From Gemmatimonadota bacterium (GTDB lineage: Bacteria; Gemmatimonadota; Gemmatimonadetes; JACCXV01; JAHWKZ01): a stretch of 58,995 nucleotides of DNA. The stretch spans positions 1 to 58,995 of the forward strand of contig JAHWKZ010000001.1 of the NCBI GenBank assembly GCA_019347645.1, read 5' to 3'. The translations under genes were made by a program, and so were the position numbers. The notes beneath the pieces are model-generated. The model ran no database searches and was not told the origin of the DNA. It saw only the letters and a list, made by a program, of their open reading frames with translations. Shown here one piece after another: positions 1 to 58,995 of the stretch. How positions within the stretch are numbered: the first letter of the stretch is position 1; each line of letters begins with the position of its first letter.

Positions 1-1251
1 GCCCATGTAGGGGCGCAGGGCTTCGGGCACGGTCACCGAGCCGTCCTGGTTCTGGTAGCTCTCGAGGATCGCGATCATCGTCCTCGGGAGCGCGAGCGCG
101 GAGCCGTTCAGCGTGTGCGGATGGTACGTCCCGCCGCCGTTCTCGTGCCGCGCTCGCAGCATCGCCCGCCGGGCCTGGTAGTCCTCGCAGTTGGAGCACG
201 AGGAATCCTCGAGCCACATCTCGCACCCCGGCGCCCACACCTCGAGGTCGTACGTCTTGGCGGCGGCGTTCCCCATGTCGCCGGCGGCCAGCAGAACCAC
301 CCGATAGGGGAGCTCCAGCGCCTGGAGGAGCGCCTCGGCGTCGACGGTCAGCGACTCGAGCGCGTCGTAGGAGTCCTCCGGCTCGACGATCTCGAACAGC
401 TCCACCTTGTCGAACTGGTGGACGCGGATCAGCCCCCGGGTCTCGCGGCCGTGGGCGCCCGCCTCGCGGCGGAAGCACGGCGTATACGATACGTACCGGC
501 GCGGGAGGGTACCGGGATCGAGGATCTCCTCGCGGTGCCATCCCATGATGGGGACCTCGGCGGTCGGTATCAGGTACAGGTCGTCGACCTCGGCGTGGTA
601 GAGCTGGTCGGCGAACTTCGGCAGGTGGCCGGTGGCCGTCGCGGTGACGGGGTTCACCAGGTACGGGGGCGCGAGCTCGAGGTACCCCTTGCCGCGGTGG
701 GTGTCGAGCATGAACGAGATCAGCGCCCGGGCGAGTGCGGCGCCATCCCCGACGAGGCCCACGAACCCGCTCCCGGCGACCTTGGCCGCGCGGTCGAGCT
801 CGAGGATCCCCAGCTCGGGACCGAGGTCCCAGTGGGCCCTGGGCTCGAAATCGAAGGTCCTCGGCTCGCCCCACTCGCGGACGAGCACGTTGTTCTCCGG
901 CCCGCCGACCGGCACCGACGCGTGCGGCAGGTTCGGGATCTCCAGGAGCATCGAGTCGAGCGTCTCCCTGTGGGCGTCGGCCTCCTCGTCCAGGGACTTG
1001 ATCCGGTCCGCCACCTCGCGCATCTCGGCCTTCAGCGCCTCGGCCTCGTCGCTCTTCCCCGACTGGATCAGGGTGCCGATCTCCTTCGAGCGGGCGTTGC
1101 GTACGGCTTTCAGCCGCTCGCTCTCCACCAGCAGCCGACGGTGCTCCTCGTCGAGGGAGACGAGCCGTTCCACGTCGGCGCTCTCGCCGCGCTTCTCCAG
1201 CCCGTCGCGGAGCGCGTCCGGAGCGTTCCTGAGCAGCCGCACGTCGAGCAT
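1..1251 (-). CDS. serS: seryl-tRNA synthetase; the 3' end runs off the window
   Basis: Absent from the ORF track because it is edge-truncated. My minus-strand translation from ATG 1251-1249 reads MLDVRLLRNAPDALRDGLEKRGESADVERL and reaches ...SYQNQDGSVTVPEALRPYMG at base 1, which is the typical SerS N- and C-terminus. Confidence 0.9.
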   Translation of the reverse strand, partial: MLDVRLLRNAPDALRDGLEKRGESADVERLVSLDEEHRRLLVESERLKAVRNARSKEIGTLIQSGKSDEAEALKAEMREVADRIKSLDEEADAHRETLDSMLLEIPNLPHASVPVGGPENNVLVREWGEPRTFDFEPRAHWDLGPELGILELDRAAKVAGSGFVGLVGDGAALARALISFMLDTHRGKGYLELAPPYLVNPVTATATGHLPKFADQLYHAEVDDLYLIPTAEVPIMGWHREEILDPGTLPRRYVSYTPCFRREAGAHGRETRGLIRVHQFDKVELFEIVEPEDSYDALESLTVDAEALLQALELPYRVVLLAAGDMGNAAAKTYDLEVWAPGCEMWLEDSSCSNCEDYQARRAMLRARHENGGGTYHPHTLNGSALALPRTMIAILESYQNQDGSVTVPEALRPYMG

Positions 1252-1253
1252 CG

Positions 1254-1847
1254 CTATGGCGACTCCTCCGTCCCGACGGTCACGTCACGGTTCAGCGGCT
1301 GCCGCTGATACGCCCAACGGAATCTCACGAACCGGGAGCGGGGGTCGTCGGGGATCTCCCGGCCCACCTCGGTGACCTCGAGCTTCGCGTAGTTGATGGG
1401 GACGATGATGCCGCCGAGGCTCGTGATCCGAAACGCGTAGACGTGGCCTTCGACGACCTCGGCCGGCTCGTCCGTGTAACCGCTCTCCGGTACCGTCGTC
1501 ACCGCCTCGAACGTCTGCACCCCGCGGGACTCGGTGAGGTCCAGGATGCCGGTCCTCGTGAGCGACAGGCCCGGCGCCACGTCCGTGAACGGTCGGAAGA
1601 CGAGCGTTTCGGCGGCGGCATCCAGGACCCAGGTTCCGTTGGACGGGGTATCCCCGGTCCCCACGAAGAACCGCTCCCCGGCCGGGAAGATCCATCCGCT
1701 CGGGAAGCCCTCGAGCGCCAGCTCCCACACCTGGCTCGATCCATGGGAGACCAGCGGCGTGGTGCCCCGGAAGGGATTCTCCTCGTCGCACCCGACGATC
1801 ACGAGGATCGTCAGCGCCGCCGCGACTGTTCGGATCGTCCGCATCAT
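1254..1847 (-). CDS. hypothetical lipoprotein
   Basis: Inner start of ORF 1254..1982: MMRTIRTVAAALTILVIVGCDEE gives a signal peptide plus lipobox. Its ATG overlaps the upstream stop (ATGA at 1844-1847). Confidence 0.6.
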   Translation of the reverse strand: MMRTIRTVAAALTILVIVGCDEENPFRGTTPLVSHGSSQVWELALEGFPSGWIFPAGERFFVGTGDTPSNGTWVLDAAAETLVFRPFTDVAPGLSLTRTGILDLTESRGVQTFEAVTTVPESGYTDEPAEVVEGHVYAFRITSLGGIIVPINYAKLEVTEVGREIPDDPRSRFVRFRWAYQRQPLNRDVTVGTEESP

Positions 1848-2803
1848 ACCCTCGCCTGTCTCTCCTCGGCTCCGATTCTGTTCCGCCAGTCGTCCAGCAG
1901 ATCGCGAGCCGTCTCCTGCCATCCGATCCGCGGCGACCAACCGGTCGCCGCCTCCACCTTCGACGGGTCGCCCACGATCCATTCGACCTCCGTGGGGCGG
2001 AGCCGCTCCTCGTCCCGCTCGAGCGTCACCGGACGCTCCGCCAGGCCGACCAGCGTCTCCAGCGCGTCCCCGATCGTGCGGCCGATGCCGGAGCAGACGT
2101 TGTACGCCTCGCCGGGCTGGCCGCGCTCCAGGAGCGCCGCATAGGCGCCCACCACGTCCCGGACGTCGGAGAGGTCACGGACCGCGCCGAGCCAACCCAC
2201 CCGGATCGTCGGCGGTCCCGCGCCCGCCTCCGCCAGAGCGATCCTCCGGGCCACCGACGGGAAGACGAACCGCGGATCCTGCCCGGGTCCCGTATGAGGA
2301 AACGCCCGGACCCGGATGACCGGCAGGCCGAACCCCCGGGCGTACTGGTGGCCCAGCAGGTCCTGCGCGGCCTTGCTCGTCCCGTACGGCGTGATCGGCG
2401 CGAGCGGGGCCGACTCGTTCACCGGCCCGTCCTCCGGCTCGCGGCGTCCGTACACCTCGCTCGAGGAGACCACGACCACCCGCGCCGCGTCCGCCTCCCG
2501 GCACGCTTCCAGCACGTGCAGCGTCCCGAGCGCGTTGACCTGGAAGGTGGCGTCGGGATCCTCGAACGCCGTCGCCACGCTCGTCTGCCCCGCGAGGTGG
2601 ACGACCGCGTCGGGCTCCGCCTCCCGGATCGCCCGCGTGGTCGCCGGCGCGTCGGTGACGTCGAGCGCCACGACCTCCGCGGCCCCCTGGACGGCTCCCC
2701 CCGGCGACAGCGAACTCCCGATCACCCCGTGCCCATCGTCCGCGAGCCGGGCGGCCAGATGCCGTCCGACGAAGCCATCGATTCCGGTGACGAAGACGCG
2801 CAT
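1844..2803 (-). CDS. NAD-dependent epimerase/dehydratase (extended SDR, GDP-sugar dehydratase/reductase-like)
   Basis: MRVFVTGIDGFVGRHL Rossmann motif and a YGTSKAAQD YxxxK catalytic motif; 319 aa. Confidence 0.8.
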   Translation of the reverse strand: MRVFVTGIDGFVGRHLAARLADDGHGVIGSSLSPGGAVQGAAEVVALDVTDAPATTRAIREAEPDAVVHLAGQTSVATAFEDPDATFQVNALGTLHVLEACREADAARVVVVSSSEVYGRREPEDGPVNESAPLAPITPYGTSKAAQDLLGHQYARGFGLPVIRVRAFPHTGPGQDPRFVFPSVARRIALAEAGAGPPTIRVGWLGAVRDLSDVRDVVGAYAALLERGQPGEAYNVCSGIGRTIGDALETLVGLAERPVTLERDEERLRPTEVEWIVGDPSKVEAATGWSPRIGWQETARDLLDDWRNRIGAEERQARV

Positions 2804-2891
2804 GCGATCGACGGGACGTGAGGGGCGGGATCAGGGCGCCGACGGAGGATCGAAGATACCCGCCCGCGGCGAAACGGAGCAAGCGCGTAGA

Positions 2892-3221
2892 CTACCCGCC
2901 GCGCGCCGCCCGCGTGGCCTCGGCCGACCACTCGAGGAGCGCATCGGGGTCCTCGAGCACATCGCCCGGCACCTCCCAATAGCGACGCAACGTCTGGCGC
3001 TCGGTCGCCTGGAAGCGTGAGCAGCCTCGGGACTCGTACCGGCTCCGCGTGGCGTCGTCGGTCTTCAGGTAGAGCCGCCCCCGGTGGACGATGCCGAAGA
3101 AGGTGTCGCGTTGATAGAGGCCCCAGCCGCCGAACATCCGCCTGGCCCGCACACCGCCGAGGGGCTCGAGGCGCTCCACCACCCAGTCGGCGAACGAGCG
3201 ATCGCCTGGATCGGCGCTCAT
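2892..3221 (-). CDS. TfoX N-terminal domain protein
   Basis: 109 aa; RRMFGGWGLYQRDTFFGIVHRGRLYLKTDD resembles the TfoX/Sxy N-terminal domain. Confidence 0.6.
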   Translation of the reverse strand: MSADPGDRSFADWVVERLEPLGGVRARRMFGGWGLYQRDTFFGIVHRGRLYLKTDDATRSRYESRGCSRFQATERQTLRRYWEVPGDVLEDPDALLEWSAEATRAARGG

Positions 3222-3222
3222 C

Positions 3223-4446
3223 TCACCGCCCGACTCCGTGGAGCGAGCGAAGCATCTCTCGCTCGCCCTCGCCCAGCGACTGATCGCGTCGATCCATGGC
3301 GGTGGACGCCGCGCGCTCGAACGGCTCCCAACGCACGGGGACCCGGTCCGAGCCGTCGAACCACGAGAATTCCGGGAGGCGCGGCGGGCTCACCGCCCGG
3401 CCGCCGAAGACGTGGGAGCCCGCTCCGATCCGGGCCCCGGTGGTGAGGAGCGTGCCGATTCCGGTCTTCACGTGGTCGCCCAGGAACGCCCCCACTTTCA
3501 GCAGCCCGGTGTCGATCCGTCCCTCCGCCGCCTCGACCCGCACGGACCCGTAGGTGTTCTTCAGATCGCTGGTGACGGTGTCCGCGCCCAGGTTCGTCCA
3601 CTCGCCCAGGACGGAATGACCGACGAACCCGTCGTGGGCCTTGTTCGCGAACCCCTGGAGGATGGTCTGCTCGATCTCCCCACGGACCTTGCACCGCGGA
3701 CCGATCGAGGCGCCGCCGCCGACCTCGCCGCCGAGGACGACGCTCTCCCGGCCCACGTAGAGAGGGCCGCGGAGACGGGCGTGAGACGCGACCCTGGCGC
3801 CCGAGTCGAGGACGATCGGGCCCTCCCGGACGTCGAGGACGACGAAGGGCCCGACCGTCACGTCGGGCCCCACCTTCAGGTCGTCGTCGTCTCCGAGCAG
3901 CACGAGGGGGTCGACGGCGGCGACGGAATCGACGCCCGCGAACCCGACGGCGTCCCGTTCGATCAGGCCGGGATTGGCGGCCATGACCGACCAGATCGCG
4001 TCCAGGAAGAGCCCCTCCACCGACCGCACCGGGAGTCCGAGGCCGGCCAGCCGCTCGACCAGCTCCCGAGGCGAGCCCGGCCCCTCGCCGGCGAGCTCGG
4101 CGGCCGCCCCGCCGTCCAGCCGCCACGCCACGGGCGCGTCGTCGAGCCGCCACTCGGCCGGGTCCTCCCCGAGGTCGAGCTCGGCGGGCGGGACCCAGGA
4201 GGACAGCGCCACGAGCAGGCCTTGCCCGGGATCCGGCCAGCGGTTGAGCACCGGGCGGTCTCCCGAGCGGAAGGCGCAGCCGGTCACCGACTCGTCGCAC
4301 CAGAGAGAGGCGACCCCGCCGACGACCTCCGCCCAGCGGGCCCGGAAGGTCATCGTCCCCGCCAGCAGGTCGGCCACCGGACGCGCGGCGGCCAGCGGCC
4401 AGAAGGACTCGCGGTGGGGATCGACCAGGACGAGCGGCGGCGTCAA
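3223..4446 (-). CDS. putative sugar nucleotidyltransferase with left-handed beta-helix (GlmU-like)
   Basis: 407 aa. The C-terminal half is full of hexapeptide-repeat-like segments (VGPDVTVGPFVVLD, IGPRCKVRGEI, VGHSVLGEWTNLGA, GDHVKTGIGTLL). Confidence 0.6.
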   Translation of the reverse strand: MTPPLVLVDPHRESFWPLAAARPVADLLAGTMTFRARWAEVVGGVASLWCDESVTGCAFRSGDRPVLNRWPDPGQGLLVALSSWVPPAELDLGEDPAEWRLDDAPVAWRLDGGAAAELAGEGPGSPRELVERLAGLGLPVRSVEGLFLDAIWSVMAANPGLIERDAVGFAGVDSVAAVDPLVLLGDDDDLKVGPDVTVGPFVVLDVREGPIVLDSGARVASHARLRGPLYVGRESVVLGGEVGGGASIGPRCKVRGEIEQTILQGFANKAHDGFVGHSVLGEWTNLGADTVTSDLKNTYGSVRVEAAEGRIDTGLLKVGAFLGDHVKTGIGTLLTTGARIGAGSHVFGGRAVSPPRLPEFSWFDGSDRVPVRWEPFERAASTAMDRRDQSLGEGEREMLRSLHGVGR

Positions 4447-4456
4447 GGGCCCGACC

Positions 4457-4939
4457 TCAAGGATCGGAGCGGACCGCGGTGCGCACCGTCCAGGCGCCTT
4501 CGACCCCCTCGGAGACGAGCCGCTCGCGGAGCCGCTCGGCGGCCCCCCGGTCGAGGAAGTCCCCGACCCGCACCTTCCACCACGGCTCGGCCCACTCGAC
4601 GTACACGGGCTGATCGACGAGCCTCTCGATCCTTCCCGCGAAGGCCTGGGCGGAGGCGCGATCGGGATCGGCCAAGACCTGGACGCGCCATCCGGTCGTC
4701 GTGGACGGCGAGACGGGACGCACGGTCCCGGTCGTCACCGTCGCGCGCTCCACCCGGGTGGTGTCGGGGAGGTCTCCGGAGAGCGTGTCGGCCCGGTAGG
4801 TGCCATCGGCCTCCACCCGTCCGACGACGACCGGCTCCTCGGCGGGATCGGCGGCGTCGGGATCCCGCTCCGCGTACCGTGGAGCGCACCCCCACGCCGC
4901 CCACCCCACCAGGGCGAGGGCCACGACCGCGCGCCTCAC
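4457..4939 (-). CDS. SPOR-domain lipoprotein
   Basis: GTG start at 4939 (GTGA overlap with the manC stop) gives VRRAVVALALVGWAAWGC, a signal peptide with lipobox. The C-terminus WRVQVLADPDRASAQAFAGRIE...WWKVRVGDF is SPOR-like. Confidence 0.6.
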   Translation of the reverse strand: MRRAVVALALVGWAAWGCAPRYAERDPDAADPAEEPVVVGRVEADGTYRADTLSGDLPDTTRVERATVTTGTVRPVSPSTTTGWRVQVLADPDRASAQAFAGRIERLVDQPVYVEWAEPWWKVRVGDFLDRGAAERLRERLVSEGVEGAWTVRTAVRSDP

Positions 4940-6003
4940 CGACCCGCCTCCTTCCGACCGGTCACCGAGCGGACGAACGCCTTCAGGTCGTCCAACCGCT
5001 CCCGTGAGACGACCAGCGTCTCGTCGATGGTCCGCACCACGACGACGTCCGAGAGGCCGAGCGCGGAGATGCGTCCCGACTCCGACCACGCGACGAGATC
5101 CGTGCACTCCTCCAGCTCGACGTCACCGACCGCCACGTTGCCCCTCGCATCGAGTTCCATCCAGCGGGCGAGCGCGTCCCAGGAGCCGACATCGTCCCAA
5201 CCCCAGTCGCTGGCGGGAAGGACGGCGGCGCGATCGGTCTGCTGCATGATCCCGTAGTCGATCGAAGTCGACTCGACGGTCGCGTAGAAGCGCTCGAGGG
5301 ACCGTCGCGGACCCTCGTCCCACCCCGTCACGGCGGCCTGGACCGTCTTCCGCATCAGCGGCAGGTGGCGGCCGTACTCCTCGAGGAACACCGAGGCGCG
5401 CCCGCAGAAGAGCCCGCTGTTCCAGTAGTGCCGGCCATCGTTCCAGAGACGACGGACCGTCTCGGCGTCGGGCTTCTCGAGGAAGGCCGCCACCTCGTAC
5501 GCCTCGACCGTCGTCACGTCGAGCGGCTCGCCGCGGCGGACGTAGCCGTAGCCGGTCTCGGGTCGGCTGGGGACGATCCCGAACAGGACGAGGAGGGCGC
5601 GCTCGGCGGCGAGCTGGAAGGCCCCCTGAACGGAGTCACGGAAGGCGTCGACGTCGCCCACGGCGTGATCGGCCGGCAGAGCCAGGAAGACCGCATCCGG
5701 GTCCCGCGCCTCCAGCAGGCCGGCCGCGAGGCCGACCGCGGGCGCGGTATTCTTCCCCTCCGGCTCACCGATCACGTTGCCGCGCGGTACCTCCGGGAGC
5801 TCACGGGCGACCTCGTCGACCAGGGTAGCGTGGGTGAGGACCATCGTCCGCTCCGGGGACACCACCCCGTCGAGCCGGTCCACTGTCTCCCGAAGCAGGG
5901 TGCGATCGGACAGGAGCGGCAGGAGCTGCTTGGGTCGCAGGGGGGTCGAGGCGGGCCAGAACCGCTCGCCCGTTCCGCCGGCGAGGACGACGGCGTAGTT
6001 CAA
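4936..6003 (-). CDS. manC: mannose-1-phosphate guanylyltransferase
   Basis: MNYAVVLAGGTGERFWPASTPLRPKQLLPL N-terminal nucleotidyltransferase signature; 355 aa. Confidence 0.85.
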   Translation of the reverse strand: MNYAVVLAGGTGERFWPASTPLRPKQLLPLLSDRTLLRETVDRLDGVVSPERTMVLTHATLVDEVARELPEVPRGNVIGEPEGKNTAPAVGLAAGLLEARDPDAVFLALPADHAVGDVDAFRDSVQGAFQLAAERALLVLFGIVPSRPETGYGYVRRGEPLDVTTVEAYEVAAFLEKPDAETVRRLWNDGRHYWNSGLFCGRASVFLEEYGRHLPLMRKTVQAAVTGWDEGPRRSLERFYATVESTSIDYGIMQQTDRAAVLPASDWGWDDVGSWDALARWMELDARGNVAVGDVELEECTDLVAWSESGRISALGLSDVVVVRTIDETLVVSRERLDDLKAFVRSVTGRKEAGR

Positions 6004-6085
6004 AGCGGACCTCCGTGGAGATTCTCCGTCGCGGAGCGAGTCGGTGGAAGTATAACGGCGGGGGGATCGTCGGGCGAAGGCGGTG

Positions 6086-6117
6086 GGAGGCCGGATCGAG
6101 GGCCGGCTCCGGCCTCC
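6086..6117 (-). terminator. 10-bp perfect hairpin 13 nt after the stop of the 6131..6706 gene
   Basis: GGAGGCCGGA (6086-6095) pairs with TCCGGCCTCC (6108-6117). There is no clear U-tract. Confidence 0.3.
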
Positions 6118-6130
6118 CCGTTTCCATGGT

Positions 6131-6706
6131 CTACGGGGTGGTGTCCGCCGCGGTGGGAGCCGCTCCCGGCATGTCGGCTCCGCCGGCCGTCGCTCCTCCC
6201 TCGATCGGGCCGTCGCTGTTCCAGATGTCGCGGTGCCACTTCCAGCCGTCCGCCGTGTTCTTCCAGACGACGACGTAGGAGCCCCGGTCCAGCGGTCCTT
6301 CGGCGCCGCGCATCTCGAACCGGCCGACCTCCCAGGCCATGCCCTCGCCGGCGGGCTGGACCTCGTCGGTCTGGAGCTCCACCCCCGTCAGTCCGGCCCG
6401 CTCGGCGGCTCCGGTCCAGAAGTCCACGATCGCCGTCATCCCCTCGACCGGTGCGGCCCCGGGGGGAAAGATCCTGGCGTCCTCGGTGTAGATCCCCCTC
6501 ACTCCCCCGGCGACGTCGCCGGCCGCCACCGCTTCGCCGACCCGGTCGTTGGCCGCCTCGATCGCCGCCCGGATCTGCGCCGGATCCTCTGCCGCAGCGG
6601 TGTCCGCCGGCTGCTCGTCCACGTCCGCTTCCCGACCGTCCTCGGCGCAGGCCATCAGCAGGGCGACCCCCAGAACCAGGGCCATCGTCTCGAATCCTCT
6701 CTTCAT
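6131..6706 (-). CDS. NTF2-fold (DUF4440/SnoaL-like) lipoprotein
   Basis: Inner start MKRGFETMALVLGVALLMAC (lipobox). The C-terminus YVVVWKNTADGWKWHRDIWNSD is typical of DUF4440-like proteins. Confidence 0.55.
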   Translation of the reverse strand: MKRGFETMALVLGVALLMACAEDGREADVDEQPADTAAAEDPAQIRAAIEAANDRVGEAVAAGDVAGGVRGIYTEDARIFPPGAAPVEGMTAIVDFWTGAAERAGLTGVELQTDEVQPAGEGMAWEVGRFEMRGAEGPLDRGSYVVVWKNTADGWKWHRDIWNSDGPIEGGATAGGADMPGAAPTAADTTP

Positions 6707-6793
6707 CCTACCTCCCGTTCGTGGTTCGATGGACTTCCCCTTATACGCCACTCGACCGCGGGCGGTCAACCTCGTCCGGAAGCGCCGGTTCCG

Positions 6794-8920
6794 CTACCCC
6801 TGGCGGACCAGATCCGCGTCGCGCTCGGCCAGCCGGGCGAGCTTCTCGCGCAGCCCGCGGTGCTCGGGACGCTCGAGGCCGGGGTCGGCGTCAGCGACCG
6901 CGAACGCCGCGGCGCGCGCGCGGGCGAGATGATCGACGTCGCGCTCGACGTCGGCGATCCGGAAGTCGGGGACGCCGTGCTGCCGGGTCCCGAAGACGTC
7001 CCCCTGGCCCCGGAGACGCAGATCCTCCTCGGCGATCACGAACCCGTCGTGGGTCCGGGCGATGACGCCGACGCGATCGCGGGCGGCGTAGCCGGCGTCG
7101 GGGGATACCATGAGGAAGCAGCGAGCGGGCTTCTCGCCGCGCCCCACCCGCCCGCGGAGCTGGTGCAGTTGCGAGAGGCCGAATCGTTCGGCGTGCTCGA
7201 TCACCATGAAGGTGGCGCCGGGGACGTCCACCCCGACCTCGATAACGGTGGTAGCGACCAGCAGGTCGACCTCGCCGGCCGCGAACTCCCGCATGACGCG
7301 GTCCTTCGCCTCGGAAGAGAGACGCCCGTGGACGAGGGCCACGCGGGCGTCGGGGAAACGCGCCGCGAGCGCTTCGTAGCCGCTGGTGGCATCCTTCAGG
7401 TCCATCGCCTCGCTCTCCTCCACCAGCGGGTAGACCACGTACCCCTGCTCGCCGGCGGCGAGACGAGCCCCCAGGAAGGCGTAGAGATCCTCCCGCCGGC
7501 TCTCGCCGAGGACGTGCGTCTTCACCGGCCGCCGGCCGGGCGGCAGCTCGTCGAGACGGGAGACGTCGAGGTCGCCGTAGAAGGTGAGCGCGAGCGAGCG
7601 CGGGATCGGCGTGGCGGTCATGACCAGGACGTCCGGCACCCCGGTGGCGGCGGACGCCTCGACGGCCTCCTCGAGACCGCCCTTGCGGGTGAGGGCCAGG
7701 CGTTGAGCGACCCCGAATCGATGCTGCTCGTCGACGATCGCGAGGCCGAGGCGGCGGAAGTCGACTCCGGACTGGATCAGGGCATGGGTGCCGATCGCGA
7801 CGTCGATGGTGCCTTCCGCGAGTCCCGCCAGGATCGGCTCGCGCGCCCTCCCGGTCACGCTCCCCGTCAACAGCGCCACCGAGACGTCCCGCTCGACGAG
7901 CCCGGCGGTCTCGAGGAGCGCGCCGACGTTCCGCGCGTGCTGCTCGGCGAGGATCTCGGTCGGCGCCATGAGGGCGCCCTGCACGCCGCTCTCCACCGCG
8001 CGCAGGAGCGCCAGCAGCGCCACGATCGTCTTCCCCGAACCCACGTCGCCCTGGAGCAGCCGGCTCATCGGCCGGCTCCTCCGCATGTCGCGGAATATCT
8101 CCAGCAGGACGCGCCGCTGGGCGGCCGTCAGGTCGAACGGGAGGCTCCGGCCGAGGCGCGGTACGAGATCCCCCTCGGTCCCCATCGCGATCCCGGCCTC
8201 CGGACGCCGCCGCGCCACGGCCTTGAGCGCCAGGCGCAGCTCCCACCAGAAGAATTCCTCCCACACGAAGCGCCGCCGCGCGCGGTCGCGATCGAGCGGC
8301 GTGGCCGGCCAGTGGAGGTCGAACAGGGCACGCGAGAGGGGTGGCAGCCCATGCTCCTCGAGAAGCCGCCGGGGCAGGGGGTCTTCGACCGGACCGAGGC
8401 GATCGAGGGCCGCCCTCGTCCACGCGCGGAGCGCCTTCTGGCTCACGTTCTCGGTCAGCGGGTAGACCGGCAGGACCTCCGGCGGCTCCTCGCCCGAGCC
8501 CGGGTCCATGGTCTCGAAGTCGGTGGGTGCGATCTGCAGGCGCGTGCCGTATCGCCCCACCGGGCCGATGGCCCGGATCTCGTCGCCGCGGGAGATCCGC
8601 CGCTCGACCCACGGCTGATTGAACCACACCAGCTGGATGGTTCCGGTTCCGTCGTCCAGAAGCGCGGTGACCAGGGTCCGCCGGCCGCGAAGGCGTCGCG
8701 AGCCGACGGTCGTGATCCGCCCGACCACGCACACCACCTCGCCGGGGACGAGCGCCTCCACGGACGTCGTGCGGCGGGCGTCGAAGTAGTCGCGCGGGTA
8801 GTGGTGGAGGAGGTCCTCGACCGTGGCGATCCCCAGGCGCGCCAGGTCCTTCGCCTTCCTCGGCCCGAGACCCGGGAGGAAGCGAACGTCGGTCTCCAGG
8901 GTCGTGGTATCGCCGCTCAG
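6794..8920 (-). CDS. recG: ATP-dependent DNA helicase RecG (start uncertain)
   Basis: [32 protein letters not shown] wedge N-terminus, GSGKT Walker A, DEQHRFG. The track start at 9067 would overlap ftsY by 150 nt. There is no ATG/GTG/TTG between the ftsY stop and the conserved N-terminus; only a CTG at 8920. Confidence 0.85.
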
Positions 8921-9855
8921 GGGACGAGTCCCTCGGCGAACGCCGCGGAATCGAACGGGGCGAGGTCGTCGGCGCCCTCGCCGAGACCCACGTACTTGAC
9001 CGGGACCCCCAGCTCGCGGCTCACCGCCACCACCACCCCACCCCGGGCGGTCCCGTCCAGCTTGCACAGAACCAGGCCCGACACCGGGAGCCGCTCGGCG
9101 AACGTCCGCGCCTGGGCCAGTGCGTTGTGGCCGGTGGTGGCGTCGAGGACGAGGAGGGTCTCATGCGGCGCGCCCTCCTTCCGCCGGCCGGCCACCTGCG
9201 CCACCTTGGCGAGCTCCTCCATGAGGTCCTTCTGCGTGTGGAGGCGCCCCGCGGTGTCGGCCAGCACGTAGCTGGCGCCGCGTCTCGTGGCGGCGTCGAC
9301 GGCGTCGTAGACCACCGCCGCCGGGTCCCCCTTCGGCTGACCGGCCACCACCGGGACCCCCAGTCGCTCGGCCCACGCCTCCACCTGCTCGATCGCTCCG
9401 GCGCGGAAGGTGTCCGCCGCCACCAGCAGGACCGACTCGCCCTCCCGCTCCAGCCGGCGGGCGAGCCGCGCCATTGTGGTCGTCTTGCCGGCCCCGTTCA
9501 CCCCGACCAGGAGGACGACGGTCGGCGGCTCCTGCGCCCGGGCCAGGGAGCGATCCGGATCTCCTTCCTCCAGGAGCTCGACTATCCGCGCCCGGACAAA
9601 GTCCCGGAATTCCTGACGGGTGCCGATCCGACCCTGCTTCGCGGCGGTCTCCACCTCGTCGACGAGATGGAGGGTGGCGGGAACGCCGAAGTCCGCCTCG
9701 AGCAGCGACTCCTCGAGCCGCTCGACGGCGTCCTCGTCGATCCCCTTCACCAGGACGGCGACGTCCATCAGCGCGACGTCCTTGATCCGATTCCAGAGGC
9801 TCCGGCGCCCGAACGTCTCGTCTCCCGTCTTCCGTCCGATCCGATTCAACGGCAT
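8917..9855 (-). CDS. ftsY: signal recognition particle receptor FtsY
   Basis: [25 protein letters not shown] and [11 protein letters not shown] are SRP GTPase motifs. Confidence 0.92.
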
Positions 9856-9882
9856 GCTCGTCCCCTGCTATGTTCGTTCGTC

Positions 9883-10635
9883 ATGTCGTCCACGATCTGG
9901 TTCCTCAGCGACGTCCACCTGGGCGCGGCCGGACCGTCCGTCGAGGCCGCCAAGGAGCGCGACCTGCTCGACTTCCTCGCGCTGCCCGCCGGTGGCGATC
10001 GACTCTACCTGCTCGGGGACGTCTTCGACTTCTGGTTCGACTTCGGCGAGGCCCCGCCGATCCGGTACGGGCCCGCGCTGGGCGGTCTCGCCGACTGCGT
10101 CGAGCGGGGCGTTCGCGTCCTCTTCATGGGCGGGAACCACGACTACTGGGCCCGCACCGGGCGCGGCCCGGGCTGGCTCGAACGCGAGATCGGGCTCTCG
10201 CTGATCGGCGACCCCCACGAGGTCGAGCACCAGGGGCTCCGTCTCGCGCTGACCCACGGCGACGCGCTGGGGGGCGCCGAAGGGAGGTATCGCTTCGTGC
10301 GCTGGGTGCTCCACCATCCGCTCGCGATCCGCGCCTTCCGACTCCTCCCCGCCCGTCTCGCCTACCGGGTCGGCGACCGCGCGAGCCGGGCCAGCCGCTC
10401 CCGTCACCACCAGGAGATGCTGGAAGAGTACCGACTCCGCCTCCGCGAAAAGGCGATCCGCCGCCTCGCCTCGGGCAGGGTCGACGCCATCGTCGCCGGC
10501 CACGTCCACCATCCCGAGCGGGTCGACACCGGTCATGGAATCTACCTCAATCTCGGCGACTGGGTGGCCCATCGCACGTACGGGCGGCTGAGGGACGGGG
10601 AGCTCGCGCTCGAGACGTTCCGACCCCGGGCATGA
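9883..10635 (+). CDS. lpxH: UDP-2,3-diacylglucosamine hydrolase-like metallophosphoesterase
   Basis: Inner ATG at 9883 of ORF 9127..10635: MSSTIWFLSDVHLG, LLGDVFDFWFD, GGNHDYW, GHVH. Confidence 0.7.
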   Translation: MSSTIWFLSDVHLGAAGPSVEAAKERDLLDFLALPAGGDRLYLLGDVFDFWFDFGEAPPIRYGPALGGLADCVERGVRVLFMGGNHDYWARTGRGPGWLEREIGLSLIGDPHEVEHQGLRLALTHGDALGGAEGRYRFVRWVLHHPLAIRAFRLLPARLAYRVGDRASRASRSRHHQEMLEEYRLRLREKAIRRLASGRVDAIVAGHVHHPERVDTGHGIYLNLGDWVAHRTYGRLRDGELALETFRPRA

Positions 10636-10664
10636 GCGGAGGGAATCCGTTTCCGGAAAGCGGC

Positions 10665-11477
10665 CTACGCCGCCCCCGCGCGGGCGACCTCGACGCCTCC
10701 GATCCTCCCCCCCAGGAACCGCTGCCCCACCCGGAGGAACTGCTCCGGCAGGTCGCTGACCAGGAAGCGGTGCTCCGAGACCGGATCCCCCCGCCGGGCT
10801 AGATCGCGTCGGGCGAGAAGCGCGCCCACCTCCCGGGCGGTCTCCTCCGCCGAATCGATCAGCCGAACGGAGGACCCGAGCGTCTCGCCGATCACCCCCT
10901 TCAGCAGCGGATAGTGGGTGCACCCGAGGATCAGCGCGTCGACGCCGTCGATCCGGAACGGCGCCAGGTACTCCTCGGCCACGAGCCGCGCGGCCGGGTG
11001 GTCGGTCCACCCCTCTTCGGCGAGGGCGACGAACAGGGGGCAGGGCCGTGACACGACCGTCACGTCGGGGGCCAGCGCCGTCAGGGCCTCCCGATAGGCC
11101 CCCGAGCCGATCGTCCCGTGCGTCCCGATCACGCCCACCCGCCGGTTGGTGGTGGCCGCCGCCGCGGCGCGGGCGCCGGGCTCGATCACCCCCACGATCG
11201 GCAGCTCGAACCGGTCGCGGAGGGCCGGGAGCGCGAACGCCGTGGCCGTGTTGCACGCCACCACGATCGCCTTGACGTCGTGCCGGGTGAGAAGCTCGAC
11301 GTTCTCGATCGAGAAGCGTGTTACCGTGTCGCGGGACTTGGGCCCGTAGGGGACCCGTGCGGTATCACCGAAGTAGATCAGGCGTTCGGCCGGCAGCGCC
11401 GCCATGAGCGCGTGCATGACGGTCAGTCCGCCGATGCCGGAGTCGAAAACCCCGATCGACCTCTCGCGATCGCTCAT
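10665..11477 (-). CDS. murI: glutamate racemase
   Basis: IGVFDSGIGGLTVMHAL, YFGDTARVPYGPKS, VVACNTA, LGCTHYP. Confidence 0.92.
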   Translation of the reverse strand: MSDRERSIGVFDSGIGGLTVMHALMAALPAERLIYFGDTARVPYGPKSRDTVTRFSIENVELLTRHDVKAIVVACNTATAFALPALRDRFELPIVGVIEPGARAAAAATTNRRVGVIGTHGTIGSGAYREALTALAPDVTVVSRPCPLFVALAEEGWTDHPAARLVAEEYLAPFRIDGVDALILGCTHYPLLKGVIGETLGSSVRLIDSAEETAREVGALLARRDLARRGDPVSEHRFLVSDLPEQFLRVGQRFLGGRIGGVEVARAGAA

Positions 11478-12175
11478 GGCCCACTCCCCCGGTCGGGCGC
11501 CGACCCGACGCGTAAGCGAAGGCCGGCCCGAATTCGCCGCTCGGCCGGCTCGGCCCGGATGAAGAGCGGGTCGAGCTGGGCCGAGGCGTAGGCGTCGACC
11601 GCCGCGAAGATGACGCTCAGCACGCCGTACGCGTACCAGTCGTTCCGCCGCTCCCGGAGGTCCTCGAGCTGGCCGTCGAGCTCCAGGAACTCCGGGGTGC
11701 GCCGGAACTGCTCCTCGAGCGCGAGCGAGTCCTCGGGCGCGCCTTCCGGAGGATCGGCGAAGAACGCCTCGCGCTCGGCGGCGATCTCGGCGCGCTTGTC
11801 CAGCACGTCCTGCTGCTTTCTATAGCCCAGCGTGAAGAAGGTGGCCTCGGCGACGGCGAAACCGACGCCGCGCAACGGATGGCCGGTATAGAACTGGCCC
11901 CAGCCGGGTATCAGGAAGGACCGGATGGCCGCGTTCCTCGGGTTCTTCGGCAGAACGTCCTCGCTCGGCACCCGGGCCAGCTCCTGCGGCCCGCCCCGCT
12001 CGAGGAACCGGGGCGCCAGGAGCGGGATGGTGTCGGCGGGAACGATGCTCGGCCCGGCGAGGGCTTCCACCGGGATCGGCTCGGCGGGTCGGACCTCGAC
12101 GCCCGCGGTGTCCGGCGGCGTTTCCTGGGCCGAGGCCATGTGCGCGGTGGAGGCCACCGCCACGACCACCAGCAC
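11474..12175 (-). CDS. hypothetical secreted/membrane protein (start uncertain)
   Basis: C-terminal two thirds of ORF 11474..12490. It has a signal-like VLVVVAVASTAHMASA-QE and the motif IPGWGQFYTGHP followed by a hydrophobic helix. Start set at GTG 12175. Its stop overlaps the murI ATG (ATGA). Confidence 0.5.
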   Translation of the reverse strand: MLVVVAVASTAHMASAQETPPDTAGVEVRPAEPIPVEALAGPSIVPADTIPLLAPRFLERGGPQELARVPSEDVLPKNPRNAAIRSFLIPGWGQFYTGHPLRGVGFAVAEATFFTLGYRKQQDVLDKRAEIAAEREAFFADPPEGAPEDSLALEEQFRRTPEFLELDGQLEDLRERRNDWYAYGVLSVIFAAVDAYASAQLDPLFIRAEPAERRIRAGLRLRVGSAPDRGSGP

Positions 12176-12216
12176 GGCGTTCCAAACGACGGACGCGGGC
12201 GACTCCCGATGCGACC

Positions 12217-12732
12217 TCAGGAGGTGCTCGACCCTTGGAAGGCCCAGGTGACCAGGACGTCCCCCTCCACGTCCTGACAGCGTACCCTCGCCTGGAGAGA
12301 GGCCGAGAAGGTGGCCGCCTGCACGGTTCCGGTGAACGCCTCGTCGGCTTCGATCAACTCGCACCCCTCCTCCTGGAGTCCCTCGACCAGGGCTCCCTGG
12401 CCGATCACGACGAAGCGCACGTTCCCGTCGCTCTGGACGGTTCCGGACAGGGTCGTCGAGATCGGCGCCTCGACCTCCAGCTGAGGGCACGGATCGATCC
12501 GCAGCGAGCCGGAGAAGAAACCCCCTCGCGAGCTCGTCACGATGATTCCACCGGGGCAGCGGAGGTCGATGGGTGGATTGTCCGCGATCTGGATGCTGAA
12601 GGTGTGGGTACCGGTGTAGGTCCCCCGGATGTCGGGGCCGTCCGGTCCGGTCGGGCCGTCATCGCCTCCACCACATCCCGCGACCACGGCGAGAGCGACC
12701 AGCGACGCGGCCGCACGTCGTATCTTCCCCAT
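12217..12732 (-). CDS. hypothetical lipoprotein
   Basis: Inner ATG at 12732: MGKIRRAAASLVALAVVAGCGGG (lipobox). High GC3. Confidence 0.6.
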   Translation of the reverse strand: MGKIRRAAASLVALAVVAGCGGGDDGPTGPDGPDIRGTYTGTHTFSIQIADNPPIDLRCPGGIIVTSSRGGFFSGSLRIDPCPQLEVEAPISTTLSGTVQSDGNVRFVVIGQGALVEGLQEEGCELIEADEAFTGTVQAATFSASLQARVRCQDVEGDVLVTWAFQGSSTS

Positions 12733-12859
12733 GCCGAACCTCCTCTGCTCACCCGCCGATGTCTCCGATTTCGAATACGGGAAAGGTAGCATCCACCTGG
12801 GGGCCTCTGCGAGACGGACACCGCGAGCGGAAACCTCGGCTTCGACCGATCTTGCTCCC

Positions 12860-13606
12860 GTGGCTCTCCGGTACCCCGATCCGATCCCGTGGGTTTCGCT
12901 GCTCCTCGCTCTGGCGGCCGGATGCGGCGTCCGGTCGGCGGAACTGCGCACCCCGCGTCCGGTCCCCCGCGACGTCTGCGTCGTTGTGGGTCTCCTCGGC
13001 GGGTTTGACGCTTGGGACGACTCCACGAAGGGGGTGCGGAGACTCGCCCTCGAGCTCCGGAGATCTCCCGGAATCCTCGCGGAGACGTTCGAGAACCGCC
13101 GGTCCGGCCTCGCCCGGGCCTTCCTCGTAGAGGCCCTCGACGCCGACCGGGACGGGCGGGTGTCGTCGACGGAGGCCGCCCGCGCCCGCGTGGTGATCTA
13201 CGGTCAGAGCCTCGGCGGCGGCGCGGCGGCGGCTCTGGCTCGCGCCCTCGTCCGGGACGGCGTCGAGGTCGAGCTCCTGTTGCTGATCGACAGCGTCGGA
13301 CGCCGCGACGACGTGGCTCCACCCTCGGTCGCGAACGCGGCGGTCCTCTATCAGGACGAGGGGTGGTTCATCGCCGGCGAGCCCGAGATCCGTCCGCTGG
13401 ACCCCCGCCGAACGCGGATCCTCGGGGCGTGGCAGTTCGACTACGACCGACCACCGGGATCGACCATCCCGATCGACGATCTCGCCTGGCACGAGAGCGC
13501 CTTCCGGATCGCCCACGCCCGGATGGATCGGGATCCCCGGGTCTGGGCGACGGCGGATTCGCTGATTCGGGCCGCCTGCACGGAGGCCCTGGAGGCCCGC
13601 GGCTAG
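12860..13606 (+). CDS. alpha/beta-hydrolase-like lipoprotein (start uncertain)
   Basis: In-frame GTG at 12860 gives (M)ALRYPDPIPWVSLLLALAAGC, a lipoprotein signal. GQSLGG is a nucleophile-elbow-like motif. Confidence 0.5.
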   Translation: MALRYPDPIPWVSLLLALAAGCGVRSAELRTPRPVPRDVCVVVGLLGGFDAWDDSTKGVRRLALELRRSPGILAETFENRRSGLARAFLVEALDADRDGRVSSTEAARARVVIYGQSLGGGAAAALARALVRDGVEVELLLLIDSVGRRDDVAPPSVANAAVLYQDEGWFIAGEPEIRPLDPRRTRILGAWQFDYDRPPGSTIPIDDLAWHESAFRIAHARMDRDPRVWATADSLIRAACTEALEARG

Positions 13607-13695
13607 AGTCGGTGGAATCTGAATGTCCCGGGTCGGAATCCAGGGAAGCCGACGTGGGCATTTCTCCCACGAGCGCCCGGTCGGGGTCGTCCAGG

Positions 13696-13794
13696 TGGCG
13701 GGAACGTGTGGGAATCGAACCCACCTCGGACGCGGCGCGCGCGCCCGATGACGGTTTTGAAGACCGCAGGGGCCACCAGACCCCATCCGCTCCC
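13696..13794 (-). tRNA. selC: tRNA-Sec (anticodon UCA)
   Basis: Minus strand GGGAGCGGAU-GGGGUC-UGGU-GGCCCC-U-GCGGU-CUUCAAA-ACCGU-(long variable arm UCGGGCGCG..CGCGUCCGA)-GUGGG-UUCGAUU-CCCAC-ACGUUCCC-G-CCA. It has a 6-bp D stem with a 4-nt loop, a UCA anticodon, a long extra arm and an encoded CCA. Confidence 0.85.
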
Positions 13795-13809
13795 CCGACC
13801 CGGAGGCTC

Positions 13810-14052
13810 CTAGATCGCGATGATCTTCGTGACGGTCTGGAGGAACCCGTCGAGCTTCACCCGATCTCCGGCCTTCGGGTCGCCCTCCACGGCCTCGGGC
13901 CCGAGACGGGCCCGGAGAAATCGCTCGGGATCGTCCGGCGCCTCGAGATCTCCGATCACGACGTCGAAATACCGGTCGCCGTGCAACGAGACCGGCTCGA
14001 TCGCCACGAGCACCGCCTCCTGGCCGGGCTCGACGATCATGGAGAGCTCCAT
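13810..14052 (-). CDS. hypothetical small protein (80 aa)
   Basis: MELSMIVEPGQEAVLVAIEPVSLHGDRYFDVVIG...KIIAI. Strong GC3 bias typical of real genes here. No recognisable family. The start could be 14040, 14052 or TTG 14073. Confidence 0.5.
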   Translation of the reverse strand: MELSMIVEPGQEAVLVAIEPVSLHGDRYFDVVIGDLEAPDDPERFLRARLGPEAVEGDPKAGDRVKLDGFLQTVTKIIAI

Positions 14053-14191
14053 CCGGAAGTCATCGCCGATCAAGCTACCGCTCGCCGAGGGGGGCGCAAT
14101 GCGTCCGGGGCCACGGTTGTGCGCCTCGAACGGGCGGCGTAGCTTCTTCGACCATCGCCGACCGATCGAACCCTCATCCAGGAGGAAGCTC

Positions 14192-14398
14192 GTGGAGCCA
14201 AAGAACCTGAAGGATATGGAAATCGGAGAGACGCTCATGCTGGCGCGCGAGATCCAGGAGCGGACCAGCGTGAGCCAGGTCTACGTCAAGGTCGACGACT
14301 CGACCGTCAAGCACTACGACTCGGGCGAGACCATAGGCCTCTCGGCCGACGAGCTCGTCTACCCCTTCGAGCCGGACCACGCCGCCAAGCGTACGTAG
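14192..14398 (+). CDS. hypothetical small protein (68 aa)
   Basis: GTG at 14192 lies 6 nt after AGGAGG (14180-14185): VEPKNLKDMEIGETLMLAREIQERTSVSQVYVKVDD... High GC3. No recognisable family. Confidence 0.5.
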   Translation: MEPKNLKDMEIGETLMLAREIQERTSVSQVYVKVDDSTVKHYDSGETIGLSADELVYPFEPDHAAKRT

Positions 14399-14555
14399 CG
14401 CCTCCCCCGGCTCTTCCGTCCGAACTCGCTCGTTTCGACCGTCGTCATACTCGCGGGACGGGATCGTGCGCCTCGACCCGGGTCAGCACGGGGCGCGGGG
14501 TCGATCGCTCGCTAGCAGCAGAGATTGGCCTTTTTCAACAGACTGCCAGCGGCGC

Positions 14556-15767
14556 TCAGGCCGGGACGGCCTCGTTCCGGCAAGCGAGGATCCGTTCGAT
14601 CGTCTCCCCCACCTTCACGTTGGGAGTCGAGGCTCCGGCGGTGATCCCGATCTCGACCGGTCCCTCCGGGAGCCAACCCCGCATCCGTTCCTCCCGATGG
14701 CCGTCGATCGGCAAGTGGCGGATCGTCTCCGGGTCCTCGATGCAGGACGAGTCGTCGATGTGGTACGTCGGAACCACCTTCGAGCAGATGCGGGCCAGAT
14801 TCCCGGTGTTGCTCGAGTTGTATCCGCCGATCACGACCATCAGGTCCGGCGGAGAGTCCAGCAGCTCGACGACCGCGTCCTGCCGCTCCTGGGTGGCGGA
14901 GCAGATGGTATCCAGGGAGCGGAAGTGCTCCTCGAGCGCCTCCTCCCCGTAGCGGTCGGCCATCGCCTTGCCCAGCTCCTCGGCGACCGCCTCGGTCTCG
15001 CGCATCAGCATCGTCGTCTGGTTCGCCACCCCGACCCTCACGAGATCACGCTCGAAGTCGAACCCGGGACTGACCGCCTCGGCGAACCGCTCGGCGAGGG
15101 CCGCGGGGGAGCCTCCGTGGCGGATGAAATCGGTGACGATCGCGGTCTCGTCGAGATCGCGGACGATCAGATAGGCACCTCCCGGGTATTCCAGCGCGCG
15201 AGAGGCCGTCGCCCGGGTCTCCTCGTGATACCACTTGCCGTGGATCATGGCGGTGTAGCCCTCGCGCGCGAACCGCTCGACGGTCTTCCACACCAGCAGG
15301 ACCGACCCGCAGGTCGTGTCCACCAGCACGCACCCGGTCTCCTTCAGCTTCCGCATGACCTCGGTCGGAGCTCCGAAGGCGGGCAGGAGCACGACGTCCT
15401 CGGGCTCGAGGTCGTCGATCGTCACGTCCTCGGCGTAACTCCCGGTCAGGAAGCCGATCCCCATCGAGACCATCTCGCGGTTGACGTGGGGGTTGTGGAT
15501 CAGTTCGCCGACCAGAAAGATGCGCCGATCCGGGAAGCGCCGGCGCGACTCGTAGGCGTACTGGACCGCGCGATCCACCCCATAGCAGTTCCCGAACTCG
15601 CGCGCGAGCCGAAGGGTCAAGTCGCCGGCCTCCAGTACGTGACCCTTCTCCACCACCCGCTCCACGAGCTCGGAGTGGTACGCCCGGGAGAGGTCTCCGG
15701 CCACCTCCTTCTTGAGGCCGAGGCCCTTGCGATAGTAGAGCTGGTCTTCGCCGATGAGATCCTTCAT
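14556..15767 (-). CDS. ispH: 4-hydroxy-3-methylbut-2-enyl diphosphate reductase (long form)
   Basis: Inner ATG at 15767 of ORF 14556..16433: MKDLIGEDQLYYRKG..., TTCGSV, ANQTTM, ICSATQERQ, GGYNSSNT are IspH/LytB motifs. Confidence 0.88.
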   Translation of the reverse strand: MKDLIGEDQLYYRKGLGLKKEVAGDLSRAYHSELVERVVEKGHVLEAGDLTLRLAREFGNCYGVDRAVQYAYESRRRFPDRRIFLVGELIHNPHVNREMVSMGIGFLTGSYAEDVTIDDLEPEDVVLLPAFGAPTEVMRKLKETGCVLVDTTCGSVLLVWKTVERFAREGYTAMIHGKWYHEETRATASRALEYPGGAYLIVRDLDETAIVTDFIRHGGSPAALAERFAEAVSPGFDFERDLVRVGVANQTTMLMRETEAVAEELGKAMADRYGEEALEEHFRSLDTICSATQERQDAVVELLDSPPDLMVVIGGYNSSNTGNLARICSKVVPTYHIDDSSCIEDPETIRHLPIDGHREERMRGWLPEGPVEIGITAGASTPNVKVGETIERILACRNEAVPA

Positions 15768-15823
15768 GAGCCGGGAATTTAAGCCCGTCGGCCCGAACCT
15801 CCAAACGTCTCGACCGGGGTCGA

Positions 15824-16483
15824 TCAGAACGGACGGCGCCCCGCCACCCGCCGCCTGGCCAGTGGAAACAGCGCCACCAGGCCCGCGGCGCCGAGCAGCG
15901 CCGGGCGGACGGGGTCGAGCGTCTCCTCTCCCGACAGGCCAAGTCCCGCTTCGATCGTCTCGGTGTCGAGACCCGACCAGAAAGCGATCAGGAGCGTCCC
16001 GATCCCCAGCATCGCGACGTACGCCATCGGCAGGCGCGTCGTGGCGAAGAGCTCGGTCGCCAGGACCAGCGGGAGGAGCACCACCGCGAGCGAGATCTGC
16101 TCCGCGACGCTCCGCGCCGCCTCCGACCCCGCCGGGTCGAAGCCGATCACGACGGCGACCACGGCCGCGTGGTAGAGAAGGAAGAGAGTGCCGAGGCCGA
16201 TGAGCTTCCCGAGCACGTAGTCGCCGGGTCTGACTATGTTTGAAGTCAGAAGAGCGTCCAGTCCGAGTTCCCGATCCCGCCCCAGCTCGAAGGAGAGGAG
16301 GAACAGCCAGACGAGCTGCATCCCCACGATCGCCACGTCGGTCCCCACCAGTGGGTCCGACGGCGGCTGGAAGACATAGGCGATCACGCACCCCGCCGGG
16401 TGCGCTATCAGGAGCAGCACGAGAGGGCGCCAACGGAGACGCCGAACCAGCTCGAACCGGACGAGCGGCGGGATCGGGGTCAC
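15824..16483 (-). CDS. ABC-2-like permease, paralog B
   Basis: GTG at 16483 (GTGA overlap with the upstream stop): VTPIPPLVRFELVRRLRWRPLVLLLIA... Multi-TM; the sequence parallels the upstream permease. Confidence 0.65.
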   Translation of the reverse strand: MTPIPPLVRFELVRRLRWRPLVLLLIAHPAGCVIAYVFQPPSDPLVGTDVAIVGMQLVWLFLLSFELGRDRELGLDALLTSNIVRPGDYVLGKLIGLGTLFLLYHAAVVAVVIGFDPAGSEAARSVAEQISLAVVLLPLVLATELFATTRLPMAYVAMLGIGTLLIAFWSGLDTETIEAGLGLSGEETLDPVRPALLGAAGLVALFPLARRRVAGRRPF

Positions 16484-17157
16484 CGTCCTCCGAGACCCGG
16501 CAGCCTGCGCCGGACGAGAGGGAGGAGGATCAGCGTGAGGAGCGGCGAGACCACCAGCGCACGACGCGCCAACGGCCCCAACGTCTCCAATCGGTACGGG
16601 ATCACGGAAAAACCGAACGCCTGCCGGACGAACTCCGGGCCGAGAACCCATGCGACGATCCCCAGGACCACGAAGAGGACGATGACGGCGGCCAGCAACG
16701 GCAGACGAGTCTCCATCGCCGACTCGACGAGCAGGACGAGGGGCAGGAAGTAGAGAGCGAGGAGGAGGAACAGGGCCGCGTGCCAGAGGGCGTGGTCCCC
16801 GGATCCGGCCGAGGCGAGGAGGACGGTCGCCCCGACGAGCCCGCCGATCGCGACGAGAGCGATGGCGAGCGAAGCGACCTTCGCGGCCACGTACCGGTTC
16901 GGGGCGACGAAGTTCGGTACGAGGAGCTCGTCGTACGCTAGGCTCCGGTCGATCCCGAAGCCCGCGTACAGCGTGAAGACCAGCAGCGCCAGTCCGGCGT
17001 CGTCCACCCATCCCAGCGAGCCCGCACCGTAGGCGGCGGGTACGAACACCGCGTAGAGAAGCGCGACGACCTGCTGGGGCCGCGCGCGCGCGCGGCGCAC
17101 GACCTCGAAGCGAATCAGCGCGCCCAGGACCGCCGCCTCGCCGGCACGCGCCGTCAC
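16480..17157 (-). CDS. ABC-2-like permease, paralog A
   Basis: GTG at 17157 (GTGA overlap with the ATPase stop): VTARAGEAAVLGALIRFEVVRRARARP... Multi-TM. Confidence 0.65.
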   Translation of the reverse strand: MTARAGEAAVLGALIRFEVVRRARARPQQVVALLYAVFVPAAYGAGSLGWVDDAGLALLVFTLYAGFGIDRSLAYDELLVPNFVAPNRYVAAKVASLAIALVAIGGLVGATVLLASAGSGDHALWHAALFLLLALYFLPLVLLVESAMETRLPLLAAVIVLFVVLGIVAWVLGPEFVRQAFGFSVIPYRLETLGPLARRALVVSPLLTLILLPLVRRRLPGLGGR

Positions 17158-17789
17158 GGCCGTTCGATCCGGACCCGAACCCCGCCCGCCTCCGCCGGGA
17201 TCCGTTGGTTGGTCGCCACGACGACGACGGCCGTCCGGCACCGCTCTCTCAGGATCTTCGTGAGAGCCTCCTGCCCCGTCTCCGAAAGATGCGAGTACGG
17301 CTCGTCGAGGAGGACGAACGGCGCGGAACGGCGGAGCAGCGATTCGAGCAGCAACCGCTTGGCCTCGCCGGTGCTGAGGTTCGCGACTTTCGTCCGCGGA
17401 TCGGCGAAGGCGGGCCGTAGCGCCTCGCGTCGCGGTGCGCCTCCGGTGAGGGCGTCGACCAGACGGTCCCAGTCCGCCGCCCGCACCTCCGGTGGCAGGC
17501 GCATGGCCGGGTGGTAGTAGAGCGTACGGGTCGACCCGGCGCCGTCGAGCGCCACACGACCGCTCGTCGGCCGCTCGCGTCCGGCCAGCACGCGCAGGAG
17601 CGACGATTTGCCGGCCCCGTTCTCGCCGACCAGCCACGCGATCTCGCCGGCACGGTGGGCCCAATCGAAGCCCTTCAGGATCCAGGTCCGCCGGCGACGA
17701 AGGCCGAGCCCGCAGACCCGCAGCGACGGCACGCCCGACTCCTCGCGGGGGATGACCCTCAGCGCGGCGCGATCGAGCGAGCCGGTCAC
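17154..17789 (-). CDS. ABC transporter ATP-binding protein (atypical motifs)
   Basis: GTG at 17789 (GTGA overlap). Walker A GENGAGKSS, signature LSTGEAKR, Walker B FVLLDEP. The H-loop position reads VVVATNQ (no His). Confidence 0.75.
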   Translation of the reverse strand: MTGSLDRAALRVIPREESGVPSLRVCGLGLRRRRTWILKGFDWAHRAGEIAWLVGENGAGKSSLLRVLAGRERPTSGRVALDGAGSTRTLYYHPAMRLPPEVRAADWDRLVDALTGGAPRREALRPAFADPRTKVANLSTGEAKRLLLESLLRRSAPFVLLDEPYSHLSETGQEALTKILRERCRTAVVVVATNQRIPAEAGGVRVRIERP

Positions 17790-18856
17790 TCGAGCACGCA
17801 CCGATGCCAGCCCGCGTCGTGGTCGATCACGATCGCCGTCCGCGACTTCCCCAGGTACGCGAACCTCTGGGCATTGACGTCGAGGATCCAGGAGCGGAGG
17901 TACTCCAGGTCGGGGGTGGCGCGGATGATCGCCTTTTCGGTCCCGCCCTCGGGGCCGGGTCTTCCCGTACGGGTCAGGTAGAGGTAGTCGCCGCTCGCCC
18001 GGTCGTGACTCGCCGCCAGGACGGGGGTGGCGATCTCGTCGATCTCCTCCTTCTCGAACAGCTCGCTCGGTACCTTGCCCAACCGCCGGCTGGCGGCCCG
18101 GGGGACGGGGACCGTGGTCTCGCGGACGGTGAACCCGCTCCCGCGCGGCCGAATCACGAAAGCCCTGGAGGTGATGAGCTGATGAGCGGCGATCACGGTG
18201 CCGTCGCCGAGCGGGGTCAGCTCGATCAGGTTCGCGAGCGCCTCCACCCGGAGGTCGTGGAAGGGCGCGACAGGGGTCTCCAGGGGCCGGAACGCCCCCG
18301 CGTCCGCGTCCAGCACGTGGACCAGCCTCGCCACCGCGCCGCCTCGCGCGAGGGGGAACGCCGCCATCAGCACCCCCGACGGGCCCGATCGAACGACGCT
18401 GGGTGGGACGTCGGTGCGCAACACTCCCCGATCACGGCCCGCGTGATCGAGGATCTTGATCTGACGGCGTCCGACGTCGGTGATGTAGAGGAGCGAGTCG
18501 TCGACCAGCGCCACCGAGCGGGGCTGCTTCACGCCCGACGGGCCATTCTCCTCGAACTCGACCTCGAAGAGGGGTGTGGCGTCCGAACGATAATGGACCA
18601 CCCGCCGGTCGAGGCCGTAGAGGACCAGGAACGTGGAGTCCGAGGTGGCGACCAGATCCTCGACGACGCCGGCGGCCTCCGACGGTGCGTCCTGCCGGAC
18701 GCACGCGATCTTCGTGGAGCGTTCGACGAAGCCGTCGATCGTCCGGGGCGCGAGCCCCGCCTCTCCCTCGCCGCACCCGATGCCGAGGAGGAGCGCGACG
18801 GCGATGGAGAAGCGGGGGGCCTCGTTCGGTGTCCTCACCGTGGGCACGAGGGCCAA
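17786..18856 (-). CDS. beta-propeller (NHL-like repeat) lipoprotein
   Basis: MALVPTVRTPNEAPRFSIAVALLLGIGCGEG lipoprotein signal. Repeated segments such as DSLLYITDVGRRQIKILDHAGRD and DSTFLVLYGLDRRVVHY. Confidence 0.6.
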   Translation of the reverse strand: MALVPTVRTPNEAPRFSIAVALLLGIGCGEGEAGLAPRTIDGFVERSTKIACVRQDAPSEAAGVVEDLVATSDSTFLVLYGLDRRVVHYRSDATPLFEVEFEENGPSGVKQPRSVALVDDSLLYITDVGRRQIKILDHAGRDRGVLRTDVPPSVVRSGPSGVLMAAFPLARGGAVARLVHVLDADAGAFRPLETPVAPFHDLRVEALANLIELTPLGDGTVIAAHQLITSRAFVIRPRGSGFTVRETTVPVPRAASRRLGKVPSELFEKEEIDEIATPVLAASHDRASGDYLYLTRTGRPGPEGGTEKAIIRATPDLEYLRSWILDVNAQRFAYLGKSRTAIVIDHDAGWHRCVLE

Positions 18857-19014
18857 CGGACGTCGCCGTCCCGGCAGGGAGTCGGGTCCAGTCTCTTCTT
18901 CAGGCGCTCGTCCGGCTCGACCTCGCGGTTCCGGCTCGCTCGCGAAGGGAGGGCGATCGGCAGCGAGACGACCGCGAGCAGCATCGGGCGGATCGCTCGG
19001 CGGATCATCGACAT
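18835..19014 (-). CDS. small secreted peptide precursor (59 aa, 2 Cys)
   Basis: GGAGGAGGG RBS directly upstream of ATG 19014. MSMIRRAIRPMLLAVVSLPIALPSRA signal, then SRNREVEPDERLKKRLDPTPCRDGDVRWPSCPR. The 3' end overlaps the lipoprotein start by 22 nt. Confidence 0.55.
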   Translation of the reverse strand: MSMIRRAIRPMLLAVVSLPIALPSRASRNREVEPDERLKKRLDPTPCRDGDVRWPSCPR

Positions 19015-19083
19015 TCTTCCCTCCTCCTGTCGGAGTTCGATCGGAGGCTGACGGTGGCGGCGCCGTAGGAGCGGGAGGGGGGC

Positions 19084-19123
19084 GACGATCGTCGGGCTCG
19101 TTCGACGGTCTCCGACGATCGTC
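19084..19123 (-). promoter_or_regulatory. 12-bp perfect stem-loop / twin GACGATCGTC palindromes between the two peptide genes
   Basis: GACGATCGTCGG (19084-19095) pairs with CCGACGATCGTC (19112-19123), with a 16-nt loop. It begins 10 nt after the stop of the 71-aa peptide gene. Confidence 0.45.
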
Positions 19124-19132
19124 ACCGCGGGC

Positions 19133-19348
19133 TCAGAAGCCCGTCCTGCCCTTGACGCAGCCGACGAACGACGCGAAGCACTCGATGAACTTGAGCTCCC
19201 GGATGAGCCAGTTCGACTTCTGCCAGGCGATGATCTGGCATCCCTCGTAGTCCTCGGTGCAGCCGGCCAACGCCGGGGCGGGGGCGACCGAACTGGCCCC
19301 GACCGCCACCAGTGCGGCCAGCAGGATACTTCGTCCACTCGACCTCAT
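19133..19348 (-). CDS. small secreted or lipidated cysteine-rich peptide precursor (71 aa, 4 Cys)
   Basis: GAAGGAGGGAAGG RBS before ATG 19348. MRSSGRSILLAALVAVGASSVAPAPALAGC signal (LAGC could be a lipobox). Mature part CTEDYEGCQIIAWQKSNWLIRELKFIECFASFVGCVKGRTGF. High GC3. Confidence 0.65.
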   Translation of the reverse strand: MRSSGRSILLAALVAVGASSVAPAPALAGCTEDYEGCQIIAWQKSNWLIRELKFIECFASFVGCVKGRTGF

Positions 19349-19657
19349 CCTTCCCTCCTTCGTCTGGGTTGGAGAACGGGAAGGCGGCCGCGCGCTCCCT
19401 CCGCCAGCCGGACCGGCCCCCTCCCTGGCCGATCCTTTCAGATTCGGCGCGCGGCGCGCCTTCGATACCGTCGACGACCGGCCGCTCCACTCCCCGGATG
19501 CTTCCGGCCGTGACGCGCGGATCCAGGGGGAGCACGATCGGGGCCGTTCCGGAATCGAAGCCGGGGGCGAATCGGCAACGCGTTGATCGGGAAGGGTTTA
19601 GGGACCGAGGGAGCGGGGCGGGACGGGGCGGCGCCCGATCGGGCGCGGGCTCGACTG

Positions 19658-21856
19658 TCAGCCTGCCGACGGAGAGACCACGCTCTCGCCGGCGATATCG
19701 GGGAGCCACTGCTTGGGAAAGCTCCAGCCGGCGAGACGCGGATCGTGACCGAGAAGGAGGATCTGATGCGTCTCTCCCAGCCGCTCGAGCGTCTCCTCCA
19801 CCCGCGCCAGTCGCTGGCGGTCGAAGTGGAGAAACGGGTCGTCGAGGACGATCGGGAGCGCCCGCTCGGCGGCCATCTCCTCGAGCAGCGATACCCGGAG
19901 CGCGAAGTAGAGCTGGTCGCGGGCACCCCGGCTGAGGCACTCCGCCGGCACGTTCCGCTTCTCCATTCCGTCCACGAAGAGCTCCAGCGATCCCGGATCG
20001 ATCCGCACCCCGTGGTAGCGGCCGCCAGTCATCGTCTCGAACACGCGGCCGATCCGCCGCGCGAGGCGCTGGGTCATCACCTGGAGGAACTCCTCCTTGC
20101 ACGCGTCCAGCGTCACCCAGGCGAGGCGGTACGCGTCGCGGTCGAGCTGGAGGCGCTCGATCTCCTCGTCGATCCGTTCGATCTCGACGGTCAGCCGATG
20201 GGGATCCTCGGCGACCGCGGGAAGGTCGGCCAGCCGGCGACGCCGCTCGAGCTCCTCGGCCTGTGCGCGCTCGCGCTCGGCCTCGAGGCGCGCCTGATCG
20301 GAGAGGAAGCGTCGCTCGTATTCGGGACCGAGCTCGAGGTAGGGGTGGCGCTCGACCAGCTGCCGGTGCTCGAGCCTCAGGACGTCGAGCTTCTCCTCTT
20401 TGATCCGCCGTCGCTCGCGCTCGAGCGCCTCCCGGTCGCCGAGCGCGCGGCGGCTCTCCTGCATGACGTCGAGCTGGGAGCGGAGCCGGCGCGCGCGGTC
20501 GTAACGCTCCAGCTCCTCGGCGAGGTCGACCCGATCGGGATCGACCGGCAACGAATCACCGAGCGCGCGGCGCTCGCGGGCGATCCGCGCCTGCTCGACC
20601 CGCAGAGCGTGCCGCCGGCGCACCAGGTCCCGCCGACGTGAGCGACGGGCGAGAGCCGCCCGGGCGCCACCCGCGGCGAGCAGGAGCCCGGCGGCCAGGG
20701 CGATCCATCCCGCCGGCGGGGCCGCGGCCCCCACCGCCAGGACGGTCCCGGCGATCGCGAGCGCGGCTCCCACCGCGAGCCCGACCAGCGGGAGGACCCG
20801 GCCCGGCATCCTCTCGAGCGCCGCCTGGACCTCCGCCTCCTCCGACTCGATCCGCGCTCCCTCCCGAGCCAGGCTTCCCAGGCGGTGGATCCGCTCCGGG
20901 AAGTCCCGGGAGAAGCGGAGGTAGCCGACCACCGGCTCGAGCGCCGCCGCCCGCTCGCGGACCCTCCGCTCCCAATCGGCGAACCGCCCGATCGCGGCCT
21001 CGATCTCCTCCCGCCGCTCCTTCGCGGCCTCGATCTCCTCCCGGATCCGGCTCGTCCGGCGGATCGCCTCGCGCACCTCGACGCCGTTCTCGAGCTCGCG
21101 ATCGATCTCCGCCGCCCGCTCCCGGGCGCGCTCCAGCGCCTCCTCGGCCTCCCGCCGCGCGCCGCGCGCCGCCTTCGCCGCTTCGCGTCGGCGGACGAGC
21201 TCGTCGCGCCGCTCGGCCAGCTCCTCGATGCGTCGCGGCCTGTGCTTGGCGTTGCGGGGCGGGTGCCTCAGGTCCACCCGGGTGAGGTCGTACCACCCGT
21301 CCTCGAACTCCCTCAGCGCCGCCCGGAAGTCCGCCCGTTCGCTTCCGGAGAGGAGCCGCAGCAGCTCGGTGGCGAGCGGGCGCGCGTCGGCGTCGCCCGG
21401 ACCCACGAATACGGTCTGGCGGAAGATCTCGGGGGAGACGAAGCCGAGGAGGCGCTGGAGCTCGTGATCGTAGGCGGCGAGATCGCTGGAGCGGCCGCGG
21501 GGATTGGGCTCTCCCTCCCACCGGTGGTCGATCGCTCCGTCGACCCGCCACTCCAGGGTCACCGCCTGGGTGTCGAAGTCCCGTCGGATCGTGCACGAGG
21601 TCGTATCCCCCAGGACCCATCGCTGCTCGACCGCGAACGGACCCCCCTCCCAGGGGCGTCGGGCGTCCTCGCGGGACTTGTCCTCGAACCCGAAGAGCCC
21701 GCGGAAGACGGCCGAGGCGAGGGTGGACTTCCCGGCCTCGTTGGGCGCGACGATCACCGTCCCCGGCTCGGCGGCGGGCTCGAGGACGAAGCCCCGGAGC
21801 CGGCCGTACCCCTCCACGGACAGCCGCTCGAGTCGGAGGCGGACCGCGTCGGTCAC
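19658..21856 (-). CDS. SbcC/YhaN-like AAA ATPase with central transmembrane hairpin
   Basis: GTG at 21856 (GTGA overlap). VTDAVRLRLERLSVEGYGRL, Walker A APNEAGKST, long coiled coils, central LPLVGLAVGAALAIAGTVLAV...IALAAGLLLAAGG, C-terminal LPIVLDDPFLHFD. Confidence 0.8.
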   Translation of the reverse strand: MTDAVRLRLERLSVEGYGRLRGFVLEPAAEPGTVIVAPNEAGKSTLASAVFRGLFGFEDKSREDARRPWEGGPFAVEQRWVLGDTTSCTIRRDFDTQAVTLEWRVDGAIDHRWEGEPNPRGRSSDLAAYDHELQRLLGFVSPEIFRQTVFVGPGDADARPLATELLRLLSGSERADFRAALREFEDGWYDLTRVDLRHPPRNAKHRPRRIEELAERRDELVRRREAAKAARGARREAEEALERARERAAEIDRELENGVEVREAIRRTSRIREEIEAAKERREEIEAAIGRFADWERRVRERAAALEPVVGYLRFSRDFPERIHRLGSLAREGARIESEEAEVQAALERMPGRVLPLVGLAVGAALAIAGTVLAVGAAAPPAGWIALAAGLLLAAGGARAALARRSRRRDLVRRRHALRVEQARIARERRALGDSLPVDPDRVDLAEELERYDRARRLRSQLDVMQESRRALGDREALERERRRIKEEKLDVLRLEHRQLVERHPYLELGPEYERRFLSDQARLEAERERAQAEELERRRRLADLPAVAEDPHRLTVEIERIDEEIERLQLDRDAYRLAWVTLDACKEEFLQVMTQRLARRIGRVFETMTGGRYHGVRIDPGSLELFVDGMEKRNVPAECLSRGARDQLYFALRVSLLEEMAAERALPIVLDDPFLHFDRQRLARVEETLERLGETHQILLLGHDPRLAGWSFPKQWLPDIAGESVVSPSAG

Positions 21857-22971
21857 CCGAACACCCTGAGGCCGAGCTTGATGGCCCGATCGACGACCTC
21901 GGCCGTACGCCCCTCCGCCGTCTCCCGCCGGTCCACGAGCCGGCGGAAGAACTCCCCGCGCACCGTCTCCTCCTCCCGCCGCTGCTCGAGCACGTGGCTG
22001 GCGACCATCGACGTCCGGTCCTCCACCCTCAGGTGTCCGTAGCGGGAGGCGAGGGACGCCTCGATCGTCCGCGGCCGCGGGATCACCTCCGGCTCGCCGA
22101 CCAGGGTGGCCTTCCACAGCCGTTCCGCGTCGCACGCCGATTCCACCGCGGCGATCATCTCCTCCTCGTCGGCGGCCCCGGTCACGTCGACCTCCCGGAC
22201 GTCCATCAGCCGCGAGTGGACCTCGACGGGGCGCACCGTCGGTGCGGCGCCGGGCTCGTCCCATTCGACGACCAGCACGTGCCGCGGCCCCCTCTCCGTC
22301 CAGTCGCGCCCCTCGAGCGAGCCGCTGTAGGCCCCCACCACGCGGCCCCCCGCCTCGAAGATCCGGAGGTTGTGGTAGTGCCCGAGCGCGATGTAGTCCA
22401 TCCCGAACCCCGACAGCTCCCGCTCGAGAAACGGGAGGTCCTCCTCGGCGATCGGCCATTCCGGGTTGAACCGACAGGCGGCGTGGACCACCGCCACGTG
22501 GATCCCCTCCTCGCCGGTGCGGGAGAGCGTCTTCCAGCCACCGCCGGTCCGCCGCGGGTCGTACGCGATCCCGTAGATCGTCACCGGCACCCCCTCGACC
22601 TCCAGGCGGACCGGGTCCTCGAAGGTCGGCCGGTCGAAGAAGTGGTGGAACGGGAGGCTCTCGTGGCGATAGACGCACTCGGCGTATCCGAGGCTGTCGT
22701 GGGTGCCGGGGACGCCGAAGACCTTGACCCCCGCCTCCTCGAGCCGTCCGAGCTCGCGTCGGGCGAGTTCCACCGCCGCCGGCTCGGGACGGAAGGTGTC
22801 GAAGAAGTCCCCCGCGATCACCACGACCTGCGCCCGGGCCGCGAGCGCGGCGTCGACCGCGCGCCGGAACGCCTCCTGCTGCTCCGAGCGGCGCTGGCGG
22901 GCGTAGTCGCCGAAGTTCGCGAGCGGGGCGCCCAGGTGGACGTCCGCGATGTGGACCAGCCGGACGCTCAC
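21853..22971 (-). CDS. SbcD/YhaO-like metallophosphoesterase nuclease
   Basis: GTG at 22971 (GTGA overlap). VSVRLVHIADVHLG, IAGDFFD, GTHD, LGHYH. Confidence 0.8.
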   Translation of the reverse strand: MSVRLVHIADVHLGAPLANFGDYARQRRSEQQEAFRRAVDAALAARAQVVVIAGDFFDTFRPEPAAVELARRELGRLEEAGVKVFGVPGTHDSLGYAECVYRHESLPFHHFFDRPTFEDPVRLEVEGVPVTIYGIAYDPRRTGGGWKTLSRTGEEGIHVAVVHAACRFNPEWPIAEEDLPFLERELSGFGMDYIALGHYHNLRIFEAGGRVVGAYSGSLEGRDWTERGPRHVLVVEWDEPGAAPTVRPVEVHSRLMDVREVDVTGAADEEEMIAAVESACDAERLWKATLVGEPEVIPRPRTIEASLASRYGHLRVEDRTSMVASHVLEQRREEETVRGEFFRRLVDRRETAEGRTAEVVDRAIKLGLRVFG

Positions 22972-23597
22972 GCGCCGGCCCCAAGCCGATACCGGGCCAG
23001 GGCCGTATGGCTCGGCCCCGCCGGTCCCAGCTCGCTCGCGTACAGGATCATCTCGTCGACCTCCTCGGCACCCGACTCCGGCCGCCAGTCCCGGACCGCC
23101 TCGACCGCCGGGCGCGACCCGCGGGGTCCCTTGATCCTCCCGAGCGTCAGATGGGCGGTGAACGGGCGCTCGGCGGGCTCGAAGCCGGACGCCCGCGCGT
23201 CCGCCTCCACTCGTTCGGCGAGCCGATCGACGGCTCCGGCGTCCTCGAAGCCGACCCACAGCACCCGCGCGCGGCGCCAGTGGGGGAAGGCGCCCGTCTC
23301 GCCGGGGGACAGGGTCAACGACCCCGACGCCGCGGCCGTCTCGGCGAGACGGCCGTGGAGCTCGGCCAGCGCCCGCGGAGAGGCGTCGCCCAGGAAGCGC
23401 AGGGTGAGGTGGATCCGCTCCGGGTCCGACCACTTCGCGTCGGCGGGTATCGATCGCCACCGCCGTCTCGCTTCGGCCACCGCCGCTCGGAGTCCCGGCG
23501 GGCACGGCAGCGCGACGAAGGACCGGACCGGCCGGTCCAGCCGACGGAACTCGCCGCCCGGGGTGGCGGCACCAAGATCTCCCTCACGTCCGGTCAT
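22968..23597 (-). CDS. thpR: RNA 2',3'-cyclic phosphodiesterase (2H phosphoesterase)
   Basis: Two HxTx motifs: IHLTLRFLG and AHLTLGRI. Confidence 0.8.
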   Translation of the reverse strand: MTGREGDLGAATPGGEFRRLDRPVRSFVALPCPPGLRAAVAEARRRWRSIPADAKWSDPERIHLTLRFLGDASPRALAELHGRLAETAAASGSLTLSPGETGAFPHWRRARVLWVGFEDAGAVDRLAERVEADARASGFEPAERPFTAHLTLGRIKGPRGSRPAVEAVRDWRPESGAEEVDEMILYASELGPAGPSHTALARYRLGAGA

Positions 23598-24423
23598 CGC
23601 ACCACTCCAGGATCCGGTCGTACAGAGCCTCGCGGCCCAGGTCGTTCAACAGCTCGTGGTAGGCCCCCGGGACCCGCTCGATCGTCACGTCGTCGGCTTC
23701 CACCCGCCGGGCCCAGGCGCGCGCCGCCTCCGGGTCGACCACCCGATCGTCGTCGGCCGTCAGGACGAGGAGCGGGACGTCGAGCTGGAGCGTCCCCTCG
23801 CGTGCCGCCTCCATCGCCCGGTCCGTGGACACCATGGCCCGCGGGCTCATCACCCGGTGGATGCGGGGATCGTCCTCGGCCGCCGCTCTGCGCTCGGGAT
23901 CGCGGGTGAGCCGGCCGGGATCGGTGCCTCGCGGCAGCGAAACGCGGGGAGCCAGCTTCGCCAGGAGACGGATCCCCCAGCGGTACCACTCCGGCCGCTC
24001 CTCCACCAGGCCGAGCGGGGGGCCCGAGAGGACCAGTCCTTTCACGGGAAGCCGCCCCACCCCTCCCGACCATACGATCGCGACCAGCGCGCCCAGGCTA
24101 TGGGCCACGACGAAGACCGGGAGATCGGGATAGCGGTCGCGGGTGACCTCCACGAACCTGCCGAGGTCGGCGACGAGATCCTGGAAATCGAAGTCGCCGC
24201 GACGACCCGGCGTATCGCCGTGGCCCCGCTGGTCGTAGCCGGTCGCGTGCCATCCGCGCTCCACCGCCCGATCGAACCACTCGCGGTACTTCTCGACGTA
24301 TTCGCCGAGTCCGTGGAGGAGGACGATCGCGCCCCGTGCCGCCGCCCCCGCGTCGGCGACATCGAAGTGCAGGAGCGTCCCGTCGGCGCCCCGGAACCAG
24401 CACGACCGGGCGACCAGCGTCAC
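23584..24423 (-). CDS. alpha/beta hydrolase (lysophospholipase/monoacylglycerol-lipase-like)
   Basis: GTG at 24423 (GTGA overlap with the cinA stop). LLHGLGEY, nucleophile elbow AHSLGA, C-terminal GAYHELLND. Confidence 0.75.
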   Translation of the reverse strand: MTLVARSCWFRGADGTLLHFDVADAGAAARGAIVLLHGLGEYVEKYREWFDRAVERGWHATGYDQRGHGDTPGRRGDFDFQDLVADLGRFVEVTRDRYPDLPVFVVAHSLGALVAIVWSGGVGRLPVKGLVLSGPPLGLVEERPEWYRWGIRLLAKLAPRVSLPRGTDPGRLTRDPERRAAAEDDPRIHRVMSPRAMVSTDRAMEAAREGTLQLDVPLLVLTADDDRVVDPEAARAWARRVEADDVTIERVPGAYHELLNDLGREALYDRILEWCDDRT

Positions 24424-25679
24424 GACGCTCCTCCTTCCCCGCGACAGGCCCGCAGCAACATTCCCATCGCGGTCAGCACCGAGCGGCGCCGAATGTCCTC
24501 CCGGCTGCCGGGGTAGGTGAGCCGGCGCACCTCCGCGCCCTCCGGCGTCGCCACGCCGCAGAAGACCAACCCGACGGGCTTCTCCTCGCTCCCGCCGCCG
24601 GGGCCGGCGATCCCGGTGATCGCGCACCCGACGTCGGCGCCGATCACCTTCCTCGCCCCGGCGGCCATGGCCCGACACGTCTCTTCGCTGACCGCCCCGT
24701 AGGCGGCGAGGTCCTCGCCCGCTATGCCGAGGAGCGAGGTCTTGACCTCGTCCGAGTACGCCAGGACGCCCCCCGCGAACCACTCGCTCGATCCCGGAAC
24801 CGTGGTGATCTCGCCCCCGAGGAGGCCGGCGGTGCACGACTCGGCCACCGCCAGCACCCAACCCCGAGCTCGGAGCGTCTCCCCGATCGCCTCCGCCAGG
24901 GTCGTGTCGTCGTACCCCCAGAACCAGGGCCGGGCCCGCCCGGCGATCGCCTCGGCGAGCGCGGTCAGCCGCGCCCCGGCCTCCTCGGCCGGGAGTCCGG
25001 CGGCCGTCAGCCGGACGTCCACCTGTCCGGTCCGCGGCAGGAACGCGACCTCGAGCGGATCGGCCGACTCGACCAGGTCCTCGAGCTTCTCGGCCAGGGC
25101 GGATTCGCCGATCCCGACGGTGTGGACCACCCGGGACTCGACGACCGGCGCCCCCTTGCCGGCCGCCTCGATGAGCGCGGGCAGGACCGCGTCCTCCAGG
25201 AGCGCCTCCATCTCTTTGGGCACGCCGGGCAGGACGAACAACGTGAAGCCTTCCTCCTCGATCACCAGGCCCGGAGCGGTGCCGTGCGGGTTGGCCACGG
25301 CGCGCGCCCCCCGCGGCACCATCGCCTGGCTGACATTCGACGCCGGCATCTCGTCGTATCCGAACCTCCGGAACTTCTCCTTCACGATCTCGAGCTGCTC
25401 CTCGTCGAGGACCAGGGGACGGCCGAGGACCTCGGCCACGACCTGCCGGGTCCGATCGTCGCCGGTGGGGCCGAGCCCGCCCATGGCGATCGCCCACCGG
25501 GCTCGCCCGCGCACCTCGCGGAGGACGACCGCCATCCGCTCCGGGTCGTCTCCCACCATGGTGACCCGAACGACACGGCCACCGATCTCGGCCAGCCGAC
25601 GCGCCACGGCGGCGCTGTTCGTATCGACGGTCTCGCCGAGGAGCAGCTCGTTGCCGATGGCGACGATCTCGATCTCCAC
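24420..25679 (-). CDS. cinA: CinA family protein (competence/damage-inducible; NMN deamidase domain)
   Basis: MEIEIVAIGNELLLGETVDTNSA MoCF-type N-terminus and ESCTAGLLG in the C-terminal domain. Confidence 0.88.
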   Translation of the reverse strand: MEIEIVAIGNELLLGETVDTNSAAVARRLAEIGGRVVRVTMVGDDPERMAVVLREVRGRARWAIAMGGLGPTGDDRTRQVVAEVLGRPLVLDEEQLEIVKEKFRRFGYDEMPASNVSQAMVPRGARAVANPHGTAPGLVIEEEGFTLFVLPGVPKEMEALLEDAVLPALIEAAGKGAPVVESRVVHTVGIGESALAEKLEDLVESADPLEVAFLPRTGQVDVRLTAAGLPAEEAGARLTALAEAIAGRARPWFWGYDDTTLAEAIGETLRARGWVLAVAESCTAGLLGGEITTVPGSSEWFAGGVLAYSDEVKTSLLGIAGEDLAAYGAVSEETCRAMAAGARKVIGADVGCAITGIAGPGGGSEEKPVGLVFCGVATPEGAEVRRLTYPGSREDIRRRSVLTAMGMLLRACRGEGGAS

Positions 25680-25703
25680 GATCCTCCTGGCGCCCCGATC
25701 CGT

Positions 25704-26159
25704 CTAGAGAGCCCAGCGTCCCAGAGTCAGCAGCGCGGCCCCCACCAGGCCCGCGACGACGTCGTCGAGCATCACCCCCCACCCGCCGCGGACCGCCTGC
25801 AATCGCCCCAGAGGAGGTGGCTTGGCGATGTCGAGGAAGCGGAACAGGGCGAAGGCAACGCCCGCGCCCACCCAGCCGCGCGGGGCGGCGAGGAGCGCGA
25901 TCCCCATTCCCGCGACCTCGTCGATCACGATCCGGCCGTCGTCGTGGCCGAGGACGGCTTCGGCGCGATCGGCCACGGCCGCTCCGGCCACGATCGATCC
26001 CGCCACCACGGTCGACCACGCCCACCCCGGCCACGGCAACATCCAGAGAGCCGCCGTGATCGCCGAGGCGACCGTGCCGGGGCCCCACGGCCAGTACCCG
26101 ATCGGACCCAGGGTCGCGGCCGCCGTGGCGGCGCGGGTCAGCCGGCCCGGCCGAGCCAC
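25704..26159 (-). CDS. pgpA: phosphatidylglycerophosphatase A
   Basis: GTG at 26159 gives (M)ARPGRLTRAATAAATLGPIGYWPWGPGTVAS... and FRFLDIAKPPPLG. It overlaps the pgsA 3' end by 22 nt. Confidence 0.75.
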   Translation of the reverse strand: MARPGRLTRAATAAATLGPIGYWPWGPGTVASAITAALWMLPWPGWAWSTVVAGSIVAGAAVADRAEAVLGHDDGRIVIDEVAGMGIALLAAPRGWVGAGVAFALFRFLDIAKPPPLGRLQAVRGGWGVMLDDVVAGLVGAALLTLGRWAL

Positions 26160-26728
26160 AACCGCCGGTGGGCGTGGAGATAGTCGATGAGCGACAGGAC
26201 GGTCAGGACGACCACGAACCAGAACCCCACCTCGATGACGGCGCGGGTGTATCCCATCCAGTGATCCCACCACGGGCCGCCGGCGCCCCGTTCGACGTAG
26301 CCGAGGTTGATCCGCAGCACCAGGACCGAGCCGATGAACCAGTTCTGGACCATCGCCTTCGATTTTCCCCACCCGCTCGCCGCGATCACCACACCGCGGT
26401 TCGACGCGAAGCGACGGAAGGCGGTGATGATCGCCTCACGCGACAGCACCAGGATCACGAGCCACAGCGGGAGGAGACCGATGCCGTAGAGCGGCACGAA
26501 GGTGACCAGGACGAGGAGCTTGTCGGCGATCGGGTCGAGGAGCTGTCCGAAGCGGGTGATCTCCCCCCGGGTCCGCGCCAGGTTTCCGTCGACGACGTCG
26601 CTGATCGCCGCCGCCACGAACAGCAGGAACGAGGACCACCGCTCGGTCAAGCCGTCCTGATAGATGAGCCAGGCGAGGACCGGCGTCACCGCGATCCGCG
26701 CGATGGTGATCTTGTTCGGGGTGGTCAC
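26138..26728 (-). CDS. pgsA: CDP-diacylglycerol--glycerol-3-phosphate 3-phosphatidyltransferase
   Basis: PNKITIARI..., DVVDGNLAR...G..LDPIADK CDP-alcohol phosphatidyltransferase motif. Confidence 0.9.
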   Translation of the reverse strand: MTTPNKITIARIAVTPVLAWLIYQDGLTERWSSFLLFVAAAISDVVDGNLARTRGEITRFGQLLDPIADKLLVLVTFVPLYGIGLLPLWLVILVLSREAIITAFRRFASNRGVVIAASGWGKSKAMVQNWFIGSVLVLRINLGYVERGAGGPWWDHWMGYTRAVIEVGFWFVVVLTVLSLIDYLHAHRRLWLGRAG

Positions 26729-26771
26729 GGAGCCGAAAGGTACCCGTCGCGCACCGGCGATGCCGGCCTCA

Positions 26772-27362
26772 CTACAGCTCCCGACGGGCCGAAAGTGCCT
26801 CTCCCACCGTCACCTCGTCGAGGAACTCGAGGCTGCCGCCCATCGGGATGCCGCGGGCGAGGCGCGTCACCTTCACGCCCACGGGCCCGAGGGCGCGCCT
26901 GAGGTAGAGAGCCGTGGCCTCGCCTTCCACGTCTGGATTGGTGGCGAGGATCACCTCCTGGACCATGTCCTCCCGCGCGCGTCCGAGGAGGCCGTCCACC
27001 GTGAGCGCCTCGGGTCCCACCCCATCGAGCGGCGAGAGGCGGCCGTGGAGGACGTGGTAGCGACCCCGATAGTGGCCGCTCCTCTCGATGACGTGGATGT
27101 CGCTCGGCTCCTCCACCACGCAGATCGTCGCGTCGTCGCGGCGCGGATCGCGGCAGATGGCGCAGCGGGGACCCTCGGCGATGTTGCCGCACGTCTCACA
27201 GAAGACGATCCGATCCTTCACCTGCCGAATCGCCTGCGACAGCGCGTAGGCCGTGTCCTTCGACTGCTTGAGGAGGTGGAACGTCAGCCGACTGGCGGTC
27301 TTGCGCCCGATCCCCGGCAGCTTCGCCAGCTCCTCGATCAGCTGCTCGACCGCATCCGCCAC
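26772..27362 (-). CDS. recR: recombination protein RecR
   Basis: LAKLPGIGRKTASRLTFHLL HhH, CETCGNIAEGPRCAIC zinc finger, Toprim region. Confidence 0.93.
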   Translation of the reverse strand: MADAVEQLIEELAKLPGIGRKTASRLTFHLLKQSKDTAYALSQAIRQVKDRIVFCETCGNIAEGPRCAICRDPRRDDATICVVEEPSDIHVIERSGHYRGRYHVLHGRLSPLDGVGPEALTVDGLLGRAREDMVQEVILATNPDVEGEATALYLRRALGPVGVKVTRLARGIPMGGSLEFLDEVTVGEALSARREL

Positions 27363-27396
27363 GACCCGCTACCGCTCCCCTTCGATCTCGCCCGAC

Positions 27397-27741
27397 CTAG
27401 AACAAACCGGGGAGGGGCATTCCCCCCGTCAGCCTCTTCATCTCCTCCGCCGCCATCTCGCCCGCCCGCGTCAGCGCCTCGCTCACCGCGGCCACCACGA
27501 GGTCCTCGAGCATCTCGACGTCCTCGGGATCGACGACCTGCGGGTCGATCGAGATCGATACGAGCTCCTGCCGGCCGTTCACCACCGCGGTCACCATGCC
27601 CCCGCCCGCCGTCGCCTCCACCGTACGGTCGGCGAGCTCGGACTGCATCCGGGACACCTGGCTCTGGATCCGCTGGGCCTGCTTCAGGAGGTTCTGGATG
27701 TTGTTGTTGTTCATCGGCTCCTCATAGGGGTCCATCGTCAT
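27397..27741 (-). CDS. ybaB: YbaB/EbfC nucleoid-associated protein
   Basis: NIQNLLKQAQRIQSQVSRMQSELADRTVEATAGGGMVTAVVNG. The start could be 27741 (ATGA overlap with dnaX) or the MNNNN methionine at 27714. Confidence 0.9.
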   Translation of the reverse strand: MTMDPYEEPMNNNNIQNLLKQAQRIQSQVSRMQSELADRTVEATAGGGMVTAVVNGRQELVSISIDPQVVDPEDVEMLEDLVVAAVSEALTRAGEMAAEEMKRLTGGMPLPGLF

Positions 27742-29426
27742 GAATGGGTCGTCGGCCGCCGCAGGCGAACGACGTTGGCGTCGAACAGCTCGACGACCTG
27801 CTGCAGGAGGGGGTCTCCCTTCAACCTGGCGTCGACGTCCCGCTCGGCGGCCTCACGGGCGCTCGGCCCGCGCGCCGGGCGGGGGTTTCGTTCCTCGGCC
27901 GCCTCCTCGGCCGTTTCCACTTCGATCCGACCGCTCCAGCCCCATCGAGACTCCAGAACCCCGCAGAGGGGTTGGAGGGTCCCCTTGCCGCGCAGCTGCT
28001 CCATCCGAAACTCGGCGTCGGCCGGGAGCGCCAGGACGATCCGCTCCACCGAGCACCCGACCGGTCGCGCGCCGAGCAACGCGGCCGCGACCGTCGGCCG
28101 GACCCGGTGTACCGCGTCGACGACCGACTCCCACGCCCCGGAGAGGCGCTCCAGCGTCAGTGGCCCCTCGGGCCGGCTCGTCGGCCGGGAGGACGCGGCC
28201 CGCGGTGTCGGGCGAGCCGCTTCGGCCGGGATCGACACCCCCTTTCGACCGGCGCCGTCCGGAGCCTTCGCCGGGCCCGCCGCGCCGGCCGCGCCACTAA
28301 CTTTTCCCAGCGCCGCCAGCGCCCGGTCCAGCTCGACCGTCCGGTCCAGGAGCGCCAGCCGCACCAGCAATACTTCGAGCACCAGGCCCTGCTGACTGGA
28401 GCGGCGGAAGGCCCGCTCCTCGTCGGTGGCCAGGGACAGCATCCGCAGCAGGTCCTCGGCACCGAGCTCGCCGGCCAGCTTCCGGTACGTCTCGTGGTAC
28501 CTCTCCGGCACCTCGCTCGTTCCCGCCCCGTCCCCGATGGCGAACAGCAGGCAGTCCCGGAGGTGCTCGAGAAAGCCGGTGTAGAACTCCTCGAGGTCGT
28601 ATCCGGACGCGCGCACCTCGCGGGCGAGCGCCAGCGCGCCGGCCGCGTCGCCGTCGGCGAGGATCGAGGTCAGCTGCAAGTATCGCTCCTCGTCGGGCAT
28701 CCCGATCAGCCGCCGCAGCGTCGCCACGTCGATCGCGTCGCCTCCGAAGGCGACCACCTGGTCGAGCAGGGAGAGGGCGTCCCGCAGCCCGCCGTCGGCC
28801 TTCTTCGCGATCGCGTGCTCGGCGGGCTCCTCGATCTCGAACCCTTCCGCCTCGGCGATCCGCCGGATCCGCTCCCGGATCGCGGGCAGCGGGATCGGCC
28901 GAAAGTCGAACCGCTGGCAGCGCGAGAGGATGGTCGGGAGGATCTTGTGCGGCTCGGTCGTCGCGAGCACGAACACCACGCTCTTCGGCGGCTCCTCCAG
29001 CGTCTTCAGGAACGCGTTGAAGGCGTCCTTGGAGAGCTGGTGGACCTCGTCGACGATGTAGACCTTCCAGAGCCCCTGGGCGGCCGCGTACTTGACCGTC
29101 TCGCGGAGCTCCTTGATGTCGTCGATGCCGCGGTTGGACGCCGCGTCGATCTCGATGACGTCCAGCGAGCGGCCGGCCGCGATCGCCCGACAGTTCTCGC
29201 ACGCGTCGCACGGCTCGCCGGAGATCCCGGTCTCGCAATTCAACGCCTTGGCCAGCAGACGAGCGGTCGTCGTCTTGCCGGTCCCGCGAGGACCGGCGAA
29301 GAGGTACGCCTGCGCGATCCGGCCGCGATCGAGGGCGTTCCGGAGCGTGCGGGTGACGTGGTCCTGGGCGACGACGTCCGCGAAGGTGGCGGGACGGTAT
29401 TTCAGCGCCAGCGGCTGATGGGTCAT
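27738..29426 (-). CDS. dnaX: DNA polymerase III subunit gamma/tau
   Basis: Inner ATG at 29426: MTHQPLALKYRPATFADVVAQDHV..., GPRGTGKTT, CGEPCDACENC, VYIVDEVH. Confidence 0.92.
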   Translation of the reverse strand: MTHQPLALKYRPATFADVVAQDHVTRTLRNALDRGRIAQAYLFAGPRGTGKTTTARLLAKALNCETGISGEPCDACENCRAIAAGRSLDVIEIDAASNRGIDDIKELRETVKYAAAQGLWKVYIVDEVHQLSKDAFNAFLKTLEEPPKSVVFVLATTEPHKILPTILSRCQRFDFRPIPLPAIRERIRRIAEAEGFEIEEPAEHAIAKKADGGLRDALSLLDQVVAFGGDAIDVATLRRLIGMPDEERYLQLTSILADGDAAGALALAREVRASGYDLEEFYTGFLEHLRDCLLFAIGDGAGTSEVPERYHETYRKLAGELGAEDLLRMLSLATDEERAFRRSSQQGLVLEVLLVRLALLDRTVELDRALAALGKVSGAAGAAGPAKAPDGAGRKGVSIPAEAARPTPRAASSRPTSRPEGPLTLERLSGAWESVVDAVHRVRPTVAAALLGARPVGCSVERIVLALPADAEFRMEQLRGKGTLQPLCGVLESRWGWSGRIEVETAEEAAEERNPRPARGPSAREAAERDVDARLKGDPLLQQVVELFDANVVRLRRPTTHS

Positions 29427-29474
29427 AGGGATCGAGACGGCTCGGGATCGGGGAAACGCGACACCATGGCGAAA

Positions 29475-29570
29475 GCCCCAGGCGAGCCGCAGCGACCCGA
29501 CTCTCCACGTACCGCTGCTACCTTCCGGTCCTGACGGGGTTGATGGCGTCGAGCCCTGGGGGCCTGGGGC
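29475..29570 (-). ncRNA. ffs: signal recognition particle RNA (4.5S type)
   Basis: The minus strand contains GUCAGGACCGGAAGGUAGCAGC (E. coli 4.5S: GUCAGGUCCGGAAGGAAGCAGC), closed by GCCCCAGG...CCUGGGGC. It sits in the classic position upstream of dnaX. Confidence 0.85.
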
Positions 29571-29643
29571 ATGCAAGAAACTACCCCCGGGCCGGGGGGC
29601 ACGTCAACGGGCCGCTCGGCCGGCGGCCGCCCGGCGGGTCCGC

Positions 29644-29814
29644 TCAGCCCCGCCGGGAGTCCCCCTCCGCCCGCGGCGCCGGAAGCCGATCGAAGAACAG
29701 CTCCGGCTCGTCCGGCTCTTCCGGATCCTCGGCCGCGACGGGCGACGCCGGGCCGCAAGAGGTGCAGAGCGCCGCGACGACGAGGAAGCCGACCGCGAAT
29801 CGTCCGAGCCTCAT
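29644..29814 (-). CDS. small lipoprotein (56 aa)
   Basis: MRLGRFAVGFLVVAALCTSCGP signal plus lipobox. ATGA overlap with the upstream stop. Confidence 0.5.
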   Translation of the reverse strand: MRLGRFAVGFLVVAALCTSCGPASPVAAEDPEEPDEPELFFDRLPAPRAEGDSRRG

Positions 29815-30089
29815 CGGTCCCCCGCGTCCGGCGACGATCGGCTCCCGTCTCCGCGGGAAGTCGCGGGAGGAGCCCCCTCCGACTCGTCGAACCGGAGCCA
29901 GAGGCGCAGGCCCACCAGTCCCACCGCCATGAGCATCAACCGGGTGCCCTCCTGGTGGAAGAGCTCGGCCGTTCCGTGGACGATGACCACCATGCCGTAG
30001 GCGGCCAGCGCGCCGTTCACCACCCACCACAGGACCCTCTTCGCCTTGCGGGTCTCGTCCTCCAGGGTCGTATCCAACAGATCGGTCAC
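29811..30089 (-). CDS. small two-helix membrane protein (92 aa)
   Basis: GTG at 30089 preceded by GAGGAGGG and overlapping the receiver-gene stop (GTGA). VLWWVVNGALAAYGMVVIV and LMLMAVGLVGLRLWL hydrophobic helices. Confidence 0.55.
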   Translation of the reverse strand: MTDLLDTTLEDETRKAKRVLWWVVNGALAAYGMVVIVHGTAELFHQEGTRLMLMAVGLVGLRLWLRFDESEGAPPATSRGDGSRSSPDAGDR

Positions 30090-30604
30090 CGTCCCTCCTC
30101 TTCGATTCGACCGGCTCGCACCGCATCGCCCCCGCACGCTGGTCTCTTCCCCGTCCTCGATGGAGCTCCGCGTGGTCTTCGTGCCGATCGGCGACCCTCT
30201 CGCCGGGTCAGCCGCCGCCGGATCCCCGTCAGGGTCTCTTCCAGGCGGAGACGCGACACCGGCTTCTGCAGAAGGTCGTAGACGCCCGCCCGCGTGGCCG
30301 CGGCCTGGACCTCGCGCGACCTCCAGGAGGTCGCGAGCACGGAACCGGGCGAAGCCGACTCCACGATCCGTGTCGCCAATCGGCATCCGGCCGCGGAATC
30401 CTCGTCGAAGTCGATCACCACCAGGTCGGGGCGGAACCGCCGGATGCCGTCCAGATGCCGCTCGGTCGCCGTCCCCGGACGGATGCTCATTTCGTACTGG
30501 ATGTTGAACCCCTGGCGCGACGCCACCTCGTTCACGATCGCTTGCAGCTCCCCGTCCGCGGAGAGGATCATCGCCGTCCACGATTCCGCTTCGGCCTCGG
30601 CCAT
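30086..30604 (-). CDS. single-domain response regulator (CheY-like receiver with Arg-rich tail)
   Basis: AMILSADGE..., PDLVVIDFDED (acceptor Asp), VLATSW, LLQKP are receiver landmarks. Confidence 0.7.
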   Translation of the reverse strand: MAEAEAESWTAMILSADGELQAIVNEVASRQGFNIQYEMSIRPGTATERHLDGIRRFRPDLVVIDFDEDSAAGCRLATRIVESASPGSVLATSWRSREVQAAATRAGVYDLLQKPVSRLRLEETLTGIRRRLTRREGRRSARRPRGAPSRTGKRPACGGDAVRAGRIEEEGR

Positions 30605-30629
30605 CTCTATTCTCGCGACCTCACCCTCG

Positions 30630-31050
30630 ACTCAATAAGGTCATCCACCCTAGCGGAAGACCGGATCTCCTGTCAAGGCGTCGCCTTCCACAGATGCGGA
30701 ATCGGAATTCCACGAACGTGGAGACCCGGATCCGAATAGGAGAGTCGTTTTCATGATATTCAAGCTACATAACCTATTGCGAAATGGTAACCTGCGGGCT
30801 CTTAACTAGATTCTGGGTACGTGGTCTGGAGCTAGGTCATGCCTATAACGAAAGATTACAAGCTAGTGATCCAAAAAAATATCAAATTATCCGGTGGACG
30901 CCTCCCGTCATCGCGGCTCTAATCCGGCCTTTCTGTAAGTCCTCTGCCCGATCTACTGCGAATCGTGAATCCATGTTCGGGGGGAGATCGAGATTGTACT
31001 ATTTCGTTATGCTTTACAGAGGGGACATTTCTTTTGGAATGACGAGGGAA
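30630..31050. other. anomalously AT-rich non-coding spacer between the histidine kinase and the receiver gene
   Basis: My hand count over 30741-30900 gives 66 G+C of 160 (about 41%), against roughly 70% in the flanks. No convincing ORF on either strand. Contains a cluster of palindromes at 30704-30734. Confidence 0.7.
30647..30676 (-). promoter_or_regulatory. candidate sigma70-type promoter of the receiver operon
   Basis: Minus strand TTGACA (30676-30671), 18-nt spacer, TAGGGT (30652-30647), about 45 nt upstream of ATG 30604. The -10 is weak. Confidence 0.2.
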
Positions 31051-31109
31051 CCGCACGCGTGTGCCGAAGGAACGCGGGGGCGGGGCCATCACGCCTGACG
31101 ATCCCCGGC

Positions 31110-34100
31110 TCACCCGCCGTTCGTTCGCAGCCTCAAATGGATGGCGGTCCCCGCTGGACGGCGACGCTCCCACTCCACCGATCCGCCCCAGGTCTCGACG
31201 GTCCGCTTCACGATGGCGAGGCCCAGCCCCGTCCCCCGCGTCTTGGTCGAGAAGGACGGCTCGAACAGCCGATCGGTGGCGTCCGCCGACAGACCGGTTC
31301 CGTCGTCGACCACGGAGACACGCGCCTCCTCGGCGTCCCCGGCGAAGTCGATCTCGACCGCCACGCGACCCTTTCGGGCGGCGGTTCCGAGCACCGCCTC
31401 GCGGGCGTTCTGCAGCAGGTTCACCAGCACCCGCCGGAAGCCCTCGGCCTCCCCCAGGACCGGTCGGGCCTCGCCGGTGACCTCGAGCGCGTAGTCGATC
31501 TTCTCGTCGCCCGGCCGGAACAGCTCGATGGCGTCCCGGGCCACCGCCACGGCGTCGAACGGCTCGACCACGGTCGGCTGGGGAACGCCGAACCGGGCGA
31601 AGGAGCCGGCGATCCGCTCCAGGCGGTCGATCTCGGAGAGCACGAGATCGAGGTTGCGATGGAAGAGCCGCTCGAAGTCGGGTGCGCGGTCCTCGACGGT
31701 CTTCTCGAGGTGCTGCAGCGAGAGCTTCATCGGCGTGAGCGGGTTCTTGATCTCGTGGGCGACCTGACGCGCCATCTCCCCCCAAGCGAGCACCCGCTGC
31801 GACTGTACGTTCGCGGTGATGTCCTCGAAGGCGACGACCAGCCCGCGCTCCTCGCCGGCGCCGTCGACGAGGCCGGTGCAGACGACGTGGTAGTGGCGCT
31901 CCGCCCCCTCCCTGCGTAGGACCAGGTCGCGATCGGCGCGCGCTCCACGGACCGACGCCTCGGCGACGGCGCGCCAGAAGGGGGCGGCGGGGCGCTCCCT
32001 GCGGGCGAGCTCCTCCACCGATCGGCCGAGCACGTCCTCGGCCTCTTCGTCGAGCAGGTCGGCCGCTCGGTCGTTGAGCAGGCGCACCCCTCCGCGGGCG
32101 TCGAGAGCGACGACACCGGCCCCCACCGATGCGAGGATCGCCTGGACCCGCGACTTCTCCCGCTCGAGCGCCCGCTGGCTGGCGTCGAGGCGCCCGGCCA
32201 TGGCGTTGAACGCCCGCTGGACGCGGCCGAACTCGTCCCGCCGGGCGGGCGTCGACAACCGATAGGAGAGCCGGCCGGCGGCGATATGCCGGGTGCCCTC
32301 CTCGAGCGCCGACAGCGGCCGGGACATGAATCGGGCCAGCCCCCATCCCACGACGAGCAGGAATCCGATGGAGAACGCCGACAGCAGGAAGACTCCCTCG
32401 CCGAGGCGCTGGAGGTCGACCCGGACCCGATCCTCGCGGATCAGCAGCGGCGTCGCCAGGGCGTAGCCGGGCGGCACGTCGGGCTCGGAGAGCGCCCGGT
32501 AGGCGACCAGGAACGAGCGCTCGCCGAGCGTCGTCTCGTCGAAGGCGATCGGCCTTCGCTCGGCGAAGAGTGTCGCGTACACCGACCCGTCGATCCGGTC
32601 CGCGAAGACCCGGGAGGCGAAGATCTCCGGGCGGCTGGAGGCTCTCGTGTGGCCGCGCCAGTAGAGGACGAGGTCCTGCTGGAGGACGTCTCCGATCTCG
32701 CGAAGGCGCGCCGAGAGCTCACGGTCGGAGGCGATCGCGAGCGCCCGGTCGCGGGCCAGCAGCCGACTGGCTGCGTTCAACGCCTCGCTGGCCGCCGATC
32801 GTGTAGCCTCCTCGAGCTCGAGACGCGTGGTCCGGTACCCCAGGACGGCGTAGAGGGTGAGCGGGAGCGCCGCCACGGCGAGGAAGGCGAGGACGAGCTG
32901 GGCACGGAAGGAGCGGAGCGGGTTCTCCGCCGCGATCCGCGCGCGCCACGCGGTCCTGGCCCGCGGATCCCCCGCCCGCTCGAGCAAGCCCAGCGCCAGC
33001 GCCAGCGCGGAGGCGGCCAGGACGAACACCGCCGTTCCACGGGGCCCGGGGAGAAGGGGATCGAGCGGCATGGCGAGCTGGAGGGTGCCGACCTCGCCCT
33101 CCGCGTCGAAGGCCCGGACGCGAGTCAGCAAGGTTCGCGGCGGCGGCTCCTCTTCGGGGCCCAGTGTGGTGTACCCCGGTACGTCCGGCTCGATGCCGCC
33201 GCCGGCCAGGAGGTCGGTCAGCACGAAACCGGTCCCCTGCTCGCGCAGCTCCACGGAGCCCGTCGTCATCGCCACCGCCGTTCCGTTCCGCCGGCCCGCG
33301 GCGTCGAGGACGGGGACGACCGCCCACCGGACGGCGCCGGTGCCCTGCGATCCTCGGACGGGGATCTGGGCCGGCTCGAGTGCGGCCACGTAGCGCCGAG
33401 CGCGGTCGGTCAGGTCCTCGGGGGCGAGGGAGAACTGGCTCACGACCCGCCCCTCGGCGTCGAACAGAAACAGCCCGGTGGCGAAGTCGAGCTCGCGCAG
33501 CGGACTGCGGCTCCACAGGGCGAGCGCCGCGTCGCGGTTCTCCTCGGCGATCGCCTCGCTCACCGCCGGCTCGTTCGCGAGGAACTCCACGGTCCGGGTC
33601 ATCGTGTAGTCGAGCCACTGGCTGGACGCCTCGCCGATCCGCTGCGCCCGCTCGACGAGGAGCTCGTGCGCCGCCTGGACGCGCGCGAAGGCCGCCAGGG
33701 GAAGCGTGGCCAGGGCCCCCACGGCCGTCGCCACGATCGCGAGACGCACCAGCCGCACCCGCCGCGCCCCGCGCGGCCGGCCGACGGCGAGGGTGGCCCA
33801 GGCGCCGGCCACGATCGCGATCGCCGACGGCGCGACCACCTCGACCGGATGTCCCGCCATCGATGCTTCGGGGAGACGCCAAGCGGCGATGCCCACCGCC
33901 GCCCCCACCACCAGGGCGGCACCCCCTCCCCACGCGGGCCCGTCCGGCGTCCCCGCCCACCGCAGCACCCCCGCGAGGGCCACCACGACGGCCGCGCCGA
34001 ACAGGGCGAAGCCCAGCAGGACCAGGAGAAGCGGGGGAGCGAACAGGAGCGTGGGACTGAAGAACGCCGCGGGGCTCATGCCCTCGAGGGCCCCTTCGAG

Positions 34101-35405
34101 CGACGGGACCGCCAGTCGCCCGAGGCCCCACGTCACCGCGAGCGCCACGACGACCGTCAGGGTCGCCACCACCGGGCGGCGCCGACCCTCCCGCCGCGTG
34201 ACGAGGAGCGACCAGGCGGTCCAGGCCATGATCGCCGTCGCCGCCGCCGTCACCAGGAGGTGCCCCGCCGATCGGCCGGCCGGTCCGAAGGCCGGGGCCG
34301 CGAAACCCAGCGGGCTGAACCACTCTTCCGGCAGGAGACGAGCCGGGAGCCGGCTCTCGACCAAGAGGGCCCAGACGAGAGCGACGAGACCCAGCCGGAC
34401 GAGGAGGGCGGCGATCGCCTCGCCCCTTCCGCCGGCCCCGATCCGAGGTACGACCCGCGCCGTCCGTCGCGACGCTTCCCAGCCGACACCCACCGCCCAG
34501 GCCAGCGGCCACAGCAACAGCAGCGCCATCGCCCGCTCGCCCTGCCGCCGGCGCTCGGCCACGTACCGCTGGAGGAGGAAGCCTTCGCTGGCCACGCCCG
34601 CCACCACCTCCCGCGAACCCCCGACCACCGACGATCGCTCGGACGGGGCGAGGGTGTCTCCGCCGGGGAGGAGCCGGAACGCCAGATGCCGCTCCCGGGA
34701 GAGTCGGGCCAGGATCAGGTCCGGCTCGAGCGCCTCCCGGCGAAGCGGGGACTCGACCGCCCAGAGGTCCTTGACGACGACACGGAAGGTGTCGCGGCCG
34801 ATGGTCTGTGGCTTCCCCACGTATGCGATCACCCATCCGGTGGGGTTGCGCACCACCCCGCCGGCGAGCGCCGCCGCGATCGAGTCCGGCGGCAATCGCT
34901 CTCCGCGAGGATCGCCCCACCAGGCCCGCAGCGCGCCCTCAGAGTCGTAGAGCTCCAGGCCGATCCCCTCGGACAACCGTTCGGGCGTGGCTCGCCCCAG
35001 GGACACGAACCATTCGCTCTCCTCGTCCGGGAGCGGGAGCGAGCCTCCCGATGCCAGCCGCCGGGCCGTGGTCTCGGCCAGCTCCCGATCCTCGGCGAGT
35101 CGCGCGCTCAGCGCGCGTGCCACCCCGGCTCGCGCCTCGGATTCCAACCGGGCCGCCGCCCCTGGCCCCGCCATCGTCACCCGCCACGTGTCGAACGCCG
35201 TCCACGCCCAGATCCCGAGGTAGGCGATCAGGAGCCCGTAGGCGATCCTCGCGCCCCACCGCTCGGGGCGCCCCGCCACGGCGCCCCAGACCACAAGCCC
35301 GATGGCCGCCGCCACGGCCGCGACGGGCGCCGGGGCGGGGACGGCGCCGAATGACACCGCGGCGAGGCCGGTGGCGAGGAAGAGCGCGGCCGCGGCCCGT
35401 TTCAC
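31110..35405 (-). CDS. giant multi-pass sensor histidine kinase (NtrY-like HAMP-PAS-HisKA-HATPase C-terminus)
   Basis: 1431 aa; GTG start at 35405 (GTGA overlap with the exbD stop). Many hydrophobic helices in the first ~950 aa, then a HAMP-like region, AHEIKNPLTPM H-box, NLLQNAREA, DDGTGL and GTGLGLAIV. Confidence 0.85.
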   Translation of the reverse strand: MKRAAAALFLATGLAAVSFGAVPAPAPVAAVAAAIGLVVWGAVAGRPERWGARIAYGLLIAYLGIWAWTAFDTWRVTMAGPGAAARLESEARAGVARALSARLAEDRELAETTARRLASGGSLPLPDEESEWFVSLGRATPERLSEGIGLELYDSEGALRAWWGDPRGERLPPDSIAAALAGGVVRNPTGWVIAYVGKPQTIGRDTFRVVVKDLWAVESPLRREALEPDLILARLSRERHLAFRLLPGGDTLAPSERSSVVGGSREVVAGVASEGFLLQRYVAERRRQGERAMALLLLWPLAWAVGVGWEASRRTARVVPRIGAGGRGEAIAALLVRLGLVALVWALLVESRLPARLLPEEWFSPLGFAAPAFGPAGRSAGHLLVTAAATAIMAWTAWSLLVTRREGRRRPVVATLTVVVALAVTWGLGRLAVPSLEGALEGMSPAAFFSPTLLFAPPLLLVLLGFALFGAAVVVALAGVLRWAGTPDGPAWGGGAALVVGAAVGIAAWRLPEASMAGHPVEVVAPSAIAIVAGAWATLAVGRPRGARRVRLVRLAIVATAVGALATLPLAAFARVQAAHELLVERAQRIGEASSQWLDYTMTRTVEFLANEPAVSEAIAEENRDAALALWSRSPLRELDFATGLFLFDAEGRVVSQFSLAPEDLTDRARRYVAALEPAQIPVRGSQGTGAVRWAVVPVLDAAGRRNGTAVAMTTGSVELREQGTGFVLTDLLAGGGIEPDVPGYTTLGPEEEPPPRTLLTRVRAFDAEGEVGTLQLAMPLDPLLPGPRGTAVFVLAASALALALGLLERAGDPRARTAWRARIAAENPLRSFRAQLVLAFLAVAALPLTLYAVLGYRTTRLELEEATRSAASEALNAASRLLARDRALAIASDRELSARLREIGDVLQQDLVLYWRGHTRASSRPEIFASRVFADRIDGSVYATLFAERRPIAFDETTLGERSFLVAYRALSEPDVPPGYALATPLLIREDRVRVDLQRLGEGVFLLSAFSIGFLLVVGWGLARFMSRPLSALEEGTRHIAAGRLSYRLSTPARRDEFGRVQRAFNAMAGRLDASQRALEREKSRVQAILASVGAGVVALDARGGVRLLNDRAADLLDEEAEDVLGRSVEELARRERPAAPFWRAVAEASVRGARADRDLVLRREGAERHYHVVCTGLVDGAGEERGLVVAFEDITANVQSQRVLAWGEMARQVAHEIKNPLTPMKLSLQHLEKTVEDRAPDFERLFHRNLDLVLSEIDRLERIAGSFARFGVPQPTVVEPFDAVAVARDAIELFRPGDEKIDYALEVTGEARPVLGEAEGFRRVLVNLLQNAREAVLGTAARKGRVAVEIDFAGDAEEARVSVVDDGTGLSADATDRLFEPSFSTKTRGTGLGLAIVKRTVETWGGSVEWERRRPAGTAIHLRLRTNGG

Positions 35406-35818
35406 CGCGGCCGGTCCGGCTCCTCCGGCCGGGTCGCCACGACGAGCGCCTCCGCCCCGGCCCGTCGCGCGGCGTCCATCGCCTGGACCACCCGCCCGTG
35501 GGGCACGCGCTCGTCGGCTTCCAGGACGACCCGGTCGAGCCCCTCCCGCTCCATACGCGCGGAGAGCGTGTCGGCGAGGGCCTCCTGCCCCACGCGGTCC
35601 TCGCCCACCCAGGTCCCGCCGTCGGCGGCGAGACGCACGGTGAGCTCCTCCCGCGAGGCGACCGGCGCGGATCCCGCTTCGGGCAGCGTCAGGTCGATGC
35701 CCGGCCGCTCGAGGAACGTGGAGGTCACGACGAAGAAGATCAGCAGCAGGAAGACGACGTCGATCAGCGAGGTGACGTCGATCGCCGTCCTCCGGCGATG
35801 CGGCCTATCGAGGCGCAT
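35402..35818 (-). CDS. exbD: ExbD/TolR biopolymer transport protein
   Basis: AIDVTSLIDVVFLLLIFFVVTS single TM followed by a periplasmic domain; 138 aa. Confidence 0.88.
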   Translation of the reverse strand: MRLDRPHRRRTAIDVTSLIDVVFLLLIFFVVTSTFLERPGIDLTLPEAGSAPVASREELTVRLAADGGTWVGEDRVGQEALADTLSARMEREGLDRVVLEADERVPHGRVVQAMDAARRAGAEALVVATRPEEPDRPR

Positions 35819-36427
35819 CGGTCGTCGAGAAGCCGAGGATCTTCTTCATCAGTCGGTTGGTGTGCGCCTCGATGTCGAGGACGAGACGCTCCGCCCGGCC
35901 CACGAGCCAGTTGTACGCCACCAGCGACGGGATCCCGATCGACAATCCGGTGGCGGTCGTGATGAGGGCCTCCGAGATCCCTCCCGAGAGCCCCTGGCCC
36001 CTCCCGCTCCCTCCCGCGCCACCACCTCGAAGACGTCGATCATCCCGAGCACGGTGCCCAGCAACCCCAGCAGCGGCGCGATGGCCGCGATCGTCCCGAG
36101 GACGCCGAGTCCCCGCTCCAGCCGCGCCACCTCCTGCCGCCCCTGGTCCTCCACCGCTTCCCGCATCTCCTCCCGGGACCGACCGCGGAACTCGAGGGCG
36201 GTCAGGACGAGAGACGAGAACGGCCCCGGGTTCCGCCCGCAGATCGAGCGCGCCAGCGGCACGTCGCCGGGGCCCTGCAGGGTTTCGATGAGATCCACGA
36301 TCTCCGACTTGACGACCCGGTCGCGGCGCAGGTGCCAGGCCCGGTCGAAGACGATCCACAGCGCGAGGACCGAGCATGCCGCGAGCGGGACCATCAGCAC
36401 GCCGCCCTGGAGGAGCGTCTCCCACAT
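35805..36427 (-). pseudogene. exbB: MotA/TolQ/ExbB proton channel, reading frame broken by a 1-nt indel
   Basis: The N-terminal 2/3 (MWETLLQGGVLMVPL...LGLLGTVLGMIDVFEVVA) is in the frame of ORF 35849..36427. The C-terminal third (GLSGGISEALITTATGLSIGIPSLVAYNWL) is in the frame of ORF 35805..36425. The switch lies in the G/C run near 35991-36001. Confidence 0.75.
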
Positions 36428-36430
36428 CGG

Positions 36431-37345
36431 CTATCGCTCCGGGACCACATTGAAGTAGAAGTGGGCGGTGACCTCGAGGTACGGCTCCGGGAAGTCCGGC
36501 GGGAGAGGCTCGTAGTCGGCCGCGCCCTCGAGGGCGTCGGTGGCCACGTACTGGAGGCCGTCCACCCCCCGATGGTCGAGGAGCTGGAGGGACGTCAACC
36601 GGCCGTCGGGGGCGATCCGGAATCGGACCCGGGTGACCCAGGCGGCCGTGCCGTAGTAGAAGGCCGCGGGCGGGGAGATGTGCTCCTCGACCCTCCGCTT
36701 GAGGCGCTCCATGTACGGGCCCCAGCGCCAGGCGGTCGTGTTGAGGCTGAATTCTTTGTCGTACGCCGCCTGGGTCAGCCGCTGGTCGACCTCCGGCACC
36801 GGAAGCGCCCCGTCGCCCGGCGGCTCGCGCAAGCGCGGGGTGGCCATCGGCAGCGCGAGTCGGGGGTCCACCGCCGGGGAGGCGTTCGATGGCGGCCCGT
36901 CGTCGTCCTCGGCCTCCCGGACGGGCTCGGGGAGGGGCTCCGCCTCGGAGGCGCCCCGGGCGCCGGACGCCGGAGCGCCGCTCGAGCGTGGGGTGGTGGG
37001 CGCCGGCGCCGGGCCAGCCGAGAATGCCGCCCCCTCGGGCCGCTCCGGCGGGGCGTTCGGTTGCGCCGCCCTGGCATCCGTCGACGACAGATCGCTCGGC
37101 TCCTCCGGCGGCTCCGCCTCTACGGGCTGGGGATCCACGAACCGGAAGACCATCGGCTCGTCCGCCTCGGAGAAGGCTTCCTGGTTCCCGACCCCGACGA
37201 AGTCGCGGACGGGTGCCACCAGAGCCGCATGGAGGAGCAACGACGCCGCGAGGGCGATTCGGGAGGATCGATCGTCCAGCATCTTCTGCCTGAGACGATC
37301 AATATACCCCGCGGGTTCCCTGGACCGTACCCGAAGGGAGTCCAC
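36431..37345 (-). CDS. TonB-like energy transducer
   Basis: N-terminal anchor IALAASLLLHAALVAPV, a Pro/Glu/Ala-rich linker, and a C-terminal VTRVRFRIAPDGRLTSLQLLDHRGVDGLQYVATDAL TonB_C-like domain. The start is either GTG 37345 or ATG 37282. Confidence 0.65.
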   Translation of the reverse strand: MDSLRVRSREPAGYIDRLRQKMLDDRSSRIALAASLLLHAALVAPVRDFVGVGNQEAFSEADEPMVFRFVDPQPVEAEPPEEPSDLSSTDARAAQPNAPPERPEGAAFSAGPAPAPTTPRSSGAPASGARGASEAEPLPEPVREAEDDDGPPSNASPAVDPRLALPMATPRLREPPGDGALPVPEVDQRLTQAAYDKEFSLNTTAWRWGPYMERLKRRVEEHISPPAAFYYGTAAWVTRVRFRIAPDGRLTSLQLLDHRGVDGLQYVATDALEGAADYEPLPPDFPEPYLEVTAHFYFNVVPER

Positions 37346-37373
37346 CTCCCGTCGGCGCGCCCCGGGGCCCCGC

Positions 37374-38066
37374 TCAGCCGGAGGTCACGGGGGCCTCGGC
37401 GAGCGACCGCGCGCGCGCGACGGGGCGATGCCGGCGGAGCTCGTTGGCGTCGCCGGTCAGCAGCGTTGCGATGTCGGCCGACGCCATCACCAGGGCCGAG
37501 AGGCCGGCCCAGGCGCGCAGGATGTCGGGACCGGGAGCGATGAAGAGCACCAGGACGGCGGTGTGGGGAGCGACCCCCAGCCAGATCCTCCAGGCCGCGA
37601 CTCCGAGGCGCCCGAGCCGCGCCCTCCACGCCCGTCGCCGCCGGGATCCGACGATCGCCGCCGCGGCGATGAGGGGCGCCGCGACCGCCACGGTCGCGAC
37701 GGCGTAGACGATCGTGACCGGAAGCAGCGCCCACTCGGCCCACCCCCGCCCCACCGGGGCGCGTCCGCCGCCCCGTCCGTTCGCCCGATAGCGGGCCTTC
37801 TGCATCAGCTCGAAGCCGCGGAAGTGACGGACGAGGTAGTCCCGCGCGGCGTTGATCTCCTGGATCTTCCGCGTCGCCCGAGCGCGTTCCTCCACCGTCT
37901 CGAACCGGTCGGGATGGATGCGCCTGGCGCGCGCCCTGTGCGCCCGGTGGACGTCCTCGATCTCGATCGGCGGGAAGAGCCCGAGCGCGCGCAGCGAGTC
38001 GCGATAGCGGACCTCGTCGTACCGGCCGCGCCCGCCCGGCGGGAGCGGTCGGTCGAGCTGCTTCAT
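37374..38066 (-). CDS. membrane-anchored J-domain protein
   Basis: Inner ATG at 38066 (ATGA overlap with the AAA+ stop). J domain with HPD (ARRIHPDRFETVEERARATRKIQEINAARDYL), followed by 3-4 hydrophobic helices. Confidence 0.7.
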   Translation of the reverse strand: MKQLDRPLPPGGRGRYDEVRYRDSLRALGLFPPIEIEDVHRAHRARARRIHPDRFETVEERARATRKIQEINAARDYLVRHFRGFELMQKARYRANGRGGGRAPVGRGWAEWALLPVTIVYAVATVAVAAPLIAAAAIVGSRRRRAWRARLGRLGVAAWRIWLGVAPHTAVLVLFIAPGPDILRAWAGLSALVMASADIATLLTGDANELRRHRPVARARSLAEAPVTSG

Positions 38067-39532
38067 GGCTCGGCGGTCCCGGGGACGGCCGCCCCGGTCG
38101 GCGGAGCCGACGCGGGCGATGCCGACGCGGGCGGAGCCGACGCGGGCGGAGCCCCGCTCTCCGCGTCCCCGACCCCCTCCCCCGGCATGTCCAGGAAATA
38201 GGAGCGGCAGGCGCGGTCCAGCAGGCGGGTCGAGAGGATCGGCTCGACGTCGAGGTACCGGGCCTCGTCGCAGAGGTGGTCGAGCAGGTCGCGCGGGTGG
38301 CACGAACGGGCCGGGATGGACCGCCTCTCGTAGTATTCGCGCCAGATCCAGCGGACGGCGTCCGGCTCGAAGGCGATCTGCCGGGCGATGCATCCCCTGC
38401 GAAAGATCTGCAGGTACTGCTCGAACGTCGGGTCCGGGACGAGGATCTTGTAGTGGATCCGCCGCAGGAAGGCCTCGTCCACGAGCTCGAGCGGATCGAG
38501 GTTCGTGGCGAAGACGAGCAGACAATCGAAAGGCACCGGGAACTTGTGGCCGGTGTGCAACGTCAGGAAGTCGAGGCGCTTCTCGAGCGGCACGATCCAG
38601 CGGTTCAGCAGGTCCCGCGGTCGCACGATCTGCCGCCCGAAATCGTCGATGATCAGGACCCCGCCGTTGGCCTTCACCTGGAAGGGGGCCTGATAGATCT
38701 TCGTGTGCGGATCGTACTGGAGGTCGAGCTGATCGAGCGTCAGCTCTCCGCCGGTGAACACGACCGGCCGGCCGACGCGCGCGAAGCGCCGGTCGTAGGG
38801 AGTGGGCTTCGCGAGCCATTCGGGCTCCTCGTCCGCCGCGGCGGCCGGACCCACCTTGCGGTCCGGCAGCGAAGAGTGGTGGACCGGGTCGTGGACGACC
38901 ATCACGTGGCCGCCGATCTCGACCGCGTAGGGCACGTACAGCTCGCCGCCCATCATCCGCGCGATCGCCTCCGCCAGCGTGGTCTTCCCGTTCCCGCTGT
39001 CGCCGTAGAGGAACATCGACTTGGCCGAGTTCACCGCCGGCCCGATCTGCTCCAGGAAATCGGGATCGAGAACAAGGTGGCTGAAACCGGACTCGATCGC
39101 TTCCCGGTCGAGTCGGGCGTTGCGGATCGAGCCGGCGGCCACCCAGGCGCGGTACTTCTCGAGCGGGACCGGGGCCGGTCCCACGTACTGGCCCGCGGCC
39201 ATCGATTCGCGCGCCCGCTCGCGTCCCTTGGAGGTGAGGTCGAAGGTATAGCCGCCGCGGCCGTGACCCTTGGCGCCGCGGACCTCGAGCAGCATCCGCT
39301 GCTGGAGGTCCTGGAGCCGGTCGTCGAGGATCGAGAACGGGAGCCGGACGTCCTCGACGAGACGTTGCCCCGTCCGCGCGCCCCGGACGTAGAGGGTCTT
39401 GAGCACGAGCTCGGCGACCGTCTCGGCGGAGAGACCGCTCTCCGCCAGCGTCCCCGGCACCTTCGGCGCCTTCTCGGCCGCGAACTGCGGCCGCTGGTTC
39501 AGGCTGGAGCGGGGGCGCGCGTCCAGGGTCAC
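38063..39532 (-). CDS. AAA+ ATPase of unassigned family
   Basis: GTG at 39532 (GTGA overlap with the DUF192 stop). Walker A FLYGDSGNGKTT, Walker B GVLIIDDFGRQ, sensor-like LVFATNL, FLRRIHYKI. C-terminal PPASAPPASASPASAPP repeat tail. Confidence 0.75.
   Translation of the reverse strand: MTLDARPRSSLNQRPQFAAEKAPKVPGTLAESGLSAETVAELVLKTLYVRGARTGQRLVEDVRLPFSILDDRLQDLQQRMLLEVRGAKGHGRGGYTFDLTSKGRERARESMAAGQYVGPAPVPLEKYRAWVAAGSIRNARLDREAIESGFSHLVLDPDFLEQIGPAVNSAKSMFLYGDSGNGKTTLAEAIARMMGGELYVPYAVEIGGHVMVVHDPVHHSSLPDRKVGPAAAADEEPEWLAKPTPYDRRFARVGRPVVFTGGELTLDQLDLQYDPHTKIYQAPFQVKANGGVLIIDDFGRQIVRPRDLLNRWIVPLEKRLDFLTLHTGHKFPVPFDCLLVFATNLDPLELVDEAFLRRIHYKILVPDPTFEQYLQIFRRGCIARQIAFEPDAVRWIWREYYERRSIPARSCHPRDLLDHLCDEARYLDVEPILSTRLLDRACRSYFLDMPGEGVGDAESGAPPASAPPASASPASAPPTGAAVPGTAEP
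38091..38150 (-). repeat. in-frame 15-bp tandem repeat (about 4 units) in the AAA+ C-terminal tail
   Basis: gccgacgcgggcgat / gccgacgcgggcgga / gccgacgcgggcgga at 38106-38150, preceded by a diverged unit at 38091-38105. Encodes SAPPA-type pentapeptides. Confidence 0.7.
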
Positions 39533-39885
39533 GCCGCCTCCGACCACGACAGGTGGTCCCCGAGCAGCGTGCCCGTGGAACCGAGCGTGCCTTCGGGCAG
39601 CTCGAGCGCGAACCGGGCCTCCCCGTGCCACTTCGAACGCGCTCCGGGCGCCAGTCCGCGGTAGAGGGCCACGACCTCCCGCTCCTCGTCCATGAACGCG
39701 ACGTCGATCGGATACCGCATGCCGTACATGTGGACCCCCCGACAGGGGACCATCAACAGACCCTGCCCCTCCTCCAGTGGGCCGTGACCGATCAGTCCCC
39801 GGAGTCGCGGCCACCACCAGTCGGCCAGGTCCACCTGCTCCCCCAGGACCGACCCCCGGGTCTCGTTGACGACTTTCAAAGCCAT
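39529..39885 (-). CDS. DUF192 (COG1430) family protein
   Basis: Inner ATG at 39885: [33 protein letters not shown]...[25 protein letters not shown]. The ATG shares one base with the tadC TGA. Confidence 0.65.
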
Positions 39886-40814
39886 CACATCAGATCCTTC
39901 ATCTGGGCCAGGATGTGGAGGATCGCCGGCCCGAGGATGACCACGAACATGGCCGGGAAGATGAACAGGACCAGCGGGAAAACCAGCTTGATGGTCGTCT
40001 TCGCCGCCGCCTCCTCGGCCCGCTGGCGGCGCTTCGTCCGCAGCGTGTCGGAGTGGACGCGCAGCGCGGTGGCGACCGAGGTCCCGAACCGGTCGGTCTG
40101 GATCAGCATCGCGGTCAGCGCCTTCAGATCTCCGACCCCGGTCCTCTCGCCGAGGTTGCGGAGCGCCTCGTCCCGGGGCGTACCGTGGCGGATCTCGAAG
40201 TTGGTGAGCATCAGCTCCTCGGCCATCGTCCGGCTCACGTGCTCGATCTCCTCGGAGACCCGCACCAGCGCCTGGTTGAGTCCGAGCCCGGCCTCGACGC
40301 AGACGACCAGCAGGTCGAGCGAGTCGGCCAGCGCCTTCTGGAGCTCGCCCTGGCGCTTGCGGGTGCGGCGCTTGATCGCGTAACGGGGCAGGATCCACCC
40401 GCCGAGCGCCGCGACGCCGGTCACGAGCAGGATCACCCCCGGCCTGGCGCCGAGGATCGTGGCGCCGAAGAAGCCGGCTGCGGCCAGGATCGCGACGGCC
40501 GTAAAGCGGAGCGCCACGTACACGGGGACGGCGGACGGACGGCGATAGCCGGCCTGGACCAGCATTCGCTGGATCTCGCTCCAGTCGATCTTTTTGCTCG
40601 CGACCTTCTCCCCGAACGCCTCCAGCAGCGACTCAAGTCGTTCGCGCTTCTCCTGACGGCGGCGACGTTGCAGCGCGTAGTGCCGGCTCGCGCCCGACTC
40701 GAGTTCGGCGAGGCGCTTCCCGATCGCCCGCGAGCGCGCCGGGGCGAGCGTGGCGACGCTGTAGACGAGCGTCACCACGGACATCATGACCAGAGCGACG
40801 ATGAGATAGACCAT
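39885..40814 (-). CDS. tadC: Flp pilus assembly platform protein TadC (T2SS F family)
   Basis: 309 aa; [22 protein letters not shown] and [19 protein letters not shown]; AGGAG RBS. Confidence 0.88.
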
Positions 40815-40826
40815 GGCCCGCGACTC

Positions 40827-41816
40827 CTAGATCTCGATGTCGATGATCCGTCGGATCGCGAAGAATCCGACCACCTGCAGGAGCAGCGCGACCGAGATCA
40901 TCATCCGCCCCGTAGGCTCGGTGAAGAGGATCGACATGTACTCGTGGTTCATGATCCCGATCAATGCGCCGACGCCGATCGGCAGCACGGCAAGCAGATA
41001 GCCGGTGAAACGGCCCTGGGCGGTGTAGACCCGGACCTGTCGCTGGATGGTGAACCGCTCCCGGATCGTATGGGCGATCTTGTCCAGGATCTCGGCGAGG
41101 TTCCCCCCGACCTCGCGCTGGATCAGCAGCGCGGTGACGAAGATCCGCATGTCGAGCAGGTCGATCCGGTCGGCGAGGGCCAGCATCGAGTCCTCGATGG
41201 AGAGGCCGAATCGCTGTTCCTCGAAGACCCGGCGGAACTCGGCGGAGACGGGCTCGGGGCTCTCCTCGGCGACCATCCCGAGCCCGGTCGAGAAGGCGTG
41301 CCCAGCCCGGATCGCCCGGCCCAGCAGGTCGATCGCCTCGGGGAAGTGCTCCTCGAAGCGCTCGATTCGCTTCGCCTTCTTGCGCTTCACGTACAGGTAG
41401 GGCAGAGTGGCGCCGAACGCGGCCGCGGCCAGGGCCACGATCGCGAGTTTCGTCATCACCCAGGCGGCCAGGCCGAAGCCGACGGCCCCTCCCACCGTGT
41501 ACAGGACGAAGGAGCCGACGCGCCAGTCGAGGTCGGCCTGATCGATCAGGTGCTGGAGGTCCCGGGCGTGGGGGAGCCGCGCCACGAGCGGCTTGAGCCA
41601 CCTCACGTCCGTCAGCTCCTCGTCGCGGAACAGGTCCCCGAAGGGATCCCCCTCCTTCCGGGGACCCTCTCCGGTCAGGCCGCCGAGCCGGTCGACGATC
41701 TCCTTGCGCCGCCTCCGGTCGACCCACCACTCCCACAGGAAGACCAGCGAGAGGACCCCCAGGGCCACCGCCGCGAAGACCAGGATCGCCGGAGCGAGGT
41801 TCGCCGGCGCGCTCAC
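40827..41816 (-). CDS. tadB: Flp pilus assembly platform protein TadB (T2SS F family)
   Basis: GTG at 41816 (GTGA overlap with the tadA stop). [34 protein letters not shown]. Confidence 0.88.
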
Positions 41817-43354
41817 CGCTCCGCCCCGGCGAAGAACTCGGCGTTGGAGAACAGCCCCGCCGGAAGGTCGATGCCGCTGGTGCGCAGCCGCTCGCCGAAC
41901 CGCGGACGGATCCCGGTTGCCTTGAACCGGCCCAGGACCCTTCCGTCCTCGTCGATCCCCTGCCGCTCGAAGGTGAAGATCTCCTGCATGGTGATGATGT
42001 CCCCCTCCATCCCGACGATCTCCGAGATCGACGACAGCTTCCGTCTCCCGTCGGAGAGACGCGAGACCTGGAGCACCACGTCGATCGCCGCGGCGATCTG
42101 CTGGCGCATCGCCTTCTCGGGGAGATTGAGGTTGGCCATCGAGATCATCGTCTCCAGACGGCTGAGCGCGTCCCGCGGGCTGTTGGCGTGGAGGGTCGTC
42201 AACGAGCCGTCGTGGCCGGTGTTCATCGCTTGCAGCATGTCGACCGCCTCCGACCCGCGAACCTCGCCCACGATGATCCGGTCCGGCCGCATCCGCAGCG
42301 CGTTGATCACCAGCTGACGGGCCGTGACCTGCCCCTGCCCCTCGACGTTCGGCGGGCGCGTCTCGCACCGGACCACGTGCGGCTGGCGGAGCTGGAGCTC
42401 GGCCGAGTCCTCGATGGTCACGATCCGCTCGTCGGGCGGGATCGACGACGACAGGACGTTGAGCAGCGTCGTCTTCCCGGCGCCGGTGCCGCCGGAGATC
42501 AGCACGTTCAGCCGGGCCTTCACGATCCCCTGCATGAGCTCCAGCATCGCCGCGGTCAACGTCTCGTAGCGGAGCAGGTCCTCGGCGGAGAGCGCGTCGG
42601 TCTTGAACTTCCGGATCGAGACGTGGGGCCCATCCACCGCCAGCGGCGGGATGATCGCGTTGACGCGCGAGCCGTCGGCCAGGCGGGCGTCGACCATCGG
42701 GCTCGAGTCGTCGATCCGCCGGCCCACCGCCGAGACGATCCGATCGATCACCTGAAGCAGGTGCTTGTTGTCCTTGAACCGGACGTCGGTCCGCTGGAGC
42801 CGGCCGTCCCGCTCGATGAAGACGCGGTCGTAGGTGTTCACCAGGATGTCGGAGACCGACGGGTCCTGCAGCAGCGGCTCGAGGGGCCCGAGGCCGAAGA
42901 TCTCGTTCAGGACCTGCTCGACGAGCGATTCGCGCTCCTCGAAGTTGAGCGGCGCCGATTCGCGGGCCAGGAGGTCCTGGACGACCTTGCGGATCTCGGA
43001 CACGACCATGTCCCGGTCGTGGGAGTCGAGGTTCGAGAGGTTCAGCCGGTCGACGAGCTGTTTGTGGATCCGGCCCTTGATGTCGTGGATGACGCTGCCG
43101 TCGTCGTCGGTTTCGTGCGAGGCGCGCCGGCGCTCCGAGAGTCTCGGTGGAGGCGGGTCCGCGGCGCCTGCGAGCGGTCCGTTCCCTTCCTCCCGGGTCC
43201 GCTCCTCGGCTTCCTCGGAGACGAAGGCCGGAACTCCCTCCTCCTCCTCGACGTCGTCGGGCGACTCGGGCGGCTCCCACGGGAGTCGGTCACGGTTGAC
43301 CTCCCCATCGTCACCGAACAGGGGCACCGAATACGGATCGTGATCGTTCGTCAC
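41813..43354 (-). CDS. tadA: Tad/Cpa secretion ATPase (CpaF/TadA)
   Basis: GTG at 43354 (GTGA overlap with the tadZ stop). [54 protein letters not shown]. Confidence 0.93.
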
Positions 43355-44634
43355 GATTCACCTCCGACCACAGCGGGTGGGGGAAGAAGGAACGCGTCCT
43401 CGATCTCCTGGTCCATCCCGAGCATCGTCTTCATCCGGTCCACCGAGCGGGCGAGCCAGCCCCGCTTCCTCGGGACGGCGCCGGGCACGCCGGCGATCTT
43501 CGCGCCCAGTGCCTGGAGCTCCTCGGAGTAGAGCGACTTGTCGTCGAGGAGCACGGGGCGGCCGGTGTTGATCGCGTAGATGACTGCCTCGTAGTCGTTG
43601 GGCAACGTCCAGTAGACGTCCATGTCCAGCGCCCGCTCGACGTCGTCGAGGGTGATGTCGTTGTCCGGCTGATAGCGGTTGACGATCAGACGGACCTCGT
43701 GGCCCTTCTCGCTCATCCGCTCGAGCAGATGCTGCGCGCGCTGGATGTTCCTGAGCGACGGCAGGTCGACGTTGGCGACGAGGTACACCTCGTCGGCCAG
43801 GTCGAACGTCGCCAGGGTGCGAGCCGTGAAGGAGTTCGAGGTGTCGACCACCACGTAGTCGTAGTGCTGGCGGAGGAAGTGGAGGATCTGGCGGATCTGA
43901 TCCGCCGTCACCGCCTCCGCCTTCTCGGGATGGTACGGCGCGGAGAGGACGTGGACGCCCGTATCGTGGCACTCGATGAACGAGGCCAGGAGTCCGGCGT
44001 CCATCCGATGGACGTTCTTGGCCAGGTCGACGAAGTTGAACCGCGGCTCGATTCCCAGGAACAGCGCGCTCTCGCCGAGCTCGAGGTCGAGGTCGACGAC
44101 CACGGTCTTCTTGCCGGTCAGGCGTTGCATCTGGATGGCCAGGTTTGTGGCCACCGTGGTCGAGCCGGCGCCCCCCTTGGCCGCGAAGAACGCCAGCAGC
44201 TTGCCGGGCTGGCGCGGACCGCTGCCGTTCGCCCCTCCGACCATCTTCTTCCGCGCGCGGGTCACCGCCGCGGCCAGCGACTCCACGGTGACGGGCTTCG
44301 GCAGATAATCGCCGATCCCCGCCTGCATCGCCTGCATCAGGAACTCGGGCGACCCCTCGCCCCCGGCGGCGATCATGCGTCTCTTGGGGTTCGTCTCGGC
44401 GAGGAACTGGGCCAGCTTCACGCCCAGGACCGGGTCTTCCTCGAGGTCGAGGAAGATCAGCTCGGGATCGACGTACCGGAGCTCCTCGAGATGGCCGTGG
44501 CTGATCTTCTTGAACGGCACCACGATCTCGAACTCGATGTCGATCGGGTGGTCGGCGTCGATCCCCTCCCGGACCGCGGTCCGGAAGTCCCCGTCCGTCG
44601 ACACGATCGCGGCGCGTATGGCCTGGCTTTCCAT
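43351..44634 (-). CDS. tadZ: TadZ/CpaE: atypical receiver domain fused to a ParA/MinD-like ATPase
   Basis: Inner ATG at 44634 with GAGGAG RBS. Receiver-like N-terminus, then [18 protein letters not shown] deviant Walker A. Confidence 0.88.
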
Positions 44635-44648
44635 GTTTGCTCCTCTGC

Positions 44649-45797
44649 TTACTCGACGAGGCGGACGAACTTCACCTCGGGGCCCTCGGTGGCGCCGCCG
44701 AGGCCGTCGGAACCCACGCCGACTCCCGTGGCGAACAGAAAGCGTCCCACCACGTCCTTCCCCTTCATCTCCTCGACCCAGAACGCCGTGATGTTGTTGA
44801 AGACGATCGGCTTCTTGCCGGGGTCCACGGGTTGGGTCGGGTCGAACAGCGGAATGTTGGCGACCCGGGGGCTCGCCTTCCACGGCACATATCGGCTGTT
44901 CACCACGCTGTCGGCGGCGAGATCCCAGCTGGCGTCCGGATCCTGGTCGATGAGGTCCTCGACTCCCTGACGCGTGGGTCCGGTCATGTTGCCGTTCTCG
45001 ACCATGTACGCCTCTCCCAACCGGATCACCGAGGTGTTGCAGTTGGCGATGTTCCAGCGGTACCGAGACGCCCCGGTCGCGGGCGACCCGGACACCTGGG
45101 GGACGTCCCACGGGAAGTACCAGGAGGGGACGATCGCTTCCTGCGGCGTCCCCTCCTTGAGGACGATCGGACGACCGAAGTCGTCCTCGTACGTCGTCCC
45201 GTCGGGATCCACCCCGTTCTGCGAGGGCTGGCCGTTTCGGAAGTCGGACCCGTAGCCGGTGTCGGTCGGGTGGTAGTACTCGCCCGAGTCGTACCGATCG
45301 TCGAGGTCGACGTCGTCCCAGGCGTCGGGAACCGCGAAGGGCTTCAGGCACGTGGCGGCCCCGGCCGGCGACGCCTCGGCGGTGGCGCGCGCCGCGACGT
45401 CGACTTCGTCCACGCCGAAGACTCGCGCGAACCAGGTCGCTACGGCGAGCCCGCGATCGGCCGTGCGACGGACCGTCACGGTGACCCGCATGCGAGGCAC
45501 GTCGACCTCCACGTCCTCGGGGACGAGCGCCACCGCGTCCTTCCGGACCGAGTTCGCCGCCGCGTACTGGACCGCGATGTCGCGGGCTCGCTGTTCGTTG
45601 TCCGGCGCTTCGATGAACGAGGCCGCTCCGGCGAGGGCGGCCGAGTCCGCCGCCCGCTGGGCCTCGCCGCGGGCGGTGAACAGCATGCCGAGGTCGATCG
45701 CGAGGGCGAGGATGGACAGCAGCGCCGTCATCGCCACCGCCGCGAGGACGATCGTCGAACCCCGCTCGTCGCGCAGGAGGGACGTCGGCCGCTTCAC
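44649..45797 (-). CDS. tadG: TadG-like pilus assembly protein
   Basis: GTG at 45797 (GTGA overlap with the cpaC stop). ERGSTIVLAAVAMTALLSILALAIDLGMLFTARGEAQRAADSAALAGA is a Tad_N-type N-terminus. Confidence 0.75.
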   Translation of the reverse strand: MKRPTSLLRDERGSTIVLAAVAMTALLSILALAIDLGMLFTARGEAQRAADSAALAGAASFIEAPDNEQRARDIAVQYAAANSVRKDAVALVPEDVEVDVPRMRVTVTVRRTADRGLAVATWFARVFGVDEVDVAARATAEASPAGAATCLKPFAVPDAWDDVDLDDRYDSGEYYHPTDTGYGSDFRNGQPSQNGVDPDGTTYEDDFGRPIVLKEGTPQEAIVPSWYFPWDVPQVSGSPATGASRYRWNIANCNTSVIRLGEAYMVENGNMTGPTRQGVEDLIDQDPDASWDLAADSVVNSRYVPWKASPRVANIPLFDPTQPVDPGKKPIVFNNITAFWVEEMKGKDVVGRFLFATGVGVGSDGLGGATEGPEVKFVRLVE

Positions 45798-47191
45798 TCG
45801 TCCCCCGTCGGTCCCACCGGAGCGGGCGCGATCGGCTCCTTCAGCGCGTCGTCCCAGTCCCACGTCTCCGGCTCGCCGGTCGGGACCGGGGGCGGGGCCT
45901 CCGATGGCTGCACGATCCGCGGCGTCACGAGCACGAGCAGCTCGGTCCGATTCTCGCGGATCCCCTTGCTGCTGAAGAGCCTACCCAGGATCGGGATGTC
46001 TCCCAGGATCGGGAACTTGTCGACGTTCTCGGTGATCGAGTTGTCGAGGAGTCCTCCGATCGCGAACGTCTGGCCGTCCCGAAGCTCGACCTCGGTGGAG
46101 GCCCTCCGGCTCAGCAGGGTGGGGATCTGGAAGCCCGACAGCTGGAGACCGTTCGCGAAATCGAGGCTCGACACCTCCGGGGCGACGGTCAGCCGGATGT
46201 TCCCCGCGTTGGTGATGTGGGGCGTGAAGTTGAGCCGGACCCCGAACTCCTTGAACAGGATGGTGATGTTCGTGCCGCCCGCGGTCGCCTGCGGGACGGG
46301 ATAGGGGAACTCCCCGCCCGCCAGGAACGACGCCTCCTGCCCGTCCATGGCCAGGAGGTTGGGCTCGGCCAGGCTTCGGAACATCCCCTTCGCGGAGAGG
46401 GCCCGGATGAACGCCCCGACGCTCTCGCCCTCGTGGAACAGATAGAGGTTCACGACGTCGCTGAAGGTCTGCTCCGGCCCGACCGGGTCGTTGGCGAAGT
46501 TGCCCGCCGGCGGGGTGTGCTGGCCCGTGGAGAGGGCCCCCTCGTCGTCGCCCCGCGGGTTCAGCGGATCGAACCGGAGGATGTTGATCCCGTACTCCTT
46601 GATGGCGGTGCGGTTGACCTCCGCGAAGCGGACCTGGAGGAGGATCTGGTCGGGGGCCGGGACCTGCAGGTTGTCGATGACCGTCGCGCCGGTCGCCGCG
46701 GCGATCTCCAGCGCCCGTCGCGCCACCGAAGCCTCCTTCAGCGTACCCGACAGGATGTAGGTGTCGCCGCTGGCGGTGACGTCGATCCGCTCGTCGGGGA
46801 ACAGCGCCAGGAAGTGGCGCTCGAGGGCCTCGGCGTCGACGGTGACCTCCACCTCGTGGAGCCGCCGTGCCCCCACCTGATCCCACAGGACCAGGGTGGT
46901 GGTGCCGGTCTGCTTCCCATGGATCATCACCTCGGTCGGCGAGACGACGACCGCCTCGGCGACGTCGGCGTCGGCCACCGAGACCCGGCGCAGCGTGGTG
47001 CCGTTGGAGACCAGGGCGGCCTTGCCCACCGCGACGGTGACGGATCGATAGTCGGAGCCGGCGTCCTGACCGGCCACCGCCGGCGGCCGCGCCAGGCCAA
47101 ACGCGACGACGCCCAGGGCGAGCGCGACCAGGCGCGCCGGCCTCCGATGCCGATGGAGGCGGCCGCGAGTCCTACTCTCGTTGGTTTTCAT
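45794..47191 (-). CDS. cpaC: Flp pilus secretin CpaC/RcpA
   Basis: Signal peptide, BON-like region, and a secretin C-domain (EPNLLAMDGQEASFLAGGEFPYP, DKFPILGDIPILGRLFSS). GGGAGG RBS. Confidence 0.92.
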   Translation of the reverse strand: MKTNESRTRGRLHRHRRPARLVALALGVVAFGLARPPAVAGQDAGSDYRSVTVAVGKAALVSNGTTLRRVSVADADVAEAVVVSPTEVMIHGKQTGTTTLVLWDQVGARRLHEVEVTVDAEALERHFLALFPDERIDVTASGDTYILSGTLKEASVARRALEIAAATGATVIDNLQVPAPDQILLQVRFAEVNRTAIKEYGINILRFDPLNPRGDDEGALSTGQHTPPAGNFANDPVGPEQTFSDVVNLYLFHEGESVGAFIRALSAKGMFRSLAEPNLLAMDGQEASFLAGGEFPYPVPQATAGGTNITILFKEFGVRLNFTPHITNAGNIRLTVAPEVSSLDFANGLQLSGFQIPTLLSRRASTEVELRDGQTFAIGGLLDNSITENVDKFPILGDIPILGRLFSSKGIRENRTELLVLVTPRIVQPSEAPPPVPTGEPETWDWDDALKEPIAPAPVGPTGDE

Positions 47192-47203
47192 GCGGTTGCC
47201 TCC

Positions 47204-48031
47204 CTAGAAGGTGGTTTCGGTTCGCTTGTCGCCGTTGTACGTGACGATGGTGGTGCCCCGGCTGACCGGGGCCGACGAGCGGCGCGCGGTGCGCGGCGCG
47301 GGCGCCACCACGGCCGCGCCCACGAGCGTCTTGGCTTTCACGCCGTCGGTCTCGACCTCGGCCTGGTCGAGGGTATTGCGGAGCGCGAGCTGGATGCGAC
47401 CCTCGGTGGACGACAGCGTCAGCGTCTCGGCCTCCTCGGGCGAGACGAGGAGCGTGATGACGGTCACCGTCTGCGGCTCTCCGTCCACGTCCCGCTTGTA
47501 CTCCTGGCCGGCCGCCAGGACCTGGACGTTCTGAAGGACGAGCCGGCTGGCGGCCTCCTCCCGCTCGTTGGTCGGGTTCAGGGTCACCAGAACGTCGACG
47601 CGCGTGCCGGCCCTGATGAATCCGGCCACGCCGATGACTTCGTCGACCTTCACGCTCACCGCCCGCTTCCCCTCGGGGATCACGATCGGCAGGCCGCCGC
47701 CCTCCTCCTTCGTCGCGAGCTTCGCCGCCAGGAGAGGCTCGTTGGCCGACACGTGCTGGATCAGGCCCCGGCCGACGACCGCGTCCACCGTCCCCGCGTA
47801 TCCGGGCGGCACGAATCGCGCGGGCCAGTCCACGACCTTCACGTCCGCGGAGGTGAGCACGCGACCGAGCTCGAGGTCCCGCGCGGCCACGACCACCCGG
47901 GACGACTCGCTGGCGGTCGCCGCCTTCGGGCTCAACGGCCGGTCGAGATGGTTCAGCGCGAGCCAGCCCGCGGCGCCGCCCGACACGAGCGCCATCACGA
48001 GCGCGATCCACTTCCGACGCTTCCTTCTCAT
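47204..48031 (-). CDS. cpaB: Flp pilus assembly protein CpaB/RcpC
   Basis: MRRKRRKWIALVMALVSGGAAGW anchor, SAF-like VVVAARDLELGRVLTSADV. AGGAGGAG RBS. Confidence 0.88.
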   Translation of the reverse strand: MRRKRRKWIALVMALVSGGAAGWLALNHLDRPLSPKAATASESSRVVVAARDLELGRVLTSADVKVVDWPARFVPPGYAGTVDAVVGRGLIQHVSANEPLLAAKLATKEEGGGLPIVIPEGKRAVSVKVDEVIGVAGFIRAGTRVDVLVTLNPTNEREEAASRLVLQNVQVLAAGQEYKRDVDGEPQTVTVITLLVSPEEAETLTLSSTEGRIQLALRNTLDQAEVETDGVKAKTLVGAAVVAPAPRTARRSSAPVSRGTTIVTYNGDKRTETTF

Positions 48032-48053
48032 CGTTCTCCTCCTGCGTGGGCGT

Positions 48054-48503
48054 CTATTCGTTCCGCATCGTGACGGCGGTCGACAGGCTGATCGCCCCCG
48101 GGACCGTGGATGACTCCCCGAGCAGGGAGACGACCGGGCCCAGGAACGCGAACTCGTAGGGATATTCGATCTCCACCTGGCTCGGGGTGCCGACCCCGTT
48201 CCCCTGGCCGGTGATCGTGATCGTTCCCAGCGCGGGGTCGAGCGCGGCGTCGGCGAGATAGCTCTCGATCGTCGTGCGCACGTCCGACTCCGCGTTGGTC
48301 GGAATGACCGCGGCGCGAGCGCCCTCGCGGGCCGCGTTGGTGAGGACCTGGTAGACGTTCCAGGCGCGTCCCATCTCGAAGATGCCGACCAGCAGGGCCA
48401 GCAGGATCGGCAGGACGATCGCCAGCTCGACGAGCGACTGGCCGCGCTCGCCCCGTCCCTCGGGGCGCCGCGCGAGAAGGGTGTAGCCGCTCACGCCCAC
48501 CAC
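48054..48503 (-). CDS. tadE: TadE-like pseudopilin
   Basis: ERGQSLVELAIVLPILLALLVGIFEMGRAW TadE-type N-terminus. Several in-frame GTG starts at 48494-48503 overlap the cpaA stop. Confidence 0.85.
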   Translation of the reverse strand: MVGVSGYTLLARRPEGRGERGQSLVELAIVLPILLALLVGIFEMGRAWNVYQVLTNAAREGARAAVIPTNAESDVRTTIESYLADAALDPALGTITITGQGNGVGTPSQVEIEYPYEFAFLGPVVSLLGESSTVPGAISLSTAVTMRNE

Positions 48504-49000
48504 CCGACGAGCGCGCCGAGCGCGATCGCCACCCCGTAGGGGACGGCGAGCGCGCCCGGCGTCGCGAGTGTGCGGACGGGAACGGCGCCTCTCCCCGGCA
48601 GGACCCTCCGGACGAGGGCCCGGCAGTGAGCGAGGGTCTCGCCGATCGCGCCGTGGCGGGCGGCGAGGGTGATCGCCATCGCCCCACCCGCGACCGCGGT
48701 CACCAGAAGGACGACGGGAAGGCCGTCGATTCCGACGAACGCGCCCACGGCCGCCAGCAGCTTGGCGTCCCCGCCACCGAGCCCGCCCGCCAGGACGAGG
48801 GGCAGGGCCAGCGCCAGCGCCACTCCCGCGCCGAGGACGCCGACGGCGAACGCGTCCACGCCTTCCGGAACGCGCAGAGCCAGCCCGGCCACCAGGCCGG
48901 TCAGGGTGAGCGCGTTCGGGATGCGTCGGCTCGCGACGTCGGTCGCGACGGCGGCCGCCACCAGGGCGACGAGAAGGAGGGTCTGGAGCGCGTCGGTCAT
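48491..49000 (-). CDS. cpaA: prepilin peptidase CpaA/TadV (A24 family)
   Basis: Inner ATG at 49000: MTDALQTLLLVALVAAAVATDVASRRIPNALT and GGLGGGDAKLLAAVGAFVG. Confidence 0.85.
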   Translation of the reverse strand: MTDALQTLLLVALVAAAVATDVASRRIPNALTLTGLVAGLALRVPEGVDAFAVGVLGAGVALALALPLVLAGGLGGGDAKLLAAVGAFVGIDGLPVVLLVTAVAGGAMAITLAARHGAIGETLAHCRALVRRVLPGRGAVPVRTLATPGALAVPYGVAIALGALVGWWA

Positions 49001-49031
49001 GGGCCCGATCTTCGTGCGAGGGGAAAGAGTG

Positions 49032-49066
49032 GATCGGGGCCCGCTCCCCCGAGACGAACCCCGATC
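49032..49066 (-). terminator. 8-bp hairpin after the pilin genes (possible partial terminator)
   Basis: GATCGGGG (49032-49039) pairs with CCCCGATC (49059-49066), about 30 nt after the flp stop and followed on the minus strand by CACUCUUUCCCC. Confidence 0.3.
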
Positions 49067-49095
49067 CTTTGTCGCGGCCTGAACGGGCGCTCCGG

Positions 49096-49263
49096 TTAGC
49101 CGAGCGCCGCAGCGATGTTTTCGAAGACGGTCATGATGTTCCCGCCCAGCAGGGTGACCGCCGCGATCACCACGATGGCGATCAACGCGATCAGCAGGGC
49201 GTACTCGGCGAGGTCCTGACCGGCCTCGTCGTTCCACAGGGCGTTCCAGAGTAGTGCCAGCAT
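49096..49263 (-). CDS. flp: Flp family type IVb pilin (downstream copy, 55 aa)
   Basis: GGAGGAAACGCA-ATG. MLALLWNALWNDEAG-QDLAEYALLIALIAIVVIAAV has the Flp G/xxxxEY processing motif plus a hydrophobic helix. Confidence 0.9.
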   Translation of the reverse strand: MLALLWNALWNDEAGQDLAEYALLIALIAIVVIAAVTLLGGNIMTVFENIAAALG

Positions 49264-49307
49264 TGCGTTTCCTCCCCGGCGCTCAGGCCGCGTTGGGGTG
49301 TCTGAGA

Positions 49308-49517
49308 TCAGCTGAACGGCAACGTGGCGACGATGTCGTTGTACATCGCCACGAGCGCGTCGCCGAACAGGGCGACGGCGCCCACCACGACGAGCGCGAT
49401 GAGCCCGATCAGGATCGCGTATTCCGCGAGGTCCTGACCGTCCTCGTTCCGCCGATCTCCCGGCGCGTCCCGCGACGGGGTGCAGTCCTGGATCTCGAGC
49501 GGAGCTCGCTGGCTCAT
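49308..49517 (-). CDS. flp: Flp family type IVb pilin (upstream copy, 69 aa, long leader)
   Basis: GAGGAAACG-ATG. MSQRAPLEIQDCTPSRDAPGDRRNEDG-QDLAEYAILIGLIALVVVGAV. Confidence 0.85.
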   Translation of the reverse strand: MSQRAPLEIQDCTPSRDAPGDRRNEDGQDLAEYAILIGLIALVVVGAVALFGDALVAMYNDIVATLPFS

Positions 49518-49930
49518 CGTTTCCTCGTTCGGAGGTCGTGATGTCTGCCGGTGACCGCGGGAAGAAGGAGCATCGGCCGTACCGAACCGGCCGGGCCCGA
49601 TCGAGAGGTCGGGCCGGGTCGAAGAGGCGATTTGGAGCCGCGAGCGGGCGGGCGGGAAGAGGCGGCGAGATCGCATCGGAAGGACGTTGCCGCGACGGAA
49701 AGGGTCTTCCATCGGCGAGGAACTTCGGTACCGATCCGGCGTCGGCCGACGGGAGCGGACGCGGGGGCATGGCTCCGTCGAAGATCCTGCGTCCTTCCGT
49801 GCAACCGGCTCGGAGCACTGTACTTAGGAGACTTTTGGACGGTATTCTGCCGATCCGGCTTGCATTCTGCCGGCTTCGGGGTGCCACGGGAGGGTCCAAG
49901 GGGCGCGTCGGGCTGCGCGGCGGCGGCCGC

Positions 49931-50929
49931 TCAGGCCTCGATCTCGTACCGTTTGACCTTGTTGAGGAGGGACTTGTAGCTGATCTCGAGGTCGGCGGCT
50001 GCCCGCTTCTTGTTCCACTTCGCCGCCTGGAGCGCGCGTTCGATCGCCTGCGACTCGATCCGGGCGACTACCCGGGCCACCATCTGCTTGAGGGGCAGGC
50101 CGGAGTCGAGGATCTCCTCATCGGTGGAGCCACCCGGTCCTTTCTTGCTGCCCAGCTCCTCGCGGATCGTTTCCTCGTCTTCGATCACCAGGAAGCGCCG
50201 GATCACCCGCTCGAGCTCGCGGACGTTGCCCGGCCAGCGGTACCCCTGCAGGAACTTGACGAACCCGGTCCGCAGGACGCGGATCTTCGAACCGTAGAAC
50301 GTGCCGTACTTCTGAAGGATGTGGTTGGCGAGCAGCGGGACGTCCTCCGGACGGTCGCGCAGCGGCGGGACCTCGATCCGAACGGCTCCACCGACCGCCC
50401 CCCACTCCTTCTCGAGCTTGTCGAGCGCGGAGTTTCCTAGCGACGGCTGCTCGCAGGAGAGGACGAACCGCGGCTCCGAGCCGTCCGCGGCGCGCTGACG
50501 CTTCCACTCGCGCAGCCGCTCGCTCAGCTCTGCGGGAAGGGATTCGATGCCGTGGATGTAGAGGGTGCCCCCGCCGACCGCCTCGAGCTTGCCGCCGTCA
50601 CCGCCGTCGAACAGCTCCCTTTCGATCGCGGCGCTCGGGATCGCGTAGCAGTTGAGCGAGGCGAGGGGACGCGAGGCCCGACTCGAGAGATCGTGGATCC
50701 CGCGGGCGAGGATCTCCTTGCCGACGCCGCGCTCGCCGCACAGCACCACGGTCAGCGAAGTATCGGCCACCTGGCCGAGGCGCTCGCGCGCGGCGATCAC
50801 GCGCTCGTCGACGCTCAGCAGGAAGTTCGGATGACCGCCGATCTCCCAGTAGGCGGACGCCGGGGGGTCGGGGCTACCGTCCGTTCGCGCGGGGGATGCG
50901 GGCTCGGCAGTCACGGCGCGGCTAGACAA
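49931..50929 (-). CDS. sigma54-activator-like AAA+/Fis-HTH regulator lacking a GAFTGA loop and the Walker B acidic pair
   Basis: VVLCGERGVGKE Walker A, VPPLRDRPEDVPLLANHIL, PGNVRELERV, and a C-terminal IERALQAAKWNKKRAAADLEISYKSLLNKVKRY HTH. There is no receiver domain. TTG start at 50929, or GTG at 50914. Confidence 0.8.
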   Translation of the reverse strand: MSSRAVTAEPASPARTDGSPDPPASAYWEIGGHPNFLLSVDERVIAARERLGQVADTSLTVVLCGERGVGKEILARGIHDLSSRASRPLASLNCYAIPSAAIERELFDGGDGGKLEAVGGGTLYIHGIESLPAELSERLREWKRQRAADGSEPRFVLSCEQPSLGNSALDKLEKEWGAVGGAVRIEVPPLRDRPEDVPLLANHILQKYGTFYGSKIRVLRTGFVKFLQGYRWPGNVRELERVIRRFLVIEDEETIREELGSKKGPGGSTDEEILDSGLPLKQMVARVVARIESQAIERALQAAKWNKKRAAADLEISYKSLLNKVKRYEIEA

Positions 50930-50972
50930 TGCAATCCCCGTACCACCTGAACTCCCGGGGGCGATCAGCGGA

Positions 50973-51860
50973 TCAGCGGGGGCCGCGCGACAACAGGACG
51001 TCGGCGTGGCGATCGGCTTCGAAGGCTCCCAGAAACTCTCGTCCCGCGGTCGGGCGACCGCCGAAGAGGTGCAGTGCTCCGGCCACGAACGCGCTATCGG
51101 GATCCCCGTCCGCGGCTCGCCGGAGGGAAGCCTCCAGGACCGTCACGAGGCGCGCCTCGTCCCCCCACAGCCGACTCCACCCCAGGTCCAGCGGCAGCCA
51201 GGCCGGCCATCGGTCGACGCTCTGGCGCCACGCCTGGGCGGCGGCCGCGTCCTCCCCCATTCCGGCGAGCGCCGCACCCAGGCCCAGGTATCCGTGGGGC
51301 AGCTCGGGCGCGGCGACGGTCGCCCTCCGATACGCCGTGGCCGCGTCCAGCTCGCGGCCTTCGAGCATCGCGCGGTCGCCCCGGCGGATCCACCCCGCCG
51401 CCTCGGCGATGCGGCCGTCCTTCCTCAGCGCGGTCCATGCCGAACGATACCGGTCGAAGATCCACCCGTCGTAGGCGTACAGACCCCATGGAGAGAAGAA
51501 CGGGTGCGGCTCCACCCTGGGGACGAGCCCGGCCGCCGCGAACCAGCTCGACCAACGGTCGACGCCGTACGCGTGGGCCGGTCCGATCCCGATCCAGTGC
51601 GGCTGCCACCTCGCCGCGACTTCCATCCACGCGGTCGGGAGCACGGCCGCACGAGCGCGGGCTGCGTCGGCGGTGGCGGCCCGGCTGGAGGCCTCGGGGA
51701 GAGGCATGACGCCCTCCTCGAGGGACTTCTCCCGGGTCTCTCGCTCGACCTCGCTCGATCCGATCGCCGGGCTCAGCGGCCGCACGTCCTGGGCGATCGC
51801 CGGGACCCGCGGGAATCCCACGAGCCCGAGCGCCACGACTGCGATCCAGGTCTTTGGCAT
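50973..51860 (-). CDS. secreted hypothetical protein with TPR-like C-terminal region
   Basis: MPKTWIAVVALGLVGFPRVPAIAQD signal; GGAGG RBS; helical-repeat-like C-terminal half. Confidence 0.5.
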   Translation of the reverse strand: MPKTWIAVVALGLVGFPRVPAIAQDVRPLSPAIGSSEVERETREKSLEEGVMPLPEASSRAATADAARARAAVLPTAWMEVAARWQPHWIGIGPAHAYGVDRWSSWFAAAGLVPRVEPHPFFSPWGLYAYDGWIFDRYRSAWTALRKDGRIAEAAGWIRRGDRAMLEGRELDAATAYRRATVAAPELPHGYLGLGAALAGMGEDAAAAQAWRQSVDRWPAWLPLDLGWSRLWGDEARLVTVLEASLRRAADGDPDSAFVAGALHLFGGRPTAGREFLGAFEADRHADVLLSRGPR

Positions 51861-51892
51861 CCCCCGACCTCCGCTCCTATCTTAGGTTGCCC

Positions 51893-52651
51893 ATGTGTCC
51901 CCTTCCACTCCTTCCCGTCCTCGCGGCGCTCGTCGCGTCGCTCGCGACGGGATGCGGAGGGGTCGAGGAGGACCGACCCCAGCCGGATCCCGAAGACGCC
52001 GGGGAAGAGATCGCGACGATCCCGTTCGCCGAGCGTGGCCTGGCCCGAGACGATTTCCTCCTCGTCTCGGGGGCGGGCGATACGATGCGCTTCACCACCG
52101 TGGCCGGAGACGGGCCGCGAATCCGCCTCGTTCGCACCCTCCGGACGCCGAGCGGCACCGACAGCATCGCGGCGCTGATCGACGCCCGCACCAAGGAACC
52201 GGTCGCCTCCTACCAGCGCCGATTCGCCGACGACGGCGACGTCATCGTCGCCCACGTCTCGTACGGGACCGGCTTCGAAGGCCAGGCCCGGCTCAGGCTG
52301 ACCACCCCCCGGGGATCGGGAAGCGAGAACCTTCGAACTCCCTCTCCGGTCCTCGACGCCGCTCAGCTCCCCCAGACCTTCTCCGCGCTCGACTTCTCGC
52401 GCCCCGACACCATCTCGTTCAACTACGTCGCTCCCTTCGAGAAGAGGGCGCTGGCCGCGCGCGTCGAGATCGGCGGCCTCGACACCCTCCGCATCGATGA
52501 TGGAGCGATTCCGGCCCATCGGATCACGATCCGGGTCTCGGGCCTGGTCGAGCGCGCGTGGTTCGCCGCTCCACCCGGCGGTTTCCGCCTGCTGCGGTAC
52601 GAGGAGTCGACGCGCGGCGTGACGTGGAGCCGCCCTTCGGCTCCCGAATGA
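51893..52651 (+). CDS. hypothetical lipoprotein
   Basis: MCPLPLLPVLAALVASLATGCGG lipoprotein signal (an alternative TTG start lies at 51854). Its stop overlaps the next ATG (ATGA). Confidence 0.55.
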   Translation: MCPLPLLPVLAALVASLATGCGGVEEDRPQPDPEDAGEEIATIPFAERGLARDDFLLVSGAGDTMRFTTVAGDGPRIRLVRTLRTPSGTDSIAALIDARTKEPVASYQRRFADDGDVIVAHVSYGTGFEGQARLRLTTPRGSGSENLRTPSPVLDAAQLPQTFSALDFSRPDTISFNYVAPFEKRALAARVEIGGLDTLRIDDGAIPAHRITIRVSGLVERAWFAAPPGGFRLLRYEESTRGVTWSRPSAPE

Positions 52652-53880
52652 CCTCGCTTCGTCGAGCCGCCGCGGCCCTCGTGGTCGCCGCCACTCTCGC
52701 CTCGCCGGGGCCGCTGCCGGCCCAGCAGAGGGCTCCCGCGTCGCTGGTCGCCGCCGCGCGGGCGGTGACCCTGGAAATCGCCGGACTGCGGGGCCTCGCC
52801 GTCCGCGAGCCGGTCGACTTTCGAGTGAGCGACCGGGCGACGATCCGCGCGTACGCCCGCGCCTCCCTGGAGCGCGAGATGCCCGCGGGGCGATGGGCCG
52901 CTTACGAGGCGCTTCTCTCGCACACCGGGCTCGTCCCCGACACGGTGGAGCTCTCCGACCTCGTCCTCTCGCTCTACACCGAACAGATCGCGGGCTACTA
53001 CGATCCGGCCAGGAAAACGTTCTATCTGGCGGATTGGTTGCCCCGACTCCTCCAACGGGCGGTGGTCGCGCACGAGGCCACCCATGCGCTGCAGGATCAG
53101 CACTTCGATCTGGATCGCTGGCTGAGCGAGCTCTCGCCGACGGAGGACGGGGCGCTCGCGCGCGCCGCCGTCGCGGAAGGGGACGCCATGGCCACGATGC
53201 TCGCCTACCTGCTGGTCCCGACGGGAGCCTCGCTGGACGACCTCCCGGGGGTGGGCGAGCTGCTGCGTCGGAACGCCGGGGCGAGCCGGGCGGCGTTTCC
53301 GACGTTCGACGCGGCGCCCCGGGCGCTCCAACGGCTGCTCCTCTTCCCGTACGTGGAGGGAGCGGACTTCGTCCTCGCATCGCGGCGGCGCGGGGGCTGG
53401 AGGGCGGTCGATCGACTCTACCGGGAGCCGCCGGAATCCAGCGAGCAGATCCTCCATCCCGAGCTCTACTGGGAGACCCGGGACGACCCGCGGGCGGTGG
53501 AACCACCCACCGGCGCGCCCGGGGACTCGCTCCTGACGTCGGGGTCGTGGGGCGAGTTCGGCCTCTCTCTCGTGCTCGAGGCCGCGCTGGAGGATTCCAC
53601 CGACGCCCGCGAGGCCGCCCGCGGCTGGGACGGCGATCGCTACGCCTTGTGGCGCGCCCCGGACGGAGCGCTCGCCTATCGCTGGTCGCTGGTCTGGGAC
53701 TCGACGGATGCGGCCGAGCGCTTCGCCGAAGCCTACGCCCGGGCGACCGTAGCTCGCTTCCCCGGGTCCGCTCGCTTCACGACCGGAGAGGGACGCTTCG
53801 AGTTCGAGGGGTCGGGGCGGGCCCTGGACTTGACGTGGAGCGGGGACCGCGTCGAGGTTCGGGAGCACTCCGCGCCATAG
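52648..53880 (+). CDS. secreted HExxH metallopeptidase-like protein (MA-clan-like)
   Basis: MTSLRRAAAALVVAATLASPGPLPAQQ signal, then VVAHEATHALQDQH followed by AVAEGDAMA (a candidate third ligand Glu). Confidence 0.55.
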   Translation: MTSLRRAAAALVVAATLASPGPLPAQQRAPASLVAAARAVTLEIAGLRGLAVREPVDFRVSDRATIRAYARASLEREMPAGRWAAYEALLSHTGLVPDTVELSDLVLSLYTEQIAGYYDPARKTFYLADWLPRLLQRAVVAHEATHALQDQHFDLDRWLSELSPTEDGALARAAVAEGDAMATMLAYLLVPTGASLDDLPGVGELLRRNAGASRAAFPTFDAAPRALQRLLLFPYVEGADFVLASRRRGGWRAVDRLYREPPESSEQILHPELYWETRDDPRAVEPPTGAPGDSLLTSGSWGEFGLSLVLEAALEDSTDAREAARGWDGDRYALWRAPDGALAYRWSLVWDSTDAAERFAEAYARATVARFPGSARFTTGEGRFEFEGSGRALDLTWSGDRVEVREHSAP

Positions 53881-53939
53881 TGATGTTGAACGTTCCGGGG
53901 ATCTTCCGCGTCCACACGAACGAGATCAGACTCCCAGTG

Positions 53940-55283
53940 ATGCTTCGCGTCGTACTCGCCATCGCCCTCGGCCTGACGCCGGCTCTCGCCGCGCCCGCGC
54001 CGGCACTCGGCCAGAGAGCTCCGGCCGACACCGTCGCGCTGTCGCTCCAGGAGGCGCTCGACCTCGGCCTGCGGCGCAACCCGCAGGTCCATCAGGCCGC
54101 CGCCGATCGGGCGGCCGTGGGCGCGGGGTTGTGGGAAGCGTGGGGGACCCTCCTGCCGCAGGTGAGCGCGCAGGGGCAGATCCAGCGCAGTCAGCAGGGC
54201 GCCTTCGTTCTGGCAGGCACGGAATTCCAGAGCCCCACGACCTACACGGGCGCCTTCCAGTGGGACCTGACCCATTCGCTGCTCGACAGCGGTCGGGATC
54301 TCTTTCGCATCAAGGAGGCTCGGGCGGAGGTGGATGGCGCGCTCGCTCGCTATGACGAGACGGCGCTCGAGACCGCCTCCGACGTCAAGACCCAGTACCT
54401 GAGCGTCCGGCGTCAGGAGGCTCTCGTCCGGCAGGCCGAGCGCGAGATCGATCGCCGCGAGGGGCACCTCCGTCTGGCCGAAGGGCGCTACGAGGTCGGG
54501 GCGGTGACGCGCTCCGACGTCCTCCAGGCGCGGCTGTCGGTGACCCAGGGCGAGGTGGCCCTGCTCCAGGCGCTCCAGGATGCCGAGGAGGCCCGTCTCG
54601 CGCTCCGGCGGCTTCTGGGGGGATCGCTGCCCGGCGGGCCGCTCGCCCTCACGTCCGACTTCACCGTCTTCGAGCCCGAGTACGAACCCGACGCGCTCGT
54701 CGCCCGCGCGCTGGGAGACCACCCGGGCCTGCGGGAGAGCCGGGCCGCCCAGCGGGCCGGCGAGGCTCAGGTTTGGATCGCCCGCTCGAGCTACCTTCCC
54801 ACGTTCCAGTTCCAGTACTCGCTCGCCCGATCGGTAGTCGACACGGTGGAGTTCTCCTTCAGCGACTGGAACGATCGTGACTTCTGGGTCGTCAGCATGA
54901 GCTGGCCGCTGTTCGGTCGCTTTGAGCGATACCATCAGACGAGCCGGGCGAGTGCCAACCTCCGGACGGCGAAGGAAGAGGAGCGCGCCCGAGCGCTCCA
55001 GATCGAGGAGCAGGTCCGGGTGGCTCACTCCAGGCTCCACACCGCCTATGCCACGTACGAGGCCAACGTCACCGCGTTCGAGCTCGCGCGAGAGGATCTC
55101 CGGCTCGGCGAGGCGCGGTACGAGACGGGCACGGGTTCGTTCGTCGACCTCCTCGACGCCCGGGTCCGGGCGGCGGAGGCCGAGACGAACCTGATCGCCT
55201 CCACCTACGACTTCCACATCGCGCTGGTCGACCTGGAACGGGCCACCGGGAGGGAGCTGATGCCCGAAGGAGCCGTCCGGTGA
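53940..55283 (+). CDS. TolC-family outer membrane efflux protein
   Basis: Start at ATG 53940: MLRVVLAIALGLTPALAAPAPALGQ. LSLQEALDLGLRRNPQV and two coiled-repeat halves. Confidence 0.85.
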   Translation: MLRVVLAIALGLTPALAAPAPALGQRAPADTVALSLQEALDLGLRRNPQVHQAAADRAAVGAGLWEAWGTLLPQVSAQGQIQRSQQGAFVLAGTEFQSPTTYTGAFQWDLTHSLLDSGRDLFRIKEARAEVDGALARYDETALETASDVKTQYLSVRRQEALVRQAEREIDRREGHLRLAEGRYEVGAVTRSDVLQARLSVTQGEVALLQALQDAEEARLALRRLLGGSLPGGPLALTSDFTVFEPEYEPDALVARALGDHPGLRESRAAQRAGEAQVWIARSSYLPTFQFQYSLARSVVDTVEFSFSDWNDRDFWVVSMSWPLFGRFERYHQTSRASANLRTAKEEERARALQIEEQVRVAHSRLHTAYATYEANVTAFELAREDLRLGEARYETGTGSFVDLLDARVRAAEAETNLIASTYDFHIALVDLERATGRELMPEGAVR

Positions 55284-56518
55284 ACCGCAAGAGGTGGCTG
55301 CTGATCGGCGGGGCGGGCCTCGTCGTGATCCTGATCGTCGTCAGCGTCCTGACGAGCCGGGAGAGCGGGATCACGGTCGAGTACGAGGAGGTCACGCACC
55401 ACGACCTGACCGCGATCGTCAGCGCCAGCGGCGAGATCGAGCCGAAGCAGTCGGTCTCGATCAGCGCCACCACCCCCGGGGAGGTGGTTCGAATCGGCGT
55501 CACCGAAGGCCAGCGCGTGAACAAAGGGGACTTCCTGCTGCAACTCGATCCCGTCAACGTCGCGGCCGGCGCCAGCGGTCAGGCGGCCGCGCTCGAGGCC
55601 GCCCGCGCGGAGCTGGAATCGGCGCGCGCCCAGGCGGAGTACGCCCGTCAGGAGTACGGGCGCCGAAACGCGCTCGCCGAGCGTGACCTGATCCCTCGCT
55701 CGGAACTGGACGCCGCCCTCGCCGAGCTCAGGGCCCGCGAGGCGGCCGTCGCCGCGGCGCGGAATCGGGTCGGGCAGGCGGAGGCGTCGCTGCGCAGCGC
55801 GCGCCACGACCTCGCCCGGGTCACGATCAGGAGCCCGATCGACGGCGTCGTCACCCGGGTCAACGTCGAGGAGGGGGAGGTGGCGATGATCGGCACCATG
55901 AACCAGCCGGGGACGGTGCTCCTGTCGATCGCCGACCTGGGGGTGATGGAGGCGACCGTCGAGGTGGACGAGACGGACGTGGTCAGCATCGACACCGGCC
56001 AACCCGCACGGGTAACCGTGGACGCTTTCCCGGATACGACCTTCCAGGGGACGGTGACGGAAGTGGCGACGAGCCCCAAGGTCCAGCCGACCGCGTCCGG
56101 CCCTGGCGGGGCCGGCGCGACCGATTTCGAGGTCACGATCACCCTAGAGGGAACACTGCCGGCGGCTCGATCGGGCCTCTCGGCCTCGGCCGAGATCGTC
56201 ACCGCCACCCGGGAGAACGCGCTCGTGATCCCGATCCAGTCGCTGGTCGTCCGCCCGGTGGCCGAGGACACGGCATCGGGGGGCGTGGTCGAGAGGGAAG
56301 GGGTCTTCGTGGTGCGGGACGGCAGGGCGCATTTCGTCCCGGTGAAGGTGGGGATCGCCGGGGACCGCTTCTTCGAGGTCGAGCGCGGTCTCGAGGAGGG
56401 CGCCCGGGTCGTCAGCGGCCCGTATCAGGCGCTCCGTGATCTGCGGGACGGCCAGATCGTCGAGGCCGAGGAGGCCGAGCGCGAGGGTCCACTGTCGGCG
56501 CGGAGGGGGTCGTCGTGA
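55280..56518 (+). CDS. macA: HlyD/MacA-family periplasmic adaptor
   Basis: GTG start (GTGA overlap). N-terminal TM, coiled-coil hairpin, [18 protein letters not shown] lipoyl-like and beta-barrel segments. Confidence 0.85.
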
Positions 56519-57228
56519 ACGACTCCCGGCCGATCATCCAGGTCCGCGGGCTGACGAAGATCTACCGGATGGGCGGCGAGGAGATCCACGCCCTGGACGG
56601 CGTCGACCTCGACATCGAGCGGAACGAATACGTTGCCATCATGGGCCCCTCGGGCTCCGGCAAGTCGACGCTCATGAACCTGATCGGCTGCCTCGATACC
56701 CCGACCGCGGGCGACTACTGGTTGAACGAACGGAAGGCGAGCGAGCTGGACGACGACGAGCTGGCGCGAGTCCGCAACCGTGAGATCGGTTTCGTCTTCC
56801 AGACCTTCAACCTGCTGCCCCGCGCCACCGCTCTCCACAACGTCGAGTTGCCGCTCGTCTACGCGGGGATCTCCCGTGAGGAGCGGTTGGAGCGGGCCCG
56901 CGCCGCGCTGGAGGCCGTCGACCTGATCGACCGCGCCGACCACAAGCCGAGCGAGCTCTCCGGCGGTCAGCGTCAGCGGGTGGCGATCGCCCGCGCGCTG
57001 GTGAACCGCCCGTCCATCCTCCTGGCCGACGAGCCGACCGGGAATCTCGACTCGAAGACGAGCGAGGAGATCATGGTGGTCTTCGAGAGCCTCCACGCGG
57101 GCGGGAACACGATCCTGCTGGTCACCCACGAGCGCGACATCGCGGGCCACGCGCAACGCCAGATCCACCTGCTGGATGGAAAGATCGAGACGGATACGGC
57201 CGCCTCCCCCGCGCCCGCGACCCACTAG
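56515..57228 (+). CDS. MacB/LolD-type ABC ATP-binding protein (no fused or adjacent permease)
   Basis: GTG start (GTGA overlap). [52 protein letters not shown]. Confidence 0.9.
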
Positions 57229-57282
57229 ACATCCGCCGGCCAACGACTCGCGGCCGACGTCCGGGGACGGTAAATTCCCGCC

Positions 57283-58416
57283 ATGATGCGAGATACGTGG
57301 ACCGAGATCGAGCCGGGAACCCGCGTCGTCGTGGCGATGAGCGGCGGGGTGGACTCCAGCGTCGCCGCCGCGATCCTCGCCGAGCGGGGATGCGAGGTGA
57401 TCGGCGTCACCATGAAGAACTTCTGCTATTCGGCGGTCCCCGAGGAGCATGCCGATGCCGCGTGTTGCTCGCTGGAGGCGATCGAAGACGCCCGTTCGGT
57501 GGCCCGCGAGGTCGGCTTCGTCCATCACGTCCTCGACTTCGAGGGGCCGTTCCGCGAGGCCGTCCTGGACCCCTTCGTGGCCGAGTACGCCGCCGGGCGG
57601 ACCCCCAACCCGTGCGTCCGATGCAACCGGTACGTCCGCTTCCCGCGGTTGTGGACGAAGGCCCGGCTGCTGGGCGCCGAGTTCGTGGCCACCGGGCACT
57701 ATGCCCGGGCGATCCGCGGCGCCGACGGAGCGGTCGAGCTCCTCCGGCCCGCCGATCGCGCCAAGGATCAGACGTTCTACCTGTGGGGGCTGACCCGGCC
57801 GCTCCTCGAGCGCGCGCTCTTCCCGCTCGGCGACGCCACGAAGGAGGAGGTGCGCGAGAAGGCGCGCGGGCTGGGCCTCCGGGTGGCCGGAAAGGTGGAG
57901 AGCCAGGACATCTGTTTCATCCCCGACGGAGACCTGGCCGGCTTCCTCACGCGCCGCGTGGCCGAGCGGGCGGATCTCGCCGCCGAGCGCTTCGGGCCTG
58001 GACCGATCGTGGACGAATCCGGCGCCGTCGTCGGCGAACACTCCGGCAGCGGCTTCTTCACGGTCGGACAGCGCCGCGGTCTCGGCCTCGCCGGGTTCGA
58101 CGAGCCGCGCTACGTCACCGCGATCGAGGAACGCAATACCCTGGTCGTGGGCCCCGAGGACGATCTCTTCCGGGACGGACTGGTGGCCGAGGAGGTCAAC
58201 TGGCTGAGCGACCGGCCGAAGGACCCGTTCCGCGCGGAGGCCCAGGTGCGTTACCGCTCCGAGCCGGTCGACGCGGGGATCGAGCCGGGGGAAGGACGGG
58301 AGGCCACCGTACGCTTCGACGAGCCCGTCCGCGCGATCGCCCCCGGCCAGTCGGTCGTGTTCTACGACGGGGAGCGGGTTCTGGGCGGGGGCACGATCGC
58401 GCGCGCCATCGACTGA
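57283..58416 (+). CDS. mnmA: tRNA 2-thiouridine(34) synthase
   Basis: VVVAMSGGVDSSVAA PP-loop, NPCVRCNR, DQTFYLW. Confidence 0.92.
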   Translation: MMRDTWTEIEPGTRVVVAMSGGVDSSVAAAILAERGCEVIGVTMKNFCYSAVPEEHADAACCSLEAIEDARSVAREVGFVHHVLDFEGPFREAVLDPFVAEYAAGRTPNPCVRCNRYVRFPRLWTKARLLGAEFVATGHYARAIRGADGAVELLRPADRAKDQTFYLWGLTRPLLERALFPLGDATKEEVREKARGLGLRVAGKVESQDICFIPDGDLAGFLTRRVAERADLAAERFGPGPIVDESGAVVGEHSGSGFFTVGQRRGLGLAGFDEPRYVTAIEERNTLVVGPEDDLFRDGLVAEEVNWLSDRPKDPFRAEAQVRYRSEPVDAGIEPGEGREATVRFDEPVRAIAPGQSVVFYDGERVLGGGTIARAID

Positions 58417-58449
58417 GACTCACCCGCTCGTCGGACCGGGTCGCCCCCT

Positions 58450-58471
58450 CTCCGGGACCGCGTTCCCGGAG
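58450..58471. terminator. 8-bp perfect hairpin between convergent genes
   Basis: CTCCGGGA (58450-58457) pairs with TCCCGGAG (58464-58471), with a 6-nt loop. There is no U-tract. Confidence 0.3.
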
Positions 58472-58509
58472 AACCCGCCGACGGCTCTCCGTGATCGAGC
58501 GGCTTCGTC

Positions 58510-58926
58510 TCACTGCACCGCTTCCCCCCTACGCTTGGTCCGGATGATCACCACGCCGCCGCCCGGCTGGCCGAACTCCATCTGGCCGGCGTAGCTGATG
58601 ATGACCGCGACCTCCTCGATCTCGCCGTAGCTGCCGTTGTCGGCGGGGACGAAGGAGTCGTCCCCGAACAGCTCGAGGAGGCGCGCGGCTTCCGGTCCGT
58701 CCTCATCCATGTGAAGCAGCGTGTCCACGATCCGCTTTGACGTGCCGTCGCCGTAGACCTCGGCCGTGTCGATCCAGTTCATCCCCGCGTCCAGCGCGGC
58801 GCGGATGGTCGCGATCACGTCCTCGGCGGATTCGTTGGGGCCATAGTCGTCGCCCCCCGCCTCCCACGCGCCGAACCCGACCACGGACAGCTCCGGTCCC
58901 TCGCGTCCCAGCCGCTTGGTCTTCAT
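58510..58926 (-). CDS. truncated aldo/keto-reductase-like ORF (possible gene remnant)
   Basis: MKTKRLGREGPELSVVGFGAWEAGGDDYGPNESAEDVIATIRAALDAGMNWIDTAEVYGDGTSKRIV matches an AKR N-terminus. The ORF stops after about 138 aa (AKRs are about 300+ aa) and its tail is not AKR-like. Confidence 0.45.
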   Translation of the reverse strand: MKTKRLGREGPELSVVGFGAWEAGGDDYGPNESAEDVIATIRAALDAGMNWIDTAEVYGDGTSKRIVDTLLHMDEDGPEAARLLELFGDDSFVPADNGSYGEIEEVAVIISYAGQMEFGQPGGGVVIIRTKRRGEAVQ

Positions 58927-58995
58927 GCTGAGGTTGTACCCGCGGCGGGAACGATCCACGCGGGAAGAGATCCGGGGCGGACCCGGTTCCCGTTG

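Follow-up and report, generated by a model that had tools for sequence, protein, structure and literature searches.

A TonB-ExbB-ExbD-type gene trio coupled to a sensor kinase gene beside the Tad pilus genes of an uncultured Gemmatimonadota bacterium

RESULTS

Organization of the locus

In an uncultured Gemmatimonadota genome, the genes of a proton-driven TonB-ExbB-ExbD motor adjoin those of a Tad pilus. We analyzed the whole stretch of DNA that carries them (58,995 nucleotides; the window), in which a tonB-like gene, exbB, exbD and a histidine kinase gene lie consecutively on the minus strand. The features are given below in the direction of transcription.

39885 to 49676, minus strand: Tad pilus genes (Flp, CpaA, TadE, CpaB, CpaC secretin, TadG, TadZ, CpaF, TadB, TadC)
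37374 to 39888, minus strand: 3' end of the Tad operon, made up of the next three genes
39529 to 39888, minus strand: DUF192 gene
38063 to 39547, minus strand: P-loop/AAA-like protein, 494 aa
37374 to 38066, minus strand: DnaJ-domain membrane protein
37301 to 37306, minus strand: TATATT, putative -10 element of the tonB-exbB-exbD-kinase genes; 18 nt separate its end from the tonB ATG
36431 to 37282, minus strand: tonB-like gene, 283 aa, with an S-x3-H anchor, a Pro/Ala/Glu-rich spacer and a TonB/TolA-type C-terminal domain
35805 to 36427, minus strand: exbB, 207 aa after restoring one missing C near 35997
35402 to 35818, minus strand: exbD, 138 aa, with a transmembrane Asp (LIDVVFLLLIFF) and a Pfam ExbD match
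31110 to 35405, minus strand: sensor histidine kinase, 1431 aa, its start overlapping the exbD stop
30086 to 30604, minus strand: stand-alone receiver-domain ORF (Pfam Response_reg), about 500 nt downstream of the kinase

The coordinates bear out the predicted gene order, the 3-nt gap and both overlaps of exbD. The tonB stop codon TAG lies at 36431-36433, followed after 3 nt by the exbB ATG at 36427; the exbD ATG at 35818 precedes the exbB end at 35805, giving a 14-nt overlap, and the exbD stop shares the bases GTGA with the kinase GTG start at 35405. Among the Tad genes, ORF 49308-49676 matches Flp in its final 45 codons only, which means that the actual flp gene is shorter than this ORF. The CpaC secretin has standard domains throughout (a pilus N-terminal domain, a sub-threshold BON match and the secretin domain), and the domain scan found no TonB-related N-terminal domain in it. 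In line with the predicted lack of a TonB-dependent transporter or Tol-Pal partner, a domain scan of window proteins, among them every ORF of at least 400 aa, gave no Plug/TonB_dep_Rec, TolB or Pal domain. This absence had been counted in favor of a dedicated motor; it carries no weight for that claim, as Ton operons often lie apart from the genes of their transporters.

The TonB-like protein

The tonB-like product is labeled "hypothetical protein KY397_00215" by NCBI. A start at GTG 37345 had been proposed for this gene, but that codon is not conserved; all homologues, as well as NCBI, use the ATG at 37282 (MLDDR...), and the conserved TATATT falls within the N-terminal extension that the GTG start implies. 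The N-terminal anchor and Pro/Glu-rich spacer were correctly recognized. The protein has one predicted membrane helix, which is N-terminal and bears the S-x3-H motif SLLLH; in an alignment of 31 homologues, other phyla included, every sequence has the His, and most have the Ser, with Thr or Ala in its place in a few. The spacer (residues 29-175) consists of 19% Pro, 17% Ala and 11% Glu and has no regular structure in the AlphaFold2 model.

The TonB_C-like end stands as a predicted fold but misses the Pfam cutoff: the C-domain scored 20.6 bits against TonB_C PF03544 (cutoff 24.6), and it also stayed below the cutoffs of TonB_2 (16.8 bits; cutoff 22) and NCBIfam tonB_Cterm (16.4 bits; cutoff 27.1). 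Some close homologues have a precomputed PF03544 match. Reaching solved TonB C-domains requires a profile of the family, which matched the Helicobacter pylori TonB C-domain (5lw8, 6sly) with an E value of about 3e-5. The AlphaFold2 model of the C-domain is mostly above pLDDT 90 (ten-residue block means of 81-97), and Foldseek placed 6sly/5lw8 at the top (target-normalised TM 0.70-0.75), with TolA and further TonB C-domains next. Motifs proper to this family are NTTAW..PY and FPEPxLEIT, together with S..D.RAAQP, a conserved stretch of the spacer.

ExbB and ExbD

The identity of ExbB holds, but the gene is not intact in the window: exbB is split across two frames, the coding frame switching near 35997-36000. 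This frameshift had been missed in the original prediction. An independent Logan assembly (SRR15827330_146645, contig L087) is the same over 2193 nt except for one extra C within a C-run (GGGGCCCAGGGG vs GGGGCCAGGGG), and it encodes an intact 207-aa ExbB; therefore, the frameshift most likely reflects a mistake in assembly or a variant of low frequency. A programmed frameshift or a pseudogene was rejected as its explanation, because the independent assembly with one C more is intact and the orthologues are all uninterrupted (204-221 aa in the relatives, except in the two loci, L007 and L009, where exbB and exbD are deleted). The best 120 matches listed in the ExbB search were all orthologues.

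With the one-base correction, ExbB matches Pfam MotA_ExbB PF01618 at 112 bits (cutoff 22.9), and its channel Thr and Glu, in GTVLGM and GISEALITTATG, align with the channel helices of TolQ and ExbB. ExbD matches Pfam PF02472 at 105 bits (cutoff 25.4), and the Asp in its LIDVVF segment aligns with the Asp of FIDVM in Escherichia coli ExbD.

Promoter-like element and transcription unit

The tonB-exbB-exbD-kinase genes probably form an operon of their own, apart from the secretin operon, because they are set off from the Tad operon by a TATATT that is conserved, by a terminator in one subclade and by a gene inserted in another. TATATT occurs once in the 59-kb window with both strands searched (0.2 copies expected by chance), and it precedes the tonB-like start in 20/20 aligned orthologous loci, while the spacer is otherwise variable both in length and in sequence; from this pattern we infer that it is a promoter element. 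In the L008 subclade, an intrinsic terminator lies between the Tad operon and tonB, ahead of TATATT, and in L004 and L005 a CHRD gene has been inserted between the Tad operon and tonB. The window's own sequence showed neither a terminator nor a significant hairpin before tonB, so read-through from the Tad operon is possible. The folding of the 103-nt region upstream of tonB was no different from that of shuffled sequence (z = -0.15), a sigma-70 consensus scan of 29500-39000 returned zero sites, and the sigma-54 promoter pattern matched at chance level. CpaC had been described as the only outer-membrane component of the motor's transcription unit, which is doubtful now that tonB is seen to have its own conserved promoter-like element.

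The sensor kinase and nearby receiver domains

The kinase has about 12 membrane helices and two to three extracytoplasmic PDC/Cache-like domains, followed by HAMP-PAS-HisKA-HATPase. A structure model of its N-terminus, of moderate confidence, gave weak matches to PDC/Cache-type sensors (E 0.016-0.1) and no sign of a TonB box or plug. Searching with the N-terminal 1010 residues retrieved 10 orthologues and no distant relatives. The operon has no cognate response regulator, and TadZ and the stand-alone receiver ORF lie nearby. The latter scored 31.0 bits against Pfam Response_reg (cutoff 30.2), its GC3 of 0.80 is lower than that of neighboring genes, and its nearest relatives within the loci are the TadZ receiver domains.

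Conservation of the block and its relatives

The predicted position of the motor between Tad genes and kinase is kept in about 20 species-level Gemmatimonadota genomes, which share the block Tad-DUF192-ATPase-DnaJ/TM-tonB-exbB-exbD-kinase; the order of the DUF192, P-loop/AAA-like and DnaJ/TM genes is conserved in all related loci. The exbD stop and kinase start overlap as RTGA in at least 19 of 22 loci. On account of this conserved block and overlap, a conserved link between motor and kinase through co-transcription and translational coupling is well supported. In the Tad-linked genomes, the kinase is followed by dnaX in some and, in many, by a second Tad gene set, and the block is intact in every one of them despite rearrangements at both borders. 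Collinearity in the clade also takes in unrelated genes downstream of the kinase (ffs-dnaX-ybaB-recR-pgsA-cinA), which makes adjacency by itself a weak argument for a common function.

In L007 and L009, exbB-exbD have been lost and an intact tonB-like gene is joined straight to the kinase, in L009 again through a GTGA overlap. The two losses are apparently independent. Since both loci kept tonB and the kinase after losing exbBD, they hint at selection on the tonB-kinase pair, with other ExbBD sets in existence.

Beyond this clade, the trio occurs without Tad or kinase genes at about 58 loci in Latescibacterota, Krumholzibacteriia, KSB1, Calditrichota, Aminicenantes and Cloacimonadota. Its neighbors there are of a housekeeping type (methyltransferase, MBL hydrolase, CutA1, MnmA, TPR), and the trio is apparently single copy per genome. 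The conserved downstream genes encode an unknown lipoprotein, a TPR protein and a protein weakly similar to FadL, but neither TolB nor Pal. One Gemmatimonadota contig (L001), nested inside the Tad-linked clade, likewise carries the trio alone, with a TonB-dependent transporter about 10 kb away. In a neighbor-joining tree of ExbB plus ExbD, the Gemmatimonadota loci form a single clade, Cloacimonadota form one cluster, Latescibacterota and Krumholzibacteriia form another, and the remaining phyla fall into a mixed group.

DISCUSSION

According to the above-described analysis, we give a probability of roughly 0.55 to the reading that a general outer-membrane energizer was captured into a kinase operon with its own promoter inside a Tad island. 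ExbB and ExbD would form an inner-membrane proton channel, for which the ExbD transmembrane Asp and the ExbB Thr/Glu are present. Judging from its sequence and predicted fold, the TonB-like protein would be anchored beside this channel through the S-x3-H helix and would span the periplasm by its Pro-rich spacer, and its TonB/TolA-type end would dock on an outer-membrane partner. The trio would be this lineage's copy of an old module, apparently vertically inherited, that stands alone in several related phyla; for this reason its job is most likely to energize outer-membrane processes, above all the TonB-dependent transporters that other parts of the genome would encode. Within one Gemmatimonadota lineage, this module would have become fused into an operon with the kinase in the Tad pilus island. 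Against this reading stand the block kept intact between rearranged borders, the tonB-kinase pair retained in L007 and L009, and HMM scores that do not tell Ton from Tol.

The same three-protein set with tonB first is found in canonical TonB-ExbB-ExbD systems (E. coli, and the tonB-exbB-exbD operons of Pseudomonas and Xanthomonas), and the S-x3-H anchor, Pro-rich spacer, TonB-type C-fold, ExbD Asp and ExbB Thr/Glu are all shared with them. Unlike the canonical proteins, the trio falls under the TonB_C, exbB and ExbD equivalog thresholds and has conserved motifs of its own, and in the Gemmatimonadota clade it is co-transcribed with a 1431-aa kinase. By analogy, control of the flanking Tad genes is the most likely role of this kinase: in P. 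aeruginosa, the sensor kinase of the PprA-PprB pair lies beside the Tad/Flp genes of the tad locus and regulates them. Compared with PprA, the Gemmatimonadota kinase is far larger and polytopic; its operon includes a Ton-type motor, and no DNA-binding response regulator adjoins the kinase gene. If the capture of a general energizer is correct, the locus holds one more Ton system.

It was originally proposed that the trio is a motor dedicated to the pilus apparatus or to signaling into the kinase. Working with either or both, it could, for instance, position or gate the secretin, or feed a proton-motive-force or mechanical signal into the kinase. We consider this unlikely, although it is the foremost of the alternatives. 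The proposal keeps the support of the block's conserved position, with Tad genes on both sides in many genomes, of the conserved translational coupling to the kinase, of the tonB-kinase pair retained after exbBD loss and of an operon that lacks a cognate response regulator where TadZ and a lone receiver are at hand. Against it, the promoter-like element and, in one subclade, the terminator divide tonB from the Tad operon, and CpaC shows only standard domains. Orthologous trios without Tad or kinase in other phyla and in L001, exbBD being dispensable in two species, and kinase outer domains with weak resemblance to ordinary ligand-binding PDC/Cache folds also weigh against it.

A precedent does exist in P. 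aeruginosa, where tonB3 adjoins the pilus-regulating Pil-Chp signaling genes and the Poc genes are not known to share an operon with it. PocA, PocB and TonB3 are ExbB/ExbD/TonB homologues tied to a type IV-class pilus and not to nutrient uptake; PocAB-TonB3 is needed for placement of the type IV pilus and flagellum, and a contact between TonB3 and the PilQ N0 domain has been proposed (PMC5285504). In contrast to the Tad setting of the trio, the Poc system concerns type IVa pili and the flagellum. Literature searches found no paper linking Tad pili with TonB/ExbB, which also counts against a dedicated motor, and nothing specific for Gemmatimonadota with TonB and ExbD. Were the trio a dedicated motor, it would be a second, genomically explicit Ton-like motor serving a type IV-class pilus and the first wired directly to a histidine kinase, and it would bear on how PocAB-TonB3-type systems act on pili. 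A more specific form of this idea, which we rate as about equally unlikely, is that an ancestral Ton-type motor was recruited in this lineage to a signaling or pilus module, in which the TonB-like protein would act on the Tad secretin or the periplasmic domains of the kinase. Energized by ExbBD, or by a different ExbBD set in species that deleted the local genes, it would turn proton-motive force or mechanical load at the envelope into a kinase output controlling the two flanking Tad systems. The locus would then be the equivalent of PocAB-TonB3 for Tad pili, with the kinase built in.

It is more doubtful still that the trio maintains the envelope as a Tol-like system, analogous to TolA/TolQ/TolR but with a different gene order. 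Tol-Pal (TolQ-TolR-TolA) belongs to the same motor superfamily, and the HMMs do not separate the trio as Ton or Tol: among NCBIfam equivalogs, ExbB scores slightly better against tolQ (88.8 bits; cutoff 221) than against exbB (67.6; cutoff 206), and ExbD against tolR (57.7) than against ExbD_1 (54.6), with all scores far under the equivalog cutoffs. TolQ structures are the best PDB sequence matches for ExbB, the N-terminus of the TonB-like protein matches tolA_full, its C-domain resembles TolA domain III, with TolA C-domains among the top fold matches, and the apparently single-copy, housekeeping setting in other phyla would also suit a Tol role. However, the closest solved relative of ExbD is E. 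coli ExbD (E 2e-8) rather than TolR (1e-4), TonB gives the best fold and profile matches for the C-domain, the spacer, rich in Pro, has a predicted disorder where TolA has a long helix, the gene order is tonB-first, and no TolB, Pal or CpoB adjoins the trio here, nor TolB or Pal in the other phyla.

Finally, it is highly improbable that the motor is decaying, with exbB a true pseudogene and the locus a relic, for although exbB is frameshifted in the window, although the intact form of this ExbB is missing from NCBI sources and although exbBD are deleted in L007 and L009, the independent assembly differs by a single C in a C-run and is intact, GC3 stays high on both sides of the frame switch, and all other relatives have an intact exbB.

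Should the general-energizer reading hold, the gains would be the recognition of a distinct TonB subfamily common to Gemmatimonadota and several related candidate phyla, and a corrected annotation: the tonB-like gene is at present "hypothetical", and exbB is interrupted by what is probably an assembly error of one base.

Organization of the Tad island and the motor genes

Genes in the window, a 58,995-bp contig from an uncultured member of the Gemmatimonadota with a GC content of about 70%, were called by third-position GC and named by Pfam and NCBIfam, giving the following map.

Genes of the Tad island, the motor and the flanking region
49931-50929, minus: sigma-54-activator-like gene, no receiver domain
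3' end of ORF 49308-49676, minus: Flp
48491-49000, minus: CpaA
48054-48503, minus: TadE
47204-48031, minus: CpaB
45794-47191, minus: CpaC secretin
44649-45797, minus: TadG
43351-44634, minus: TadZ
41813-43327, minus: CpaF
40827-41816, minus: TadB
39885-40814, minus: TadC
39529-39888, minus: DUF192
38063-39547, minus: P-loop/AAA-like protein, 494 aa, no family assignment
37374-38066, minus: DnaJ-domain membrane protein, two membrane helices
36431-37282, minus: tonB-like
35805-36427, minus: exbB
35402-35818, minus: exbD
31110-35405, minus: histidine kinase, 1431 aa
30086-30604, minus: stand-alone receiver ORF (Pfam, 31.0 bits)
29473-29569, minus: SRP RNA
beyond the SRP RNA at the low-coordinate side, minus: dnaX

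The three motor genes of the original prediction are real and their junctions had been described correctly: exbB begins 3 nt after tonB, exbB and exbD overlap by 14 nt, and the exbD stop and kinase start overlap as GTGA, with unambiguous Pfam bit scores for ExbB (112) and ExbD (105). The tonB start, however, had been placed at GTG 37345 and moves to ATG 37282, the start common to all homologues, which leaves a 91-nt gap to the DnaJ-domain gene. The Tad operon is closed by the DUF192, P-loop/AAA-like and DnaJ-domain genes (37374-39888, minus), whose order is kept in all related loci; to our knowledge, no role in Tad systems has been described for these three proteins. The sigma-54-activator-like gene, located upstream of the Flp gene, encodes a partially matched AAA+ core, a lid and a Fis-type HTH, but neither a receiver nor any other sensor domain at the N-terminus; matches to the sigma-54 promoter pattern in the window did not exceed chance. 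Elsewhere, a tRNA-Sec gene (13696-13794, minus) adjoins a short lower-GC stretch (13810-14398) with ORFs overlapping on both strands.

A probable motor-kinase operon conserved beside the Tad genes

GTDB species representatives were scanned with family-specific motifs, and the window proteins were mapped by tblastn onto the resulting 80 loci. The TonB-like homologues come nearly all from Gemmatimonadota metagenomes; the protein is 46-56% identical (full-length matches) in the 22 Gemmatimonadota loci and up to 63% identical in metagenome contig L003 (L numbers denote relatives' loci or contigs). In these 22 loci the block CpaC-TadG-TadZ-CpaF-TadB-TadC-DUF192-ATPase-DnaJ/TM-tonB-exbB-exbD-kinase is kept as far as the contigs reach, and the exbD stop and kinase start overlap as RTGA in at least 19. 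The kinase is followed by dnaX, as in the window, or by a second Tad gene set, so the block has survived rearrangements at its border. The second set (CpaA-TadE-CpaB-TadG-TadZ etc.) lies directly after the kinase in L004/L021, L008, L013, L018, L019, L020 and L028, which places the tonB-exbBD-kinase operon of these relatives between two Tad systems.

Between the DnaJ/TM gene and tonB, spacer length ranges across the loci from about 100 to about 740 nt, and in L004/L005 a CHRD gene has been inserted there. A TATATT immediately 5' of tonB, a putative -10 promoter element, is conserved in 20 of 20 aligned loci; the window has a single copy, at 37301-37306 (minus). In addition, the L008 subclade carries a canonical intrinsic terminator (ACCCGACCGCGAGTCGGGT then T7) between the DnaJ/TM gene and the TATATT. 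Because of these features, we read tonB-exbB-exbD-kinase as an operon of its own. The window itself showed neither a terminator nor a significant hairpin, and read-through from the Tad operon into tonB is therefore possible there. The CpaC secretin had been assigned to the transcription unit of the motor, which the TATATT, the L008 terminator and the CHRD insertion make improbable; the proposed link to the secretin thus holds as an association of neighborhood and not beyond it. The operon of a motor and a giant kinase beside Tad genes is conserved and previously undescribed.

Distribution of the trio and its likely origin

The same trio was found in about 58 loci of Latescibacterota, Krumholzibacteriia, KSB1, Calditrichota, Aminicenantes and Cloacimonadota, with ExbB 45-54% identical in most of them. 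Around these trios the Tad genes and the kinase are absent, and the neighbors are housekeeping-type genes. In a neighbor-joining tree of ExbB plus ExbD, the Gemmatimonadota loci form one clade, Cloacimonadota and Latescibacterota/Krumholzibacteriia cluster, and the other phyla make up a mixed group. L001, a Gemmatimonadota contig on which the trio stands alone, branches within the Tad-linked clade; a TonB-dependent transporter gene lies on the same contig, about 10 kb from the trio. We favor, with a probability of roughly 0.55, an ancestral general-purpose Ton-type energizer that came in one lineage to be co-transcribed with the kinase of a Tad island.

The original proposal, a motor that specifically serves the Tad machinery or the kinase, is a distinctly less probable reading. 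It has a precedent in PocAB-TonB3 of P. aeruginosa (PMC5285504); no link between Tad pili and TonB/ExbB was found in the literature searched on that pairing. The absence of a TonB-dependent transporter from the window, which had been offered as an argument, was confirmed, as Plug and TonB_dep_Rec, like TolB and Pal, had no match among the window proteins scanned (including every ORF of at least 400 aa), but it carries no weight. The inferred link between motor and kinase is supported, through co-transcription and the translational coupling seen in the RTGA overlap.

Two related species, represented by L007 and L009, have cleanly lost exbB and exbD, and in both an intact tonB-like gene stands directly before the kinase. 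The junctions differ: at that of L007 (10960-11170) the 3' tail of exbD remains, and in L009 (5284-5430) tonB and the kinase have a new GTGA stop/start overlap. L007 and L009 are not mutual closest relatives, which suggests that exbB-exbD was deleted twice independently. The losses argue for a dispensable local ExbBD, presumably owing to other ExbBD or TolQR sets, and suggest that the tonB-kinase pairing was retained.

After the trio, Latescibacterota-type genomes often encode a lipoprotein (about 390 aa), an outer-membrane protein with weak FadL similarity (about 400 aa) and a TPR protein, as in L061 (11943-13103) and L042 (12236-13444); all three are candidate partners for this TonB subfamily.

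The kinase and candidate receivers

About 12 membrane helices are predicted for the kinase; it has two or three extracytoplasmic alpha/beta domains and, after them, HAMP-PAS-HisKA-HATPase. A search with its N-terminal 1010 residues returned orthologues only, and fold matches were weak and of the ordinary PDC/Cache sensor type (for example, KinD, LuxQ, CitA and CpxA). No DNA-binding response regulator adjoins the kinase. The N-terminal receiver domain of TadZ has a phospho-acceptor-like Asp (FLDLEED) and Lys (LPKP) in place, and with both residues kept, genuine phosphorylation of the domain is conceivable, the adjacent orphan kinase being a candidate phosphodonor. The stand-alone receiver ORF, about 500 nt past the kinase in a lower-GC stretch, is closest in similarity to the TadZ receiver domain. 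It could be either a remnant of the second Tad cluster that many relatives have after the kinase or the kinase's partner.

The trio as a probable Ton system

The TonB-like protein (NCBI "hypothetical protein KY397_00215") has a single membrane helix with S-x3-H, whose His is invariant in 31 homologues, a spacer with 19% Pro that is predicted to be disordered, and a C-terminal domain predicted mostly at pLDDT >90. The TonB_C-like end claimed for it stood by profile and fold, but not by single-sequence Pfam, where TonB_C stays below threshold (20.6 versus 24.6 bits). The family profile matches the H. pylori TonB C-domain (E of about 3e-5), and in Foldseek H. pylori TonB structures lead the hits (TM 0.70-0.75), ahead of TolA and other TonB C-domains. 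The transmembrane Asp of ExbD and the channel Thr/Glu of ExbB align with solved ExbBD and TolQR complexes. The motor is a real member of the Ton family, in a poorly annotated subfamily.

Within the spacer, residues ~60-100 (window ~36980-37100) carry the motif S..D.RA.QP...P.G.A(F/Y)..G..P.P..PR, largely conserved among Gemmatimonadota homologues, which is not usual in TonB linkers. In other phyla invariance is limited to the S, the A of "RA" and the second G, and the most distant sequences lack the P.G.A(F/Y) stretch.

It is unlikely that the trio is instead a Tol-like envelope system. ExbB scores slightly higher against tolQ, and ExbD is closer to tolR by HMM and to ExbD by PDB sequence; every score falls far under the equivalog cutoffs, and subtyping by these two proteins fails. 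We favor Ton over Tol because tonB comes first in the gene order, the spacer is Pro-rich, and TolB and Pal are lacking.

The exbB frame shifts near 36000 in the window sequence. A Logan contig (run SRR15827330), an independent assembly, matches the window over 2193 nt with a single difference, an additional C in the C-run at ~35997 (CCC versus CC in the window), and encodes an intact 207-aa ExbB, so the break is most likely an assembly error. The intact ExbB is absent from NCBI sources, and the deposited record therefore probably treats exbB as a pseudogene. That the break marks a decaying locus is highly improbable, given the intact gene in the Logan assembly.

Follow-up and report, generated by a model that had tools for sequence, protein, structure and literature searches.

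A regulator encoded directly upstream of the flp pilin genes in a Gemmatimonadota bacterium is a variant within the atypical-EBP class, and it is new in its setting, next to promoters of the sigma-54 (−24/−12) type. Parts of its AAA+ core that a sigma-54 activator needs are gone across the family, and −24/−12 elements upstream of its own gene and of flp are conserved. Our leading, if tentative, reading is that the protein is a non-catalytic EBP derivative that binds enhancer sites and modulates sigma-54-dependent flp/tad transcription driven by an unlinked ATPase. The window referred to below is the whole 58,995-nt stretch of DNA that was analyzed; the regulator gene, the TPR gene upstream of it, the pilus genes, and the promoter, palindrome and dyad sites all lie on its minus strand.

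The regulator gene and its neighbors

The original prediction described an open reading frame at 49931..50929, called mechanically from a TTG start at 50929 (332 aa), as an AAA+ core with a Fis-type HTH and no sensory domain. The reading frame is real, and its translation, including ELFDGGDGGKLEAVGGGTLYIHGIESL and GERGVGKE, is exactly as quoted there. The true start is probably the GTG at 50914, because a conserved −24/−12 promoter occupies the 16 bases immediately upstream of the TTG; the CDS is then 49931..50914, and its 327-aa product is identical to NCBI MBW3660058.1. Pfam bears out the domain assignment of this degenerate EBP, with a Sigma54_activat match (PF00158, E 1.5e-17) that spans profile positions 6–113 of 168 only, an AAA_lid_14 (E 7.8e-20) and an HTH_8 (E 1.3e-8). 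The Fis-type HTH covers residues 289–328 (49946..50065) by Pfam and alignment. Pfam finds no domain at the N-terminus, neither REC nor ACT/PAS; the roughly 25 residues before the AAA+ N-loop are variable and of low confidence (Pfam, alignment, AlphaFold2 model). The AlphaFold2 model has a pLDDT of 86.3, and its top Foldseek matches are EBP structures throughout (NtrX, NtrC1, DmpR, VpsR, FleQ and PspF). NtrX is the best fold match and VpsR the best PDB sequence match (5.5e-28).

The regulator belongs to a narrow Gemmatimonadota family of 68 clusters, whose members all come from uncultured MAGs or metagenomes; among the MAGs are GCA_975957775.1, GCA_035524965.1, GCA_033722155.1 and GCA_046262075.1. 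Among 1.84 billion sequences the family has only two 50%-identity representatives, and the next hit scores 274 bits, down from 476. No other EBP recovered exceeds about 37% identity to this separate, narrow clade, which itself splits into two clades that share 41–45% identity overall. A contig scan with a family-specific N-terminal alignment yielded 17 true loci from metagenomes. A scan with the full-length family alignment used the generic WPGNxRELE, and the matches listed from it were only canonical EBPs, at 28–36% identity (L004–L083).

The proposed tie to flp holds up, since in 10 of the 10 loci with gene calls the regulator is immediately followed by two flp genes and a tad operon. In the window, flp1 (49308..49517, 69 aa) has a Flp_Fap match of E 3.8e-5, which is under the gathering score, and is also identified by synteny with annotated Flp genes; flp2 (49096..49263, 55 aa) scores 36.8 bits, above the cut-off. 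The tad operon as a whole spans 39885..49000, with a gene order identical in L001 and L002. It encodes a prepilin peptidase (48491–49000), TadE (48054–48503), RcpC/CpaB (47204–48031), a secretin (45794–47191), a TadG-like protein (44649–45863), TadZ (43351–44604), the TadA ATPase (41813–43354), TadB (40827–41736) and TadC (39885–40814). Thus, the component set of a Tad/Flp (type IVc) pilus is complete, with a Pfam match for each component but TadB, for which position is the only guide. Directly upstream of the regulator, in the same orientation, is a gene for a TPR protein with a signal peptide (50973..51860); L001, L003, L084, L085 and L104 have a TPR gene in the equivalent position. The protein is possibly a TadD-like pilotin.

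Loss of the activator machinery

What remains of the EBP core? The regulator had been predicted to lack the GAFTGA loop and to carry His-Gly in place of the Walker B Asp-Glu, with mis-registration of the alignment as a suspected source of error. Three independent registrations agree on both changes. In pairwise phmmer alignments with NifA and ZraR, 10 residues are missing precisely where GAFTGA should stand; the gap recurs when the regulator is aligned by MAFFT with 7 canonical EBPs; and in the AlphaFold2 model a 5-residue turn links helix 99–107 to helix 113–118 at the deletion. GGTLYIHGI of the regulator registers on GGTLFLDEI of canonical EBPs. The deletion stub and the His-Gly pair both fall within residues 105–129, ELFDGGDGGKLEAVGGGTLYIHGIE (50543..50617). 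With GAFTGA/L1 absent from the alignments and the model, the canonical sigma-54 contact cannot be made, as had been suggested.

Degeneration also extends to L2, sensor I and the arginine fingers, further than originally described. Canonical EBPs have a pre-sensor-I (L2) insertion that is ~7 residues longer, and what is left of it here shows poor conservation. The sensor-I Asn is replaced by a Glu (E160) that is invariant in both clades. The arginine-finger segment FReDLyyRL has become a variable, Arg-free LEKEWGAVGG, such that both fingers (the equivalents of PspF R162/R168) are lost. The Walker B Asp position holds an invariant His in clade 1 and Asn, Ser, Arg or Gly in clade 2, and the Glu position holds Gly or Asn.

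Other parts of the core are retained. Walker A (GERGVGKE, residues 65–72 in the 332-aa numbering, 50714..50737) is kept, as originally stated, and its Lys is invariant in the family; this K71 and the sensor-II R237 are found in 28/28 aligned members. The Walker A Lys, sensor-II Arg, N-loop, lid and HTH regions show an identity of 0.5–0.6 between clades, and the HTH recognition helix SYKSLLNKV is invariant in clades 1 and 2. Inter-clade identity is 0.13–0.20 for the L1 stub, the L2 stub and the arginine-finger helix, which are as variable as the linker; in clade 2, the L1 stub has taken up low-complexity insertions. None of the 68 clusters has a GAFTGA-like or a Walker B motif, so the losses are family traits and a sequencing artefact is ruled out. 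Walker A is present in all 68 except one fragment.

This pattern predicts that ATP hydrolysis-driven opening of E-sigma-54 complexes is absent. The nucleotide pocket (Walker A Lys, sensor-II Arg and N-loop) is conserved, and the protein is predicted to bind nucleotide. Binding of c-di-GMP in the manner of FleQ or VpsR was considered and rejected: the equivalents of the FleQ residues, which we take to be LFRS, the post-Walker A Arg-Asn and ExxxR, are either not conserved or common to all EBPs.

Promoters of the sigma-54 type

The regulator's own promoter, P_reg, is the −24/−12 element TGGTACGGGGATTGCA (50930..50945), the top match of the entire window, with 1 mismatch. Its predicted transcription start, near 50919, leaves a leader of ~5 nt before the GTG at 50914. 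P_reg is found at the equivalent place in 25/25 loci, that is, all those with enough upstream DNA. A second −24/−12 element, P_flp (CGGTACGGCCGATGCT, 49569..49584), lies upstream of flp1, with a predicted start near 49558 and a 41-nt leader that carries GAGGAA before the flp1 ATG; it occurs in 19 of 20 loci, the exception being L105. In the background, such sites turn up at 2e-4 per nt-strand. Sharp information peaks in the promoters are confined to GG, AC and (T)TGC (TTGC in P_reg), and purifying selection on P_flp is focused on GG and TGC. Judged from their sequences, both promoters are likely to be used by sigma-54. A riboswitch (e.g., for c-di-GMP) was sought in the flp leader and spacer, with no Rfam match.

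These promoters bear on the original claim that the regulator works independently of sigma-54. The claim does not fit the conserved −24/−12 promoters at flp and at the regulator's own gene, though in one divergent locus, L105, the flp spacer has TTGACA-N18-TAGCAT (a 10/12 sigma-70 match) and no −24/−12 element. In its fuller form, the claim makes the regulator an ordinary atypical EBP, nucleotide-binding and non-hydrolysing, that directly activates or represses a sigma-70-type flp promoter, with the −24/−12 elements belonging to an unrelated pathway or being secondary. We regard this as unlikely. It would fit with the nearest sequence match and the nearest folds, VpsR and NtrX, both of which are GAFTGA-less and sigma-54-free, but the promoters on which VpsR-type proteins act are explicitly without −24/−12 elements (PMC6158489), and here, in 19 of 20 loci, the −24/−12 site is the sole conserved promoter-like element upstream of flp. 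No sigma-70 consensus promoter was found in the window at 49000–51100, nor, at a threshold of at least 8/12, in 16 of the 19 flp spacers scanned, with the qualification that the Gemmatimonadota housekeeping consensus may differ from the one used and sigma-70-type promoters could thereby escape the scan. The matches in L088 and L101 reach 8/12 only and lie away from a sensible position.

Enhancer-like palindromes

The spacer between the regulator and flp1 contains an enhancer-like palindrome, TTCCTCGCCGATGGAA (TTCC-N8-GGAA, 49707..49722), which begins 138 nt upstream of the −24/−12 element of P_flp. Exact TTCC-N8-GGAA matches number 12 in 148 kb of family loci, and all 12 lie within the 5.3 kb of regulator–flp spacers. 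Their starts are 52–204 nt upstream of the −24/−12 element, variable and unphased, which fits an enhancer rather than a class I or class II sigma-70 activator site and so counts further against direct sigma-70 control. Among palindrome copies with up to 2 mismatches, spacings of 22 and 44 bp are favored. The L105 spacer keeps an exact copy, centered near −82 of the sigma-70-like promoter, a position that resembles a class I activator site and would suit a sigma-independent transcription factor. Because it is kept despite the changed promoter type, the palindrome tracks the regulator and not sigma-54, and a DNA-binding role that does not depend on the sigma factor therefore retains a place in the interpretation. 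Linkage suggests that the HTH of the regulator most likely binds TTCC-N8-GGAA upstream of P_flp.

A second conserved dyad, motif A (ATGCAAGCCGGATCGGCAGAAT, TGCAA-N6/7-YYGCARAAT), lies at 49844..49865, 65 nt past the regulator stop codon, and is found 11–97 nt past that stop in most loci. It was rejected as a sigma-54 promoter, having no GG and a spacing that is off by one, and as a sigma-70 promoter, its hexamers being just 9 nt apart. Near P_reg, a 1-mismatch TTCC-N8-GGAA abuts the −24 element only in the subclade L089–L094 and L103, and GGAA-N6-TTCC occurs upstream of P_reg in three loci. Autorepression via TTCC-N8-GGAA at P_reg was rejected, these sites being too patchy.

A proposed non-catalytic occupant of a sigma-54 circuit

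Sigma-54 activators are usually encoded beside their target promoters. To our knowledge, no exception is accepted to the rule that sigma-54 transcription needs an activator that hydrolyses ATP and contacts sigma-54 by way of GAFTGA. With L1, L2, the Walker B acids, the sensor-I Asn and the arginine fingers lost, the regulator is predicted to be unable to remodel sigma-54 RNA polymerase itself; since these activator parts are lost and the sigma-54 promoters kept, activation would have to come from something else. The favored reading treats the protein as a lineage-specific, non-catalytic EBP descendant that would keep a nucleotide-binding pocket, an oligomerisation-competent AAA+/lid scaffold and the Fis-type HTH. 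It is because its own gene and flp/tad both stand on conserved −24/−12 promoters that we propose a role as locus-specific enhancer occupant in a sigma-54 circuit, one in which an unlinked canonical EBP would supply the ATPase in trans. Occupancy by the regulator, possibly set by the bound nucleotide, would gate the firing of P_flp by the trans-acting EBP, and the regulator's own near-leaderless gene, if sigma-54-dependent, would close a feedback loop.

The trans-acting canonical EBP is presumed to exist. Gemmatimonas aurantiaca possesses both sigma-54 and EBPs (PMC3162934 supplement). A search of ~185 kb of family loci and of the 59-kb window found no second EBP gene linked to the regulator. 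A 584-aa ORF after tadC (38063–39817) was considered as the active EBP on the strength of weak Sigma54_activat Walker A matches; it is a classic-clade AAA ATPase without EBP features and hence not the missing EBP.

The sign of the regulation could go either way. One possibility, an opposite-sign sub-branch of the favored reading, is that the regulator recruits: it would bind DNA as an adaptor and bring to the tad promoters an active EBP, which might itself lack a DNA-binding domain, thereby lending promoter specificity to a generic ATPase and making a split or heteromeric EBP like FleQ/FleT or HrpR/HrpS. EBPs without DNA-binding domains do exist, FlgR and CtcC among them. The enhancer-like positions of the palindromes with their in-phase 22- and 44-bp spacing, the conserved AAA+/lid scaffold, and the L105 site at about −82, which suggests a positive role, would all suit an adaptor, as would an active EBP that is not linked. 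No candidate partner turned up in the family loci or the window, however, and within the core, conservation is lowest in the helix bearing the inter-subunit arginine fingers. Moreover, by the established AAA+ mechanism, a subunit with neither arginine fingers nor Walker B acids would be expected to inactivate neighboring ATP sites in a mixed ring. Recruitment appears rather unlikely. Between the two signs, we lean slightly toward antagonism or gating, since a mixed ring would be poisoned by subunits that lack arginine fingers.

It has also to be asked whether the regulator could activate sigma-54 RNA polymerase itself by unconventional means, e.g., with E160 doing the catalytic work from a new position and another surface making the contact. 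We know of no precedent for unconventional sigma-54 activation by such an EBP, and we give the idea very little credence. At every locus, the regulator's is the sole EBP-like gene beside two sigma-54 promoters with enhancer-like sites, and the invariance of E160 in both clades and of the Walker B His in clade 1 could in principle support residual or unconventional catalysis. Moreover, some EBPs whose GAFTGA is heavily substituted, such as DVUA0100 (GVATGV), are still predicted to activate (PMC4641369). In the regulator, however, the L1 hairpin is wholly absent rather than substituted, its stub is unconstrained to the point of accepting low-complexity insertions in clade 2, L2 is truncated, and both arginine fingers are lost.

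Implications

What are the implications of this arrangement? First, a neighboring activator gene has lost every needed element clade-wide, and the −24/−12 promoters and enhancer-like sites stay under selection. This makes the family a natural system for asking how promoter specificity separates from ATPase work. Second, the family is a natural system for the origin of atypical EBPs, where either degeneration of the activator or a promoter switch to sigma-70 may have come first. Third, the labels “sigma-54-interacting transcriptional regulator” and “NtrC family response regulator” mislead for this Gemmatimonadota EBP-like family, and a regulon pipeline that requires GAFTGA would assign no activator to these sigma-54 promoters. 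Fourth, and as a conjecture held with somewhat less assurance than the favored reading as a whole, sigma-54 activation may be divided, with a dead, site-specific “reader” on one side and a distinct ATPase on the other; alternatively, the dead paralogue may be a dominant-negative brake under sigma-54-dependent feedback. If true, the reader/ATPase split or built-in brake would give enhancer-dependent transcription an architecture not described before, and L105 would be a lineage caught after its target promoter had switched to the sigma-70 type.

Comparison with known systems

The proposed gating or recruiting has an analogy in systems where a second protein modulates the ATPase, namely the pairs HrpR/HrpS and FleQ/FleT and the antagonists PspA, HrpV, FleN and NifL. 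In HrpR/HrpS and FleQ/FleT, both partners keep GAFTGA, and none of PspA, HrpV, FleN and NifL is homologous to EBPs. A naturally dead, DNA-binding EBP paralogue in a modulator role is, as far as we know and have searched, undescribed; the literature search found neither a Tad-associated GAFTGA-less EBP nor a dead EBP at sigma-54 promoters.

The atypical EBPs (VpsR of V. cholerae, NtrX of Brucella and Caulobacter, NtrC of Rhodobacter capsulatus and Caulobacter, TyrR, PhhR, HupR and HsfA) likewise combine an AAA+ core with a Fis-type HTH and have no L1/GAFTGA. Their Walker B is non-consensus, as in the regulator; that of VpsR is Asn-Asp, and its ATPase activity is undetectable (PMC6158489; PMC10274813). 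Unlike these proteins, the regulator has no receiver, ACT/PAS or other N-terminal domain, and its degeneration is more complete, with L2, sensor I and both arginine fingers lost too. They also act at sigma-70 promoters without −24/−12 elements, as VpsR does (PMC6158489), whereas the regulator's own promoter and that of its neighbor are of the −24/−12 type, L105 flp excepted.

In architecture, the regulator resembles the PspF-type (Group V) EBPs, which have the same AAA+ plus HTH layout and an N-terminus that leads straight into the AAA+ N-loop; PspF structures align with a TM of about 0.7 normalized to the target (Foldseek). PspF, however, has GAFTGA, the Walker B Asp-Glu and R162/R168 and activates sigma-54, and the regulator is without these motifs. 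A parallel in position is found in Desulfovibrio, where a canonical sigma-54 response regulator controls Flp/Tad-like pilins. The genes for DVU2114 of Desulfovibrio vulgaris and for PilR-type regulators, all sigma-54-dependent EBPs, likewise adjoin Flp/Tad-like or type IV pilin genes with a −24/−12 promoter and an upstream dyad (PMC3333781). DVU2114 and the PilR-type proteins are canonical GAFTGA response-regulator EBPs, whereas their positional equivalent in this Gemmatimonadota family appears, from its sequence, to be catalytically degenerate.

Loss of the sigma-54 activation motifs

The ORF at 49931..50929 (-) encodes a regulator resembling bacterial enhancer-binding proteins (EBPs), the activators of sigma-54, and its translation is identical to the one quoted in the original prediction. 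Pfam detects a truncated sigma-54 interaction domain (profile positions 6-113 of 168, E 1.5e-17), an AAA+ lid (E 7.8e-20) and a Fis-type HTH (E 1.3e-8), and is blank N-terminal of the AAA+ core, in agreement with the predicted lack of a sensory domain. Many EBP equivalogs in NCBIfam match the protein, all far under their cut-offs (e.g., 134 vs 503 bits). By sequence, the closest solved structure is VpsR (5.5e-28), followed by NifA, ZraR, DmpR (deposited as CapR), NtrC1, FleQ and PspF, while a Foldseek search with an AlphaFold2 model (mean pLDDT 86.3) returns EBP structures only, with NtrX of Brucella on top.

In the established EBP mechanism, the L1/GAFTGA loop engages sigma-54 region I, the Walker B Glu and sensor I catalyse hydrolysis, and the arginine fingers act in trans. 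The deletion of GAFTGA and the replacement of the Walker B Asp-Glu, both claimed from the sequence alone, are borne out: alignments to NifA and ZraR place a 10-residue gap exactly at the motif, and GGTLYIHGI opposite GGTLFLDEI. The motifs were not mis-registered, because these pairwise alignments concur with a MAFFT alignment to seven canonical EBPs, which reproduces the register, and with the AlphaFold2 model, in which a five-residue turn between helix 99-107 and helix 113-118 occupies the expected place of the L1 hairpin. Judging from the alignments, the motif loss is wider than originally reported. The L2 (pre-sensor-I) insertion is shorter by about seven residues, Glu replaces the sensor-I Asn, and the FReDLyyRL segment, with both arginine fingers, has become a variable, Arg-free stretch. 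Since motifs required by the established mechanism are lost, the regulator is predicted to be unable to remodel E-sigma-54. Self-sufficient activation by some unconventional route is highly improbable, with the caveat that the Glu at the sensor-I position is invariant.

Is this decay, or a property of a family? A search of 5.8 billion proteins returned three tiers: 58 clusters with 59-100% identity to the regulator (clade 1), a clade of 10 clusters with 41-45% identity (clade 2) and, after a jump, canonical EBPs at identities of about 37% or less. Among 1.84 billion 50%-identity representatives there are only two family members (528 and 476 bits), the next match scoring 274 bits. All named members are from Gemmatimonadota MAGs; the one in the window corresponds to MBW3660058.1, on a contig that the window spans in full. 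GAFTGA-like and Walker B motifs are missing in 68/68 clusters, and Walker A is kept, as predicted, in all but one fragment. Between the clades, the N-loop, Walker A, beta strands, lid and HTH stand at 0.5-0.6 identity, and K71, E160 and R237 (sensor II) are invariant, whereas the two stubs at L1 and L2 and the helix that once bore the arginine fingers are at 0.13-0.20 identity, no better than the interdomain linker, and low-complexity stretches are inserted at L1 in clade 2. Deep as the divergence is, the tad genes remain intact. By this pattern of conservation, motif loss is a family trait under selection rather than decay: constraint on sigma-54 contact and on catalysis between subunits has evidently been lifted, and what is conserved is as expected if nucleotide binding, scaffold and DNA binding are still in use.

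Gene neighborhood

The minus strand of the window encodes a complete tad locus, which runs TPR protein, regulator, flp1, flp2, prepilin peptidase, TadE, RcpC, secretin, TadG-like, TadZ, TadA, TadB and TadC. The succession from regulator to two flp genes to tad genes recurs in 10/10 related loci with gene calls, including both clade-2 loci. Neither the window nor any family locus contains a second EBP gene. The AAA ATPase encoded directly after tadC (38063-39817, -) belongs to the classic clade, with GDSGNGKT as Walker A and LIIDDF as Walker B, and is not an EBP; translation probably begins well within the 584-aa ORF.

Several neighboring features are of separate interest. A 1431-aa HAMP-PAS-HisKA-HATPase sensor kinase (31110-35405, -) lies a few kb past tadC and may provide sensory input to the tad system. 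An ExbB-ExbD-TonB-like gene set (35402-37345, -), which shares its strand with the tad operon, separates the kinase from the AAA ATPase, and a REC-like 172-aa ORF (30086-30604, -) comes next after the kinase. In the divergent, paralogous locus L105 (L105:1-3513), a kinase of identical length is directly upstream of the regulator with a DUF192 gene between them; DUF192 also follows tadC in L001. On the other side, a divergently transcribed cluster (51854-57228, +) encoding a DUF3108-like protein, DUF8575/DUF6782 (putative metallopeptidase), an outer-membrane factor, a membrane-fusion protein and an ABC ATPase adjoins the TPR, regulator and tad genes, stays beside them in most loci (L001, L003, L084-L086, L104) and may have a functional link with the pilus locus. 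Elsewhere in the window, a tRNA-Sec gene (13700-13794, -; Rfam 74.4 bits) means that the organism probably uses selenocysteine, and a bacterial small SRP RNA (29473-29569, -; 55.3 bits) overlaps the 5' end of the mechanical dnaX ORF (27738-29576), so the real dnaX start must be further downstream.

Two -24/-12 promoters

An alignment of the regulator-flp spacers from seven loci matches almost nowhere outside a single block some 50-60 nt ahead of flp1. This block, TGG(T/C)ACG-N5-TGC, corresponds to GG-N10-GC, precisely in the register of sigma-54 sites. A consensus scan places the window's single best match to TGGCACG-N4-TTGCW, TGGTACGGGGATTGCA (50945-50930, 1 mismatch), abutting the regulator ORF, and this element was conserved in all seven loci first aligned. 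With 17 metagenomic loci and two further look-ups added to those seven, the element before the regulator is present in 25/25 loci with enough upstream DNA and the one before flp1 in 19/20. Comparable 16-mers occur in family loci at about 2e-4 per nucleotide-strand, or about 0.008 expected per 40-nt positional window. Information profiles anchored on the elements peak sharply at GG, AC and (T)TGC only, with flat flanks. By sequence, both promoters flanking the regulator are of the sigma-54 type, and selection acts on them. According to Francke et al. 2011 (supplementary table, PMC3162934), the type species of the phylum has both sigma-54 and EBPs. No sigma-70 consensus promoter was found at 49000-51100, and at a relaxed threshold 16 of 19 flp spacers had no match, the others being L088 and L101 (8/12) and L105 (10/12).

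These promoters bear on the original model, in which the regulator acts independently of sigma-54. The lost sigma-54 contact motif speaks for that model and the sigma-54 type of both adjoining promoters against it, leaving it a serious rival, if a rather unlikely one.

In clade 1, 13-16 nt separate the element from the start codon of the regulator, which is GTG or ATG (window 50912-50945, -; L001, L002, L084-L103, L105). This spacing puts the predicted transcription start 3-6 nt before the start codon, which would make the mRNA nearly leaderless, and favors GTG 50914 as the true start. In clade 2 (L003, L104), the leader measures 75-100 nt. A few nt past the predicted flp1 transcription start is a conserved block, roughly A(A/C)GGCA-N-GACC(A/C)(A/C)CACGA (about 49525-49555, -; also L001, L002, L084, L088, L094-L096), that could be a leader RNA element or an additional protein-binding site. 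One locus (L102:2906-3500) has an extra small lipoprotein-like gene between regulator and flp, and keeps the flp element (TGGTACGGCGTCTGCG) and a dyad like motif A (described below) downstream of the insertion.

Enhancer-like sites and a promoter exception

Exact copies of a 16-bp palindrome, TTCC-N8-GGAA (consensus TTCC(G/A)CG..CG(T/C)GGAA), number 12 across the 148 kb of family loci. Every one falls within the 5.3 kb of regulator-flp spacers and starts 52-204 nt upstream of the -24/-12 element; the window copy spans 49722-49707. When up to two mismatches are allowed, the commonest spacings are 22 and 44 bp, as expected for dimers stacked on the same helix face. A second dyad, motif A (TGCAA-N6/7-YYGCARAAT), lies 11-97 nt past the regulator stop codon in most loci (window 49865-49844).

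The best indirect evidence that the regulator binds the palindrome comes from L105, whose regulator is the most divergent in clade 1 (59% identity). There, a strong -24/-12 element (TGGCACAATGATTGCA) still precedes the regulator, and the palindrome is kept as an exact copy. The flp spacer of this locus (L105:4963-5300; 51% G+C vs 70% for the locus) has no GG-N10-GC element, and contains TTGACA-N18-TAGCAT and two copies of TGCTACCAT, which looks like a promoter-type switch. Because the palindrome persists there without a flp -24/-12 element, it tracks the regulator rather than sigma-54. By the same comparison, the regulator can probably work at a sigma-70-type promoter.

Proposed role

What might such a protein do? 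The most economical reading is that the regulator is a non-catalytic, enhancer-site-binding derivative of an EBP that would modulate sigma-54-dependent transcription, with the drive coming from an unlinked, active EBP and the regulator's own gene sitting within the loop. We infer DNA binding, nucleotide binding, promoter use and the partner EBP from sequences, all from uncultured organisms. The sign of modulation could be either. Gating or antagonism is favored by the expectation that subunits lacking arginine fingers would poison any mixed ring they joined, and by near-palindromes abutting the -24 element of the regulator promoter in one subclade. A positive role is favored by the enhancer-like placement of the sites, and by the L105 site centred near -82.

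Comparison with known enhancer-binding proteins

Well-documented atypical EBPs without GAFTGA include TyrR, PhhR, HupR, HsfA, NtrX, VpsR, and Rhodobacter and Caulobacter NtrC, which work at sigma-70 promoters without -24/-12 elements (PMC6158489; PMC10274813). Canonical EBPs beside Flp/Tad-like pilin genes are also known, e.g., DVU2114 (PMC3333781). The regulator family unites both situations: it resembles the latter in position and cis-architecture, and its AAA+ domain is more degenerate than that of any of these atypical EBPs, and it has no sensory domain. It lacks what defines a sigma-54 activator, and differs from the atypical EBPs in one defining property, their sigma-70 targets. Since it falls short on each side, we file it as a variant of the atypical kind that is a member of neither family.
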